Assembly (NCBI RefSeq): GCF_964204645.1
Contig: NC_134031.1
Span: 16,169,807 to 16,233,806, forward strand
Length of the DNA stretch: 64,000 nucleotides
Direction of reading: 5' to 3'
Source of the DNA: Tubulanus polymorphus
Lineage: Eukaryota; Animalia; Nemertea
The notes beneath the pieces are model-generated. The model was not told the origin of the DNA and made no database searches. It was given only the letters and a program-made list of their open reading frames with translations. Numbering within the stretch: position 1 is the stretch's first letter; every line of letters begins with the position of its first letter. The position numbers were made by a program, and so were the translations under genes. Of this stretch, positions 1-64,000 are shown piece by piece.

Positions 1-1030
1 CCGCACGCTTTGATTGCCATTTTAACCAGGTCGGTTCATCTACTTCTAAAACTAGATCTTCTATCACATCAATTTGGTCCCGTAAGCAATTTTTCAAGTC
101 GTCCATGTGAACATGGAAAGGAATGTCTGAAAAATAAAAATACCGATATAGCCTAAATAGTTAAAACCCCTAAATCAGTCTGTTAACCCTTTCAGTGCGT
201 CTACACTGCAGTGCAGTGTAATGATCGGTGATGTATTTTTGCTGGTACACCGCACTACGGTGTATTGATGTAATGAGTAATTAGTTTTTATCTCTACTGA
301 AAGATGGCAGCACCTGTCAAACATAGTGAAATACTAGTAACTAATGATACACCGCGCCGCCGTGTAGACGCATTGTAGTGGTATACCCGTTATTCAAACG
401 AATAGGGTGGAATTTTTTAAAATTTTCAAATTATCTCCAGCACTATCGGCTATTGGTAAGTCAGCACTGAAAGGGTTAATCTATCCGTGAATTTGCCCTG
501 ACAATCATACAATCGAATTGGTATTGCATATGAGTCGGATTGGTACCGAAAAACCTGCGCAGTGAGGCAGGATTTTGTGCCGCGGCCGAGTCTTGCGATG
601 CCATGGTTCGAATTCCTGCCAAGGGAGGAGGGGAAAGTGGCCACCCTGATCTACACTGCAGTGCGGTGTATTAATTGGTGATTGACTTCGGTGATACAAT
701 ATTGATTCAATATCAGTTATCGCTATCAAAAGATGGCAGCACCTGTCAAACATTGCGAAATACAAGTACCTTAGTAACTAACACAGCACCACAGTGAATA
801 TGCTCAATATCGGTATTCCCATTATACAAGGCACTAAGGGGTAAGAATTAGTTAGCACTGAAATGGTAAAGTGACCCCTCAAATTCATTTCCAAGAACCT
901 AACCGTCTGGATTTCTTCAAATATATTGCCGCCAGGATTCAATCCATGAACCCTAAAGGATGACACATTAGGGAACCACTCAAAACCTTACACACGCTAC
1001 AGGTTTTTTCTGCTTACCTAATAAAATCAT
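1..1030 (-). CDS. 5' part of an inverted paralogue of the zinc-finger-array gene. Coding exons 1030-1018 and 126-<1 give MILL/DIPFHVHMDDLKNCLRDQIDVIEDLVLEVDEPTWLKWQSKRA...; the gene continues beyond the window edge.
   Basis: On the minus strand, ATG ATT TTA TTA G|GTAAGC (phase 1) joins the acceptor TTTTTCAG at 127-129. The spliced peptide aligns with the exons at 6073-6088 and 6176-6307, including an identical VDEPTWLKWQ. Not in the ORF track. Confidence 0.8.
183..479. mobile_element. piggyBac-like MITE with TTAA flanks and TIR CCCTTTCAGTGC...GCACTGAAAGGG; related fragments at about 648-870 and about 14750-14790
   Basis: TTAACCCTTTCAGTGC at 183 and GCACTGAAAGGGTTAA ending at 479; the internal sequence recurs elsewhere in the window. 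Confidence 0.7.
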
Positions 1031-2301
1031 CTTAAAAATGTCTTTGTTCTTTAAATTGTAGAGTTTTCTTTATATCATTTCAGTTCACCAGATCCGTTTC
1101 CTGAAATGAAATTAAAAAACATTGATTTGAAATACCTAGAATTATAATTATGATTAATTGAATTCATGACACATGTTTGATGACTAGCCTCTAAAATGAG
1201 GTGTTGAAGCATATTTAAGTCAAAGCCGCATTCGCACTACATTACTTACTAACTTGAAGGATGATCCTTCTTTATTTAGTAAGTTAGTACAAACCCCAAT
1301 TTAATAGAATCAGAGAATGATTGGACCAAGGCCGTGTTCACATACATTCTGAACTGGACGTTTTAGTAATGAGAAGGGCTAACTTCATGGGAAGGATGGA
1401 ACCAGGGTTTGTACATTAGGAAAGAGGTAACCAAGGCTAGAAATTCATGGAAAAAGGTTGGTCACGTTATTTTACAGCAAAAAACTGAACATTTTATCAC
1501 AGACTATTACTAAACTCTCGGGGTTTATTAGGCCAATTTTACTCAGTGATTTCCTAACCCTAAACCTAACCCTAATCCTAACCACTAGTCCCCTATTCTT
1601 GAATCTTACCAAAAGGTATTCTTACAGTTAATTTTCCGCTCAGATAAAATTCAGTTCGGATCCCTATAGTTATTTGTTCTTATTTCGACTGAAGCGACCT
1701 CTGGTGACACTCGCTTACCGGGGTAAGTAGGCAAGCGGACACCGGAAGTGTATCATGTCGAAACTGTCGCAGGATTACTCGCTTCCCTCGGTATCCTTTC
1801 AATTCAATTCAATTTAAAAATGTACGCGCTATCTAAATCTGTGCATTCAAAACGATTAGAAACGAAATCAATTTGTTGGATTTCGATAATTGAAATTTGA
1901 AAAAAAGATGCTACGTTTCGGACTCTCTTAGAGACCCTTATCGTCTCGAGTTGCTCGGCGTGCGTAGAGATGAGTCCTCCCGCCAATACTGTTAAGCCGA
2001 GGTTAGCAATTCCGAGACCGGCCGGCCCAGTCGTTAGGTTTTTTTCCCACAGAAAATTAATTTCTCATTTCCTGAATCTCGTGAATGCTGCGCGCCGCGT
2101 TTTTCGCAAATAGAAGCCTCTTTCGTTTAAGAAATCACCATCGTATTTAATTCAAATAGACATCTTTCATCCAAGAACTATGAACTCACTCAACACTAAT
2201 CAAATTTAAGTTCAGATTCACTAAACTAATTTTAATGTGAACAAAAAAATTATATGGAAAACGAACACAATGATCTCGGATAGTTTTAAGCTCTTTTAGT
2301 T

Positions 2302-4225
2302 TTAAGTCGATGTGTTCGATGAAGCTGTTTTGGTTATAAAGTTCGAGTTCACGAAACACATATCAGCCTGCCATCGATACGTTTCACCTTTACCGCGAAA
2401 TGGCACTTTGTTGAGCATATGAAATGGTTCGAATCCCATTTCTGACATCTTGCGAATGTCAGCTGCGTATATTCCCATGTTCATTACCATGTTACCGAAT
2501 ACATGGTACTCGACCAGATATTGCTTGACTCTATTCAGCATACCGTCTGCTAGAATATTGTGTAGAACGGCGAATTCATTACCTTCGATATCGATCTTTA
2601 AAAAGTCGATTACCATCTGAAAGCAGGGAGAATTATCATTAACGATCATTATTACGCAGGCATAAAATCTGTACGCTCAGAATACCGTTCCATTAATTCG
2701 TTTGTATGTAATAAATGAATGGTCCACGATTTGACGAATAGATGTCTCAAATTCATTGTCTTGAAATCGTAATTCAAGCCGCTTATCAAAAAAATATTTC
2801 GTTCGCTTACATTTTCTCGTTTGATCATTTTTAGGATCGACTTCAAAGTGCGAATTTTCCATATTTGATCGGTTCTCACGTATTCATCTTTTCTCGGAAC
2901 GAAACTGTCCGAGTCGGCACCACCAATACCGAGGTCGTAAAACCAGACTTTTTTCGAATGTTTGTGATCAGGTTTTCCCATACTGAAATATGAGGTCATA
3001 TTCAATATACTCGATTCTATGATTATTGCGAGATGCACTCAATCGATCATGTCTACACACACCTGGGGTCAAACGCATACACTTCGCAACCGTATTTCTC
3101 CATCGCATCATCGAACTGCCACAAATTACCAATTCTACAAGAGGTACCATTCGCGTGAGAAGTAATCTAATGAAATCTATTCCCAGTTAATAACAAGACT
3201 TTAAAATATTCGAAAAGAGAATTTCAATTACTTTCAGCACATGAAATATAGCATTTACTGTACTAATGTCTATTTATTAATAGATAATTATATTAGTATA
3301 TTAATACATAATAAGTACCCATCACAATGAATGAAGAAATGTCTCAAAAGTTTATTTAGATATTTCTAATGTTTGAATAAACCTTTGAGACATTTCTTCA
3401 TTTTTGCGGGATTTTACTATATCGATTTATCGCGGATATCGTGAGCTACAACTGATTCATTCGGGATTTGCTGTAGTTTGGAGCAATTTTCAAGTTGATA
3501 AATTCGCGTCGCAAAAAAGACACTTGCCCAAACGAAAGCGCTAAGCAGCCAGGTTTCGGAGAGAATGGTTCATCGTGGCAGCCGAACCAGCTTCCTTCTT
3601 CTTCGCGTATACCATATAAAACGCGTTTCTTACATTTGTAAGTTGGACCCTTTTTCAAATATCTGAAGACATACATGATGTGTAAATTGATCTCTTCGCG
3701 GGTCCTCATTGTTTCACGGGCATTCATTTTTGAAAAAACAATCGAATACTTTACTCACGCTCCTATCAATGCTTCACCTTCCCACCACTTTAAGTTCAAT
3801 TGACTTTGAGAAACTATTTAAAAAATCCACCAAAATGATCATTGTTCACATCAACATAGGCTTATTCAACTCACTAATGAAATCACTATAAATATATACT
3901 CATTCACATCCAAATGGATCCGACGTATTTATCAACAGAATTCTAGGTCTTTATTCGTTCGAAAGCATACTTACTTACATAACGCTACGGAATGAAACTT
4001 ACCCTCCGTTTTAGATGCATTGTTATCCAGGCCTCTGACGAAAACGTAACGAAGTGTCGACTGTTTATTGTATAATTGCTGTTCAAAGGTAATATAGATA
4101 TAGATTAAAAATTCACCGGGATTGAGTATAAAATTATTCCATTAACCTACACATACGTGTATGAGGATGATTACGACAACGACCAAACCGATCACCGCAG
4201 CAATATTCTGATACGAACGATTCAT
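2302..4225 (-). CDS. METTL24-like (Methyltransf_22/FkbM-type) methyltransferase, multi-exon, with an N-terminal signal anchor
   Basis: Exon peptides: MNRSYQNIAAVIGLVVVVIILIH; ..YGIREEEGSWFGCHDEPFSPKPGCLALSFG; ..YGCEVYAFDP; ..FYDLGIGGADSD..WKIRTLKSILKM; ..IDFLKIDIEGNEF..KQYLVEYH. Some internal exon boundaries are uncertain. Confidence 0.8.
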
Positions 4226-5515
4226 CGTTTTTTACGAACACGCTACTGTTCAGGTTTTCCTTCTTCAGTTATGTTAACCGTAAATCTGAACACAATATAT
4301 ACCAGCTATTAACCGGTGACAATTGAAGACATCTGCCATGGATCAACCATATTGCACGAGAGTCCTCGAATATTATTATATTAGTTCGACGCGGAGGCTC
4401 GGGGGGTAATAAACTTCAGCAGTTTATTGCAATATCAATGTTATAACTATTGGGTTTTTTCTTCATGCTACATATTGGAAAAATGAACCCTATACCAACA
4501 TCAAACGGTTTTTTCGTTAAGGGTCCCCCGAGTCGGGGGCCCGACTGATCATCTTCGAGTCGGATCGAGCTGTATCACACTGTGAACTGGGTCTGTTTCT
4601 TTCAAAGTTTTAAAGTCCTTATGTGGATCAACATTAATACCTTAGTTCATCTACAATCGCCGAAACTCATGAATGGCGGGGGACCCCTAGTTTGACCGCC
4701 CGGGTTCCGGCCCCGAGAGTCGACATTCTGTCGAGCTAAACGAAACCGAATGTCTGTTAGTCGGAAATATATTCCGGAAATAGTTCGAAAATCAAGCGCA
4801 TTCGGTTATTAGTTCCGACCACTAGTCGACTAAATACGAAAACCGAATTTGGCCCTGGTTGACGCTAAATTATGAACCATTGACGCTTGTTGACGCTGCC
4901 GGTGACGATATTTTCTGGCACCATTCTTGATCCAACGCATTTGCAGCGGCTTAATTTATAAGTTATTATAAATACAACACGAAGAATTCTCTTCACCTTA
5001 TATGCTCTCTATTCATTAAAATGCCGATAAATGAAGTCTATCCCGTTACGCGATTTACACCTTACCTAAGTCGAATCCTTGTTTTAGCGTAATGTGTGGC
5101 GCTGCTGTGTTATTGGCTTGGGTAAGTCGTGTTTTATTATCATGATTCATCTTTCCTTATATTGCACTTCGTGATTATTTTCTTAACACTCCCGTGAAGC
5201 CCACAGACTTTAGAAGTTCTTAATTACTTGCAAATTGAGTAATCATGTAAAGCGTGCAACGGAATCGCTGCCATAAACATCCAAAATCATCACTACTACT
5301 TATCATCACACTCACTTGCCAGAGCAGGCCCCAGTGCCAGGGTTGCAGGCATCGACGTACCATAAGAAGAACCACTCAAGACGATTTTTTATTCAAGTCC
5401 GTATAAACTCAGATAGTTCTGCTGGGCACTATTACCTAATATGTGGTTAGGTAGTATTTGAATCGAATTGCCAATTTAATGACTAAAGTAAACGTGAATT
5501 TTCTGTGATTGAAGA

Positions 5516-5528
5516 AGCCGCCATTTTG
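5516..5528 (+). promoter_or_regulatory. YY1-like motif (GCCGCCATTTTG) in the divergent promoter/5' region between the METTL24-like gene and the zinc-finger gene
   Basis: Matches the CGCCATNTT consensus; function untested. Confidence 0.3.
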
Positions 5529-6072
5529 TTTTTTTATCTATTGACTACTACACCTGCAATCACAATAGGCACAAATCGCTGCAGGCGCGGTGGGCAGATA
5601 AATGAATGATTTGTTCCAAATTGCTTGAATAAATGCCTAGTATAATTCCCTATCTAGTCATTGTACTTGTGCCAGTGAAACCCGCAGTGCTGCACAACTT
5701 TGAATGCACAGTTAACTCAAGGCTTACAACACGCCACGTCCAAAAATAGAGCAACCTTCATTCTTGTTTCTTTCAATGCAACCACAGTTCACAGATTTTT
5801 GTCTGCAATCGAAACTATTTTCATCAAATAAACTAATTGAATATTGTTTATGACCGTTTGGAAACAACCTTAGACTAGATTTCGCTGGCCTAGAGTGTCG
5901 ATGCTATCAGGGTCGTATTCCTGTCCCTAGAGGGCTACCTCGGTTGTTGAGCTATACTCCATCCATATGCTTTTTATCCATTGATCAATAAGCCAAGTTG
6001 TTTCTTTCAGTATGAATTAGCCTGCTGTTATCTGATTTTGAGTGTCCATCATAATTGAATGTGTGCTTAAAA

Positions 6073-7771
6073 ATGATGCTTATGCTCGGTAGGTTTTGAG
6101 AAATGACCCTGAAATAATCAAGATGCCTTATAGCCTAACGTTAAATGATGGAACGTTTTCATCTTGTTTGTCTAGATATCCCGTTTCAAGTTTCTCAGGA
6201 AGACTTACAACGATGTTTAGAGTCGAATTTGGAGCTGATCGAGAATATAGTTATAGATGTCGATGAGCCGACGTGGTTGAAATGGCAGGATCGCAGACAA
6301 TCCCGATGTACGTAGTCGCTATACTCTCGTGTAGCTATGGGGGAAAACAGGACCCATAGAAGTCGGCCAAATATAACTCTGAAGTTACTGAACATTAAAA
6401 GTTCCTCACCTAAAGATTATAATGGTTCTAAACGATCTTAGAGATTTGTTTACTTTGTCCTGTTTTCTTCATTCAGTTTTAACTTTTAATTCGGATAGCA
6501 GTTATCTGGCCATTACGATCACATGGTCTCGTTAAGAGAAGAAATATTGGTTGGATTTTGATTAAATCCTTGTAGTAATGCTAAGAGTGAGTGACCTACC
6601 TAGTGCGTTGAATCATGGCTTTAGATAAGCCTAACCCAGTACATTAAATTCAAATGCCATGATCAGGTTCTTACAGATTACAGAAATCAAAAGAATTCAG
6701 GATTTATTTTTCCCCGCAGAAAAATGAAAGAAATCTCACTGATATTGGGGAAAATCAGGGAATTTGAATTTTGGTGTCTTGTTATCGCCAGTGACAAGTA
6801 AGAGCATAAGGAAACAGTCCGCACTGAGAATATTTTATAAATTGATCAGGGAATTTATGGTCTACCAAGTATAGCCTATGGGTGAAGGAAAATAAGGGAA
6901 ATATCAGGGTAATTTGGATTCCCTGTTCTTTTTGTTTGAGCCGTGTACCCGGTATATCCCTCAGTGCATTTTGCATTTTGTTATAGACCAGAACTCGGAT
7001 TCAAACTGAATATCAAATTTTTTCCAGATATGCAGCAGAATGCCATCTCAGATGACCAGATGGGAATGGCTGTTGCCGATGACGACGACGATATATCCTT
7101 CATCAAAGAGGAAAATATCGGTCACGACCAGTACAGCGCCGAAAGCCTACCCTACAACTCGAATCAGAACGCATTCCCGTACGGCAGCACCTCCGGTCAA
7201 ATGATCAGATCTCCGTATAAACAATTCCAGCATCGAAAACGTCGACGCCAGCCGTCGGCGAGCGCGACGAAAAACTCAACCGCGTCTCAAAAACGCCGCA
7301 ATCAAAATTTGTCTCGACAAGCGAAATATAATCCGCAACAGGCGCCGTACGCGTTGCCGCACGACCCAGCGGGCTCGTGGAGCGCGACGGAGGCCGGGGT
7401 ACGCGTACCTCCGTTACACGGGGGCGACACGAGCGGTCAGGGGACGTTTCAAACGGAGCAGACGGCGGTGAAACCGGAGCCGTCGTCGAGTGACGGTCTG
7501 GGCGGCGCCGACGATTACGGCAATTACGACGCGGATGCGCGGCAATCGTACGGGGAAAACCCGGGCGACGATTTCGCGGAAGGCGGCGGCAGGAATTACA
7601 CGGCGGATACGAGCGGTATGAACGACGACGGGTTGTATTTAAAGCGCGAGGACACTGACGGACAGTTGGAACAACGCCAGATGGATCCTCACGCTGAAGA
7701 TGCCACAAACGACGATAGTTTTTTCGCGGTCGATGATTCAATGAATTCTTCCGATGCTCAATCTGGTTCTG
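6073..7771 (+). CDS. Common 5' exons of the zinc-finger-array gene: 6073-6088, 6176-6307 and 7028-7771 (conserved N-terminal module, then an acidic/low-complexity linker with a basic NLS-like HRKRRRQ)
   Basis: ATG ATG CTT ATG CTC G|GTAGG; TCTAG|AT ATC CCG...CGA T|GTACGT; TTTCCAG|AT ATG CAG...GGT TCT G|GTAAG. All junctions are phase 1 and the frame stays open; the paralogue at 1-1030 supports the first two exons. Confidence 0.85.
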
Positions 7772-8952
7772 GTAAGTTTCACGTGAACAATGTCTGGAAT
7801 GTGGTGGTAGCGTGATCTCTTCTTGTTTTCGATGAAAAACAGTTTTCATTTATTTCGTGAAGTGGTCATTGGATGTGTATTATAGAACCCCACAACGTAG
7901 AAGATTTAAAGTGAAAATCTGTTGTACGATATTATGGCTAGAAAGAATGCTTCAGCCATTTCAGAGATTTATTTGAAATGAATATGAACTGCAATGTTAC
8001 CGGTACATTAAAGAAAAGTTGTTCAAGAGGTTACCCGAAACAAGGTCACCCGAAAAGTATCAGTGTAATAGATTTTCAATGTAAATCTTCAATATTGTGG
8101 GTCTTTATGTACAAAACATAGACTGCAACAAGTCTTCGATTGATTTAGTCATTGGATTGTATTCTGCAACCAAAATGATGTATTAGAAGTAAATTTTTCT
8201 CGAAACAAGAAGAAATCAACTTTACAGGTTGAGAATATGAAGATTTAGGGTATCATGTATCAAACTTTGATTTCATGTTATTGTAGAGTAGGAACGGGCA
8301 ATTTTGATAATTATTGGCCTGGTTTCAGTTTAACCGGAGATTTGCTGAAAAAAATTATGCGACGATAGAAGATCGCCGTGATGTAGAAGCTGTGAAAGAA
8401 ATTGATATTTATTGTTTTTCTTTGTCGCAAACTGTATAAGTGTTGTTTTTTGTCACATCTACCGTAGATTAGAATTGTTATTTTGATGAAGCACCGCAAT
8501 TGTCAATTATTCGTAAATGAGGGAGGGGGGTTAGAAAAGAACTGCTGAGTATGATAAGTGGGTAAAAGGCATGTATATCATATAGAGGTATTTTCAAATA
8601 CTTGAATACTGTTTTGCTGAATTCGACAACAAGGCTTTTACTGTGTGACTTAATCCCGAATATGGATGGAGCATTACCGATGCATCATGGTATCGATACA
8701 GAGGATGACTTTAGGTAGAGGATAGTTTTGGTTTTGGTTCTGGATACTGTCTGTTCAACTGGTGGATGAAGCATCTATTTTATGATATGGAACAGGATTT
8801 CCAATTATGGATCGGAAACGTCTTCGTCAATCTAGAACTTACGCCTTTTTGAGTCCATGAGGAATATGACGACACTACCGCCGCGACCGACCCAGTGACT
8901 GGATGGAAGAAACTTTCGTATTGACTGACTCCGATTTTTCTGTCATTTTCAG

Positions 8953-9227
8953 ACTGGTTTGTGACGACGCGACGTAGCGGAATCGGGCAGTCGCAGCGCC
9001 GAAACAGTCGGTCGATTCCGTCTGCCGGAGGTGGCGTCTGTCACACCTGCGGTCGTACGTTCAAATATCGCGGCGATTTAAGGCGTCACATGCGAATACA
9101 CCTGGGAATCCGACCGTACGTTTGTGACGTGTGCGGACAGTCGTTCATTCAGATCGGAACGCTCTATTTACACGCGCAACGCATTCACAATTTAATTCTG
9201 CAGAGAAAACGAAACTCCTCGATTTAA
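8953..9227 (+). CDS. Alternative terminal exon ZF-A (twin C2H2)
   Basis: TTTTCAG acceptor, phase 1; CHTC..HMRIH-LGIRPY-CDVC..HAQRIH; own stop. Confidence 0.85.
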
Positions 9228-9368
9228 TTTCTTTCCGTCGTTCGCACGCGATCGAAACATGAGGCCGGAATCTCGCGGGTTTCGGAGGATTACGAGTCCA
9301 TGGCCGTAGAGATTCTAACACATTCTAAGCTGTCATTTGAACGTCTTTTTTTCTCCCCCTCTTTTCAG

Positions 9369-9625
9369 GGATGCGTCTCTCGACACTCGATGCGGATTCC
9401 GCGAATCCGAAGGAAGCCTATTGTCCCATCTGTCACAGATGTTTTGCCGGCGCGTACCGTCTTAAGATCCACATGCGCGTGCACGTCGGCGTCAAGCCGT
9501 TTCTGTGTAGATTTTGCCAATACAAGTTTTCCGATTACTCGAACTGTAAACGTCACATCAGTCGCAAACACACGTCCGATAAACAGGAGATTCTACAAGC
9601 AGTTGTTCACGTTTACAAACTTTAA
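9369..9625 (+). CDS. Alternative terminal exon ZF-B (twin C2H2)
   Basis: CTTTTCAG|GG ATG, phase 1; CPIC..HMRVH-VGVKPF-CRFC..HISRKH; AATAAA at 10065. Confidence 0.85.
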
Positions 9626-10263
9626 CTCTGCTATATTTCGTTTTCGCTGCAGTTAAACAGGATTTCCCCCCGTAATCGAATGTGATACGAATCCCTCGCT
9701 ATGATTTATAGAAAAGAAGTCACTTTATCCGTGATGTTTTGCGCCTAGGTTTTTTCGTCGCATGGTCACTCGCGTATAACGCCAGTTCGCGGAGTATCGT
9801 ATATGAATTTGATTTGTTCCAGCTAGGGCCTTAATGTTTCATTTACGGAAGATTTTTTTTACTGTTCTATGTAGTGGAACCTCGTTATAAAGACCTCAGA
9901 TATAACGATTTTTTGGTTATAACGAACTAGAATTACATCCCAAATAGTGGATTTCAATGATTTTCTTACTCGATCTACCGAACTATCGGTTCTAGACTTT
10001 CTGGTCCCCGGAAGTTTGTTGTAACGAGGTTCCTCTATAGTATATGATTTGTAGTTACGTGTTCAATAAAAGAATGTATTAATCGAAACGCGTTCTAAGT
10101 CTGAAGTTACTTTTTCGATTATGAGATAAAAGCATTTTGAGGTTTTAAGAGTAATTTTTATTCAGTGTCAGTATTGAGCTGGTTGCGGGTCTAGGGTCGG
10201 AGAATTCTTGTGATACATCATTCTAAGTCGTAATTTCAACAATATTTCTCCCGATCTTTTCAG

Positions 10264-10526
10264 GGTTGCGTCGCGTGCCAGCTCAAACTGCTGCCGGTTC
10301 GGCTAATTCGAAGGAAGTTTTTTGTCCCATTTGTCGCAAATGTTTGGCCAGTACGTACGGACTTAAAATCCACATGCGCGTGCACATCGGCGCTAAGCCG
10401 TTCTGGTGTCGGTTTTGCCAACGCAAGTTCGCCGACTATACGAACTGTAAACGTCACATCAGCCGTCGGCATACAAACGATAAACAGGAGATTCTACGAG
10501 CGATTATTCGCGTTGACAAATTGTAA
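10264..10526 (+). CDS. Alternative terminal exon ZF-C (twin C2H2)
   Basis: TTTTCAG|GG TTG, phase 1; paralogue of ZF-B and ZF-D. Confidence 0.85.
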
Positions 10527-11007
10527 CTTCGATTTTCCAAAAAACGATTTCGCTGCATTTGTGAAGGGGATTTTTCTGAAATTAAAATACCTCTCTGTTA
10601 TCTATAAAACGAGGTCATTTTATCGGTGATATTTTGACCCTAGGATTTGCTACGTATCTTCACTTGCTGCCAAGCGCTAGTTAATGGAATATTGGATGTA
10701 AATTTAGTTTGTTCCAGCTAGAACCTTTAAGTTTCACGTTTCATTTGCACGAAATTTTGTAGTGTGTTTATATAGAATATGATTTATTATTTGTACCCAT
10801 GTGTTCGATGAAAAATATATTAATGAAAAAATTCTAAGTCTTCATTTCACTTTCTGTTTTGAGATAAAATTGCAGATGAGATGTTAGGATAAAAACTTTC
10901 AGAAGAGAGTTCGCATAGTCAGTATTGAGCTGGTAAAGGGTCTAATTTCGGGGAATTCTTACTCATTCCAAGCTGTCGTTTGAACTATATTTTCCCCATC
11001 TTTTCAG

Positions 11008-11270
11008 GGTTGCGTCGCGTGTCAGCTCAAACTGCTGCGGGCTCCGCTAATTCGAAGGAAGTTTATTGTCCCATCTGTCGCAAATGTTTGGCTACTTCGA
11101 AGGGACTTAAGATTCACATGCGCGTGCACATCGGCGCTAAGCCATTCTGGTGTCGATTTTGCCAGCGCAAGTTTTCAGATTATACGAATTGTAAACGTCA
11201 CATCAGCCGTAGGCATACGAACGATAAACAGGAGATTCTACGAGGAGTTATTCGCATCGACAAATTGTAA
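11008..11270 (+). CDS. Alternative terminal exon ZF-D (twin C2H2)
   Basis: TTTTCAG|GG TTG, phase 1; recent duplicate of ZF-C. Confidence 0.85.
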
Positions 11271-11463
11271 CCAGTTCTGGAACTGTTTCTGGCGGATGTT
11301 AAAATGTGGCGAATATCCACGACAGCATCACCCAGCAGGAGTAAATCTTAAATCTTAGTATGAATTGTATCTGTGGGCAGGTCTTATTTCTTCGGAGCTA
11401 TGAGTTTGTACTGTTAGAATTTCCCAATACTGTTAAGCTAAGCTCAGGTCAACTTTAGTAGAC

Positions 11464-11578
11464 CTGGACCCAGTTCCACAGTTGTGTGTTAAGGTTCAAT
11501 TCTGAGTTAACTCATTGAAAATGAAATAACTTTAACTCAAGAGTTAACTCTCACTCACAACTGTGGAACTGGGTCCTG
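11464..11578. mobile_element. Short palindromic MITE (CTGGACCCAGTTCCACAGTT...AACTGTGGAACTGGGTCC); second copy at about 50838-50950
   Basis: Inverted repeat with two dispersed copies in the window. Confidence 0.65.
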
Positions 11579-12576
11579 GTCATCTCGTCGACTTTTTCAT
11601 CGAGAACCTTTTCGACATTAGTGTGCTTACGACCGTGACGACTTGATCGCACGAATCGCAAAGTCAGAACAAATTCTGTTCTTGATGACCCGATCAGATT
11701 GCCGTAGCCAATCGGCAATGAGGTACCCGTCACATTACCTTTAGATTCTGCGATGATCGACTCGTAGTCGACGTGAATGCTCTTATGACGTCGCGACAAA
11801 TGAATCGTCAATCAGCGGTCAGGTGTTTACTACCGTTGTTCTAACCATGAGATGATCGTGTCATTAATCAACCTGATCTTAGCTTTAGTTGTTTCATTTG
11901 ATTACGTGGAAACTCATTCTATTCTTATCGTGATGCAGAACATTAATATGGGCTTCCGAGCTGTTTTTCTAGTGATACTACGGAATAGTTGCTGCGACAA
12001 AGTTTTAAATTGTATTTCGAGTGATTTATATCTTTTTAAATCTAAATGGATTATTTTATTAGAGAGTAGATTGAGGTGACTGTTGGTCTGTTAAATGTTT
12101 CAGAAAGTGACTTATCAGTTGATTTCAGCAGTAAAAAGCTGTTCTAACCAAGAAAACTTTGTAACCACGTAATACCATTCATGAGGCCTTTTTTCTAATT
12201 ACTTAGAGTACGGATCCGCTGACCAGAATTCAACATTCTATTAAAAAAAATCGTTTCATCGATTTCACGTGTTTCATATTATTTTTTTCAAAATTTTCGT
12301 GATATTCGATTCCCATCTTTTGAATTCAATTCCACATAATTTTCAAACCTTCCACGATTTTATGTGGAATATACTGGAATAACATAATAAAAAAATTCAT
12401 TTTCTTCCTGTTTTCTTATGTCTCAAAAAGCAGGTGATAGAAAATTCTTTCTTTATCTTTTACATTCGGCCTGCCATTTTTTTTTCCGTATAAAATCCGT
12501 ACTCCGCGTAATCGCAAAAAAAGGCCTCAATTCTCAAGTCTCCCAATTCTCCTACAGTCGCTTCTTCTACTTTCAG

Positions 12577-12854
12577 TGTGTGCTTCGAACGCGGTTAAAT
12601 CGACGTCGCCTTCAGACGGGAAACGTTGCGATCGTCCGGCGAAATCTTATCCGTGCAATCTTTGCGACAAAATTCTCACGTCCGACTTAGGCTGGAAAAT
12701 CCACACGAACGCGCACGTCGGCGCGCGGCCGTTCTGGTGTAAATATTGCCAGCGTAAATTCTCGACGCGCAGCAATTGCCTGCGACACATCGGTTCTCAA
12801 CACGGGCAGCACGCGGTCACCGACGGCGTGATCGAAGTGAATTTCATTCATTGA
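12577..12854 (+). CDS. Alternative terminal exon ZF-E (twin C2H2)
   Basis: TTTCAG|TG TGT, phase 1; CNLC..HTNAH-VGARPF-CKYC..HIGSQH. Confidence 0.85.
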
Positions 12855-13165
12855 CGCGAGGAGGAAAATGCGTAAAACTGAGGCGCGAATGTGACCGACG
12901 ATAGAGTTAAAACGTGATTTAAGATAAAGTTTTTTTCAGTATTCTTATTTCGAATTGATAAATGCTGTCACCTGATTTTGATTTGTGGAATGGATATGCG
13001 CGGCGTGGCAGAGATTAGTTATTATGTGAAGCAAACAAATTACTGTTGTTTTACGTATTACCGTCATTTTTTTCATTCGCGATGTTGACGCATGACAGCG
13101 AACCCGGGAACTTAGGAATTTAAGGTGATTAAAAACAGTAATCCACAATTTTCGACTACTTTCAG

Positions 13166-13512
13166 CGTACACGCCGTGGCAAGCGAAACAAGAACAGACT
13201 CAAGACTTCAACGCGACATCAACGTCGTCGCAATCGGCGTGTAGATATTGCGGTCAGATGATCGCCGACAGCAAGCTGAAAGCGCACGAGAAATCGCATC
13301 AGCGAACGGTGTTCGAATGCCCGACCTGCGGCCGACGACTGACCTCCAGCAACGGCCTGCAGATTCATATGCGCACGCACAACGGTCACAAACCGTATCG
13401 ATGTAAATTCTGCAAGCAATTGTTCACCGACCGCAGCAACTGTAAAAAGCACATCTACCGACAACACTGTCAGGACAAGGACATCGTCGATAAGGGTTTC
13501 GACGTAGTTTAG
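13166..13512 (+). CDS. Alternative terminal exon ZF-F (short atypical finger plus twin C2H2)
   Basis: TTTCAG|CG TAC, phase 1; CRYC..HEKSH, CPTC..HMRTH-NGHKPY-CKFC..HIYRQH. Confidence 0.85.
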
Positions 13513-14157
13513 ATTTTGAGAACATTGTTAGATTATGTTAGAGTCTTTGTAGGCATATTTAGCCAGTTTCATCGTATATATATATTATATATATATATAT
13601 TTTTCTATAGAGTAGAGGATTAATCAGATTTTTGTTTATAGAATAATGTATTCTTGATGTAATAGTTGTAGATCGTGCTTTCAGATATACGTCTATCTTA
13701 GCGGATTCAGATATGTAAAGAAGTGTATTTTGTTGTTTAATGAATATGGTTAACCTTGCCTAACTAGATGCATTTAACCGGGCTTTCTTTTATTCGGCTG
13801 ATTACAAAAGTTTCAACATTAGCTTGGTATTTTCAAAAATGTTAGTAGCACGTTTTTCACTTTTCGTCATAAACTTGGACGAAATTTTACCCTCTTTCAA
13901 TTGCACTAATTTAAGAATTGCAAGGTTTGCTTTATACAGATATTCACAAGATTTGAGCTTTTCACCCCCGTTTCACTGGCACAAAATGACTGCGGCACGG
14001 AAGTCGTCATTATATGTCGACTCCGGAAAAATCAACACTAGGACGAAATGGTGCAGTTGTGTTATTGGTCGGACCCAAGTGCTCTGTCTCTATCGGTATA
14101 TGAACATGTCTTACTTACTACGTGTACTATCTAAATTATCTATTACCCTAATTTCAG

Positions 14158-14549
14158 GGTCATTGTGGCAACAGAAGAATAAAGAGCGGGCACTCGGCGG
14201 TCCGGACCAAGCGACGGATCATTCCGGCGGAACGCGGGCGCCGCCGGATGTAGACATTAGCGCGATGAAAATGTGTAAATTCTGCTACTTGATGATCGCG
14301 CCGGACGAGTTCAAAAATCACGAGGCGATGCATAAAAGCGTTTTCACGTGTCCGGTGTGCAATAAATCGATGACGACGAACAAAGGTCTCGAAATTCACA
14401 TGCGTTGCCACAACGGCGAAAAGCCGTTCCAGTGTAAGTTCTGCAGCGCGCAGTTCTCCGATTTGAGCAATTGTAAACGCCACATACGCAATCAACACTC
14501 GGCGGATAGCGAAATCATCAAAGCGGGTTTTACGATTCTGAAGTTGTGA
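14158..14549 (+). CDS. Alternative terminal exon ZF-G (short atypical finger plus twin C2H2)
   Basis: ATTTCAG|GG TCA, phase 1; CKFC..HEAMH, CPVC..HMRCH-NGEKPF-CKFC..HIRNQH. Confidence 0.85.
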
Positions 14550-16538
14550 TGTGCACGTATAGAGCTGTTTTTTAGGGAATTTGAACGTTATCGGATCTTG
14601 GTGCATGCTATCTCCGCTGATTGTATAATTCTCACTACTTTCAGGCACTAGTGACAAATTTTGTCTCTTGGAACCAATTCTCAGTAGAGAGAGAGTTAAC
14701 ATAGTTAAATATCCATAAAAGTGGTGTACTAGCAAAATCCATCACTGATTCGTACACCGCACTGCAGTGTAGACGCACTGAAAGGGTTAACAAAAAATAT
14801 TATACCTTAACTGATAGCTGTAGTGTGCACTAGGCTCCAGTATGCGATGCTGCTGCTGCAGTCCTGGAAAATATTCGCACAAGGGAAAATTCATAGTCTT
14901 CATGAAGTTGTGCATAGGTTATACAAAATTACTAATAAAGAATTTTAGAACTAATAAGTCCATTCTAACTTGGCCCTTACCAGGAACAGACCAATTTAGA
15001 ACGACCTAAATCGGACTCGTGTATTGACATTTTGAATCGGCCGTTAGGACTGGTCCACTTTATGTGCAACACTGTGATATTAACTGGAAATAAGAGCATA
15101 TTATCTTTTCGCGCACACGGAGATGGTCCATTCTTAAATTTAGAAGGGACCTAGGTCGGTCATTTTGGTTGGTCTTAATTGGTCTGTTCCTAAAAATGAA
15201 AATATCCAGTTTAACACGGAGTTTTTCCCTGTTTACTACACAAAAGCCAAATGTGGCTTATGCATACTTTATGAATCCGATATGTAAATTGAAGATGTTC
15301 CTGTGTATGACAAGTTATTGCTAAAACAATCAAATTATTCAATGTGCTCATATTTGTTAGAATGAAAAATTGACTGGCGCCTTCGTAATGTGTACCGGGG
15401 TACATTGAATTGATATGCATGAATTGATTTTCTAGTTGTTTGTCTAAATGAATTGAAGGCTGTATTGTTTATCTCATAAAACGTCATGGATTTTGTTCGG
15501 TTTCTGGTTATTCTAACCATGGCTCCTTGTTTCTTAACATCTTTAAAAACGCAATAGAGAGAGTTAAGAGGTTTATTTATTTGATTTCGTTTTCTGTATC
15601 GGAATTTGATATTTTTGAAAATGTGGAAATGATTTCATTTCGATTATGATTTTAAGGATTTTTTAGAGAAATATGATTTTACACTACATATTTTTTGATA
15701 CGCTTGAATTATTTTTGGGATGATGACTTAAATGTGATTGCAACTGAAGTGTAACAAAAAATGTAAAAAGCTACGTAATACCTTGTATGCAGTAGCCATA
15801 GAACCATGGACGTATAAGCTAGTTTTAACCATGAAAGAACTAAAAACATTGAGTTTTCTGCTATTGTTATTCTGTTGACCTTGGTAAAATCGTTATTGGT
15901 TATTGCTCATCAGAAATAGTCAAGCACATCGAGACAGCTTGTTTGAATAAAACATACTTTCATGATAAGTAGCAATAGCAACTACTCTAGGTATCGGTCA
16001 CATATCATTATTGTTGCTGTCATCACTTTGGTCTGAACCTGGTCGTCTGCCATAGTTTAGTCAATAAAATATTCATATCGTTGTATATTAGTACGAATGT
16101 ATGTACAAAGTCTCAGAAAAATAAATACCGCATTTATTGTTAAGAATATATATATATATATACGTATTCTGTTGTCATATTTCTGATTGGAGGTCGCTCA
16201 GTCGTACACAGTCGTTGGGAATCCCTGAGACTTGTCGCATTTATTTGGTATGAAGGTTTTATCAACACAAATGGACAGATATAATCATCAACTGAGGTGT
16301 AAACTAGTTCCAAAGAAACTAGTTGCAAAGAGAAAGGGGGTCTCATTTGCAATTGCCACCGCAATTAATTGATGATATCATACATGTATGAATACAGTAA
16401 ACATTTCTTGCCCGGATCTCGTGGGACCAATAACTTCTAGGTACCGGTGCGTGCGTTCCGGGGCAGTCGGAACAGGCGTGGGTCATTAATGAGAAATGAA
16501 AACTTTGTGACATCGAAGCAAGCGACTCCGGGGTAAAC

Positions 16539-16841
16539 CACAGGCTCTCGTATTTGAAGTTTGGGGGTGAACTGCAGCTTTGATCACCCAGTACCCTAGT
16601 CAGTAACCTGTCTGTGGTTTACTTTCACGATCGGATATTTTCACAAACCACATAATAGGCCCATCCGATTGGTATAAGCCCATCCGATTATAAAAAGCTT
16701 ACCACCCGGGCTTACCACCAATGATTAGGTAACTAACTAACTACCAGTAACCCTGGTATACCATATAAAAAGAATAGTATCAAGGGTTCTGGATGATCTA
16801 AGCTACAGTCCATCCCCAAACTTCAAATACAAGCCCCTGTG
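16539..16841. mobile_element. MITE (CACAGG..CTCGTATTTGAAGTTTGGGGGTGAACT...; inverted end at about 16800-16841) carrying a nested dispersed repeat. A shorter copy lies at about 28094-28229; the nested repeat also occurs at about 60820-61020, 61550-61610 and 62340-62410.
   Basis: Long TIRs and multiple dispersed copies visible in the window. Confidence 0.6.
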
Positions 16842-16944
16842 GGGTAAACGGAGTCTACCGTATAATCATACCTTTTCCGACAAAAATTATATGTAATTTT
16901 ATATAGTCTGTATAAGTAAAGGATTTTAATTGTTATTCTTTCAG

Positions 16945-17171
16945 GTATGGGCAGTGCGTTGAAAGCGGCGTCCTACAATTGTCAGCCACAATTGGTTCTC
17001 ATCTGTCCAGTATGCAATAAAATCTTCCCGAAAAAGTACACGGCCAACTACAAAAAACACTTGCGCATTCACACCGGCGAGAAACCGTACAGCTGTGACG
17101 TCTGCGGCCGAAAGTTCAAAGACGCCAGTAACCGTAACGTGCATCTCAAACGCATGCATAACGCGTGTTAG
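16945..17171 (+). CDS. Alternative terminal exon ZF-H (twin C2H2 with canonical HTGEKPY linker)
   Basis: TTCTTTCAG|GT ATG, phase 1; CPVC..HLRIH-TGEKPY-CDVC..HLKRMH. Confidence 0.85.
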
Positions 17172-18674
17172 TTATTTCATCTTATTGCGCGTACTCGAAA
17201 CAACGATATCTAAATGCAAATTGGAATAGATGTTTAATGTATGGATATTGAAGTTTATCTTAATATGAATGTATGAAATATACAATCCATGTAATGTATT
17301 AGTTGAATAACCACCATCAAACGTGGTGAGCCAGTGGCGTTGGAAGTGCGGCGACTGCAGCGGCAATAATTTACTGAATGACGTTTTTTTCTTTGAATAC
17401 CACATTTTTGAAGAAATTAAGTAAATTCGCCGCGGCAATATTTAGAACCTGTCCAAAATCATTTGGCCGCGGCAATCAAAAATTGCTTCCAACGCCCCTG
17501 TGAACGGATAATAAGGTAAAACCCCGCTACGTACGGATTAAAATTTTTTAGAAAGTCGAGAATTCACTAAGTCAAAAAATTAAAAGAAAACGACGTTTCG
17601 ATCTCACCCAGTAGAGATCATCGTCAGGTGTGAAATTAGATATAAAAACAGTTTTTAAAAACTTTTAATCCGTACATAATGGGTTTTTGTTCTTACTATG
17701 TAATCTATGTTTTTCGGACTTTAAGTTGTTCTTTTATATTGAAGAGGAAAATGCTAGCATGTAGACTACTTTCTTGTCGTCTTACGAAATTAAGTATCTT
17801 GTAACTTGCTGTAAAGTTTTACCGGTATATGTTTTGATATCATTATAGTGTGTCTTATTTTAACGAAATAAACAGTTTTCGTCATTTTAACTTCTTTCGT
17901 TCGGATAGAGCGTGTCGTTTTCTCTGATTCTGGTTCCAGAAACTCAGGCGCATATTATGTATTCCGAATATTCCAACCACAATTGAAATTTAAGTCAATT
18001 TTGTGTCATCTAAAAGAGAATATATATGAAAAATGGCTCCAGTCTCCTTTGTAAGAAAAAACGTATATAATTTGATGATACCCCAGACGGTTTGGAGGAT
18101 TTAGAGCTTATATTCCATATTTTAGATTTAACGTCTGTTATCGGCGCAGAGGGATGCCCCCGTTAACCTTCCTATAATCAATCAAGTTATCAGCAGATAA
18201 TGACTGAACGATTGTTCATCTTTGGAAGAAAAATATAATCCGCTTGCAGCTAAATCAATCGATAAATATCTCACGACCGCGCGATCGTAAATGTGCGAAT
18301 TTTCTCAGTCGTGAAAATCGTCTAATCTAAATCGGCGATAAAAGCGTTGTTTATGGCAATTTAATGATTTTCCGTGTGACGACGATCCTCGGCAGGCGTT
18401 TCTTGACGTAAAACTCCTTAGCGTTCGCGTTTGAAAATCATTGTAATAACAATTAGCGCATCTTGACAGAGCTGTCGTACTGCTGTTAGCTTCTCTAGAC
18501 CGAACATTACCACCATCTCGCGAAATACGTAAATGTTGTGTTACTTTATATCATTTCATGTAGGATTATTTCAAGCCACGTGAGAAATTTCTTTGGAAAT
18601 TAGAATTGAAATTCTATGCGTAATCTGCGAAAATTTGATTTCTTGATCTTTTGGTTTCAATATCTGCGAAAAGT

Positions 18675-20694
18675 ATGAGAATAACAGAGTCAGCAGTTTT
18701 CCGAGTGTGCGTCGCATGTCTTTTTATTTCAAATGGAATTAGAGTTATCACTGCTCAGGTTGTTGAAGGTAATCTATGAAAATATCGATGTATGTCCTAA
18801 TCGGCAAACATTCGGTACAAAAATCTCATCCTTTCAAATTGAAGTTATTATTTTCAATATCTGTATGATATCATCTCATATTCTCGTATCGTTGCCAGGG
18901 GTAAACTTAGCACTGAATCGACCGGCCAAGATGAGCACGGAATATTTTCCGGGACAAGCGTACGGAAGTGCCGCTAAAGCGGTCGATGGCAACACGAACG
19001 GATATTTCGTCTCGGGAGACACTTGCACGCAAACAACGATGTCCAACGCTGGGAATCACTGGTGGATGGTCGACCTGAAGAGAAAATACCTGGTCAGAAA
19101 TGTCTATGTTGCCAACAGGGCGGATTGTTGTGGTAAGAACAACCTCATTCCACCTCTTCGTAGTATGTGGCTGCGTCTAGATATATCTTAAATCTAAAAG
19201 CCACTCTGTTTGACCTTAAAATAGGGATAGCCCCTCTTATTCATTGATTGGTGAATTTGATTTGAATTAACTTGATTTGATGTGCCTTTCAAACCCACCA
19301 CACGTGCCGTAGCAAAACAGGGGGTTTGCTTTTGAAATCAGAAATCGAACAGGGTACAAATGCGTGATTGGCCGTCGAATTTACAGAATTTCGGTTCGGG
19401 TTCATGTAAACTATGATCATCCAGCCTGAACCGGCAAGTGACTGACTGGGGTTAATTTATACCAAAAAATGTTAAATATATTTAACTATATTATCATACT
19501 AGTTTTATGTAAGAACATTACAATCAAAGATAAACGCTCAAATCGAGTGCTGGTGTGTAAATATTGTTAAAATCTATTTTCTTTTTCTACATTTTTTGTA
19601 ACTGTTTTACATGAATATTTCTGTATCCTCATCAATGTATCACTGTAATGTGGTTTGAGTTGTTAATAAAGTCCAAGTTCAAGCCTAAATTTATTGGGCC
19701 TACATCGAGATTTGGAAGTAGGCCATTTTTAACGAAAATGACAGTTATTATTATCAAAATCAAAGACAGTTTTGGGTTAAGTATACGTAAATCTGTGTTT
19801 GGTCTTTGTATTTGTAGCATCACGACTGAGGGACTTTGACATACTCGTCACATTAGATAGACCGGTCCCGGAGTACGCGCTGGACGTCACGCCTGATAAC
19901 ACTTGTATTCACAAAACTGGATCTATGATGTTGGGCGAGAAGAGGAACTTCACGTGTGCGTCGCCGATAGTCGGAAATTTCGTGATCATCACCAAACCTG
20001 GTAACTCGGAAGCGTTGACATTGTGTGAAGTGCAAGTTTACGGTTCGAAAGCTCCCGATCAATTCAATGGTAAGTAAGCATCGACCACAGCAGGCAAATA
20101 AGTAGGTTATTATCACGTAAAATCACGTACTAAACAACTCTTTTTTATAACCTTAAAAGTTGGAAATTAGTTTGTGACCAGATCCACGGCCATCTGTTGT
20201 AGCTCGGTCAGATAAGGCGTGATGCTGTTGCATCCACTATCAGTGTTCAGTGATAAGTAGGTTCGCGTCCTAATGGCTGCTTACAGTGTGCGGGCAACTC
20301 TTCAAAGGTAGTCCCGTCGTGAGGTTAAATGAATAATCCAATAGGGTTAGTCTAGGGAAACCAAGATCCAAGCGACGTAAAAACCAAAACAAACAAACAA
20401 ACAAACAAACAAATTGTATAATTCTGCATTTCAAGTAGTTCTCTATTTTTTCATTTTGAGGTAGATTTCAATTTCCGTAAGCAAGGTAACAGAAATCACC
20501 TGGTGGAGAAATACGAAACAGTAAAGAAGCGATCGGATATCGAATGTGCTCGAATTTGTCGACCCGACGACAAATGCGAGGGTTTCGTTTACAACGGTAT
20601 CGTCTGCGATCTATACACAGTGAATACGAGTCCATTTTTTGCGCCGACGAATTATTACAAGAAACTGCAGCCGATGCCAGACGAGCGGGTCTGA
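18675..20694 (+). CDS. Secreted F-type lectin (fucolectin/FTP domain) with a C-terminal PAN/apple domain; exons 18675-18768, 18899-19132, 19818-20069, 20465-20694
   Basis: Signal-peptide-like exon 1; NLALNRPAKMST..AAKAVDGN..CTQT..WWMVDL..NRADCC/ASRL..LTLCEVQVYG; PAN motif ECARICRPDDKCEGFVYNGIVCDLY; all junctions GT-AG, phase 1. Confidence 0.85.
20187..20413 (+). mobile_element. tRNA-derived SINE in intron 3 of the lectin gene
   Basis: A-box-like TAGCTCGGTCAGATAAGGCG, B-box-like GGTTCGCGTCC, 3' tail GACGTAAAAACCAAAAC(AAAC)n. Confidence 0.65.
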
Positions 20695-21109
20695 TTGATA
20701 ATTACAGCTACCGAACTGCCATTCCGTGTTGACACGAAGCAAAATGTACCGCGGATAAAATCATCCGGAAAACAGTGTATGGCGCGGACGTTTTTCTCGG
20801 TGCAAAATTATCCCGTATGAGATCGATCTGGTGAGACGTCTAATTTTTAAAACACATTTTGCCATCAAATATGGATACAGTTGAAAAGTGAATGACTGGT
20901 ATAGTTCAACGATATACCGTAGGTTTATCGATATGAAAACTAAATGCCAATAATAAACGCCCACTGGACTGCCAGTTTTGCGGTTAATTAGATAACAGAG
21001 TTACTTTCGTAGTACTTGTACACGAATAGAAATGCATACATTGGCACGTTACTGCTTCAGGTTGACGTCCTGTACTTAACTGGTTAATTAACATTTCACT
21101 AGGAAATTA

Positions 21110-21981
21110 TTGGTATTCGTTCGAGTTTCAAGGCGCGGCGAATAACATCCGCACCAACCATAGCTAAATAACTTTACCGATATATTCTTGTATGTCAGTC
21201 CATCATTGTATGTCCATCATAAGCCATAAGCTCTCCAGTCAATCTGCAATAGTCAAAAAAGTCAAAAAAAGGAACCACGAAAGAGCATTTGCTCAACTTG
21301 AAAACTTGATATACATTTTCTCGATAACTATTTTTTCTAAAGGAATTGATGTAGCTGTTGTGTACAGCTGTTTTGTCCCCTCGGATACACGCTTTTAACC
21401 GAAGTACCGTATTTAGAAATATTAGCGATAACTATATATAGGACTTACACCAGGTGCTTAACGGATTCCTATCCCAGACAAGTCGATACGGACAACTCCA
21501 TCCGTTCTGTTGCACGATCCGCCATCCCCGTAACTTGTCGGTTTCCAATTGGCGGGGAGAACTGGTAACCGTTTTGATGTGTCCGCGAATGTAAAATCAC
21601 TTATATCGACCAATAAATTCTGAAAATTTGTAAATTGTAAATACAGTTTCAACCAGTCCGTATTAACTCATTTGAATATCCAAGCATCGCAGGTTACACA
21701 AGAACCCACGACAAGATTGAGGCGGATTTTATTGAAATAAAATTCCGGATACATTTTGTATGTGGGTTCATTTTGGTGTGGCATCGATGAAATCGCGTAG
21801 TTGGCGTCTTCTCTAGCTGGCTGGTAAAGATAATTTATGTCCTGCTTTCGACGAAATGTTTTAACAATAAATAGCGATGCTTTCATTAAAAATACCGTCC
21901 AAAAAAAGTTGATAGGTGCCATCCACCGCGATACCATTACCAACAAAATGTTTACAACGGTTCGGAAACAGGCCAACATCT
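21110..21981 (-). pseudogene. Inverted PAN-GON family pseudogene (GON exons 3-5 only, frameshifted)
   Basis: LFPNRCKHFVGNGIAVDGTYQLFLDGIFNESIAIYC* followed by a frameshift; DFTFADTSKRLPVLPANWKPTSYGDGGSC; degraded last exon (..YGWCG..LKLERI). Confidence 0.8.
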
Positions 21982-24742
21982 AAAATGACAGCAAGCGACG
22001 ATTGAAAATGAAATGCAGATATATTTGGACGGATGTTGGCAAAGATTGAAGTATTTACCATATCGTCTGTATCTCATTGCACCAGTGATAAAAGACACTG
22101 AGGTATAAGTTAGTACATATTTCAATTAAATTAAAAAGACACTGTATTCTATATTCAAATGCTATGCTATACGCTTCGCAGTACAAAAAATGTCCTATTT
22201 GGCCACAAATGAATCAATCTAGATTAGACAGAATTTATAATTAGTTGTGATTCGATTAATTTTATTCACTCATTAGTATTATAACAAATACACATATGAA
22301 TATTTCACAAACTTACCTGTTCCCGTAATGAAATGATTATGATATAATCATAACTATGTGATATAGATTTCTTTGGGGGGGGGGTTACTATTTTCATTAC
22401 GTCTCGTTACGATCGACGATATCAATCATTTATGCGTTTGTGAAATGAACCATTGGTTTTTAGCTGTAAGGAGAGCGGGAATGCCGCCTAGTACAGAAAG
22501 AAACAACGAAGATAATCTCAATATAGTTGAATGTCAAATCTGATCATTTCATATCTACGCGATGTACATATATTATTGTCAATCGAAAGATTCAAAAACC
22601 TATTCGGTAAATAATCATATCATGATTGAGGCTGAAGAACAGTATATGAAATTCCATGCAACGATAATGTGTTGAACAACACGTTAAATACAGTGAGAAA
22701 AATAAAAGTAAAAAAGAAAAGAAAATGAAAGTGAAAAATATATGATTCATACAAAGATGTGAACTGTAAAATGAGTGCATGCGAACTAAGAAAGAAACTA
22801 AATTTATATTTTAAATATGAATTAGAGAGAGGATGCATTCCTAGGTCAGTGTAAACAAATATCAGAGAAGGTTATTCTAGAGAATGAATTTCGCTGATTA
22901 ATTTAACAAGATCGTAGAATTTTCCGTTTTAGTTTGAGTTGAGTATTTTTTTAACAACGAGAATCGAATTTTATAGATTAATAACAATAATAAAGAATAT
23001 CTGTATAGCGCGTTTCCACATTGCCACGCTTGTGCAAGTTTTTGTGGAACAACCATGTTTTTTTCGATACTGTATACATGGATTTCGTGAATTAATTATG
23101 ACCATGCATTTTGCGAATGGAAGCGTTGTTGAGTATATGTTATAGACAGCCAGACGGAAAATAATAAATGAAAAAACTAATGTGTTTTGCGATCATTCTA
23201 TCTGGGTTTAAAAGCGATTAAAGTCGTAATTGAATAGCTGCCTATAGTATAAAAATGAAAACATGAAATTCAATAGAAAATCGAATAAATATTTGCTGTT
23301 TAAAGTTTTAAATCGACAAAAAAGAATAATTTCGTCCCCAGGACGACGCATCTGTGAAATGGGCCTTGGCTCATTTAGATTTGTATCCAAAACTATATAG
23401 TGTGGTGGTGGCATCGTTAAGCAATCATCCATTCTGGTTCAAGGCGAGAGCATATACGGTCTTTCCTGAGTTAAAGGTAATGTACAAATTTATAGAACCG
23501 GCCCCAGAGGATTCCTAACCCTAGAGGGTCCGTCGTATAAATCACTTATTTCGTTTTCCAATCGATATGGCGTAAATCGGCTGTAATGACTTTAAAAGGC
23601 GAGAACTTTGCGCTGGTAGAATGTGTCAAGTCTCGGGAGAATTCAAGCCCATATAATCGATTAGTATTTGCCATATTAATCAGGGATATGCGCGTGTTTA
23701 ATTCATGTAAGGACTTATTTTCATACTAAAAACGGCTCGGTTATCAATATTTCTGGATCTATCAACTCGTGTGAAGAGAACATATGCATCACCCGTTTCA
23801 AGAGCCCGTTCTAGACACCACAAAGTGAATGTCAATACGTCAAAATCGTTAGTACACACAAAAACAAACGAAACCAGCTATTCAGAATGGCAACCGAACG
23901 ATTAGAAGAAATAAAGCCTTTTTCAATTGTTGAATAGAGGGAGATACAACCAGACACTATGGGGTTGTATCAGTCAATTCTTTTTAGGATTCGTCAGCAT
24001 CTCAAATGAATTGTCTATATATGCACGTGTCATTAATATCTCTTAAAAAAACCTTAATAGTATTCTATCTATACTTCAAGTGTGCATATGATTTTTCTTG
24101 AAATTGTTTTTGTTTTCTTACCGACCTTTCATGATTGTGGGTACGGTGAAGGGTTGTTTAGTACATGCATGTATGAATGCTTCGGTCACTTTGGGCAGTG
24201 TACGATATAAGTTTGTGACTTCTCTCCGGGTTTCAATTGAAACCACACCGATTTTTATGTAAAAATAATTGTTGTTTTGTATCTTAAAGTGTATTTTTTC
24301 AAGTATTCGGTATATAACTTATTGCATGAAGCTAAATAATAACTCTTTATCTTATATAACATACTCGACAATCATACAAGATATGTATACCATTATGTCG
24401 AGGAAAAACTTCGCAATGAGTCACGAAAAAGAGTTGAATATAAGTCCCACAATCACGAAGCCGGGCTAGAAAATAGAAACGCTGAAAATCTATATATCAT
24501 TATACAGATTTGCATTATAAATCTGAATTTCAGGCTTTTCACTAAAAACTATCATCAGGGGAATCATTAAAAACATACCGTGATAATGGTTCGTGATTGA
24601 AATTCACTTTCGTGATTACGTGGGACAAATTTACACCATTGCGTTCGTTGATGAAAAAGTGCATCACGTGACCCATTATATATTCATGATAGTGACATCG
24701 ACAAAATGCCAATGAAAAATCGAGTATTCTATTCAAAATAAG

Positions 24743-27152
24743 ATGAAGCCTCGGTGGGTAAAGATGTCGTTGAATGTCATAATAATAATAACAATATCGT
24801 GCGCGATTATTCCGTCTTCATTGCAGTCCGAATTTGTGCGAATAAATCAACATTTTGGAGGTGTATCCAATTTTGCGATGAAAGGCCCGTATCTAACGGA
24901 ATATAAAAACCTAGCCCCGTTAAACTGTGTCCGCAGTTGTATGGATAAATCGGACTGTTCATCATTTAATTACAACGAGAATTTGTGTCAGTTGAGTTCA
25001 GAACTACCAACGGATGCTTTGGATCTTGAAATAGCGGACGGTAATGTGTTTCAATATAAAGTAAGTATCGACGCAATGTAGTCAAATACTTTAAAACTTA
25101 TACAAATGAATACAAACTGTACACAAGAAAATATAAAATTAACACTATAATAATCATACGTGTGTTATTCGCCATCCAAGGGCAACCATAATGGCCCCAT
25201 GCGTGATTTTTAGATTCTTGTATACAACCAAATTGGCAAGCTAGCCAAAAATTCATGTTTGTTGCGGTTCTGATGCTTTCTGGTTTTCTGCGGTTCTGGT
25301 TTTTTCCTGAACATATATCCTTAGAAGTCCATATATTTGGATTATCACGTGCCTTATTATGTGATAATGTTTGATTCGAGTTAAGAAAAACTGCCGCGTA
25401 ACAATAAATACGTGCATGACACGTTACCTTTTTAAGACACTGCGCGATCGCAAAAAATCTTAGAAGCTAAATGACTCAACATCTACTCCAATTCTTCAAG
25501 TTTTTAGACTATCAAAAATGGATTTGATTGAAGATCGAAAACTAATATATCGGGCTTCGTTACGCTATTTTTCAGTGCAATGGTGACATTTACTGCAGAC
25601 GATTCGGTAAGTTAGTGCATAACTCATAACCATCAGCACGCTCTTCAAAATATATACGGCAACTTATACTATTCAACTAAACATTAATTTTGGTTTAAGG
25701 AATTTACCCTACACATGTGGAACAAAACAAATTGAGCTATGAAATAAGGTTACTTGATAAAACGTATACAAGTACTTTACTCGTCACACTCATAATTCTG
25801 CATTATTTAAACGACTGATATAGTGTTTCTTTCTATCCACGTGTTTGTGGACTCTTGACATTCTACAATCACGATAATCATTACTGAAACAGGAAAATTG
25901 ATTTTCGTTAACCATTTCTACTCCTATAACTGTCTACTTTTCCAACGTGAGTTTAAAAAGAAACATCTACAACAACTTACATGCATTTCGGTGCCGTGTG
26001 CGGCGGGCTTTAGCAGACGATTAGATTCAAAATGTTTCGTATTTTAAGATCGCATTTTTGTAATTTTAGATTTTCGTGTGTTTCCAAACCGTTGTAAACA
26101 TTTGGTTGCTAATGGTATCGCGGTTGATGGCGCTTATCAACTTTATTTGAACGGTATTTTTAACGAAAGCGTCGCAATTTATTGTTACAACATGTCGTCG
26201 AAAGCAGGACCTATAGAATATTTACCTTTGCCAGCTGGAAAAGACGCCAACTACGCGATTACATCGAAGCCGCACATACACCAAAATAAACGCACATACA
26301 ATATGTATTCGGAATCATACTTCAGTAAAATTCGCCTCAATCTTGACGTAAGTATAATGACAATGTTTTAAGGCATCTTTTGAACTGCCTTTGATGTGAA
26401 GATTTTAAAAGCTTTTCGATCATTGTCACACTTATTTTTTAGTTTCGTCTGATTATCTTATTTATCTTATTTATTTTATTTTTTCTAGGGCATTTTTAAT
26501 GTGTGTTGTTTATTCATTAATTCTATTAAAATTGCATATGAAAAATTAATCATCATCATCGTCGTCATCATCTATTGAGTCAAATGACTTTCTTCTCTAC
26601 AGACTTTTCATGTGGTAAGAAATGACTTCACATTCGCGGACACGTCAAAACGGTTACCAGTTCTTCCAACCAATTGGAAACCGACAAGTTACGGGGATGG
26701 CGGATCGTGCAGCAGAACGAATGGAGTTGTCCGTATCGACTTATCTGGAACAGGATTCCGTTTAGCTCCCGGTGTACGTTCTACGTTATCGTTTTAAAAT
26801 CAATACTTCGGTTTGTATCCGGCGTGTATCCGAGGGATGGATAAAAAACGATATGGATGTACATGACAGCTACATCAATTAGAAAAAAAAATTAATTGAA
26901 GAAAATAGTTCGGAAAATTAATATCGCATTTACAAGTTGAGAATAGCTCTTTTGCGAATACTTTTAGTTGGGTTGTTTTCTAAGATGACTTGGTTTGGAT
27001 TTTTGCAGATTGACTGGAGAGCTTATGGCTACGCTGGACGACTGACATACAAGAATATATCGACAGACCGTCAAAAAGTGACGGTTAAGTGCTATGGTTG
27101 GTGCGGAGGTTGTTCTCCGACCGGCGCCCTGAAACTCGATCGAATCCAATAA
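24743..27152 (+). CDS. PAN-GON gene A (intact): exons 24743-25060, 25576-25606, 26070-26347, 26603-26773, 27009-27152
   Basis: Signal peptide plus PAN (CVRSCMDKSDCSSFNYNENLCQLSS); microexon CNGDIYCRRF; GON-domain motifs PNRC..DGAY..IYCYNM..PIEYLPL..NYA..FSKIRL..DFTFA..YGDGGSC..IDLSGTGF..W..KCYGWCGGCSP..LKL. Confidence 0.85.
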
Positions 27153-27641
27153 AGTCCAAGCGAAGTGTTAATGATTACAAACTGTGTTACTAATTTTAGT
27201 ACTCTTCTAGAACTCTTAATCGATGCAAGCGAAAAAAATCTTTGATCGTCTGTTATAGCAACGTGTTTGTTTCATTTCAATCAGAACTAGTCAGTTATTT
27301 AATCATCGACATCGGTTAAACAGCCGTGATATAGGGTATTTAGGATCCTGCAACCAATCATCTGGCGCGGGCGCCGGAAAACCCTGTTAGTGCTAACCAT
27401 GGTAGACTAACAGTTTCCTGCACCTGCCCTTGTACTGTTACTAGGTGGTTTTCTGGGCAACTTAAATATGTCTGTATAAGAGTACATTTTCCGAAATCAA
27501 ACCCGTCATTTTCAGCGTTAATTTACCAGGATATGCTTCTCAGGAAATACTTACAGGAGACAACTCGACAGCAAAACACTGACACATACATCAGTGGGAA
27601 ACTTCACTGAACAACCATCATCATGCACAGCCATCATCAAC

Positions 27642-28765
27642 ATGATGCGAGCTTTTTCGTTCGCTGTCCTCTTTTCGTCGATTCGATGTGATTCTATTAA
27701 GATAGGTCAATATTTTGGAAGTTTATCAAATTTTGCAGTAGCTGGTCCATATTTGGGTGTATACGATCGAATTACGCCCATTGTACTGTATTTTAGTATA
27801 AAGTAAGTAGTTGTAAGTTTCAAGGCTAGTTTATTGCTCCAAAATAGATACATAATTTTTCCCAGCATAACAAAATTGTATTTATATAAATATCGTAGCT
27901 GGCAAATTTGTACATAATGATAGCCCTAACAGCCGGGTGGCATTCGTTTATGAATTAAGATAGCTGAATGTAATGTAAGTTTTCATTGTTGAGTAAGTTA
28001 AAATGATTTGCACCAATTTTATAGCATATTAATCGTCCCTTTCGTTAGGCCGTTGACTCTTCGGTTTAGAATCCATGTTTAGGCCTATATATTCACAGGG
28101 ACTCGTATTTGTTTGTGGTGAACTGTAGCTTAGATCATCCAGCATCCCTGGTACTATTATTTTCATACCAGGGATACAGGGCGATCTAAGCTACAGTTCA
28201 CCCCCAAACTTCAAATACGAGCCCCTGTGTATATATTCGGATGTTACTGCTGGTGACATCGCTATGGTCGTTTTGTACTTTTATCTTTAGTTTAACTGAG
28301 CCATCATTATGATAATTGGAAATATGATGCAATTAAAAATTTGTGAGTGGCTTCATTTTTGTAGATATTCGCCTGTTTCCGAAGCGTTGTAAACATTTAG
28401 TTGCTAATGGTATCACGGTGGATGACACTTTATCAACTTTATTTGAACGGTGTTTTCAATGAAAGCGTCGCCATTTATTGTTACAACATGTCGTCGTAAG
28501 CAGGACCTAAAGAATATCCAACTCTGCACAGCTGGAAAAGACGCCAACTTCAGGATAACTTCAAAATCACATGAAACCAGTAAAATCCGCCTGAATCTTG
28601 ACGTGAGTGAAAATTCTATAAGTATGCTTAAGTGAGCTTAATTATCTGATTTTCATATTGTTCTATGAAGTGAACCTTTTAACTTGAACATCAAACCGGT
28701 TCATACATTCCAGACTTCACAGGTTGGTCGAGATGATTTCACGTTCGCGGACACATCAAAATGGA
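27642..28765 (+). pseudogene. PAN-GON pseudogene B
   Basis: Exon 1 lacks the PAN cysteine core; exon 3 (from 28365) is frameshifted; exon 4 is truncated at about 28765. Confidence 0.8.
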
Positions 28766-28774
28766 ACTTTCAAA

Positions 28775-30700
28775 GTAGAATTTTCGCATTCGGGTGTCGA
28801 GTTTAATCCTCCAATGTTCTGTCACCCATTCACTTCGTGCCTTAACACACATTCTTGAGCCATAAGTATTAGGACACAGCGGAAATAGTTGTAAGTTTTC
28901 ACAAATTAGTTATTTATCTTATTTCAGTTTGATAAAGTCTAATTTCACGTCCTACATGTGCCCCGCTTTCTTGCGTTTAGGCGTTTCTTTGGCATGATAT
29001 TTGGTCTAGTCTATTTCATATATCTGCAGTAGATTTCATATGCTTATAATTTGCTGTAAATTTTGCATACAACGAAATGGAAATATGAATTTTGTCTGTA
29101 ATTAATAAAATCTGGAGTTATCTGGTTACGTAACTATTTTGTTATGAAATGCGTTCTTATTATTGCTGTTTTTGTAATTTTGTAGTCAACTACTTTCGAC
29201 GTTCGATTTCTAGATTCATTAAACAGGTCCGTTAACTAACCACCGCTGTTGTTTGTCTGTCTGGTTTGTCGTTCGTTCGTCGTCGGTGTTGTTTGGTTCG
29301 TCCCATATCGGTAGAGACCTCGATCATATTTTCGAATGCAAAAACGCGTTCGATGCCAATCTCAGAAAAATCCCATCCCCTCCTATATATACATCAATGA
29401 ATCATCAAATATGCAAACGACTCTTACACGATACAAAATTATCATAAACGGGAAAAATCAATAATATTTCTTCGATAGTCGACGTTAGTTCGTGCAGAGA
29501 TGCCCCAACTGAAAAGATAAACAGTATTCGTATCCACCAGTGCTGGTAGTGGTAAACTTCGCCTTAGTTGAAACTCCTTCGTCTAAACAACAAAATGCGA
29601 GTTTTCGCTGTCATTTTACTCTTTTCGGCGATTCACTGTTCAGTTCCTAAGATAAGTCAACATTTCGGAGCGTCGTCGAATTCTGCAGTACGCGGGCCGT
29701 ATATTGCCGAGCACAGGAACATTTCCAACTTCGAATGCGTCACGAGATGTTTGAAAAGAAAAGTTTGTTTATCATTTAATGTTAATGAAACTTTGTGTCA
29801 GTTGAGTTCAAAATTACCAGATGGAGCCGTGGATTTGCGAGTAGAAGACGGTACTATATTTCAATTCAGGGTAAGTTATAAGAAAGCAAAATTCGTTTCT
29901 TGAATCAAAGACCAAATAGTTAATTTATCTAGTTTCATCTTTACGGCAAAGAAAGATATTATTTCCATCTTCTCACATTATCTTAATTTACAACTTAAAT
30001 GAATGTGCAGCTTTTATTCAGGTAGACCATTTTGTTTTACAATTTTGTTTGGTTTTGCTGTTAAGCAATGCGAATCAGTTAAACGGGATTCTAACGGACT
30101 TGAATTGAAGATTTGAAGGATTCGAAGAGCGAAATCTACGTAGATTTCTCTTTTTTGCTATTACGGTTGAATACGATTTTTTCAACTCATTTCAGTGTGC
30201 TGGTGATATATATTGTAACCGATATGGTAAGTGTGCTTTGTCATCTTTTCAAAGCCTTGATATGCACAAACCTCTATTTACTGATGAGGAAAAAACAAAC
30301 AGCAATGTGAATTATTCTAACGCCAGTCGAGTTCGGGTTTTCGGATAAGTAGGTTTCGTGATTTCGAGTGGCAACCGCGGTATTCTTATGAATTTCCCTT
30401 CTGGCTATCATATATTGGTTAAAACAATGTCCTAAAATGCGTGCTCATTCAGTCCCAACCAACGGATGAAAAGGTTTTGCATCAATTGGTGTGGGAGGCA
30501 TTCTCAGCATCGCCTTCTCGTTGTTGCGAGAAGTGAAATCAAGAATCCACATTATAGAATAGGATAAACCAGAAATATTGTACAATTTGAATTTAGAGTC
30601 GAATATCAGTTGTTCAAAACTGGGTTTTTTTTTGGCTTTGCATGTAGTTTTATTCACGATTTAACTGAACCATAATTGGAATAATTAGAAATATGATGAA
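28775..30700 (+). repeat. Segmental duplication unit; the partner copy at about 35039-39250 is expanded by insertions
   Basis: Near-identical intergenic, exon-1, intron and microexon sequence. Confidence 0.9.
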
Positions 30701-32768
30701 ATTTACAATTTGAATTTAGATAGTGAGTGGCTTTATTTTTGTAGATATTCATGTCTTTCCAAACCGTTGTAAACATTTGGTTGCTAATGGTATCGCGGTT
30801 GATGGCACTTATCAACTTTATTTGAACGGTATTTTCAACGAAAGCGTCGCCATTTATTGTTACAACATGTCGTCGAAAGCCGGACCTAAAGAATATCTAA
30901 GTCTGCCAGCTGGAAAAGGCGCTAACTACGCGATGATATCGAAGCCAAACATAAACAAAAATCAACTTACAAACCATATGTATTCGGAATCTTACTTCAG
31001 TAAAATCCGCATCAATCTTGACGTAAGTAGATAAAGTTTACAAAACGATTGTAATGAAAACATTGAATGAAAAACCCTTTCATATGATCGGTTTCTGTGA
31101 TTGTGAATGAGTTGATCATACGAATCAATATCAATCAGAAACCATACCTAATTCCACCTTTGTCTAAAAGAATTGTTGAAAGTTGAAACTTTATTTGAAC
31201 GTAATTTTTGACAAAAGCTTCGCCATTTATTGTTACAACATGTCGGATTGTTACGCCATTTATTGTTACAACAAAGGAGGACCTCAATACGGAAGCGATA
31301 AGGGGCCTCGAGATGTCGCGTTCCAACTCGACTAGTCGTCATATTTATGTCGACATACCGCGATATATCGCGTCACGTCGACATGAATATGTCGATATAT
31401 CGTGACGTTTTCACTACAAATTTCGCTTTTTCGCCCATTTTCCACGGGACAAACCGTCATTTGAAGACATGTCTAAATGTAAGATGAGGACACCAGTAAT
31501 ATGACGACTGAGTTTCAAGTCGTCGTGAATATGTCGACTTGTCGCGAGGAAAGTGGTCGAGAAAGCGAAATTTGTCGTGAAAACGTCACGATATGACGAC
31601 ATATTCATGTCGACTTGACACGATATATCACGATATGTCGACATAAATATGGCGACTTGACGAGTTGGAACACGACAACTCGAGGCCCCTTATCGCTTCC
31701 GTACCTAAAGAATATCTAACTCTGCCAACTTGAAAAGACGCAAACTTAAGGATATATTCAAAACCACATAAACACGTTGATAAGACAAATACAAATGACA
31801 AATATTCTGAGACATAAATATGGCGACTTGTCGAGTTTGAATGCGACATCTCGAGGCCCTTTATTTTTTTTTAATATGTCGACTTGTCGCGAGGAAAGTG
31901 GTCGAAAAAATGAAATATGTCGTCAAAACGTCACGATATGTCGACATATTCATGTCGACCTGACGCGATATATCGCGATATGTCGACATAAATATACGGA
32001 AGCGATAAAGGGCCTCGAGATGTCGCGTTCCAACTCGACAAGTCGTCATATTTATGTCCATATATCGCGATATATCGCGTCAAGTCGACATGAATATGTC
32101 GACATATCGTGACGTTTTGACGACATATTGCGTTTTTGCGACCATTTTCCTCGCGACAAGTCGACATATTCATGACGACTTGAAACCCAGTCGTCATATT
32201 AGTGGCGTCCTCATATTACATTTAGACGTGTCTTCAAATGACGGTTTGTCCCGTAGAAAATGGGCGAAAAAGCGAAATTTGTCGTGAAAACGTCACGATA
32301 TGGCGACATATTCATGTCGACTTGACGCGATATATCGCGATATGTCGACATAAATATGACGACTTGTCGAGTTGGAACGCGACATCTCGAGGCCCCTTAT
32401 CGCTTCCGTATAAATATGGCTACTTGTCGAGTTGGAACGCGACAACTCGAGGCCCTTTATCGCTTCCGTAGTTTTGGTATTTCTAACCTTATCTTACTAT
32501 CCCGATAAAACTTTTATCGGGATAGTAAGCAGCAGGAAGCCCCTAAGTAGTTGCTTAATTTCACGAGATGTTTGATTTCTAACTACACTTTGCTGACATT
32601 GATAACGTATACCTATTTTAGGTTGACTGGGTACTCCTGGGACACAAGCCTCTTATGAACAACAAACACATAGCAAAGGATCGCCGGAAAGTTGTCATTA
32701 AATGTCATGGATTATGTGGATTCTGCGCCCCGATTCGACGTGTTATAAAGCTCGAACGTGTCCGTTAA
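29595..32768 (+). CDS. PAN-GON gene C: exons 29595-29870, 30196-30226, 30745-31022, 32622-32768; exon 4 not found, possibly a pseudogene
   Basis: Four exons have open frames and GT-AG sites. The interval 31023-32621 holds a decayed second copy of exon 3 and MITEs but no DFTFADT exon. Confidence 0.65.
31288..32470. mobile_element. 416-bp MITE family (TACGGAAGCGATAAGGGGCCTCGAG...CTCGAGGCCCCTTATCGCTTCCGTA), IS3EU-like: copy 31288-31703, plus copy 31995-32410 nested in a partial copy ending at 32470
   Basis: Long TIRs; 6-bp TSDs CCTCAA/CCTAAA and TAAATA/TAAATA. Confidence 0.85.
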
Positions 32769-32891
32769 TCCCTAGAAATTCAAGGATTTGCCCATTTAAT
32801 TGGGGGAGGGGGTTACTGAATTTTGGTACAAAGTGGTACATGGGGGATGGGGGTCAGCAAAAAATGTACGTACTTTGAGGGAGGGGGTATT

Positions 32892-33676
32892 TATGGTGGC
32901 TGATTCAGGTCATGTAATAAAAAAATCATAAACGTTACAAATTTTTTTTTGCTGACGCTTAAAAGTCGTTTTATTGCGCAATAAAACGAGAAAAAGTCGT
33001 TTTATCGCGCGATAAATCGAACTTTTTCGTTTTATTGCCACGTTAAAACGAAAAATAGCGCGATAAAACGAAAATTTAACGCAATGAAATGATTTTTTAT
33101 TCGTTTTACATCGTGATAAAACGAAAGAACAAATTCCGTTTTCTCCATTTTTCGTTTTAACGTGGCAATAAAACGAAAAAGTTCGTTTTATCGCGCTATA
33201 AAACGACTTTTTCTCGTTTTATCGCGCAGTAAAACGACTTTTTCTCGTTTTAACCCGGTAATTTTCGTTTTATCGCGCTATTTTTCGTTTAAACGTGGCA
33301 ATAAAACGAAAAAGTTCGTTTTATCGCGCAATAGAACGACTTTTTCTCGTTTTAACGCGGTAATTTTCGTTTTATCGCGCCATTTTTCGTTTTAACGTGG
33401 CAATAAAACGAAAAAGTTCGTTTTATCGCGCGATAAAACGACTTTTTCTCGTTTTATCGCGCAGTAAAACGACTTTTTCTCGTTTTAACCCGGTAATTTT
33501 CGTTTTATCGCGCCATTTTTCGTTTTAACGTGGCAATAAAACGAAAAAGTTCGTTTTATCGCGCGATAAAACGACTTTTTCTCGTTGAATTGCGCGATAA
33601 AACGACTTTTAGGCGTCTGTAAAAAAAAATTGCATCATTTGTGATTTTTTTTACATGGCCCGAATCAGCCACCATA
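32892..33676. mobile_element. Second IS3EU-like non-autonomous element (TATGGTGGCTGATTC...GAATCAGCCACCATA) with internal tandem/inverted subrepeats, nested in an older MITE (about 32780-34000)
   Basis: Perfect 6-bp TSD GGTATT on both sides; TAT..ATA termini. Confidence 0.8.
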
Positions 33677-34052
33677 GGTATTAATCAATCTTGGTACGTA
33701 CTTTATGCACCAAAACTCAAATGAAAATAGCCGATACTGGTGTTTTACTGGTGTTTTTCAACTGGGAATTCCCCATACCAGGTACCGGTATCGATCTTAT
33801 ACACGCACTTGTTGGAATCAGGTATTTATATTTTTTTTGTATTTTGTTTTTATTTGTGTTCTTTGCATCAATATAATTTGGGGGGTGGCCATGGTACGTA
33901 CCTATGAGGGGGTCAGTGTATTTGGTACAAAGGTGGTACAAGGGGGAGGGGAGTCAGAAAAACGGGAGATTTTGAGGTACGTAATTTCTGAACGCTCCCT
34001 TATCGCATCTTAACTTACTTTTTGGAACCACGTCTTACTGGAATACGGGTCA

Positions 34053-34985
34053 TAATACCTCCGCCCAAAATACCTCCACCCAAATATCCCACACCCAGAA
34101 TCCCTCCGCCCAGAATACCCTCATATGTGTCCAAAATACCTCCCGGCCTTGATCCAGTGGGTTTATGCCTGAAGGACAAAAATTAGGAACGTATTAGTGA
34201 TACAATTTTTAGAAGGAATGTTTGGTCCCCCCGAAGTAAAAATTTGCAGGCCATACTCATTGTTGAAATAAACCAAAGTTCTATAGTTTAAAAGTAGTTA
34301 ATTGGGCAAAACAAAGTAAAACGTTAATTTCAGTATATTGTTAGAAGAACATTGTTGCAGTTGAATGGAAATGAACTGAATTCAGTGTGTATACCGCAAT
34401 TCAGTACATTGTTTTCTTAGAATATAGGACTAATTAATATTATATAATCTAAATATTGAGATGGAAAGATACATAATATCCGTGTATGATGATAACAAGA
34501 GAAATCCCACAATAATGAAGCCAATGATGAAAAGTTTTTATATCAAAATGATTATATTCAAGAGCAACGTTTCGGCTAAATGCTTTAAGCCATCATCAGG
34601 CGTCAATCTAAGTATTGATTTGTTTCCTATATTGTTTCCAGAGAAATCTAGTATTAGATTTAAGACATATGATAAACTAATTAATATTCTATAATCCAGA
34701 TCTCGTTGTTTGTACAAATCAAAGAGGAATGATTATACAGTTAATATCCAACAACACGTGAACTGGATTCACTGGATTCTCTAGAAACTGTACCGTATTA
34801 TACCGTAGTACATTATGGTCCTATACATGTAAAAATATAGTCGATATTGGTGGTACTTTATACATCTAAACAATAGAATTATAGTATCTTTTCTTAAATT
34901 CTGGGTGGAGGTATTTTGGACACATATGAGGGTATTCTGGGTGGAGGGATTCTTCTGGGTGTGGGATATTTGGGCGGCGGTATTG
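34053..34985. mobile_element. Foldback/MITE with roughly 90-bp TIRs (AATACCTCC..CCCAGAATACCCTCATATGTGTCCAAAATACCTCC)
   Basis: Inverted copies at about 34053-34145 and about 34900-34985. Confidence 0.6.
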
Positions 34986-35705
34986 GACGTTTCCCCATTT
35001 CAACGAATCTTTTTTTGTTTCCAGACCGCTGGGTTTGAGTAGAATTTTCGCATTCGGGTGTCGAGTTTAATCCTCCAATGTTCTGTCACCCATTCACTTC
35101 TTGCCTTACGTACATTTTTGAGCCATAAGTATTATGACACAGCGGAAATAGTTGTAAGTTTTCACAAATTTGTTATTTCTCTTATTTCTGTATGATAAAC
35201 TGTAATTTCAACTCCTAAATGTAAACCTTTTATGCCGTTTTCTTGCGTTTAGGCGTTTCTTTGGCATGAAATTTGGTCTAGTTTGTTTTATATCTACCGT
35301 AAATTTAATGTGCTTGTAATCTGCTGTAAATTTTGCACACAACGAAATTGAAATAAGAATTTTGTCTGTAATTAATAATAGTCTGGAGTTATCTGGTTAC
35401 GTAACTATTTTGTTATGAAATACATTCTTATTATTGCCGTTTTTGTAATTTTGTGTAGTAGTCAACTACTTTCGACGTTCGATTTCTAGATTCATTAAAC
35501 AGGTCCGTTAACTAACCACCGCTGGTTGTTTGTCTGTCTGGTTTGTAGTTCGTTTGTCGTTGGTGTTGTTTGGTTCGTCCCATATCGGTGGAGACCTCGA
35601 TCATATTTTCGAATGCAAAAACGCGTTCGATGCCAATCTCAGAAAAATCCCATCCCCTCCTATATATACATCAATGAGTCATCAAATATGCAAGCCACTC
35701 TGGGC

Positions 35706-36530
35706 CACTTCAAGTCCAGTATAGCGTGGAATAGTTCCCCGCTCAAAGATACATTTTTAGAAAAGGAATAATTCGGCTTCGAAATACTTTTCAAGACAAA
35801 CCGACAAACCGACATACCGACAAACCGACGAACCGACATACTCGTAGTCCCTCGATCCAGCCACGGATAATCCACGGAAAAACCCTGTCCCTCGATCCTA
35901 GCCACATTTTATAAGGGTAATCCACGCAACCACGCCGCCCCTCGATCCTAGCCACTTTATATGAGGGCAATCGGCGGGTAATCCACCCATATACCCAGCC
36001 CCTCGATCCCAGCCACTTTATATAAGGGTAATCCATGCACCACACAGCCCCTCGATCTCAGCCAATTTATACAAGGGTAATCCAGGTATATACCCAGCCC
36101 CTCGATCCCAGCCACTTTATATAAGTGTAATCCACGCACGGATTTGTCGGTTCGTCGGTATGCCGGTTTTTCGGTTCGTCGGTTTTTCGGTATGTCGGTT
36201 TGTCGGTTCGTCGGTTTTTCGGTATGTCGGTTTGTCGGTTGGTCGGTTTGTCGGTTCGTCGGTTTGTCGGTATGTCGGTTTTTCAGTATGTCGGTTCGTC
36301 GGTTCGTCGGTTGGTCGGTTTGTCGGTATGTCGGTTCGTCGGTACGTCGGTTTGTCGGTTTGTCGGTTCGTCGGTTCGTCGGTTTGTCGGTATGTCGGTA
36401 TGTTCGCACGTCCCTATGGCGTAATGTCGTAAGATTCAACCAGTCCAATATTGGCGGATTAATTCCAAATACCAGTCCAATGTGATAAGTCTCTGCTGGA
36501 ACTATTTAATGCTATAATGGACTTGAGCCA
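35706..36530. mobile_element. Composite insertion (TIR CAAGTCCA.TATAGC...GCTATAATGGACTTG) containing CCCTCGATCC..GCCAC tandem repeats and a GTCGGTTT/GTCGGTAT minisatellite (36143-36400)
   Basis: Absent at the matching position (about 29420) of the duplicated segment. Confidence 0.7.
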
Positions 36531-36682
36531 TGACGTTCACACGATACAATATTATCATAGACGGGAAAAATCAATAATATTTCTTCGATAGTCGACGTTA
36601 GTTCGTGCAGAGATGCCCCAACTGAATGGATAAACAGTATTCGTATCCACCAGTGCGCTGGTAGTGGTAAACTTCGCCTTAG

Positions 36683-39600
36683 ATGAAACTCCTTCGTCTA
36701 AACAACAAAATGCGAGTTTTCGCTGTCATTTTACTCTTTTCGGTGATTCACTGTTCAGTTTCTAAGATAAGTCAACATTTCGGAGCGTCGTCGAATTCTG
36801 CAGTACGCGGGCCGTATATTGCCGAGCACAGGAACATTTCCAACTTCGAATGCGTCACGAGATGTTTGAAAAGAAAAGTTTGTTTATCATTTAATGTTAA
36901 TGAAACTTTGTGTCAGTTGAGTTCAAAATTACCAGATGGAGCCGTGGATTTGCGAGTAAAAGACGGTACTATATTTCAATTCAGGGTAAGTTGTAAGAAA
37001 GCGAAATTCGTTTCTTGAATCAAAGACCAAATAGTTAATTTATCTAGTTTCATCTTAACGGCAAAGAAAGATATTATTTCCATCTTTTCACATTATCTTA
37101 ATTTATATACAGCTTAAATGAATGTGCAGCTTTTATTCAGGTAGACAATTTTGTTTTACAATTTTGTTTGGTTTTGCTGTTAAACAATGCAAATCAGTTG
37201 AACGGGATCTAACGGACTTGAATAGAAGATTTGAAGGATTCGAAGAGCGAAATCTGGACGCAGATTTCTCTTTTTTGCTATTACGGTTGAATACGATTTT
37301 TTCAACTCATTTCAGTGTGCTGGTGATATATATTGTAACCGATATGGTAAGTGTGCTTTGTCATCTTTTCAAAGCATTAATATGCACAAACCTCTATTTA
37401 CTGATGAGGAAAAAACAAACAGCAATGTCAATAATTCTAACGCCAGTCGAGTTGAGGTTTCCGGAGAAGTATGAATAGGTATCGTGATTTCGAGTGGCAA
37501 CCGGTATTCTTATGAATTTCCCTTCTGGCTATCGTAAATATACGGAAGCGATAAAGGGCCTCGAGTTGTCGCGTTCCGACTCGACAAGTCGCCATATTTA
37601 TGTCGATATATCGCGTCAAGTCGACATGAATATGTCGACATATCGTGACGTTTTCACGACAAATTTCGCTTTTTTACGGAAGCGATAAGGGGCCTCGAGA
37701 TGTCGCGTTCCAACTCGACAAGTCGTCATATTTATGTCGACATACCGCGATATATCGCGTCAAGTCGACATGAATATGTCGATATATCGTGACGTTTTGA
37801 CGACATATTTCGTTTTCTCGACCATTTTCCTCGCGACAAGTCGACATATTCATGACGACTTGAAACTCAGTCGTCATATTACTGGCGTCCTCATCTTACA
37901 TTTAGTCATGTCTTCAAATGACGGCTTGTCCCGTGGAAAATGAGCGAAAAAGCGAAATTTGTCGTGAAAACGTCACGATATGTCGACATATTCATGACGA
38001 CTTGACACGATATATCGCGATATATCGACATAAATATGGCGACTTGTCGACTTTGAACGCGACAACTCGAGGCCCCTTATCGCTTCCGTACTTTTTCGCC
38101 CATTTTGCACGGGACTACGGAAGCGATAAGGGGCCTCGAGATGTCGCGTTCCAACTCGACAAGTCGTCATATTTATGTCGACATACCGCGATATATCGCA
38201 TCAAGTCGACATGAATATGTCGATATATCGTGACGTTTTGACGACATATCTCGTTCTCTCGACCACTTTCCTCGCGACAAGTCGACATATTCACGACGAC
38301 TTGAAACTCAGTCGTCATTTCACTGGTGTCCTCATCTTACATTTAGACATGTCTTCAAATGACGGCTTGTCCCGTGGAAAATGGGCGAAAAAGCGAAATT
38401 TCTCGTGAAAACGTCCCGATATGTCGACATATTCATGTCGACTTGATGCGATATATCGCGATATATCGACATAAATATGGCGACTTGTCGAGTTGGTACG
38501 CGACATCTCGAGGCCCCTTATCGCTTCCGTACGGGACAAGCCGTCATTTGAAGACACGTCGAAATGTAAGATGAGGACGCCAGTGATATGACGACTGAGT
38601 TTCAAGTCGTCATGAATATGTCAACTTGTCGCGAGGAAAGTGGTCGAGAAAACGAAATATGTCGTCAAAACGTCACGATATATCGACATATTCATGTCGA
38701 CTTGATGCGATATATCGCGATATATCGACATAAATATGGCGACTTGTCGAGTTGGTACGCGACATCTCGAGGCCCCTTATCGCTTCCGTACGGGACAAGC
38801 CGTCATTTGAAGACACGTCGAAATGTAAGATGAGGACGCCAGTGATATGACGACTGAGTTTCAAGTCGTCATGAATATGTCAACTTGTCGCGAGGAAAGT
38901 GGTCGAGAAAACGAAATATGTCGTCAAAACGTCACGATATATCGACATATTCATGTCGACTTGACGCGATATATCGCGGTATGTCGACATAAATATGACG
39001 ACTTGTCGAGTTGGAACGCGACATCTCGAGGCCCCTTATCGCTTCCGTATAAATTGGTTAAAACGATGTCCTAAAATGCGAGCTCATTCAGTCCCAACCA
39101 ACGGATGAAAAAGTTATGCATCGATTGGTGTGAGCGGGAACCTCATCATCGAGATATCAAGAATCTGCAGTGTAGAAATAGGATAAACCAGAAAATATTG
39201 TACAAATTTGAATTTTGAGTCGAATATCAGTTGTTCAAAAGTGTTGTTTCGGCTTTGAATGAACTCTTATTCACGATGAGTGCCTTCATTTTTGTAGATA
39301 TTCGCCTGTTTCCCAACCGTTGTAAACATTTAGTCGCTAATGGTATCACGGAGGATGGCACTTATCAACTTTATTTGAACGGTATTTTTAAAGAAAGCGT
39401 CGCCATTTATTGTTACAACATGTCGTCGAAAGCAGGACCTAAAGAATATCTAACTCTGCCAGCTGGAAAAGGCGCTAACTACGCGATTACATCAAAACCT
39501 AACATAAATCCTTACAGACGTTATTACGATATGTATTCGGAATCCTATTTCAGTAAAATTCGCCTTAATCTTGACGTGAGTATATCATAATATATAGTTA

Positions 39601-41216
39601 ACTAAACGATTCTGTCATTATTACAAAAATATACGGAAGCGATAAAGGGCCTCGAGTTGTCGCGTTCCAACTCGACAAGTCGCCATATTTATGTCGACAT
39701 ACCGCGATATATCGCGTCAGGTCGACATGAATATGTCGATATATCGTGACGTTTTGACGACATATTTCGTTTTCTCGACCACTTTCCTCGCAACAAGTCG
39801 ACATATTCATGACGACTTGAAACTCAGTCGTCATATCACTGGCGTCCTCATCTTACATTTAGACGTTTCTTCAAATGACGGCTTGTCCCGTGGAAAATGG
39901 GCAAAAAAGCGAAATTTGTTGTTAAAACGTCACGATAGGTCGACGTATTCATGTCGACTTGACGCGATATATTGCGATATATCGACATAAATATAGCGAC
40001 TTGTCGAATTGGAACGCGACATCTCGAGTCCCTTTATCGCTTCCGTACTTCCGTAAAAATGGGAACAATGAATGAAAACGTTTTCATATAATCGGTTCCT
40101 ATGATTTTGAATGATTCGATTGTATGAGTAAAAAGAATCAGAACCTTCGTACGGAAGCGATAAAGGGCCTCGAGATGTCGCGTTCCAACTCGACAAGTCG
40201 CTATATTTATGTCGATATACCGCGATGTATCGCGTCAAGTCGACATGAATATGTCGATATATCTTGACGTTTTGACGACATATTTCGCTTTCTCGACCAC
40301 TTTCCTCGCGACAAGTCGACATATTCATGACGACTTACAACTCAGTCGTCATATTACTGGTGTCCTCATCTTACATTTAGACATGTCTTCAAATGACGGC
40401 TTGTCCCGTGGGTAATGGGCAAAAAAGCGAAATTTGTCGCGAAAACGTCACGATATGTCGACATATTCATGTCGACTTGACGCGATATATCGCGATATGT
40501 CGACATAAATATGGCGACTTGTCGAGTTTGAACGCGACAACTCGAGGCCCTTTATCGCTTCCGTACCTTCGTCTAAAAAAACTTCTCAAAACGTTGAAAT
40601 GCCAATGTTATTTTTGCGCTCCAGACACTATATGTCATTAACGACGATTTCACGTTCGCGGACACGTCAAAACGGTTGGCCAAACGTCCATCCAACTGGA
40701 AACCAGCGAGGTACGGCGAGGCCAAGTCGTGCAGCAAAACTGATGGAGCTGCGCGTATAAACTTGTCTGGTACAGGATACCGAATTGCTCCCGGTGTGAG
40801 TAAATAGTAATTATCAGCTATTCATTTTTCAATTTCGTTTCATTGAAATTCCAGAAAACACAGAAAAATTCTATGTTGTATACCTAATACGCGCGCTAAT
40901 CATCTTTTTATTATATCTATTCATTTTTCAATTTCCATGTTATCAAAATTCTCCTGTACACCGAAGAAATATATCTGTATGACTTTTCATGCTCGCTGAC
41001 TTCGGGTGAAAGTTATCTAGCGGTCGATTTCTAGAAATCTGCAATGATATAGACATGTATTCATCAATTCAGATTGACTGGAAGGCTTCTGGATACGCTA
41101 ACGTCATCGCAGAGAAAAGAATATGGGCAAACCGTCAAAATGTATTACTTAAATGCCGTGCTTGGTGTGGAGGTTGTTCGCCGACCAAACGACTGAAACT
41201 CGAACGAATCCGATAA
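36683..41216 (+). CDS. PAN-GON gene D (intact): exons 36683(or 36710)-36985, 37316-37346, 39298-39575, 40625-40795, 41073-41216
   Basis: All five exons are open, with GT-AG sites and the same phases as gene A. Confidence 0.85.
37541..39049. mobile_element. Nested 416-bp MITE complex: host 37541-39049 with inserts 37675-38090 and 38116-38531 and a tandemly duplicated right half (38532-38790, 38791-39049)
   Basis: TSDs CTTTTT/CTTTTT and CGGGAC/CGGGAC; host TSD TAAATA/TAAATT. Confidence 0.85.
39632..40565. mobile_element. Two more 416-bp MITE copies (39632-40047 and 40150-40565)
   Basis: Same TIRs; TSD CCTTCG/CCTTCG for the second copy. Confidence 0.85.
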
Positions 41217-41513
41217 CCATCGAATCCAAACTTATGATTCGAATAAGCTACAGCTACTAGACTAGACGCCATTTTGATAGGGTACTGTTGTCGTGTAATT
41301 GTTGAGTCATTCTCTTCTCCTTTTTTAAAACTAATTTGTGACGCGTGGCATATTTCATTGGGACATGGATGGATTTTGACAGTTTTAGCACCCTTCAAAC
41401 CGTGTAAATTTCTATAGTTATCAGTCATGTAAATTTATGTCTCTAATTCGCAACAATGCGATACGAAAGCGATATAAAAACCTGTGTTAATGAGATCGGT
41501 GTAGAATGATGTC

Positions 41514-42515
41514 TTACAAATGTTTCCTCGTTAAGGCGAATAACGCCTTAACCTCGTCTCTATACTTGTCGAACGAAAAAGCGTATATCACGAAGTTTAA
41601 CGCGTAGTTAAAGCAGCTAACGGTCGTCGCGAATGAATTCAAAACCCAGAGAAAATGAGTGACGTCTGGATGTGACCAGCCGTCAAACGCACGCGCCAAA
41701 TGATGGAAAAGTGCAGCCGTGATGTTGTAAGGTGTAATGAATACAAAATAAACCGTTGATACCGCTAACAGATTTATTATACATTTCCTTTCATTTTTGT
41801 CTGATCCAGTTGTTTGCTTTGATTCACTCCACGCGTTTTGGCTTCGCCTGACGCCGATAATGATGAAAATATTCAGCGTCAAAACGGCGATCCACGGAAT
41901 CGTGTGGTTGTACACGTGGCCCTTGAGTCCTAAGGGGACGCGTAACCACACCGGAAGAATTCGACTGTTCCACTCGCAATGAGGGATTTCAGTTTGCGCC
42001 CCGCGTATGATCCCCATCACGGCGGGTAATTCTACGTTTGTGACGAGAGCTACGACGACCAAAACGACGAGGAATCGTTTACGACGGCTCGTAGTCATCG
42101 ACGTGCGACGAAACGGCGCCCAGACGCTGACGCACCGTTCAACCGAAAACGACAGGATGATCCATGCCGATAGCCAAGCGGCGCCCCACCACAAATAGAC
42201 GGTCGTTTTGCAGAGGAAGTTCGTGACGAGAATATGAACGGGCGTGCCGACGACGATCAAAAGATGGTCGAGCCACCATAGAATACCCATAGAGAACAGA
42301 ACGCAGGTATCGGTGCACGCTAACAGAAATAGGTACTGCACGCTGGCGCTGTCGATTCTCCTCCAAAGACGAGGGAAAACGATCAACGAAACGACATTAC
42401 CGAAAATACCGATTACAACCGTAACCGGGTGCACGTATTTGATACAGATTATAAGACCGAATTCAATGGCTGAATATCGGCTGCGCTGATGAAAACTGCT
42501 TCCGTTGCCGAACAT
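41514..42515 (-). CDS. Intronless class A (rhodopsin-like) GPCR, peptide-receptor-like (FMRFamide-receptor-like group), orphan
   Basis: Seven hydrophobic segments; GIFGNVVS (TM1), LFLLACTD (TM2), SVERC (DRY site), TM6 proline, NYALNFVIY (TM7). Confidence 0.9.
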   Translation of the reverse strand: MFGNGSSFHQRSRYSAIEFGLIICIKYVHPVTVVIGIFGNVVSLIVFPRLWRRIDSASVQYLFLLACTDTCVLFSMGILWWLDHLLIVVGTPVHILVTNFLCKTTVYLWWGAAWLSAWIILSFSVERCVSVWAPFRRTSMTTSRRKRFLVVLVVVALVTNVELPAVMGIIRGAQTEIPHCEWNSRILPVWLRVPLGLKGHVYNHTIPWIAVLTLNIFIIIGVRRSQNAWSESKQTTGSDKNERKCIINLLAVSTVYFVFITPYNITAALFHHLARAFDGWSHPDVTHFLWVLNSFATTVSCFNYALNFVIYAFSFDKYRDEVKALFALTRKHL

Positions 42516-44921
42516 GATCAATTATTGAGATACGGTACTCGCTCAGAAAAAATATTTCGGGACATTAACGCGACGTTGTATAACGATTATGTATCAGGAT
42601 GCGCTTTGTCTAATAACATGAAACTGCGAGGCATAATTGACTAATCGGCGCTAATTACAACGAAGAGACTCTCTTGCCTACAAGCAAACGAAGTCACGCG
42701 ACGACGGTACGAAATAACCAAATGGAAATAGCTGGAAACGCTGAAAAGTGAATACTGACCGTAATGATGATCAGACGAAATGTATGAAATCCCAGAGCCC
42801 CTCGTACCATGTTATATAATGTATATAGTAACGACTAATGTAAACGATTTCAAAGAGGCTAGTATAAGATTTGATTGAAGTTTTGCAATAAGAATAAATG
42901 CTCAATCTTATATTTGTGTTGGACACCATATCATCCATGCATCCATGCATCCATCCATGCTAATCATTTTTAAAAATTCGACTTTTAGACTTTTATAGTA
43001 CGTCGAATTTTTAAGGCCAGGGTAAAGCGTGATGCGCAAGCTGTCCAAGTCGTTATTTGCGTTATTCAGTGATGGCTAGTTAGTAGTCAAGCTTCCAGAT
43101 CCTATCTTTCAGAATGATACTGCACATTGTGAGGATTTTATGAAATTATCAGGGTTTGATGGTAACATACATGGCTTCAATTTCAGAAGCGGTACCCATA
43201 CGCTCATCTGGGCCCGTTTTTAAAGATGGCCGCCATTTGTCCAAGCGTATGCTGAATACGATATAAATCACCGATTTCAGCAATCTTTAGTGTCTATTTT
43301 ATGCTTTTGAGAACATTAAAAAACTGGGTTTTCGGACTCGAAAATTCAGCATAAAAACCTGTAGCAGCCATTTTTCAAGATGGCGGCCATTTTTGATTAA
43401 TAACTCAGTCACATTTCCACAATCTTGTTGTTAATATATATAATATAGGCTTCACAACACAAACATTCGCAGGCTCTAAAAATTTCGATTGTTCGACGTA
43501 GAAAATTGTGGACGTTGAGCCATCTAGTGTGTACGGGTAGTTAATGAAGTAGAATTTTCAATTAGTAGAAGGCGACGTGCTGTCGAAGCGTTGCTGCCGA
43601 ATGGACGCAAAAACAGAAACCTGTCAGTATTTGTCGATTAGGCTGTCATTTTTTATCGTTTGTAGTTGTAGCCCCTATATGAACAAAAATATATCCTCAA
43701 CGGGGGAATCCGATATATCATTGTTTTTACATTATAAATTCGTATATGTATTAAAGTTGGTGCTGTTACATTTGGAAAATAATGGAAATATATATATATA
43801 TATATAATGTAAGAAGCCGGTGATTATGTTATGTTATACTCAAGAGTTACACAAGAAAAAATCAACAAAAACAACGAGAAATAATGAAAAATATCACGAC
43901 AAAAAGTAGAAATATCATGAACACGTTATCTATCTATATCTCAAAGTGAGGAGTAATGTAAACGATGCTTTTTTTTCCTCGAAGAGAAATAATTTGTTGA
44001 AGAACCTTATGAAAATTTATGAAAATGTTAGTGTTGTACTACATGGAATATGCGATGAATCTATAGGCAGCTACATGTATATGTAACTTGCTGATGTTAA
44101 TTTACTGTAATATAGTGAACGTACAGATTTAAGATGAAAGGGATGCATTCCAAATGACATTGGATTTTAAAACTGTACTTTTAAGTTTTTCAGATCGCTA
44201 TCAAATGCTACGATGGATTTGGTCAAGTACAAGAACACATAGAATGGACATGAGATGTTGAATCGACAGAATTGTTCATCTATCAATTTTGATTACTCTA
44301 GGGTTTTTATGTACCTTATAAAGACCGAAATATTCTTACAATGACATACATATAAACAGACACCTATGATAGACTATATTGTATAATATAGAAAAGCTAG
44401 TTCCTTATGGGTCCATGAATCTAAGGGGGAGCTGAAGCGTCCTGGGGACACCTTTGTAAAAACAATATTTTTTCGAAGTTCTCAATCAGAGTAATTTCAG
44501 TCGGAATAAACTAAGTTGTCTTATGTAGTTAAAAGTGATTGAGGAAATGAAAAATGTCCCCAGGATTCTTCCGTACGAATCAGATATATTCAAGTTATTT
44601 TTGTTCCAACTTGACTATATTTTTGTCTCAAATATTATCTAAAAAGTAGTCACCTTGGTATGAAAATCTGCAGTCATATGGAGGTGTGTATGCATTTTAC
44701 CAAAAATTCATATTATGAATTTTTGATTTTACATACATTTCAAATAGTCAAATTCAATTTTTAATCCGAGTTTCCTCTTTGAGTTTCCAATCTTTTAAGC
44801 TTTTGAAAATTGCTGCAATGACAAAAACAATATTGCAGCATTCGGCAATCGAAATATCCACCTGTCGTATAAATTTTAGGTATAGAATACATATTTTACA
44901 TCCGTGTATACGTTTTTTCAG

Positions 44922-47172
44922 TGCGACGGCGATATCTACTGCATAGAATAGAATATATTCTATTGCACACGAAAGTACATTTGCTTAGAGCCAAAAGACA
45001 TTAAAAAATGAATGTCAATACAATATCAGGACAATATCAGAAGCAAAATTATGTTGTATTTTGGATAGGCAATAGCCAAGGCTAATATCTCTCCAAGATT
45101 ACACTTCACAGTTAATGTGTGACAAAAAATGACAAAGCAATGTTATTCAAAATATTTGAGACCTCTTCGTATAAATAAGGCAAGCTTTCGGAGTTTTACA
45201 TCTGATGATCTAAATAAATCTACAAATTTATGTTATTGTGGGTTATCTACAAAGTACAAGCTAAAAAGGTCTCGACGGAAATTGGCAAAAAACGGACAAA
45301 CAGATATGAAATGAAATTCGTCATAGACAACTCGCATATTACACGTTGTGCAAAGTCTGTGCACACGTGGGACACGGTTATACCTCCCAGTTTCAATAGG
45401 GAAGCGGTGGTTCGAACATCGAAATAATAATAATAATAAATTTATTTCCACAATAAAATTACAACATGTCATAAAGAGATATACAAATATGAAATGTTTT
45501 AATATAATGTGGAGGAGATTAGATGAAGCCAATGAACGCTTATAAAATCTCTAATCCCCTAGCATACACCGATTCACTCAACTCATACACACATGCAGTC
45601 GTACACCTTCACCCAACATGCACCCACACACGTAGTCACTCAGGCGGTCAATCACACTATCTTTCATTCACTCTTACAATCTGGTAATAGATGACAGATA
45701 CAGACAGATTAATTACAAATTCATTAGATACAATTTAAGTTTTCTTTTGAAAGTATCTATACACGACAGTTGTTTTAAAATCTACAAAGGCTTATCCTTA
45801 AATCGTCTGACAATTGAGTAAGATAAGTTTCAAATCCCCATTCCGTTTTGAATATCTTATATAAATCAGCAATACTAGAAATGCTACACTGATCCCTCCA
45901 ATATTGAATGAATTGGTCCTTTAATCGTAGTGACAGACTTTGCGCTACATAATCGGGGTTATGCGGGGTTTGGTCGTACCAAAAATGTCCAAGGCCGTTT
46001 GTTATAAGCGTGTTTTGGATGAAAACTAACAAGGAACCACATTCTGCAGACTTTAGTATAACATGCGATATTTTAGATGATAATTTATTGCTATTACGCA
46101 GTTTAGCCCAGAACTTCATTAATCTAATTTTTATAATAATTTCAAGTGGAAAACGCCCTATCTCTCCATACGCAAAAATGGTAGGAGTTGACTCCTTTAG
46201 CTTCCAAAGGTACTTAACAAATTTCAATATGACGATATTGTGAGTACGAACACTCCACAAACGGAAGCTAATATTAAATTATTGATACAAAGGGCACGAA
46301 AAAGCGGACTTTCGACTTTTTCGAGCATATTGTGAAGCACGCCGTAAAAACGGACGAGATTACCTATGTAATATGAATTAGTGTTTTTATCTCCTTTATA
46401 TGAGTACATGAATATTCCAGCTGATTTTTACCTCCCCGAACTCTTGAATTATTCAATAAACCAAATCGACTAAAAATCCTAAAATTGGTCTCTTTTACAA
46501 AATTCGATTGTCGTGAAGTCTGCATCCAGTGCATACACCTATTACTTTAAGGTGCATAGTTTATGAGTACCATATACCAACTTGAAGTTGAACCAACCAT
46601 AAGAACCATATACGATAAACCAATGTATAACACTGCATTCTTTGTTTTTCCCCAGACCTGGCTGAGTGTTACTGACGATTTTGCATTTGCAGAGACGTCA
46701 AAACGACTACCATCAGTTTAAAAGTACTGGCGGTTAGGTTCTTGTAGACCTGCGTTTGACAACAGTTCATGTAAACAAGATGATAAATTGAGGTTTACCT
46801 CGGTATCTTAGCAATGATTACGTTCAGGGATCATATTTTCCTATACAAATTAATTTCATCTATCAAAATCTATGGACAAAACAAATGCATGCTTCAAGGG
46901 CATATTTAACACTGATGGCATCCGAGGTCACCGTAAGCAAAATGATGCAACGGCACTGTTGATATGTATTTTCATTTCAAATTTTTTCTTGTTAACAAAA
47001 CACGAGGGATTATTGTTTAAACCTTCAGGAATGCCTGGGTGGCTGAAGGTAACGATGCTTAAATAACCTATCGGACCGCCGCCAAATCATCGATGTTAAG
47101 TGCATCGGCAATTGCGGAATGTGCCGCCCGAACGCTCCTTTGAAACTCGTCCGTAACCGAGAATCTCCTTAA
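44922..47172 (+). pseudogene. Decayed PAN-GON pseudogene E, interrupted by LINE fragments
   Basis: Microexon remnant CDGDIYCIE* at 44922; exon-4 remnant TDDFAFAETSKRLP with a stop at about 46656-46720; exon-5 remnant WVAEGNDA*..KCIGNCGMCRPNAPLKL. Confidence 0.7.
45150..46260 (-). mobile_element. Non-LTR retrotransposon (CR1/L2-group-like) 3' ORF2 fragments, split by another LINE-like 3' tail at about 45420-45775
   Basis: YGEIGRFPL..RLMKFW..DQFIQYW..FETYL..RISLCRF / RCSNHRFPIETGRY..RLCTTC..DEFHFISVCP; (TAA)n tract at about 45423-45438. Confidence 0.8.
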
Positions 47173-48079
47173 AGGCTGGAACTGAGCACAGGAATTCCAG
47201 CCAATTAGAGACCGAATATACATAGTACCGTTAGCATCATTAGTTTGATGTCACAAACATTCAATTTCAAGTAGTTTCAAACGCAAACCGAACCCAGGAA
47301 GAAAGACACTCTAAATATTTGGATGGATATATGAAAGCTGTGGGTACTGGAGTGTGTAATGGGTAGTGTAGTGTGATCTGTGTGCATTTGTGGCCAGGAC
47401 ACAGATCACATTCACCAAGAACCTTAGTGTCTGATGTACCACAGTGGTTACACAGGATCGTAGAGGAACGTAGATACACTGTGGAGACAGCCACACTGCC
47501 AGGACTGGGTGAAAGATCACATTGTTCAATGGGGTTTGGTCCAGGACTCGCGAGATTTTCAACAACACGGAAGTAACGTGTAATAAATGATGACTTGAAT
47601 TGCATGACTTCCTACCACACCCCTCATTATTGTTGGAAAACTAAACGTTCGGCACTGATTAAAAATTAGTAATAACATTTTAGAAATGGCCAGAATTTTA
47701 ACTTAGGTTCTATCTCATTTCTATTTTACAATTGCGATTGGTATGATTTTTTTTAAACGGCCGTTAAGGCTTCGTGTTTCGGCTGCAATTCACTGCAAAT
47801 AGTTACGCAACTATGCACATTTCAGTGTTTTTGGCAGCTGTACACTCAATCGGCACCGTTCGTGACTAGCTTCGCTGCGGAATTATCATTAATTAACATC
47901 GCCATATCACATCATCAACTTATATTGTGCCTTAAAACCCTAACAGCCGAAATAATTGAAATGCACACACGATTTCTATCATTGAAAATTGAGAGAGTGG
48001 CCATGTTTGTGTTTGCTGCTTCGCGTAAATCCCGCGCGGTGGCGCAACCGCGCGGAGTGGGGATCGTGGAAAACCGACT

Positions 48080-49527
48080 TTGTCATTTATAGAAAAACTA
48101 AATTTGAATCGTGATCAGGATATTGATACTTTACTGAATTTATTCATAATACTATACGCAGATGATACAGTTATTCTTGCTGAGGATGCGAAATCTCTTC
48201 AGCTACACTTAGATACCTTATTTGAATATTGCGCGGCTAATGGTCTCACTGTTAACTCAGAGAAAACTAAAGTACTAGTATTTGCGCGAAGTAAATCCCG
48301 GATAAAAACGATTTCGAAATTTATGTTTGGTGATCAAGAGTTAGAGGTAGTTGAAGATTATGTTTATCTCGGAGTAAAATTCAATTGGAATGGTAACTTT
48401 GCTAAGGCAAAAAGTATCTTTACGATAAAGCTATGAGAGCTATGTTTTCGATCGTTCAAAAAGGCAGACGTTTGAAATTTCCCATAGATGTTATGTTTAA
48501 ATTATTTGATACGTGTGTTGCTCCAATAGCCATGTATGGGTGTGAGATCTGGGGATACGAAAATCTTGATTTATTAGAAAATATTCATTGCTTCTTCTGT
48601 AAAATCTTAATGAAAGTGACGAAATATTCTCGCAACTTACAAGTTTTATCAGAGCTAGGACGTTACCCCTTGAATTTAGATGTTAGACGCAGGATGATTA
48701 ACTTTTGGGTTAAAACAGTATCTGGAAAGCAAACCAAACTTAATTCAATACTCTATAAAATATCTTTCAATTTATTTTTAAGGGATAAATTTAAGAGCCC
48801 TTGGTTATCATATATAAAGAAAACGTTTGATGACTGTGGTTTGTCCTGCATTTGGACGCAGCAATTCACGACTAACAGTAAATCTTTTTCAAAACGAATA
48901 AAACAGATACTCCGTGACCAGCACCTTCAAGAAACTGTATCTGCCATAAATACTAATCCGATATACACTAACTTTAGGCAATATAAAAATGATATTAGGT
49001 TAGAGAAGTATATAATAGAACTTGGTGATGACTTAGGAACTAGTTTATTTGAATTCAGGGTCGGGTCCTATATTTTACCTGTGAACAAATTTTCAAACCT
49101 TCATTTAGACAGAGCCGATAGAATATGCCCCACTTGTAATACTTTAGGTGACGAATCCCATTTTCTGTTTGACTGTACCTTACTTAACGAACAACGCAAA
49201 AACTTTTTGAATTTGAATACCTTAAATACCCTTGATATTCTGAAAAACCCAACGGTCAACTTAGCTAAATTCATTAAGACCGGCTTAGATGTATATAGAT
49301 CCCTCCAATAGTATATATAGTATTGTAAATAGTTGATGTATATAATAGTATATATAGTATTGTAAATAGTTGATGTATATATATATTTCGTTACGTTTTC
49401 ATTCTCTAAATTTTAATCACTTCAGTGTTGTTTTGTAAATATTTGTATATACATGTGTAATAATTTTCCTCCATATACCATGGAAATGGTTGGAGTGTAA
49501 ATAAATCGTAATCGTAATCGTAATCGG
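48080..49527 (+). mobile_element. 5'-truncated LINE (CR1/L2-group-like): RT C-terminal half, CCHC domain, 3' UTR and (AATCGT)n tail
   Basis: LYADD, EKTK, YVYLG, MYGCEIWG, ELGRYPL, RICPTC..GDESHFLFDC; a single frameshift in the A-run near 48409-48413; AATAAA followed by TCGTAA repeats at about 49499-49527. Confidence 0.9.
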
Positions 49528-50393
49528 GCCGATACGTCCAGCACGGCAGATGACTGGAACGAATATCTAGCAACGAAATTCGTAGAATCTATGGTGTGAG
49601 CGGCTCTATATGATGTCACTAGCACATTGTACTCAAAAACGAACCAGAAAGATAAATATCTTATAGAAATAACCTTTCAGCTGGAAATATATTTCCCAAT
49701 AATTCAAAGTAACTTGAATTTATTTTTGAAATGCTTATCAGGTGACCATCTGAGCCGGTGCAGTTGCTAGTAATCGTAACCGATATAAGCAGGGAAGCAA
49801 CTGGTCGGATCTCATATCCCAGTAGTTGGCAGTTTTTTTTAATCGAAGCGCAGTCGACATAAGCTGGGCTGCGATCACGGTTGCTCTCAGTTGCGTCGGT
49901 AGGAGTAGGTAGGCGTCGCGTCGCTTGTCGACATAAGCCAGCCTTTACAGATACGGAGAAGCTCGATTTGAAAGTCTGAAAGGTCAAGTCGGTAATATTG
50001 CAAAGGAAAGATGTCTTGATGGAAGATTTTCTCGTTTTCTATTTTGTCGTGCGCGTTATCTTATCATGCGATGTATAAATAGGTAAATGCACGGGAGCAT
50101 GGATTAATGACTTATTAACTGGTAAACTACAAGGGACATCGTTCGAACCATGTTGAAAAAAACTACCAAAATTGTTATATTTGTTCCATATTTGTTATTA
50201 CGACGAACTACGAAGTTATGACGCCACCACACCAATAACCAATGAGAGCATGGGTGTAAAAGTTCTCTGCAAATATTGGTTATCACTAATGTTCTACAAT
50301 ATTTTTGTTTCTAATAAATGTTGACAAAATCTCGAAAAACATTCATTACATTAGCGGGAAACCTTGGTGCATGACGTTCCACTAGATAAAAAA

Positions 50394-53319
50394 ATGAATT
50401 TCCATCTTTTGCGAGTTTTCTTGGTCAGTTTGCTCGTTTCGACGATTCGATGTAAGAAAGATTCTAAGAAAAGTCAGAATTTTGGAGCCTTACCAAATTC
50501 TGCGATACGCGGTCCGTATTTGGCCGAATACGGGAAAATCACGCAGATGGAATGCGCAAAAAGATGTATGAATAACAAAGATTGTACATCATTTAACTTT
50601 AATGATACTTTGTGTCAGTTGAGTTTTCATTTACCGTGTGAAGCAGCGGATTTAGATGCAGCAGATGGAACTGTTTTTCAATACACAGTAAGTACATCAT
50701 ATTATTACGCTTGACGGTGGCGAGAAAATTTGTCACGCTATGATCCTCTTAGATCACAACAGTGGTTAAATTCGGCACATGTAATGGGGGAAAATGGGAC
50801 ACCTAAGGGCATAACACTGGCGAAAATCACACACAAACTGGACCCAGTTCCACAGTTCTGAGTTAGAGTTAATTTTGAGTTAAAATCAGTTTATTTTCAT
50901 TGTGTTAACTTTAGAGTTAGATCTAAACTCAGAACTGTGGGACTGTGTCCTGTTGAATATGTAACTTTAAAACAATCAAGTATTAGATTGTTTTGCGTTC
51001 TGCAGGGGGGCCGAGGGGGGGGGGTATTTTCTGGTTTGATCAACAATTTTCGGACGTTTAAAATGAAGCGCATATTTTACCACGTTTTGGATAAATAGAT
51101 GAACCGATAGTTCATTATTACATTAGTATTGATAACTGCTAAGAAAAATGTGTTTCATTGCCACGGCTGACCTTATTTATGAAAACAATCCATGGCTTCA
51201 TTGCCACGGCTGACCTTACTTATGAAAACAATCTATGGCCGAATGGAGCATGGATTTGTTAAAGGACGTGATAAGAATATGGACCTCTTTTTCGAGTGAT
51301 AAGCTACAAAACTCGAAACGGCTAGAGTATCAATAAAGATAAGATAAATCAATTAGAAATAATTTGAATGATATGAAAATTCAATGAAATTTTTTCGTAT
51401 CTGCATGAGATAATCAGAATCTACATTGTCCCAGAATATATCAGTAACGCTTGTCGATAAGAATAAATATGTGATGGTATATTTTTCAGTGCAATGGTAA
51501 CAAGCACTGCATGCGATATGGTAAGTGATGAAAATTTAGTGCAATATTTTAGCTGCCGTAACAAGTAACAAGTGCCGTAATTTAGTGCATTTTAGCTGCC
51601 GTAACAATTGTGTATGGAATTTAGATTGGTACCGGTTGACTTTTTATTTCTCGCGCTGCTGATTCAGATTTGAATTTATCGCTCCAGGCGTTTAAGACTT
51701 GTTAGAACACCGAAATTCAAACGGGGGTGCCAGCGACCCCAATTTGGCTTAACGATTTTATAGATATGTCTAGATCTGTTGTAGCTTCAATAGTCTGGTA
51801 CTATTTCCGTTGAAAATGATTTTTTAAACGTAATTTGACAGTTTTTGTCAAATAGAAAATGCATATGATGGATTTATTTAGAAAATCATCGTGATCGAGG
51901 TTTGTTGCGCATCATTACTGGCAGTCCATATTCTTTTTCAGATATCCGCCTGTTTCCAAATCGTTGCAAACATTTGGTCGCTAACGGTATCAAGGTCGAT
52001 GGAAATTATCAACTTTTTCTAAATTGCATCTATAGAAGAGGCGTCACCATTTATTGTCATAATATGTCATCGGAAGAGGGACCCAAAGAATACATATCCT
52101 TTTATCGTGAAAACGAAGGGCAAAACTACGCGATAATATCGAAACCGCATTATTCCGCAAATACATCGGCGTACGATCTGTATTCTGAAACCTATTTCAG
52201 AAAATGTCGTATCGATCTAGACGTAAGTACATGCACAATTAATTTTCTTTCGTGGTTTAATGAAAATTTTTACGGCGAATTCGAAGCGCTTTCAACTAAC
52301 GCACAAAATTAGTATTTGCGAAAAACACGTGGAAACGGACTGAAATGAAAGAAGTATATTTCAGTTTCAGGTAAATAACTGGACGATATAGATATTTGAA
52401 AGTATTTCGTAAAAGAAAACGAATATTATATTATATATATAGAGAAACGAACATGATCAAATATGTATAAGGGAAAAAGACAGACTCTGCTACTTGAGCA
52501 CGCCGCTAACATGTAAATGATTTTCATGGAAGTGTTATTTCTTTCAGCGAAGTGTAACTTTTTGTAATGTACCCACGCATATGTCGTGTACTTTCTTCTA
52601 CAGACACTCGAAGTTGTAACAGACGATTTCACATTCGCAAATACGTCAAATCGGTTACCAGTTCGTCCAGCCAATTGGAAACCAGTAAATTACGGGGAAG
52701 CTGGATCATGCAGCAGCACTGAGGGTGTTATTCGTATATCTGTGTATGGGACAGTTTGGCGTGTAGATAAATCTGTAAGTGTCTCATTATTATCGGTGTG
52801 GGATGAATCGAATCCATACAGAAAATTCATAGCGAAGGGTCGAATCAACAGATATTTTATCAGGTTTTTTATGCAGTAAAAACCGTTACAATAATGTTTA
52901 TATACATTGAGGGGTTCTGTGTGAGTCGATGTGCAGTACGTCATCAATATAAGCGTATCAAAACTTAAAACCTTATAATGGATACATTTTGATTATTATT
53001 TTTGAAAGGATGTGTACTACGTCATCAATACATCGGGGCTAGACTGGTAGCCGGTCAATTCACTTCTATCATCGATATATTCAAATCCAAAATAACTTTT
53101 TATCATCAGTTATTTTTCTTGTTTCAGGTTGACTGGGTGGCTGAAGGAATCAACGCTAACATTACTTTCAAAGATATACCAGCATCGCGCAATAACATAA
53201 CTATTAGATGCGTTGGGTATTGCGGAAGCTGTCGACCGAACGGCCCTTTGAAACTTGCCTATAATGGAATAATTGATCTTAAACCAAGATTGATCAGAAA
53301 GAACCGAACTGCTGATTAA
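50394..53319 (+). CDS. PAN-GON gene F (intact): exons 50394-50687, 51490-51520, 51942-52222, 52604-52774, 53128-53319
   Basis: Same exon and phase structure as gene A; microexon CNGNKHCMRY. Confidence 0.85.
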
Positions 53320-53819
53320 TGCTGAGTCATCAAGGCTACGAAATCATTTGTTCAGTTGTAAACAGTTTGAAGACAGTTCGCTACCAATTCATGTGTTTTC
53401 GAGCTAACGACTGGTAGACCGTGATGTACAGCGACATATCTATTGTAACCGATCACAGAAATAGGCTTTTTGCTTATTGTTTTATTATGCCGTATGGATT
53501 TATATTCAACATAACTTGAGTATTATTATCATTATCATATTAGCATCAACATTTGGGGTAAACCAAACTATGACCTACCGAATACTTCCGCTGATCGATG
53601 TATGACTTTTCTTTGAAATAAATACACAGTTCGTATTATCATTGCATCAACATTTAATTCGAGTCATTGGTCCCCTTGGCCTCAATTCGGATAAATATTG
53701 GTTATCCATACCATTTGCAATGTTGATAGTTGTTGGGAAATTATCGAAAAATATACACTCGGTAATTTGAAAGTAACGGACGAGGCGTGCACATCGCGGT
53801 CTCCGTGCAAGAAACCAAA

Positions 53820-56587
53820 ATGAGTGTCCGAATTTTGCCGCGAGTTTTCTTAATAAGTTTGCTATTTTCATCGATACGATCTTCAAAAATCTCCAAGGTG
53901 CACCAAAATTTCGGAGGTTTATCAAATTCTGCGATACGCGGTCCATATTTGGCCGAATATGAGAAAATCACGCAGATGGAATGCGCCAAAAGATGTATGA
54001 ATGACAAAGATTGTTCATCGTTTAATTTCAATGATACTTTGTGTCAGTTGAGTTTTCATTTGCCGTATGAAGCAGCGGATTTAGATACAGCAGATGGAAC
54101 TGTCTTTCAATATAAAGTAAGTAGTATAATCTCACGCACGTAAGAGATATACAAATCATATTTTTAAGACACCTTTTTCACTCAGTTACCCTGTCCTGGG
54201 ATGACTGTCATGTGCAACGTATTAGGCCTACTTTCTAAATAATAAATGGCCTAGACTATTCTTCGATTTTCTTGCTATCTTTTGATTTCGATCCTGATTA
54301 AATTTTGCTACGGAATTTGACATTTACATTAATAATTTTTTTCATATTCAAATTGTGGTGGCTATTCCACTTTTCTATCGTAATACGCGATAAACTGGCC
54401 AAGAATCGTCTTTCTATTTCGAATGAAACTACATGTAGCTAGCTTGAAAAATGACGTTTAGTTTGTTCTACCGACTACAAAGTCCTTAAGAAATGAAATA
54501 TTCATTATTATCAATAAATACACAAACACCGTTACAATAACGTTTATTTGTCTATGAATATCTCAATAATCGGGTATACAATATCACATATTCTTTTTTC
54601 TGGCTACAAACTTTTTCAACCTAAATATTGCTCTTTCGCTTTATTTTTCTATCATATGCTGATTGAATTACAATCGAATATATCGTGAAACCACAGGGGC
54701 CTGGTGCAAAAATATGGTTCACCCTTGTTTCCGAGGTATACATTATTAAACCTAGGAAACTGGGGTCAAAATAATATGCGCCAGGCCCCTGAGCGTCAAA
54801 CATAAAATTGTAGAATGTAGATCTGATGTTAAGTCGGTTTTTTTTCAGTGTGCGGATGATGTTAAGTATTGTAGAAAATATGGTAGGTATACATGTATCG
54901 TATGGCACACTTGAATATCCATATCGCCGATATTTTCACGGATGACAAATGATATTTGTATCTGCGATGAAATATTTATGGTAACTTATACAACCAGGGG
55001 CGGATAGGTTTCTGAGTACCGCACGCTCAGCTACGGAAATGGAAAATTCTGAATTCTAGCGCTCCGGCGAGATGCAATCTGCGCACATTCGGGCCATCAA
55101 ATCTATCCTTCTATATGCATCCACAGAATATGGCATTTTGACGGAAGAATGTTCGTTAAAGAAACATGAACAGTTTATTATTTTCGATTTTTCAAATTGA
55201 CAATTTCAATAACTTTTACCAGAGCTTGAAAAATAGAAGGGAACTTCTACAATCCTGAGTACCGCTCAAGCTATAGTAGCGGTTGTAGCGGTAGGCTGGA
55301 TCCGCCTCTACAACACGAAATGTTACATTCCGAGCAAAAAAATCTAAATCGAATCCAATTCCTAAAAAAAGTATCCATGTGTTATCCCTTAGCCCTCGCA
55401 TGTCGACGAAAGGAATTTATTACTGAACGAATCCGTATTTCAGATATTCGCCTGTTTCCAAATCGTTGCGAACATATCGTCGCAAATGGTATCAATGCGG
55501 ATGGCAATTATCGGCTTTATTTGAACAGTATATTCGATGTTGGCGTCTTTGTTTATTGTTATAACATGTCGTCGCAAGAAGGTCCTAAAGCATATTTGAA
55601 TCTTAACTGGGGAAGAGACAAAGGCGAAAACTACGCGATGATATCGGAACCACATTATTCGCAAAATATATCAACGTACGATTTGTATTCGGTGACTTAT
55701 TTCAGGAGAATCCGCATCAACCTAGACGTGAGTATATATATAAAAAAATCCGGTGCGATGCGAAAACGAGTAAGATGTTGTAGATATCACAATATTTTAT
55801 TAATAACATTATTCCAATTTTCCACATAATGCCTCGGAAGGACAACAGATAAATTTAAAAGGAGTGAAAATGAATGTTATTCAAATGATGGGAGATAATT
55901 AACTGTTATGCAAATCTGAAGATTGAAAATTGAGATGAATATAATTTTTACAAGATTGAAAATCAACACGGACATATAAAACAAATTTATTTGTTCAATT
56001 GAAATATTGTGATGAAAATGCGGAGGACTATTTTTTTTCAATTTGATGATTTTTGCTGGATTCCGGAAGGCCTAAATTTCATAAAATTATGAATGTCGTT
56101 TGTGTAAAAAAATTCCTAACATTTTAACATGATATCTTAGACGTATGAGCTTGCAACGGACGATTTCACGTTCGCGGACACCACCACAAATCGATCAGCC
56201 GTTCGTCCAGCCAATTGGAAACCTGCAAATTACGGCGAAGCTGGATCATGCAGCAGCACTGAGGGCGTTATTCGCATAAGCTTATCAACGACGAGATTGC
56301 ATGTACATAAATCTGTAAGCGACAAATAGAACCAAGTATAGTGTTTTAATGTACCTCTGCTTCATGGGAGCACAAGTAAATTTGATAATATTTTTTTTCA
56401 GGTTGACTGGGTGGCTGAAGGAATCAACGCTACTATAACTTTCAAAGATATATCAACGCGACGCAGTAACATAACTATTAGATGTGTCGGTTATTGCGGA
56501 AGCTGTCGACCGAACGTCCCTTTGAAGCTTACTCGTAATAGGCGACCTAAATATCATAAGAAATTGATTAGAAATACCGGTAACTGA
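53820..56587 (+). CDS. PAN-GON gene G (intact): exons 53820-54116, 54849-54882, 55444-55727, 56141-56314, 56402-56587
   Basis: Same structure; microexon CADDVKYCRKY; frames open through to TGA at 56587. Confidence 0.85.
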
Positions 56588-57053
56588 ACATTTTCCAGCA
56601 GTTCTGCGGACGAGACTTCGATATATCCCGACTCTTCTGGAATAAACGCCGTTACAGTTGCGCATATGATAGAACTTTTGAGTGATCAGTTTGTCGAGGT
56701 AATATACTATAATATATCAACTTTATTTTCCCTCGAATTACAACACGATTAAGCATACAAAATTAATAGAATACAAGGGTACTGTTTTATATAAGTGTCA
56801 TCATGGACTCATGGACTAGGGTGATATTCATGTTGTAATAAAAGGGCAGGGTCTTGGAGAAGTAAAATAATGCTTATGTAAAGAACGCCCCTTACATCCA
56901 TACCACACTGGATAGACTTACATCCATAATCACTCTAAGGATAGACATCCAAGGCGCTGATCCAGAGAATGAACCTTGCACTATAGAGTACCTCAAATTT
57001 CTTGAGTAATACCCTTTTCTGAATGAACTCTTTAACTTCTTACTGCCTTACTA

Positions 57054-57113
57054 CATGATTCAAACCTCTTTTGTATATAATTTAGTTTATATACAAAAGA
57101 GGTTTGAATCATG
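57054..57113. repeat. Perfect 27-bp inverted repeat with a 6-nt loop
   Basis: CATGATTCAAACCTCTTTTGTATATAA-TTTAGT-TTATATACAAAAGAGGTTTGAATCATG. Confidence 0.9.
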
Positions 57114-58304
57114 AAATATCTTTTGTATATCTTGTATAATTAGTAATGTAAGATAGGGAAATGCTGTAAAATTCCTTTCATCCATCCACGCGCTATGTCA
57201 AATGCAACGCCATAATGGCTAATACGCCTCCAAAAATACCTTGCTGTAACTAAATCAACAACAAGAACTCGCAGTTCATTTCTGTAAAATTTATTTTGAT
57301 TTATACATAATATCATATTCATATGTACACATCTATAGCAGATAAAACCGAGCCACCATAAGCAAGGAATTCGAGGTGACAAAACATTGAGTAAAAACTA
57401 ACTGAAGCGAATTCTGCAGACTTGACTTGCAGTTATTTCAACATCTTTTGAGTCATATTCAATACATATCACTAGTTAATATAATTCAATTATCTTTTGC
57501 ATTACATAGAAATTGTATCGCACAATATTCACTATTTAACTTAAATATAAATTAATGAACCTCCTTTTTAATTGCACTTATTTTCGTCATCTTTTTTTAT
57601 CGAAAAAAAAAACCACACAACAGCACAAGAAAATATCCAATCACCAGCAATAGAAGATAACAAAATCTGTAATAAAATCTATAATCGTCGAGTCAATTCT
57701 TAAGATTTTCATAACATATTCTCGGTCAAATCCCGGTTCGGATAAACGTCGCGTCAAAAACAAAAACTAATTTACAAACTAGCCATCTTAAGTCCACAGC
57801 CTTCACACCCAGCATGAATTCAATAATCACAAAAATATTTTCGATAACAACAGTTTCTTCGCGCTCATTCACTAACTTCTAAATTAGAGACAATTGAATA
57901 AACATGGCCGAACTGGATCGAAAAATACAACCAAAAATCAACTTAATGTATGATATTATCATTACATGACATGTAAGTTTCACGAAATTATCAAGTTTCA
58001 AGTTTTTATCATGTTAACGTTCATATTGTAAATGCAAGCATTGCCGTTCGGAAATAAAATTTTACTGCTGAATTGTCTATCTCCGCACACTTTTTGGGTA
58101 CGCAATTGCAAGGCTTTTCAGTGATCGAGACCGATCGAGAGGAATCAATAAATGACCGGCAACAGAGTATCCGCGATACCGCCATACTCGTCGCGTACTT
58201 ATTCTCAAACGACAATCTCCGATGGTGATATCGCTGATCAATCGTTTCCGTCGGAAACAAAAACTGAATTATCGTAGCGATCGTAGTCGTTCCGGAAAGT
58301 GGAC

Positions 58305-61300
58305 TTAAAACCACCAGAATCGTATATACAGGAAGAATATCACGATGATGACGGCGGCGGCGCCGACTTTCGCGTACATCGAGCGCAGGTTTAGATATTT
58401 CGCGTCCTGGCGATATTTCTGCGATAGCGTTGACAACGAACTCGCTTTATCGTCCAAAACTGAAATGAGATGAAAATCCGTGAATTTGCGAAAGACTTGC
58501 CTTCACTATCAACAGGGTTACATCGGACTGAGGATGACAACTAAAAATCGGGAACTGCTTCAATATCAATAGGGTTAGAATTACCAATATACGCAAGTAT
58601 CAACTAACACTTGAGGCCAGTTTAACGAACTGCTAAAACCTTTGACCCGGGGGCTTACTCAATTGATAATGAGCTAGCCCCCGGGTTATAGTTGAATAAT
58701 TTGTTACACGGACATTTCAGAAAGAAAGCTTCCACCAATAAACCAATTTGAAATTTTAAAAAATAAATCTCTGAAGACAGGTAGAAGCAATCTATCTAAG
58801 GCACCATGTAACAGAATTTATTGTGGGTCTTTTTTATGAAGAGCGATACATGTATATGCCATAAAGAAAGGGTTGTTGTAGTAAATGTTTATTGTAAGCT
58901 AGTAAAACATACGTACCTGAAAGGTTTTCCCCCCTCTGAAGCACATCGTCTAAGTTTTGTACCATAATTCTCTGCACGTCTTGCAGTTCAGTGTTTAAAG
59001 CGCTCAAATTCCGTCGAGCTCGAGAATCTAAATACGATTTCTTTGCTTTCTGAATGTATGTGTCTTAAAAGAGAAAATGACAAGTTAAATCAATATTGAC
59101 CTGGTAACATATCTGTGGAATTTAGCTCTCTACATAGGATAGGCCTATCCTTCCGTGGAGAAAACTAACTAAAATGTACACTAAAACTTGTTGCGTAAGT
59201 CAGGAAAATTGGGACCGACAGAATGTGTCCGACTTAGGAACATTCTGGAGTACTGGTAAGTCAGATTTAGGGACATTTAATGAAGAAACCATTTGACTTA
59301 GCTTTCTACATAGGATAACCTTCCGGGGGGAAAACTAACCAGCCAACTACATGATAGTTTGAATTGTTGTCCTCATTGAAAACATGAAGTAACCAATAGC
59401 AATTACACTAAAAATTTGAGTTTTACATTTTTGTGTCACCGAGCCCTGGCCGACTTTTTAACTTTTGGGTATCAAATATTTTGTCTGGCTTAGACCGAGT
59501 ATCCGATTTAAAAAATCCGTTTTAAAGAGAGATTTTGATGATTGAACTGGAAAATTCCCGACCTGGAAATTCCTTACAACCGGTCTGATTTTCCGACTTA
59601 TGCAGTGTTTTAATGCACGAGTAAATACGGATGAAACTATTTACCGAACTCTATGAAACTGTAAGGTCTCGATACTGTATCTACCCTCTGACCGTACTGT
59701 TGAGTGAACTCATTCTGTAAATCTTCTAAGTATGAAAACGCGAGACGTTTGGAAAAACTTTGTTCGCACAAAACCAAGAACACGACGCCTCTTTCGATCA
59801 GATAACTGAAATTGAGTAGAACAGAAATAGTTTTTGGGAGTTAATGTTACTCATTAGGTTAAGACAGCCACCTTTCAGCGGCGCAGCTACCGGTGCGGTT
59901 GGTCCGACATATGACGGACCAATAATTACCAAAGTGGTACTTCTGATTCGTTCAAATTTGCATTAAAAAATTTGGAGGGGGGTTTAGTTTAGGTTTCGAT
60001 TTTTCTCGAAGTCACAGTCCCGTGAACTGCATCGGGGCAAGAAATCATTTTCGCATTGCCTGATCGCGGCATTTCATCATTTATCGCATCTGGCAATGGA
60101 ATGCTCGTGAGCAAGGGGAAGGTTGTTGTTTTCTAGGGATTCGAATCTAACTGATCTCACTTTATGTATCTATGATTTGGATATTGTCAGAGCCATCCTT
60201 TTCATTGACTCCAGACATAAACAACAAACGATCGACCGCGTGTGGCAGCAGTCTAGTCTTATTTTGTCATTAGTCAATGCATGCTGGAAAATGGGCCTCA
60301 GATGCCCCAAGAACCCCTTGAAATTTCAAAAAGGACCCCCAAACCCCCCTTAAGGGCTTTGCACCTTCGGTGCTCGCGACCGCTGGCCTAGCATGTCGGA
60401 CCAATAATTATTTGTTTGCTACTCCTCTGCCTTTCTGCTATGTTGTGCTAGTGTTATTTCAGATGAGGGTTATGGCTAGTTAATTTGCAGAAGCCCCTTG
60501 GTGACATACAAGATAATCTTTTCACAATTCTGACTTATTATGTCGAACATGAAATTTGACTTATTTTTATGTAGAAATTCCAGTTATTATGTCGAATTTC
60601 GAGATAATAAGTCTACATGAAAATAACACAAAATTCGACATAATTTACTCGAAATTCGACTTATTATGTCAAATTTCAAGATAATAAGTCGAAATTTGAC
60701 ATAATAAGTCGAAACTGTGAAAACATTATCTCGTATGTCACCTAGGGGCTTCCGTACTAATTACCTAATCGTGACGTTGGAGGCCAGTTTTTATTATCGG
60801 ATAAGCTCATGCGTTATCTCAAATATCCGATTGTGAAACTAAAATCCACAGACAGGTTACTGACTAGCTTTGGCTAGGCTTGGGACATTACCATAAGGGA
60901 CACCTGGTTAGTACCTAATGATATTGGTGGTAAGCTTTTATAATCGCATGGGCTTATACCAACCGGTGAAAATATCCGATCGTGAAACTAAACCACAGAC
61001 AGGTTACTGACAAAGGGACACCTAAATCGCTTATTTGCGCTACGTAAGAATGATACTTACTGGAATAAATATGTGCCCGATTGTAACGTACATCTCTGTG
61101 GAGACTGGTTGTTTATCTTTTTAAATAGTTGCTTCGCTTGGTTTTGATATTCCATTAAACTGCGACCGGTCTGAAAATACAAAATAGTTCAGGTGGTCAG
61201 GTGTAGGCCTACTTAGTGACTTAATCATTGGTATTACTGTTATAGCTTTAACAGTCTGATTCAACTGTGATGGTTCATATAGGCCTACACTGTTTGTGAA

Positions 61301-62916
61301 ATATCCGAATTTGAAACAAGTAGACCTACAGTCCCAGACAATCCGGTTAGGCCCCTATTGACTAAAACTGCAGTCCATAGATTCACCAAGTCCTGGAGCG
61401 TGTGTATGCATTACTGCGCAAAACTTGTACGCCTAAACCACCTGTTGTAACATAAGTCTGAAATCACGACGTTAGGTCTAACTGCAGTTTAAGTCACCAC
61501 CCTTTCCACTATGTGGCACTAGTATGTGTTATTAAAGATTATGGTTGGGTTTAGTTAGTTACCTAATCGTTGGTGGTAAGCTTTTTATAATCGGATGGGC
61601 TTATACCAACGTTAGGGATGACAAGGGCCAAAACTCGGTTGAAAAAAGTAACACTTCAAAAATATACTTTCTATTCACTTCAGTCCATAATTAATGGCTT
61701 AATTCACAAACTAACACAGGTACCTTTCGAAATAATCCAATTTTATGTATGTTTCGAGTGATTAATCAACATTATTTTGAGAAATTAATTTCTCAGCAAA
61801 TTTCGCCATTAGCCGCCATTTCTCTGTATTACACATGTGACATGATAAGACAAGGGGACCTACAAGGATTTTTATAAAACTTCCAAGACGAAACGACAAT
61901 TTTTATTTTTGATGGTTTTCCAACTAACATTTCAAATCTTCGTGTTTTCCAAGATAAATAATGAAGTAATAAATTTTGGTAAAAGAAAAATGGGAATAAG
62001 TGTTGATTTCTTAATTTTTTCAATTTCGTCGTTTCGCTTCGTGAGTTTGTGCTGTTGTCCTGGCCTCAGTCCACAGGTGCCAGCACCTCCAGTAATTTTC
62101 AAAATGGCAGCTGTTGACTGGACGGAAATTTACTCTCACTTTATGGCCGATTTGCACATGGATTAAGATCGTCAGGTGAGGTGTTATAGGTATCAGACAA
62201 ACTACGAATCTGTTGTGCGTCGATTACAGCAAAAATTAGACGGATATCTTAAGAGACAATGAAATGCCAGGCAAATTACTCGTCAGTCAAATTGGCTGAC
62301 GAAGATTTCATACAAAAATGACCTTCCCATTCCTGACTGTGGTTTGTGAAAATATCCGATCGTGAAACTAAACCACAGACAGGTTACTGACTAGGTTGGG
62401 TTTGGGTTAGGTACATAACCAAAAGTGACACCTAAGTGGCCCTACAACTTTGGGAACAACAACGGCAATGGAAGGCATAACATCAGGCACCAACAAGGTG
62501 AATTCATAGGTCGACAGTCCAATTTAAATTGCAACCAGACATTTACCAAGAACCTTAGTGTCTGGTGTACCACAGTTGGTTACACTAGGATTGTAGAGCA
62601 ACTGAGATCACTGCGCAACCACTGGCTGAATCCGGACAGTCTGAGTCTGGTCATTAACTAAACCATTAAACGTTAAAAACCATCTCAATAAGTAGCCAGC
62701 AGTTCTGTAGTCGGTCTGAATACCAGACGTTGGTACAGTCACCTACTGTTAGAGGAACAACTGCTCGAGCCTAACAGTTCTAGCTGTAGTAACAAGTAAA
62801 CGATTTAAAGACAGACTACATCAGATATACTTGACACTTACTCCTTCATCTTCTTGCATCGATGCAGCTAACGGTAAACCGTCAGCCAGCCGTGCAATCA
62901 TCGTCATCAACACCAT
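58305..62916 (-). CDS. SEC22B: Vesicle-trafficking R-SNARE SEC22B: exons 62916-62842, 61170-61061, 59805-59645, 59063-58917, 58459-58305
   Basis: [43 protein letters not shown]../[84 protein letters not shown], then a TM segment ending RFWWF*. Missed by the ORF track. Confidence 0.96.
60486..60756. mobile_element. Older IS3EU-like MITE in SEC22B intron 2 (..GAAGCCCCT.GGTGACATAC...GTATGTCACCTAGGGGCTTCCGTA)
   Basis: TIRs; right end CTTCCGTA as in the 416-bp family; imperfect 6-bp TSD TTAATT/CTAATT. Confidence 0.65.
62500..62650 (+). repeat. Dispersed repeat fragment shared with about 47380-47540
   Basis: ACCAAGAACCTTAGTGTCTG.TGTACCACAGT..GTTACAC.AGGAT.GTAGAG at both sites. Confidence 0.55.
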
Positions 62917-64000
62917 CTTTCCTTTCTATCCGTTTTTCAAGCAGAAATTCAACACAATCGAGTCTAAATTCTCGTTTACATACAGAAAATTCGTCGTAAT
63001 CGAAGGTGACGTGTTACCAGTAGTACTATTAAGCGCACGAAACCGATGGGTTTATAAATTGAATTGAATTTATCTTATCCGGCTTATATTAATTTTTATA
63101 GGGAAACATAGGCGCTATTGCACTTTCGTTCATTCTCCCAAAAATGTTTATTTCTGCATATTATCCAGCTAGGAAGCCGATATTATTGTGGAAACCAAAT
63201 ATGGTGATGAATGTTCCAGTAGCATTAAATTCAGCAACATACTTTTTGTCCAAAAGCAAAATTCTAAAATGAGGCGTCATCAAACGTTTTCACTGATTTG
63301 AAGTTACAACTAGAGTAAACTAGGATCAGATGGACATAAACTACCATGGACATTGTCATCGGTCCCTATTCGAAAAGTGGCCACTGCTGGATCTCCTTGC
63401 CCAAGGGATCGGGCGACCTGGTCAATTCTACAACACAAGTTGGGTGATTGATTATTTTTGAAAATCAGCTCTGCGATTATGCATTGCATCTAATTTTGTA
63501 TTGAGCTTCAGAATAAGTTGAAAATAACGATTGCAGATTTTAAGATTTTTCTGAATATCTTGAATGAACTCTTTTACTTTTACATGGGATTCAGAATATA
63601 ACACGCGAAAATTGTATCGTCGGCACGTTTACCGTCATTACCCAAACCCCGGAACGAATGCAAAGCCGGAGTGAGTTAATAACGACAATTTATATGTGCG
63701 ACAAAGATAATGATACCGTATATACCGAAGGTTTCGAAAGTTTTGATAACGGCCTTTGAAATTGTTCAGGCATAATCAATAGCTGTAGTGTGTAGTTTAC
63801 ATCTCTATTTCGTCAGATTGGTCAGAGATCAGTCATCTCATCTCACTCTTACACAACACACATTCTAAATCGTCGTTATTGTTTCGTAATTTAAACCATT
63901 AAAGAAACGAGATATTTGATTCATGACAAGATAAGGTTTCAAAGGTTGTTTTGGCATTTAATCTCTCTCTACACGATCATACCCGGATTGTCGGTATCAC

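Follow-up and report, generated by a model that had tools for sequence, protein, structure and literature searches.

The DNA that we analysed, a stretch of 64,000 nucleotides from Tubulanus polymorphus (the window), carries between positions 6073 and 17171 a locus for which RefSeq has a single gene, LOC141908711, and no fewer than five isoforms (X1-X5). The encoded proteins match RefSeq entries of this nemertean at 100% identity, which agrees with an earlier proposal, made from the letters alone (the sequence-only reading), that the array belonged to a non-insect animal. Its prediction that an automated pipeline would probably break the locus into separate genes or keep a single isoform was mistaken, given the one gene and several isoforms in RefSeq. 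We consider it very probable that the region is a single protein-coding gene in which a shared 5' part is followed by one of several self-terminating last exons, each encoding a C2H2 zinc-finger pair.

The shared part comprises three exons on the forward strand. The coding part of exon 1 (6073..6088) provides the start codon, five residues and one base, and the RefSeq proteins P0001-P0003 start here; its donor reads G/GTAGGT (the slash marks the exon boundary) in phase 1, and the 5' UTR lies further upstream. In sequencing run X2, described below, record 1 includes about 720 nt of transcript sequence 5' of exon 2, from which we infer that, provided exon 1 is unbroken, transcription begins no further downstream than about 5367. 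Exon 2 (6176..6307), in phase 1 at both edges, encodes a 42-residue N-terminal helical domain, corresponding to about residues 6-49 in P0001-P0003. Exon 3 (7028..7771) forms the constant region, with 247 codons that make up residues 51-297 in all three RefSeq isoforms. Its product is acidic (pI 4.4) and of low complexity, and contains a basic cluster, RKRRR...KRR, resembling a nuclear localisation signal; the acidic region, about 250 residues long, is probably disordered. No Pfam family matched exons 2 and 3, and a word-based protein search with exon 3 returned nothing beyond the gene's own three isoforms. The exon 3 donor, TCTG/GTAAGT, is the only one after the constant part and leaves 7771 as the last exon base, with one base carried over (phase 1).

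Eight zinc-finger ends follow on the same strand. End 1 (8953..9227; 91 aa) encodes two fingers and a TAA stop (Pfam zf-C2H2, E 2e-12), and lacks a poly(A) signal in the 141 nt that separate it from the next acceptor. End 2 (9369..9625; 85 aa), with AATAAA at 10065, is the C-terminus of isoform X5 (P0001). End 3 (10264..10526; 87 aa) has a Pfam C2H2 match and ATTAAA at 10581, and end 4 (11008..11270; 87 aa), which was not in the Pfam scan, is a young duplicate of it with 90% identical DNA. End 5 (12577..12854; 92 aa) has an intact phase-1 frame with two fingers. Ends 6 (13166..13512; 115 aa) and 7 (14158..14549; 130 aa) add an upstream C-x2-C-x11-H-x3-H knuckle to the pair and supply the C-termini of isoforms X2 (P0002) and X1 (P0003), respectively; AATAAA follows end 7 at 14934. 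Finally, end 8 (16945..17171; 75 aa) lies 2.4 kb beyond the previous end, behind repeat-like sequence. It has a Pfam C2H2 match, a TGEKPY linker, the spacing C-x2-C-x14-H-x3-H in finger 1, and AATAAA at 17867.

These units share a common anatomy. All eight acceptors are preceded by a pyrimidine-rich tract ending in TTCAG, and the phase-1 reading of each end, 75-130 aa long, is open, encodes a C2H2 pair with H-x4-H spacing in finger 2 and closes with its own stop. The sequence-only reading had described the donor at 7771, the acceptors, the finger pairs with their stops and AATAAA signals after several ends, all of which we found as described. Its claim that the segments are in frame only in phase 1 holds for the fingers, but exons 9369, 10264 and 11008 are also open in phase 0 (95-121 aa). 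Neither AATAAA nor ATTAAA occurs between end 1 or end 6 and the next acceptor, whereas one of the two follows each of the remaining six ends. Pfam C2H2 models match all seven exons scanned (E 2e-12 to 3e-6), while a profile search with the ends matched solved C2H2 DNA complexes only generically. A word-based protein search of the last zinc-finger exon (16945) gave no match, and one with the end 7 region matched only itself; neither pointed to kin in other species or to use of the end at 16945. Besides the eight ends, a six-frame scan of both strands of the whole 64 kb detected zero C2H2 fingers. We found no plausible phase-1 donor 3' of finger 2 in any end; since no donor within these units is usable, the acceptor chosen fixes the last exon, and whatever lies beyond its stop is 3' UTR.

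Direct evidence for splicing comes from contigs of run X2, in which the donor at 7771 is joined exactly, with GT..AG borders, to 8953, 9369, 10264 and 13166, with contig depths comparable to those of the exons. Record 1 terminates exactly at 7771, and intron 1 is mostly at zero depth. As exon 3 has one copy in the genome, the joints from 7771 are not derived from retrocopies. The kind of run X2 is not on record, and we infer RNA-seq from its behaviour; runs X3 and X4, taken from the sample that gave X2, read through the splice sites without splicing, as expected of DNA, and nothing from run X5, possibly a 2015 RNA run of this species, was placed on the stretch. It should be noted that the joints were read from assembled contigs with only 27-29 letters on the constant side, and that strand, abundance and the full-length structure of the transcripts cannot be read from them. 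All joints seen were in cis, and the contigs do not reveal the allele of origin. Run X2 also covers 8526-8873 within intron 1, which is unexplained. Further downstream, its contigs tile without gaps over 8952-10796, spanning ends 1-3 (one is unbroken over 8952-9397), and stop near 10796, although contigs cannot show 3' ends. RefSeq adds isoforms X5, X2 and X1, in which each exon has its match at the locus: the constant exons in all three, followed by end 2, 6 or 7, respectively. End 7 rests on RefSeq alone and lies outside the stretch compared with the run X2 contigs. Thus, at least five of the eight ends (8953, 9369, 10264, 13166 and 14158) are in use. The idea of a constant region spliced to alternative self-terminating finger exons is therefore supported by four joints and three RefSeq isoforms, and the check that the sequence-only reading proposed, RNA junctions from 7771, succeeded for four acceptors but not for 11008 or 12577. 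Its count of at least eight isoforms is supported for five ends and lacks support for 11008, 12577 and 16945, to which we obtained neither an RNA joint nor a RefSeq isoform.

The ends themselves have a traceable history. Ends 2-7 are mutual best matches across the whole genome and were produced by local tandem duplication. Because the exons are tandem duplicates, their matching phase alone is weak statistically; it is the RNA joints that take it beyond chance. The comparison of ends 3 and 4 gives a dN/dS of 0.13 at a dS of 0.41, which indicates purifying selection on both copies since their duplication, and the residue changes cluster at the contact positions of finger 1, three of the nine falling in its recognition helix. 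The contact residues of finger 2, D-S/T-N-R, are kept in ends 2-7, whereas those of finger 1 vary. End 8 is the most divergent, and its nearest relatives are two-finger exons in other arrays of the family that shares the N-terminal domain.

An important caveat is that the three ends without demonstrated use might be decaying or never-used duplicates, leaving five isoforms rather than eight. We regard this as possible, though not as the favoured reading. Run X2 yielded no joint to 11008 and had depth 0 at 11100-11299, most of that exon. It also listed no joint to 12577, although 12645-12885 had low cover, and no RefSeq isoform carrying any of the three ends was returned. The divergence of end 8 and its remote position behind repeat-like sequence point the same way; with no sign of expression, this end could be a dead or separate exon. 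On the other hand, none of the three has lost its phase-1 frame, either finger, its good acceptor or its stop, the purifying selection inferred above extends to 11008, and the RNA-like data amount to one run from one sample.

What distinguishes this gene from known systems is its N-terminus. The 42-residue domain occurs in about 42 copies in the T. polymorphus genome, many of them clustered on contig 8 at 11.4-11.65 Mb, and its invariant residues are C, D, W-x2-W and R (alignments A1 and A3). Among database proteins, 27 carry it, nearly all of them zinc-finger proteins, and always at the extreme N-terminus (residues 4-80, mostly 7-48). For the nine weakest real database matches, the species was checked and was T. 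polymorphus in nine of nine cases; the top matches were left out of this check. An AF2 model predicts three helices (mean pLDDT 81). Neither a profile search against PDB sequences nor Foldseek against the PDB with this model gave a match, the VIA wide fold search returned only generic helical matches (best Z 4.4), and the ESM Atlas offered no usable one. Paralogous arrays, the RefSeq LOC genes of P0004-P0028, likewise begin with a short coding exon, carry the same domain and have two-finger exons in rows. Compared with them, LOC141908711 is smaller, with its eight ends, six of those ends were duplicated locally and have no counterpart elsewhere, and its joints are seen directly in RNA. A head-to-head neighbour with the same domain starts at window position 1030 on the minus strand, and its RefSeq product has a homeodomain at its end in place of fingers.

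The layout invites comparison with the arthropod genes fruitless, broad, tramtrack and mod(mdg4), in which alternative 3' exons swap a C-terminal DNA-binding module on a common N-terminus. H-x4-H spacing in the second C2H2 finger is frequent in these genes too. Could LOC141908711 then be a true homologue of the TTK-group BTB-ZF genes, so diverged that its N-terminal domain is a BTB remnant? The shared layout, the two-finger module and the H-x4-H of finger 2 would be consistent with this, but a Pfam search of 18 family N-termini at E <= 10 found no BTB signal and no family at all, and the domain is only 42 residues in three helices without a fold match. Moreover, TTK-type BTB domains have been reported from arthropods alone (Bonchuk et al. 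2024, PMC11426971), and every match to the Tubulanus domain whose species was checked, the nine weakest, came from T. polymorphus. We therefore rejected such homology as very unlikely. The sequence-only reading was thus right to call the layout lola- or fruitless-style, but the gene has no BTB domain by Pfam and is not a member of that family.

Closest in design is lola, which likewise combines a shared 5' coding region with alternative 3' exons, each encoding a C2H2 pair with its own stop, and in which 17 of 20 isoforms have different fingers (PMC11426971). Its constant part, however, is a TTK-type BTB domain rather than a 42-residue helical domain, its array is larger than the eight ends found here, and its joining occurs partly by trans-splicing; at LOC141908711 only joints in cis were seen, in contigs that do not show the allele of origin. 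Similarly, fruitless, broad, tramtrack and mod(mdg4) are TTK-group BTB proteins known only from arthropods (PMC11426971), none with the Tubulanus domain, and mod(mdg4) differs further in its FLYWCH ends and also uses trans-splicing. The KRAB, SCAN, ZAD and BTB families offer another parallel, namely a short N-terminal domain heading a large, clustered C2H2 expansion, lineage-restricted in those families and apparently so in Tubulanus. None of their domains is related to the Tubulanus one in sequence or fold, and their fingers are usually serial in one exon, whereas LOC141908711 uses alternative terminal exons. The gene has a lola-like design on an apparently lineage-specific zinc-finger-associated domain, most likely convergent with the arthropod genes.

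Two further explanations can be set aside, both with very little left in their favour. If each finger unit were a small gene in its own right, driven by its own promoter, the joints would be rare read-through or chimeric products. The run X2 cover at 8526-8873, directly upstream of the first unit, and a Met at the second codon of ends 2 and 8 could be read in this way; however, four exact joints leave one donor at exon-like depth, ends 1, 3, 4 and 5 lack an in-frame Met ahead of the fingers and hence cannot be stand-alone genes, RefSeq treats the units as isoforms of one gene, and paralogs that share the N-terminal domain are laid out in the same way. Nor are the units cassette exons joined serially into a long multi-finger protein: the RefSeq models of paralogs P0009-P0011 and P0017 do string up to 23 fingers, but every unit at LOC141908711 stops and lacks a good phase-1 donor after finger 2, run X2 contigs run straight past the stops with no joint originating inside a unit, and the three RefSeq isoforms have one unit apiece, all in keeping with the sequence-only reading that the ends cannot be joined in series.

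In the preferred reading, a single gene with alternative ends, the donor at 7771 is joined to one acceptor out of the row, and the two-finger module chosen in this way closes with its own stop. The ends at 11008, 12577 and 16945 may be used in other tissues or stages, and transcripts with ends 1-3 probably finish at common sites near 10.8 kb instead of having individual poly(A) sites; both points are inferred. Each isoform could be a nuclear DNA-binding factor, for which we have no binding data. In the absence of specificity data, it can only be suggested that finger 2 reads a common subsite and finger 1 an isoform-specific one. By inference, the N-terminal domain may mediate contacts between proteins or act as an effector, much as BTB, ZAD, SCAN or KRAB do in other zinc-finger families.

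A broader and distinctly speculative reading, which we hold to be improbable as it stands, places the gene in a family of about 40 members, specific to nemerteans, whose new N-terminal domain independently gained lola-type end-swapping. Its ends would turn over by tandem duplication, with change concentrated on the DNA-contact residues of finger 1, as expected of a fast-evolving recognition repertoire. If true, such a repertoire could act through mixed oligomers as a combinatorial transcription-factor code, or it could defend against mobile DNA in the manner of KRAB-ZFPs. Such a defence would be built from alternative exons rather than whole genes.

Swapping the DNA-binding end of a protein through alternative terminal exons is known as a speciality of arthropod TTK-type BTB genes, and the literature that we searched contained no account of such arrays in Nemertea or Spiralia. 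The RNA joints reported here are direct support for end-swapping on a non-BTB N-terminus outside arthropods. The locus also illustrates that one donor, many acceptors and no downstream donors suffice for mutually exclusive ends, and it calls for caution in annotation, as some paralog models with fingers in series may be wrong. Given the unrelated N-terminal domain, the RNA joints and the recurrence of the same design across a large family in a spiralian, we see here a likely case of convergent gene architecture. Overall, the locus provides not only a new zinc-finger-associated domain for characterisation but also a second independent system for studying why terminal-exon swapping evolves.

The array is real, and the sequence-only reading of it as a lola/fruitless-style locus, with one constant region and eight interchangeable twin-zinc-finger terminal exons, is essentially correct. 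As proposed there, the constant part, coding from 6073, closes in phase 1 at TCTG|GTAAGT, the last exonic base being 7771 and one base being carried to the next codon, and the eight downstream ends begin exactly where they had been placed, each behind a pyrimidine tract ending in TTCAG (8/8). Translation in phase 1 gives, in all eight, a pair of C2H2 fingers, with H-x4-H spacing in the second, followed by the end's own stop. The phase-1 frames span 91 residues in end 1 (8953), 85 in end 2 (9369), 87 in both end 3 (10264) and end 4 (11008), 92 in end 5 (12577), 115 in end 6 (13166), 130 in end 7 (14158) and 75 in end 8 (16945), with an extra finger-like knuckle upstream in ends 6 and 7. All lie on the plus strand, and a six-frame scan of the 64 kb found no C2H2 fingers outside them. 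Pfam C2H2 models match all seven ends that were scanned; the remaining one, end 4, is 90% identical in DNA to end 3. The claim that the segments are in frame only in phase 1 stands for the fingers alone: three ends have an open phase-0 frame as well, though one without fingers. AATAAA does follow several segments (10065, 14934 and 17867), and no poly(A) hexamer was found between end 1 or end 6 and the following acceptor. Exons have a G+C content of 47-56%, compared with 33-38% in most of the intervening sequence.

Repeat-like elements lie within the array. Directly downstream of end 4 is a small foldback element (11461-11581) whose 50-nt inverted arms are 82% complementary and 21 nt apart; in the public runs its summed contig depth exceeds that of the flanking sequence by a factor of hundreds to thousands, which marks it as a very abundant repeat, probably a MITE. 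A G+C-rich stretch with inverted repeats directly upstream of the end 8 acceptor (16530-16850) is probably another foldback transposon, and short repeats resembling it occur near 180-230, 640-680 and 14750-14790.

Evidence for use of the ends comes from gene models and from RNA. The translated constant exon matches three database proteins at 100% identity, namely isoforms X1, X2 and X5 (427, 412 and 382 residues) of the RefSeq "uncharacterized protein LOC141908711" of Tubulanus polymorphus, a palaeonemertean ribbon worm. Compared with the window exon by exon, without a joined model, they share 6073-6087, 6178-6306 and 7030-7770, with a junction codon after each, all introns being in phase 1, and each carries exactly one zinc-finger unit: end 2 in isoform X5, end 6 in isoform X2 and end 7 in isoform X1. 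Judging from lengths only, isoforms X3 and X4 could be ends 1 and 3 (388 and 384 residues). RefSeq thus has one gene with several isoforms, contrary to the expectation that an automated pipeline would break the locus up or retain a single isoform.

Four public sequencing runs contain the stretch, and there is also an older possible RNA run of T. polymorphus (run X5); runs X2-X5 were aligned to 7300-13299 only, which leaves out the acceptors at 14158 and 16945. Run X2 behaves as RNA: a 1,598-nt contig terminates exactly at 7771, depth is zero across 7900-8499 of intron 1, and four contigs with GT..AG joints connect 7771 to 8953, 9369, 10264 and 13166, all four acceptors having been predicted beforehand. 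In runs X3 and X4, which derive from the sample that gave run X2, sequence continues unspliced across 7771, 8953 and 10264 and shows no joints, as would be the case for DNA; run X5 placed no contigs on this interval. Each joint includes only 27-29 letters of the constant exon, which is what an assembly graph should give when it forks at the end of a shared exon. The joints are not retrocopies, since the assembly contains the constant exon only once. Within the aligned interval, run X2 lists no joint to 11008, where depth is about zero, or to 12577, where cover is low. Joints and RefSeq models combined support the use of five of the eight ends; the proposal of at least eight isoforms remains without support for the other three. 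Run X2 also covers 8526-8873 (depth about 9) and nothing else in intron 1; this unexplained cover might reflect an exon missing from the annotation, a different transcript or a piece that was retained.

No usable donor was found after 7771: phase-1 GTs in the zinc-finger units fall within fingers, and no unit has a donor-like one past finger 2. Run X2 contigs pass straight through the stops, tiling 8952-10796 without a gap, and none within 7300-13299 has a joint starting inside a unit. Taken together, this means that the chosen acceptor defines the last exon. The protein then ends at the first stop and units further downstream become 3' UTR; by inference from established knowledge, nonsense-mediated decay should not be expected, because no exon junction lies beyond the stop. 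Ends 1-3 appear to act as alternative 3' splice sites feeding a single composite terminal region and not as three separately polyadenylated exons, an inference made from contigs that cannot show RNA ends. Units 1, 3, 4 and 5 are ruled out as stand-alone genes, having no in-frame Met ahead of their fingers.

Ends 2-7 are mutual best matches across the whole genome, which places their origin in local tandem duplication; among ends 2, 3 and 4 the 100 nt before the acceptor, too, are 72-78% identical. Between ends 3 and 4, dS is 0.41 and dN 0.05 (ratio 0.13), so selection has kept both, including end 4, for which no RNA was seen. Of the nine residues by which they differ, three lie at -1, +1 and +2 of the recognition helix of finger 1. 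Across ends 2-7, finger-2 contact residues are nearly constant (D-S/T-N-R/K) and those of finger 1 variable, a pattern that, from sequence alone, would fit isoforms sharing one DNA subsite and differing in the other. Ends 1 and 8 are less closely related, and the sequences nearest to them (38-47% identity) are two-finger exons of other arrays (contig 8, 11.4-11.65 Mb; contig 7, 17.68-17.70 Mb).

RefSeq models of several such paralogs (P0017 at G000:C7:17685699-17709005; P0009-P0011 in the contig 8 cluster, 11.4-11.65 Mb) differ from the one-end-per-isoform models of LOC141908711 in that they chain 11-23 fingers in series across a large number of two-finger exons; either the genes truly differ or alternative ends were chained by mistake. 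Another paralog lies head to head with LOC141908711 (1-1030, minus strand), with a coding sequence that opens at 1030-1018 with the start codon and a short first exon, and an N-terminal domain exon, 52% identical to that of LOC141908711, at 124-1; its RefSeq product P0015 (534 aa) has a C-terminal homeodomain (residues 390-445) and no zinc fingers there. Between the two, minus-strand open frames at 2305-3038 (to about 4250) look like exons of an unrelated gene, possibly an FkbM-type methyltransferase, a suggestion that depends on a single short motif. Further downstream, 24743-55829 contains tandem copies of small secreted-looking proteins (~111-118 aa) with a conserved cysteine pattern, and every copy is accompanied by a second open frame that is likewise repeated. 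The interval also has a seven-helix-receptor-like ORF (41514-42521, minus) along with fragments resembling reverse transcriptase (45775-49311). None of these is related to the array.

Of the constant exons, exon 3 codes for an acidic (pI 4.4), low-complexity stretch in which an RKRRR...KRR cluster resembles a nuclear localisation signal. Exon 2 encodes a 42-residue domain with 42 matches in the T. polymorphus genome; in 27 database proteins it is always at the extreme N-terminus and nearly always ahead of C2H2 fingers, and the nine weakest real matches, those looked up, were all from T. polymorphus. A single C, D and R and the motif W-x2-W are invariant in it, and AlphaFold2 with the family alignment predicts three helices (mean pLDDT 81). 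Pfam (even at E <= 10), PDB sequences and the ESM Atlas gave no match, nor did structural searches with the model (Foldseek nothing; VIA wide best Z 4.4), and a BTB domain is therefore absent. By position and family behaviour, this is a new zinc-finger-associated domain; a role in oligomerisation or cofactor recruitment may be inferred by analogy only.

The literature searched contained no account of arrays of this kind in Nemertea or Spiralia, and as far as we found this one, already in RefSeq as unnamed isoform models, is undescribed; new here are direct RNA evidence that a single gene uses several ends and its exact correspondence to RefSeq isoforms. The likeness to lola, fruitless, broad and tramtrack holds for the layout of the gene and not for the TTK-type BTB domain that defines those genes; LOC141908711 lacks that domain, reports of which come from arthropods alone (Bonchuk et al. 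2024, PMC11426971). LOC141908711 works like lola, yet stands outside that family, and convergence with the arthropod BTB genes is the most economical reading.

Follow-up and report, generated by a model that had tools for sequence, protein, structure and literature searches.

A small number of N-terminal accessory domains, namely KRAB, SCAN, ZAD, BTB and FiNZ, define the C2H2 zinc-finger families; each of them is tied to a particular lineage and has helped to show how its family works. KRAB docks a transcriptional co-regulator in tetrapod zinc-finger proteins, and FiNZ is suspected of doing likewise in carp-family fish. Both of these domains are acidic, and FiNZ, as described by Wells et al., is in addition short and like no other recognised domain (PMC10547256). 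The TTK-type BTB proteins lola, mod(mdg4) and fruitless multimerise, carry one or two fingers and are specific to arthropods (PMC11426971). Here we describe a gene in a 64,000-nucleotide stretch of genomic DNA (hereafter the window) in which an unrelated N-terminal domain of ~45 residues stands in the place that BTB holds in lola. The host, Tubulanus polymorphus, is a palaeonemertean ribbon worm.

Like KRAB and FiNZ, the nemertean domain is short, acidic and N-terminal, is encoded by small exons of its own upstream of C2H2 finger exons, and marks an apparently lineage-restricted, tandemly expanded zinc-finger family; with FiNZ it also shares the lack of similarity to known domains. It differs from both in being predicted as a folded three-helix unit and in occurring with a homeodomain and with alternative twin-finger last exons rather than with one long finger exon, and it has no sequence likeness to KRAB, whose Pfam profile is unmatched at E <= 10. 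What it has in common with the TTK-type BTB genes of Drosophila (lola, fruitless and mod(mdg4)) is a layout in which constant 5' exons carrying the N-terminal domain are followed by alternative C2H2 ends, together with an occasional pairing with another class of DNA-binding domain. By contrast, BTB is an alpha/beta domain of ~95-120 residues that forms dimers or hexamers, whereas the nemertean domain is, by prediction, all-helical, and lola also trans-splices, whereas the nemertean isoforms look cis-spliced. Because TTK-type BTBs are confined to arthropods (PMC11426971) and the host here is a nemertean, the natural reading is that the lola-like design is convergent, as a preliminary description of this DNA had proposed.

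Exon structure and alternative ends of the plus-strand gene

The gene is represented in RefSeq by XP_074654966.1 (hereafter P0012), a Tubulanus polymorphus protein annotated as "uncharacterized", and its parts are as follows.

5367 to 6088, plus strand: exon 1, covered by the unbroken contig 24 of sequencing run X4; a 5' UTR of at least 706 nt and 16 coding bases
6089 to 6175, plus strand: intron 1, 87 nt, GT..AG, phase 1; X4 joint 6087/6088 to 6175/6176
6176 to 6307, plus strand: exon 2, 132 nt, symmetric 1-1; domain core DIPFQV...VDEPTWLKWQDRRQSR, with three predicted helices
6308 to 7027, plus strand: intron 2, 720 nt, GT..AG, phase 1; joint 6307 to 7028
7028 to 7771, plus strand: constant exon 3, 744 nt, symmetric 1-1, ending in phase 1; placed by an RNA contig and by tblastn of P0012 residues 51-298
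8953 to 17171, plus strand: alternative last exons with two C2H2 fingers each; placed by RNA joints, tblastn and Pfam C2H2

Contigs from four public runs of the same organism were mapped onto positions 5000-10999 of the window, where run X1 is unbroken and behaves as DNA and runs X2 to X4 contain exonic parts only. Contig 24 of X4 (1598 letters) spans ~5367-6087, 6175-6307 and 7028-7771 through GT..AG joints, and no competing joint into 6176 or 7028 occurs among the run contigs over 5000-10999. The start codon, an ATG at 6073 with an in-frame TAA stop upstream at 6052-6054, opens the peptide MMLML and the first base of an Asp codon (coding part of exon 1, 6073-6088), and intron 1 cuts the domain just past this hydrophobic N-terminal tetra- or pentapeptide. 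Exon 2 translates as DIPFQVSQEDLQRCLESNLELIENIVIDVDEPTWLKWQDRRQSR plus one base, which is identical to residues 6-49 of P0012, and the first 49 residues of P0012 equal the spliced peptide exactly. The preliminary description had held that two small exons absent from the list of open reading frames splice together to encode the domain; contig 24, its GT..AG joints and the N-terminus of P0012 agree in bearing this out, and the plus-strand peptide reads as it was first given, save that it had been stopped at ...WQDRR and the exon runs on with QSR plus one base. Exon 3 codes for a linker that is acidic, of low complexity and free of Pfam domains, and all three coding introns lie in phase 1.

The joints in the RNA contig indicate that the mRNA consists of a long 5' UTR followed by an open reading frame from 6073, with no distant coding exon. 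Over 3800-6070 no upstream ORF longer than 51 aa was found, and a search for a BTB-coding exon elsewhere in the transcript, which covered the RNA contig from 5367, the upstream ORFs and P0012, returned none; nor do the RNA contigs contain joints that skip the domain or bring in a distant BTB exon. The initial view that no BTB, KRAB, SCAN or ZAD coding sequence accompanies this gene is thus upheld by the mRNA, whose reading frame begins at 6073 with no coding exon before it, as well as by the lack of any Pfam signal for these domains. As a separate observation, intron 2 contains a high-copy repeat at ~6690-6790 at which many contigs stop; the depth of the DNA run is 1728 over 6600-6799 as against ~36 nearby, and nearly all reads carry one extra T after 6768.

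Downstream of exon 3, RNA joints lead from ~7770/7771 to three alternative acceptors at ~8953, 9369 and 10264. The last exon of RefSeq isoform X2 is 13162-13512, and a loose contig end matches it. Homology places further finger exons at ~11067-11270, 12648-12854, 14256-14549 and 16995-17171, and the first 10 kb downstream hold seven finger pairs. A contig of the DNA run X1 joins 10997 back to 10254 and shows 28 differences across 10254-10527, a signal that may stem from a diverged tandem duplicate or from an alternative haplotype of finger cassettes 3 and 4.

A head-to-head paralogue and a genome-wide family of domain exons

A second copy of the domain lies on the opposite strand at the edge of the window.

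1018 to 1030, minus strand: paralogue exon 1, coding part; MILL and the first base of Asp (gene model P0014 starts MILLDIPFHV)
1 to 126, minus strand: paralogue domain-core exon, DIPFHV...VDEPTWLKWQSKRA, cut off by the window edge; a homeodomain lies at the end of the gene

The intron between them extends from a donor GT at 1017-1016 to an acceptor AG at 128-127, and the exon at 126-1 translates, as far as the window edge, as DIPFHVHMDDLKNCLRDQIDVIEDLVLEVDEPTWLKWQSKRA. That this copy is real, as first claimed, is confirmed by the identical N-terminus of P0014, and its sequence, too, reads as first given. Both copies have a phase-1 intron inside the same Asp codon and carry VDEPTWLKWQ unchanged, so the equality of intron position and phase and the identity of this motif, noted at the outset, stand on the sequence. 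P0014, a RefSeq-derived model of this neighbouring gene, matches the Pfam Homeodomain at E = 8e-20, and its gene is on the same 21.6-Mb chromosome as the plus-strand gene. In a six-frame search of the whole genome the two window copies match each other at E = 2.6e-11.

The two paralogues are arranged head to head (1-1030, minus; 5367-6088, plus), with start codons ~5 kb apart. Another head-to-head pair of family members is found at C7:17708859 (minus) and C7:17711049 (plus), ~2 kb apart, and the domain exons of that pair are near-identical. Between the divergent transcription-factor genes of the window, at 2302-3038 on the minus strand, lie two adjoining same-frame ORFs with one stop codon between them. 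The second matches the FkbM methyltransferase domain PF05050 at E = 8e-7, and the pair represents either a pseudogene or a gene broken by an intron.

Searching the 268-Mb genome in six frames with the exon-2 peptide alone gave 42 matches, and at E <= 0.01 a profile built from 21 members recovered 50 exons, which are spread over ten chromosome-scale sequences, with ~17 in a tandem cluster at C8:11.41-11.64 Mb. The alignment is almost free of gaps across 42 columns and shows a regular hydrophobic pattern behind a hydrophobic M-h-h-h start, giving a conserved unit of 42-47 residues (~45) with ~13 conserved hydrophobic positions. Little or no variation is seen at Trp39, Trp42 and Arg46 and very little at Cys19 and Asp35, and the signature can be written M-h-h-h-[DE] ... 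V-x-E-x-x-L-[KR]-x-C-L-x-x-[HN]-h-[DE]-h-L-D-[DE]-h-V-h-x-[AV]-D-[DE]-x-T-W-x-[RK]-W-x-x-x-R. Two gene subtypes occur: in the first, to which both window genes belong, a phase-1 intron follows codon 4 or 5, and in the second the start codon lies within the domain exon (MLLLEGVEVHV..., C8 cluster). Paralogue pairs have pS values of 0.72-0.98, at or near saturation, as against pN values of 0.16-0.32, and dN/dS is ~0.12 where dS is unsaturated. Judged from these substitution rates, the domain is under purifying selection at the protein level, in line with the initial proposal. Apart from the N-terminal domain and the fingers, the paralogues share almost nothing. An origin from a transposon was considered and dropped, as the 720-aa ORF that holds the weakest genome match turned out to belong to the family, albeit as a divergent member, and to have fingers of its own.

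To place the family among organisms, we ran an exhaustive HMMER profile search over 1.84 billion representatives of ~15 billion proteins at E <= 0.001. It returned 27 matches, 26 of them real; the remaining one, P0025, was rejected as a low-complexity repeat artefact (5 stretches, from ENA). Twenty matches were looked up, and 18 proved to be T. polymorphus RefSeq proteins by name, all "uncharacterized", the others being P0014 and P0003. The latter comes from assembly GCA_044232415.1, where a contig of 1066 nt carries it as an ORF of 78 aa. Its exon is 80% identical in DNA to the closest T. polymorphus copy, its flanks do not align, and it keeps the acceptor in the same place and phase (..cag/AT ATT CC.., the slash marking the exon boundary), a combination from which we conclude that a second, related organism has the domain. 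A protein homologue search with the family alignment, aimed at short fragments in other species, found P0003 again and nothing else. The family therefore looks lineage-restricted, as had been suggested, insofar as a 42-position HMM and the proteomes in the searched library can tell.

Fold, position and candidate role of the domain

AlphaFold2, supplied with alignments of paralogues, models the domain as three helices (P0012 residues 13-22, 24-33 and 36-55) with mean pLDDT values of 88 and 85 and with the first 10 residues less certain; the input was shallow, comprising 17-21 paralogues almost all from one species. The model does not support the strand-helix-strand-helix pattern first suggested. 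The core up to Trp42 has a mean net charge of -5.3 and a pI of 4.3, and the next 11-14 residues form a tail with a net charge of +2.6. The prediction is thus of a small three-helix domain, strongly acidic and with a basic tail behind it; the charge of its core argues against DNA binding.

No search for a described domain gave a match. Pfam hmmscan of 21 members at E <= 10 found no family at all, including BTB (PF00651), KRAB (PF01352), SCAN (PF02023) and zf-AD (PF07776); PDB sequence profiles yielded chance matches, none better than E = 0.35; Foldseek against the PDB found nothing at E <= 0.001; and the ESM Atlas returned by shape just partial helix matches to bacterial proteins and by features nothing. 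VIA-align against 48,161 chains reached a best Z of 3.4, within noise for a small helical model, and its top 50 contain no BTB, SCAN or homeodomain entry. ZAD of insects and SCAN of vertebrates resemble the nemertean domain in being N-terminal, lineage-specific and C2H2-associated, and SCAN is also helical; however, SCAN has ~84 residues in five helices, and ZAD holds zinc through four cysteines, whereas the alignment contains a single near-invariant one, at position 19. These results make it highly improbable that the domain is a known one diverged past recognition, such as a BTB fragment, KRAB, SCAN or a Myb- or homeodomain-like three-helix unit. Its short length and fast evolution would suit such a relic, and by eye the T-W-x-R-W-x-x-x-R of helix 3 is faintly like the homeodomain W-F-x-N-R-R; one member, a window peptide, also gave Pfam SSXT at E = 0.15, a match that was absent on rescanning the 21 members. 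Yet the sequence, PDB and fold searches are all negative, the domain is acidic and not basic, and a BTB fold is impossible for 45 all-helical residues. For the motif, unrecognised at first reading, no description was found in Pfam, the PDB or the literature searched, and all family members found are annotated as uncharacterised. The kind to which it belongs is familiar: it is N-terminal, lies in its own exon ahead of C2H2 fingers and characterises an expanded, restricted family, the features of the lineage-specific accessory domains of zinc-finger transcription factors, which are a functional and not a homologous class. The individual domain is undescribed.

The position of the domain is nearly constant, its start falling within residues 1-9 in 22 of the 26 real library matches. 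It lies further in, or is incomplete, in P0003 (an ORF fragment, 22-63), P0021 (24-64), P0024 and P0026 (45-79) and the truncated P0027. Such a placement would also suit an N-terminal signal, in which the conserved M-L-L-L-[DE] start is the functional part and serves as a degron, a localisation signal or a modification or stability motif; residues 1-4 are hydrophobic in nearly all members, and the basic tail resembles a nuclear localisation signal. Against this, 42 columns are conserved, the invariant Trp39, Trp42 and Arg46 are far from the N-terminus, a helical fold is predicted with confidence, and the core lies 20-45 residues inside P0021, P0024 and P0026, leaving this reading scarcely likelier than that of a diverged known domain.

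At the other end of the protein, a Pfam scan places C2H2 fingers toward the C-terminus in 17 of 20 RefSeq members, and one scanned family member ends in a homeodomain. P0002, P0004 and P0023, as well as the separately scanned P0007, have no recognised Pfam domain; P0023 (XP_074656892.1) extends over residues ~200-385 without fingers or a Pfam match, and this C-terminal part may be a third kind of end on the same front domain. In the genome itself we examined the adjacent 10 kb downstream of 12 loci, with the antisense strand as a control, and found C2H2 motifs on the sense strand at all 12 and on the antisense strand at 0. Most motifs form pairs with a spacing of 84 nt, and several loci contain two or more pairs set apart from one another. 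That every locus carries sense-strand motifs indicates that the combination of front domain and twin-finger cassettes recurs across the family, and the genome search foreseen in the preliminary description thus yields both a family of ~50 exons and C2H2 motifs behind each of the 12 sampled. As to the RefSeq models of the C8 cluster, P0001, P0008, P0010 and P0027 are 814-1577 aa long, the longer ones have many finger pairs, and P0001 and P0027 repeat their linker. Some of these models look chimeric, and the long ones probably string alternative last exons or neighbouring genes together rather than representing true poly-ZNF proteins.

Four properties point to a module that binds proteins rather than nucleic acids. 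The domain is a folded, acidic unit at the N-terminus; it is the sole conserved part of the protein that does not bind DNA; a disordered linker ties it to the interchangeable DNA-binding ends; and its partners include DNA-binding domains of two classes. Some kind of protein-interaction role is accordingly quite likely. The best explanation, which we hold with moderate confidence, is that this undescribed domain gives a common regulatory output to swappable DNA-binding ends. Under the mechanism we prefer, by analogy with KRAB, a shared transcriptional co-regulator would dock on helix 3, which is conserved, acidic and Trp-bearing (D-[DE]-x-T-W-x-R-W), and the front domain, itself presumably not binding DNA, would thereby confer one regulatory output on whichever end it is joined to. 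Two observations sit less easily with this explanation: ~13 conserved hydrophobic positions within 45 residues would suit dimerisation equally well, and the four RefSeq members named above lack a recognised DNA-binding domain.

The choice of a cofactor dock over a self-association domain is a tentative one. Self-association would produce homo- or hetero-oligomers among the ~50 members, in the manner of BTB (lola), ZAD and SCAN, and would join different finger pairs on DNA. In its favour, the domain stands where BTB would be in a gene built like lola, with twin-finger ends as alternatives; TTK-type BTBs likewise multimerise and accompany one or two fingers (PMC11426971); hydrophobic residues are plentiful for a unit of this size (45 residues); and the weak best rows of the fold search include the D domains of beta-TrCP (Z 3.0) and Cdc4 (Z 2.6), both within noise. 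The monomer alone is nevertheless predicted confidently, and at a net charge of -5 the packing of like copies would carry an electrostatic penalty unless the basic tail joins in. A homodimer prediction with two copies of residues 1-56 scored 0.01, a value that weighs neither for nor against binding. On balance we consider self-association unlikely, though a serious contender, and retain the docking of a shared co-regulator as the preferred mechanism.

A wider reading joins these strands. It holds that an accessory domain invented in nemerteans independently yielded both lola-type loci, with a single front joined by splicing to many twin-finger ends or even to a homeodomain one, and a KRAB/FiNZ-like tandem cluster, with a novel fold and a novel cofactor interface, and we regard it as a plausible account that is close to evenly balanced. 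If it is true, the family would be a natural experiment on the repeated evolution of a 'common effector plus swappable DNA reader' in animals. The domain is in any case a new candidate accessory domain from Nemertea, a phylum whose transcription factors have hardly been studied. Should it recruit a cofactor or oligomerise, the lola design would have arisen at least twice with unrelated front domains, and the 45-residue module would be compact enough to be open to experiment.

Other genes in the window

Retrotransposon-like ORF fragments occur on both strands over 45233-49311 (for example 48080-49311, plus strand), and a 292-aa piece of them has no Pfam match at E <= 0.001. An intronless ORF of 335 aa at 41514-42521 on the minus strand encodes a rhodopsin-family GPCR (PF00001, E = 1e-13), and fucolectin-like F5/8 type C (discoidin) exons are present at 18733-20077 on the plus strand (PF22633, E = 4e-11). 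A plus-strand tandem array at 24743-56000 has at least 5 units, each pairing a signal-peptide and PAN/apple exon (PF00024) with a GON-domain exon (PF08685) behind it, of which the following are examples.

24743/26078, plus strand: PAN/apple and GON unit
29568/30723, plus strand: PAN/apple and GON unit
36683/39231, plus strand: PAN/apple and GON unit
50364/51902, plus strand: PAN/apple and GON unit
53787/55320, plus strand: PAN/apple and GON unit
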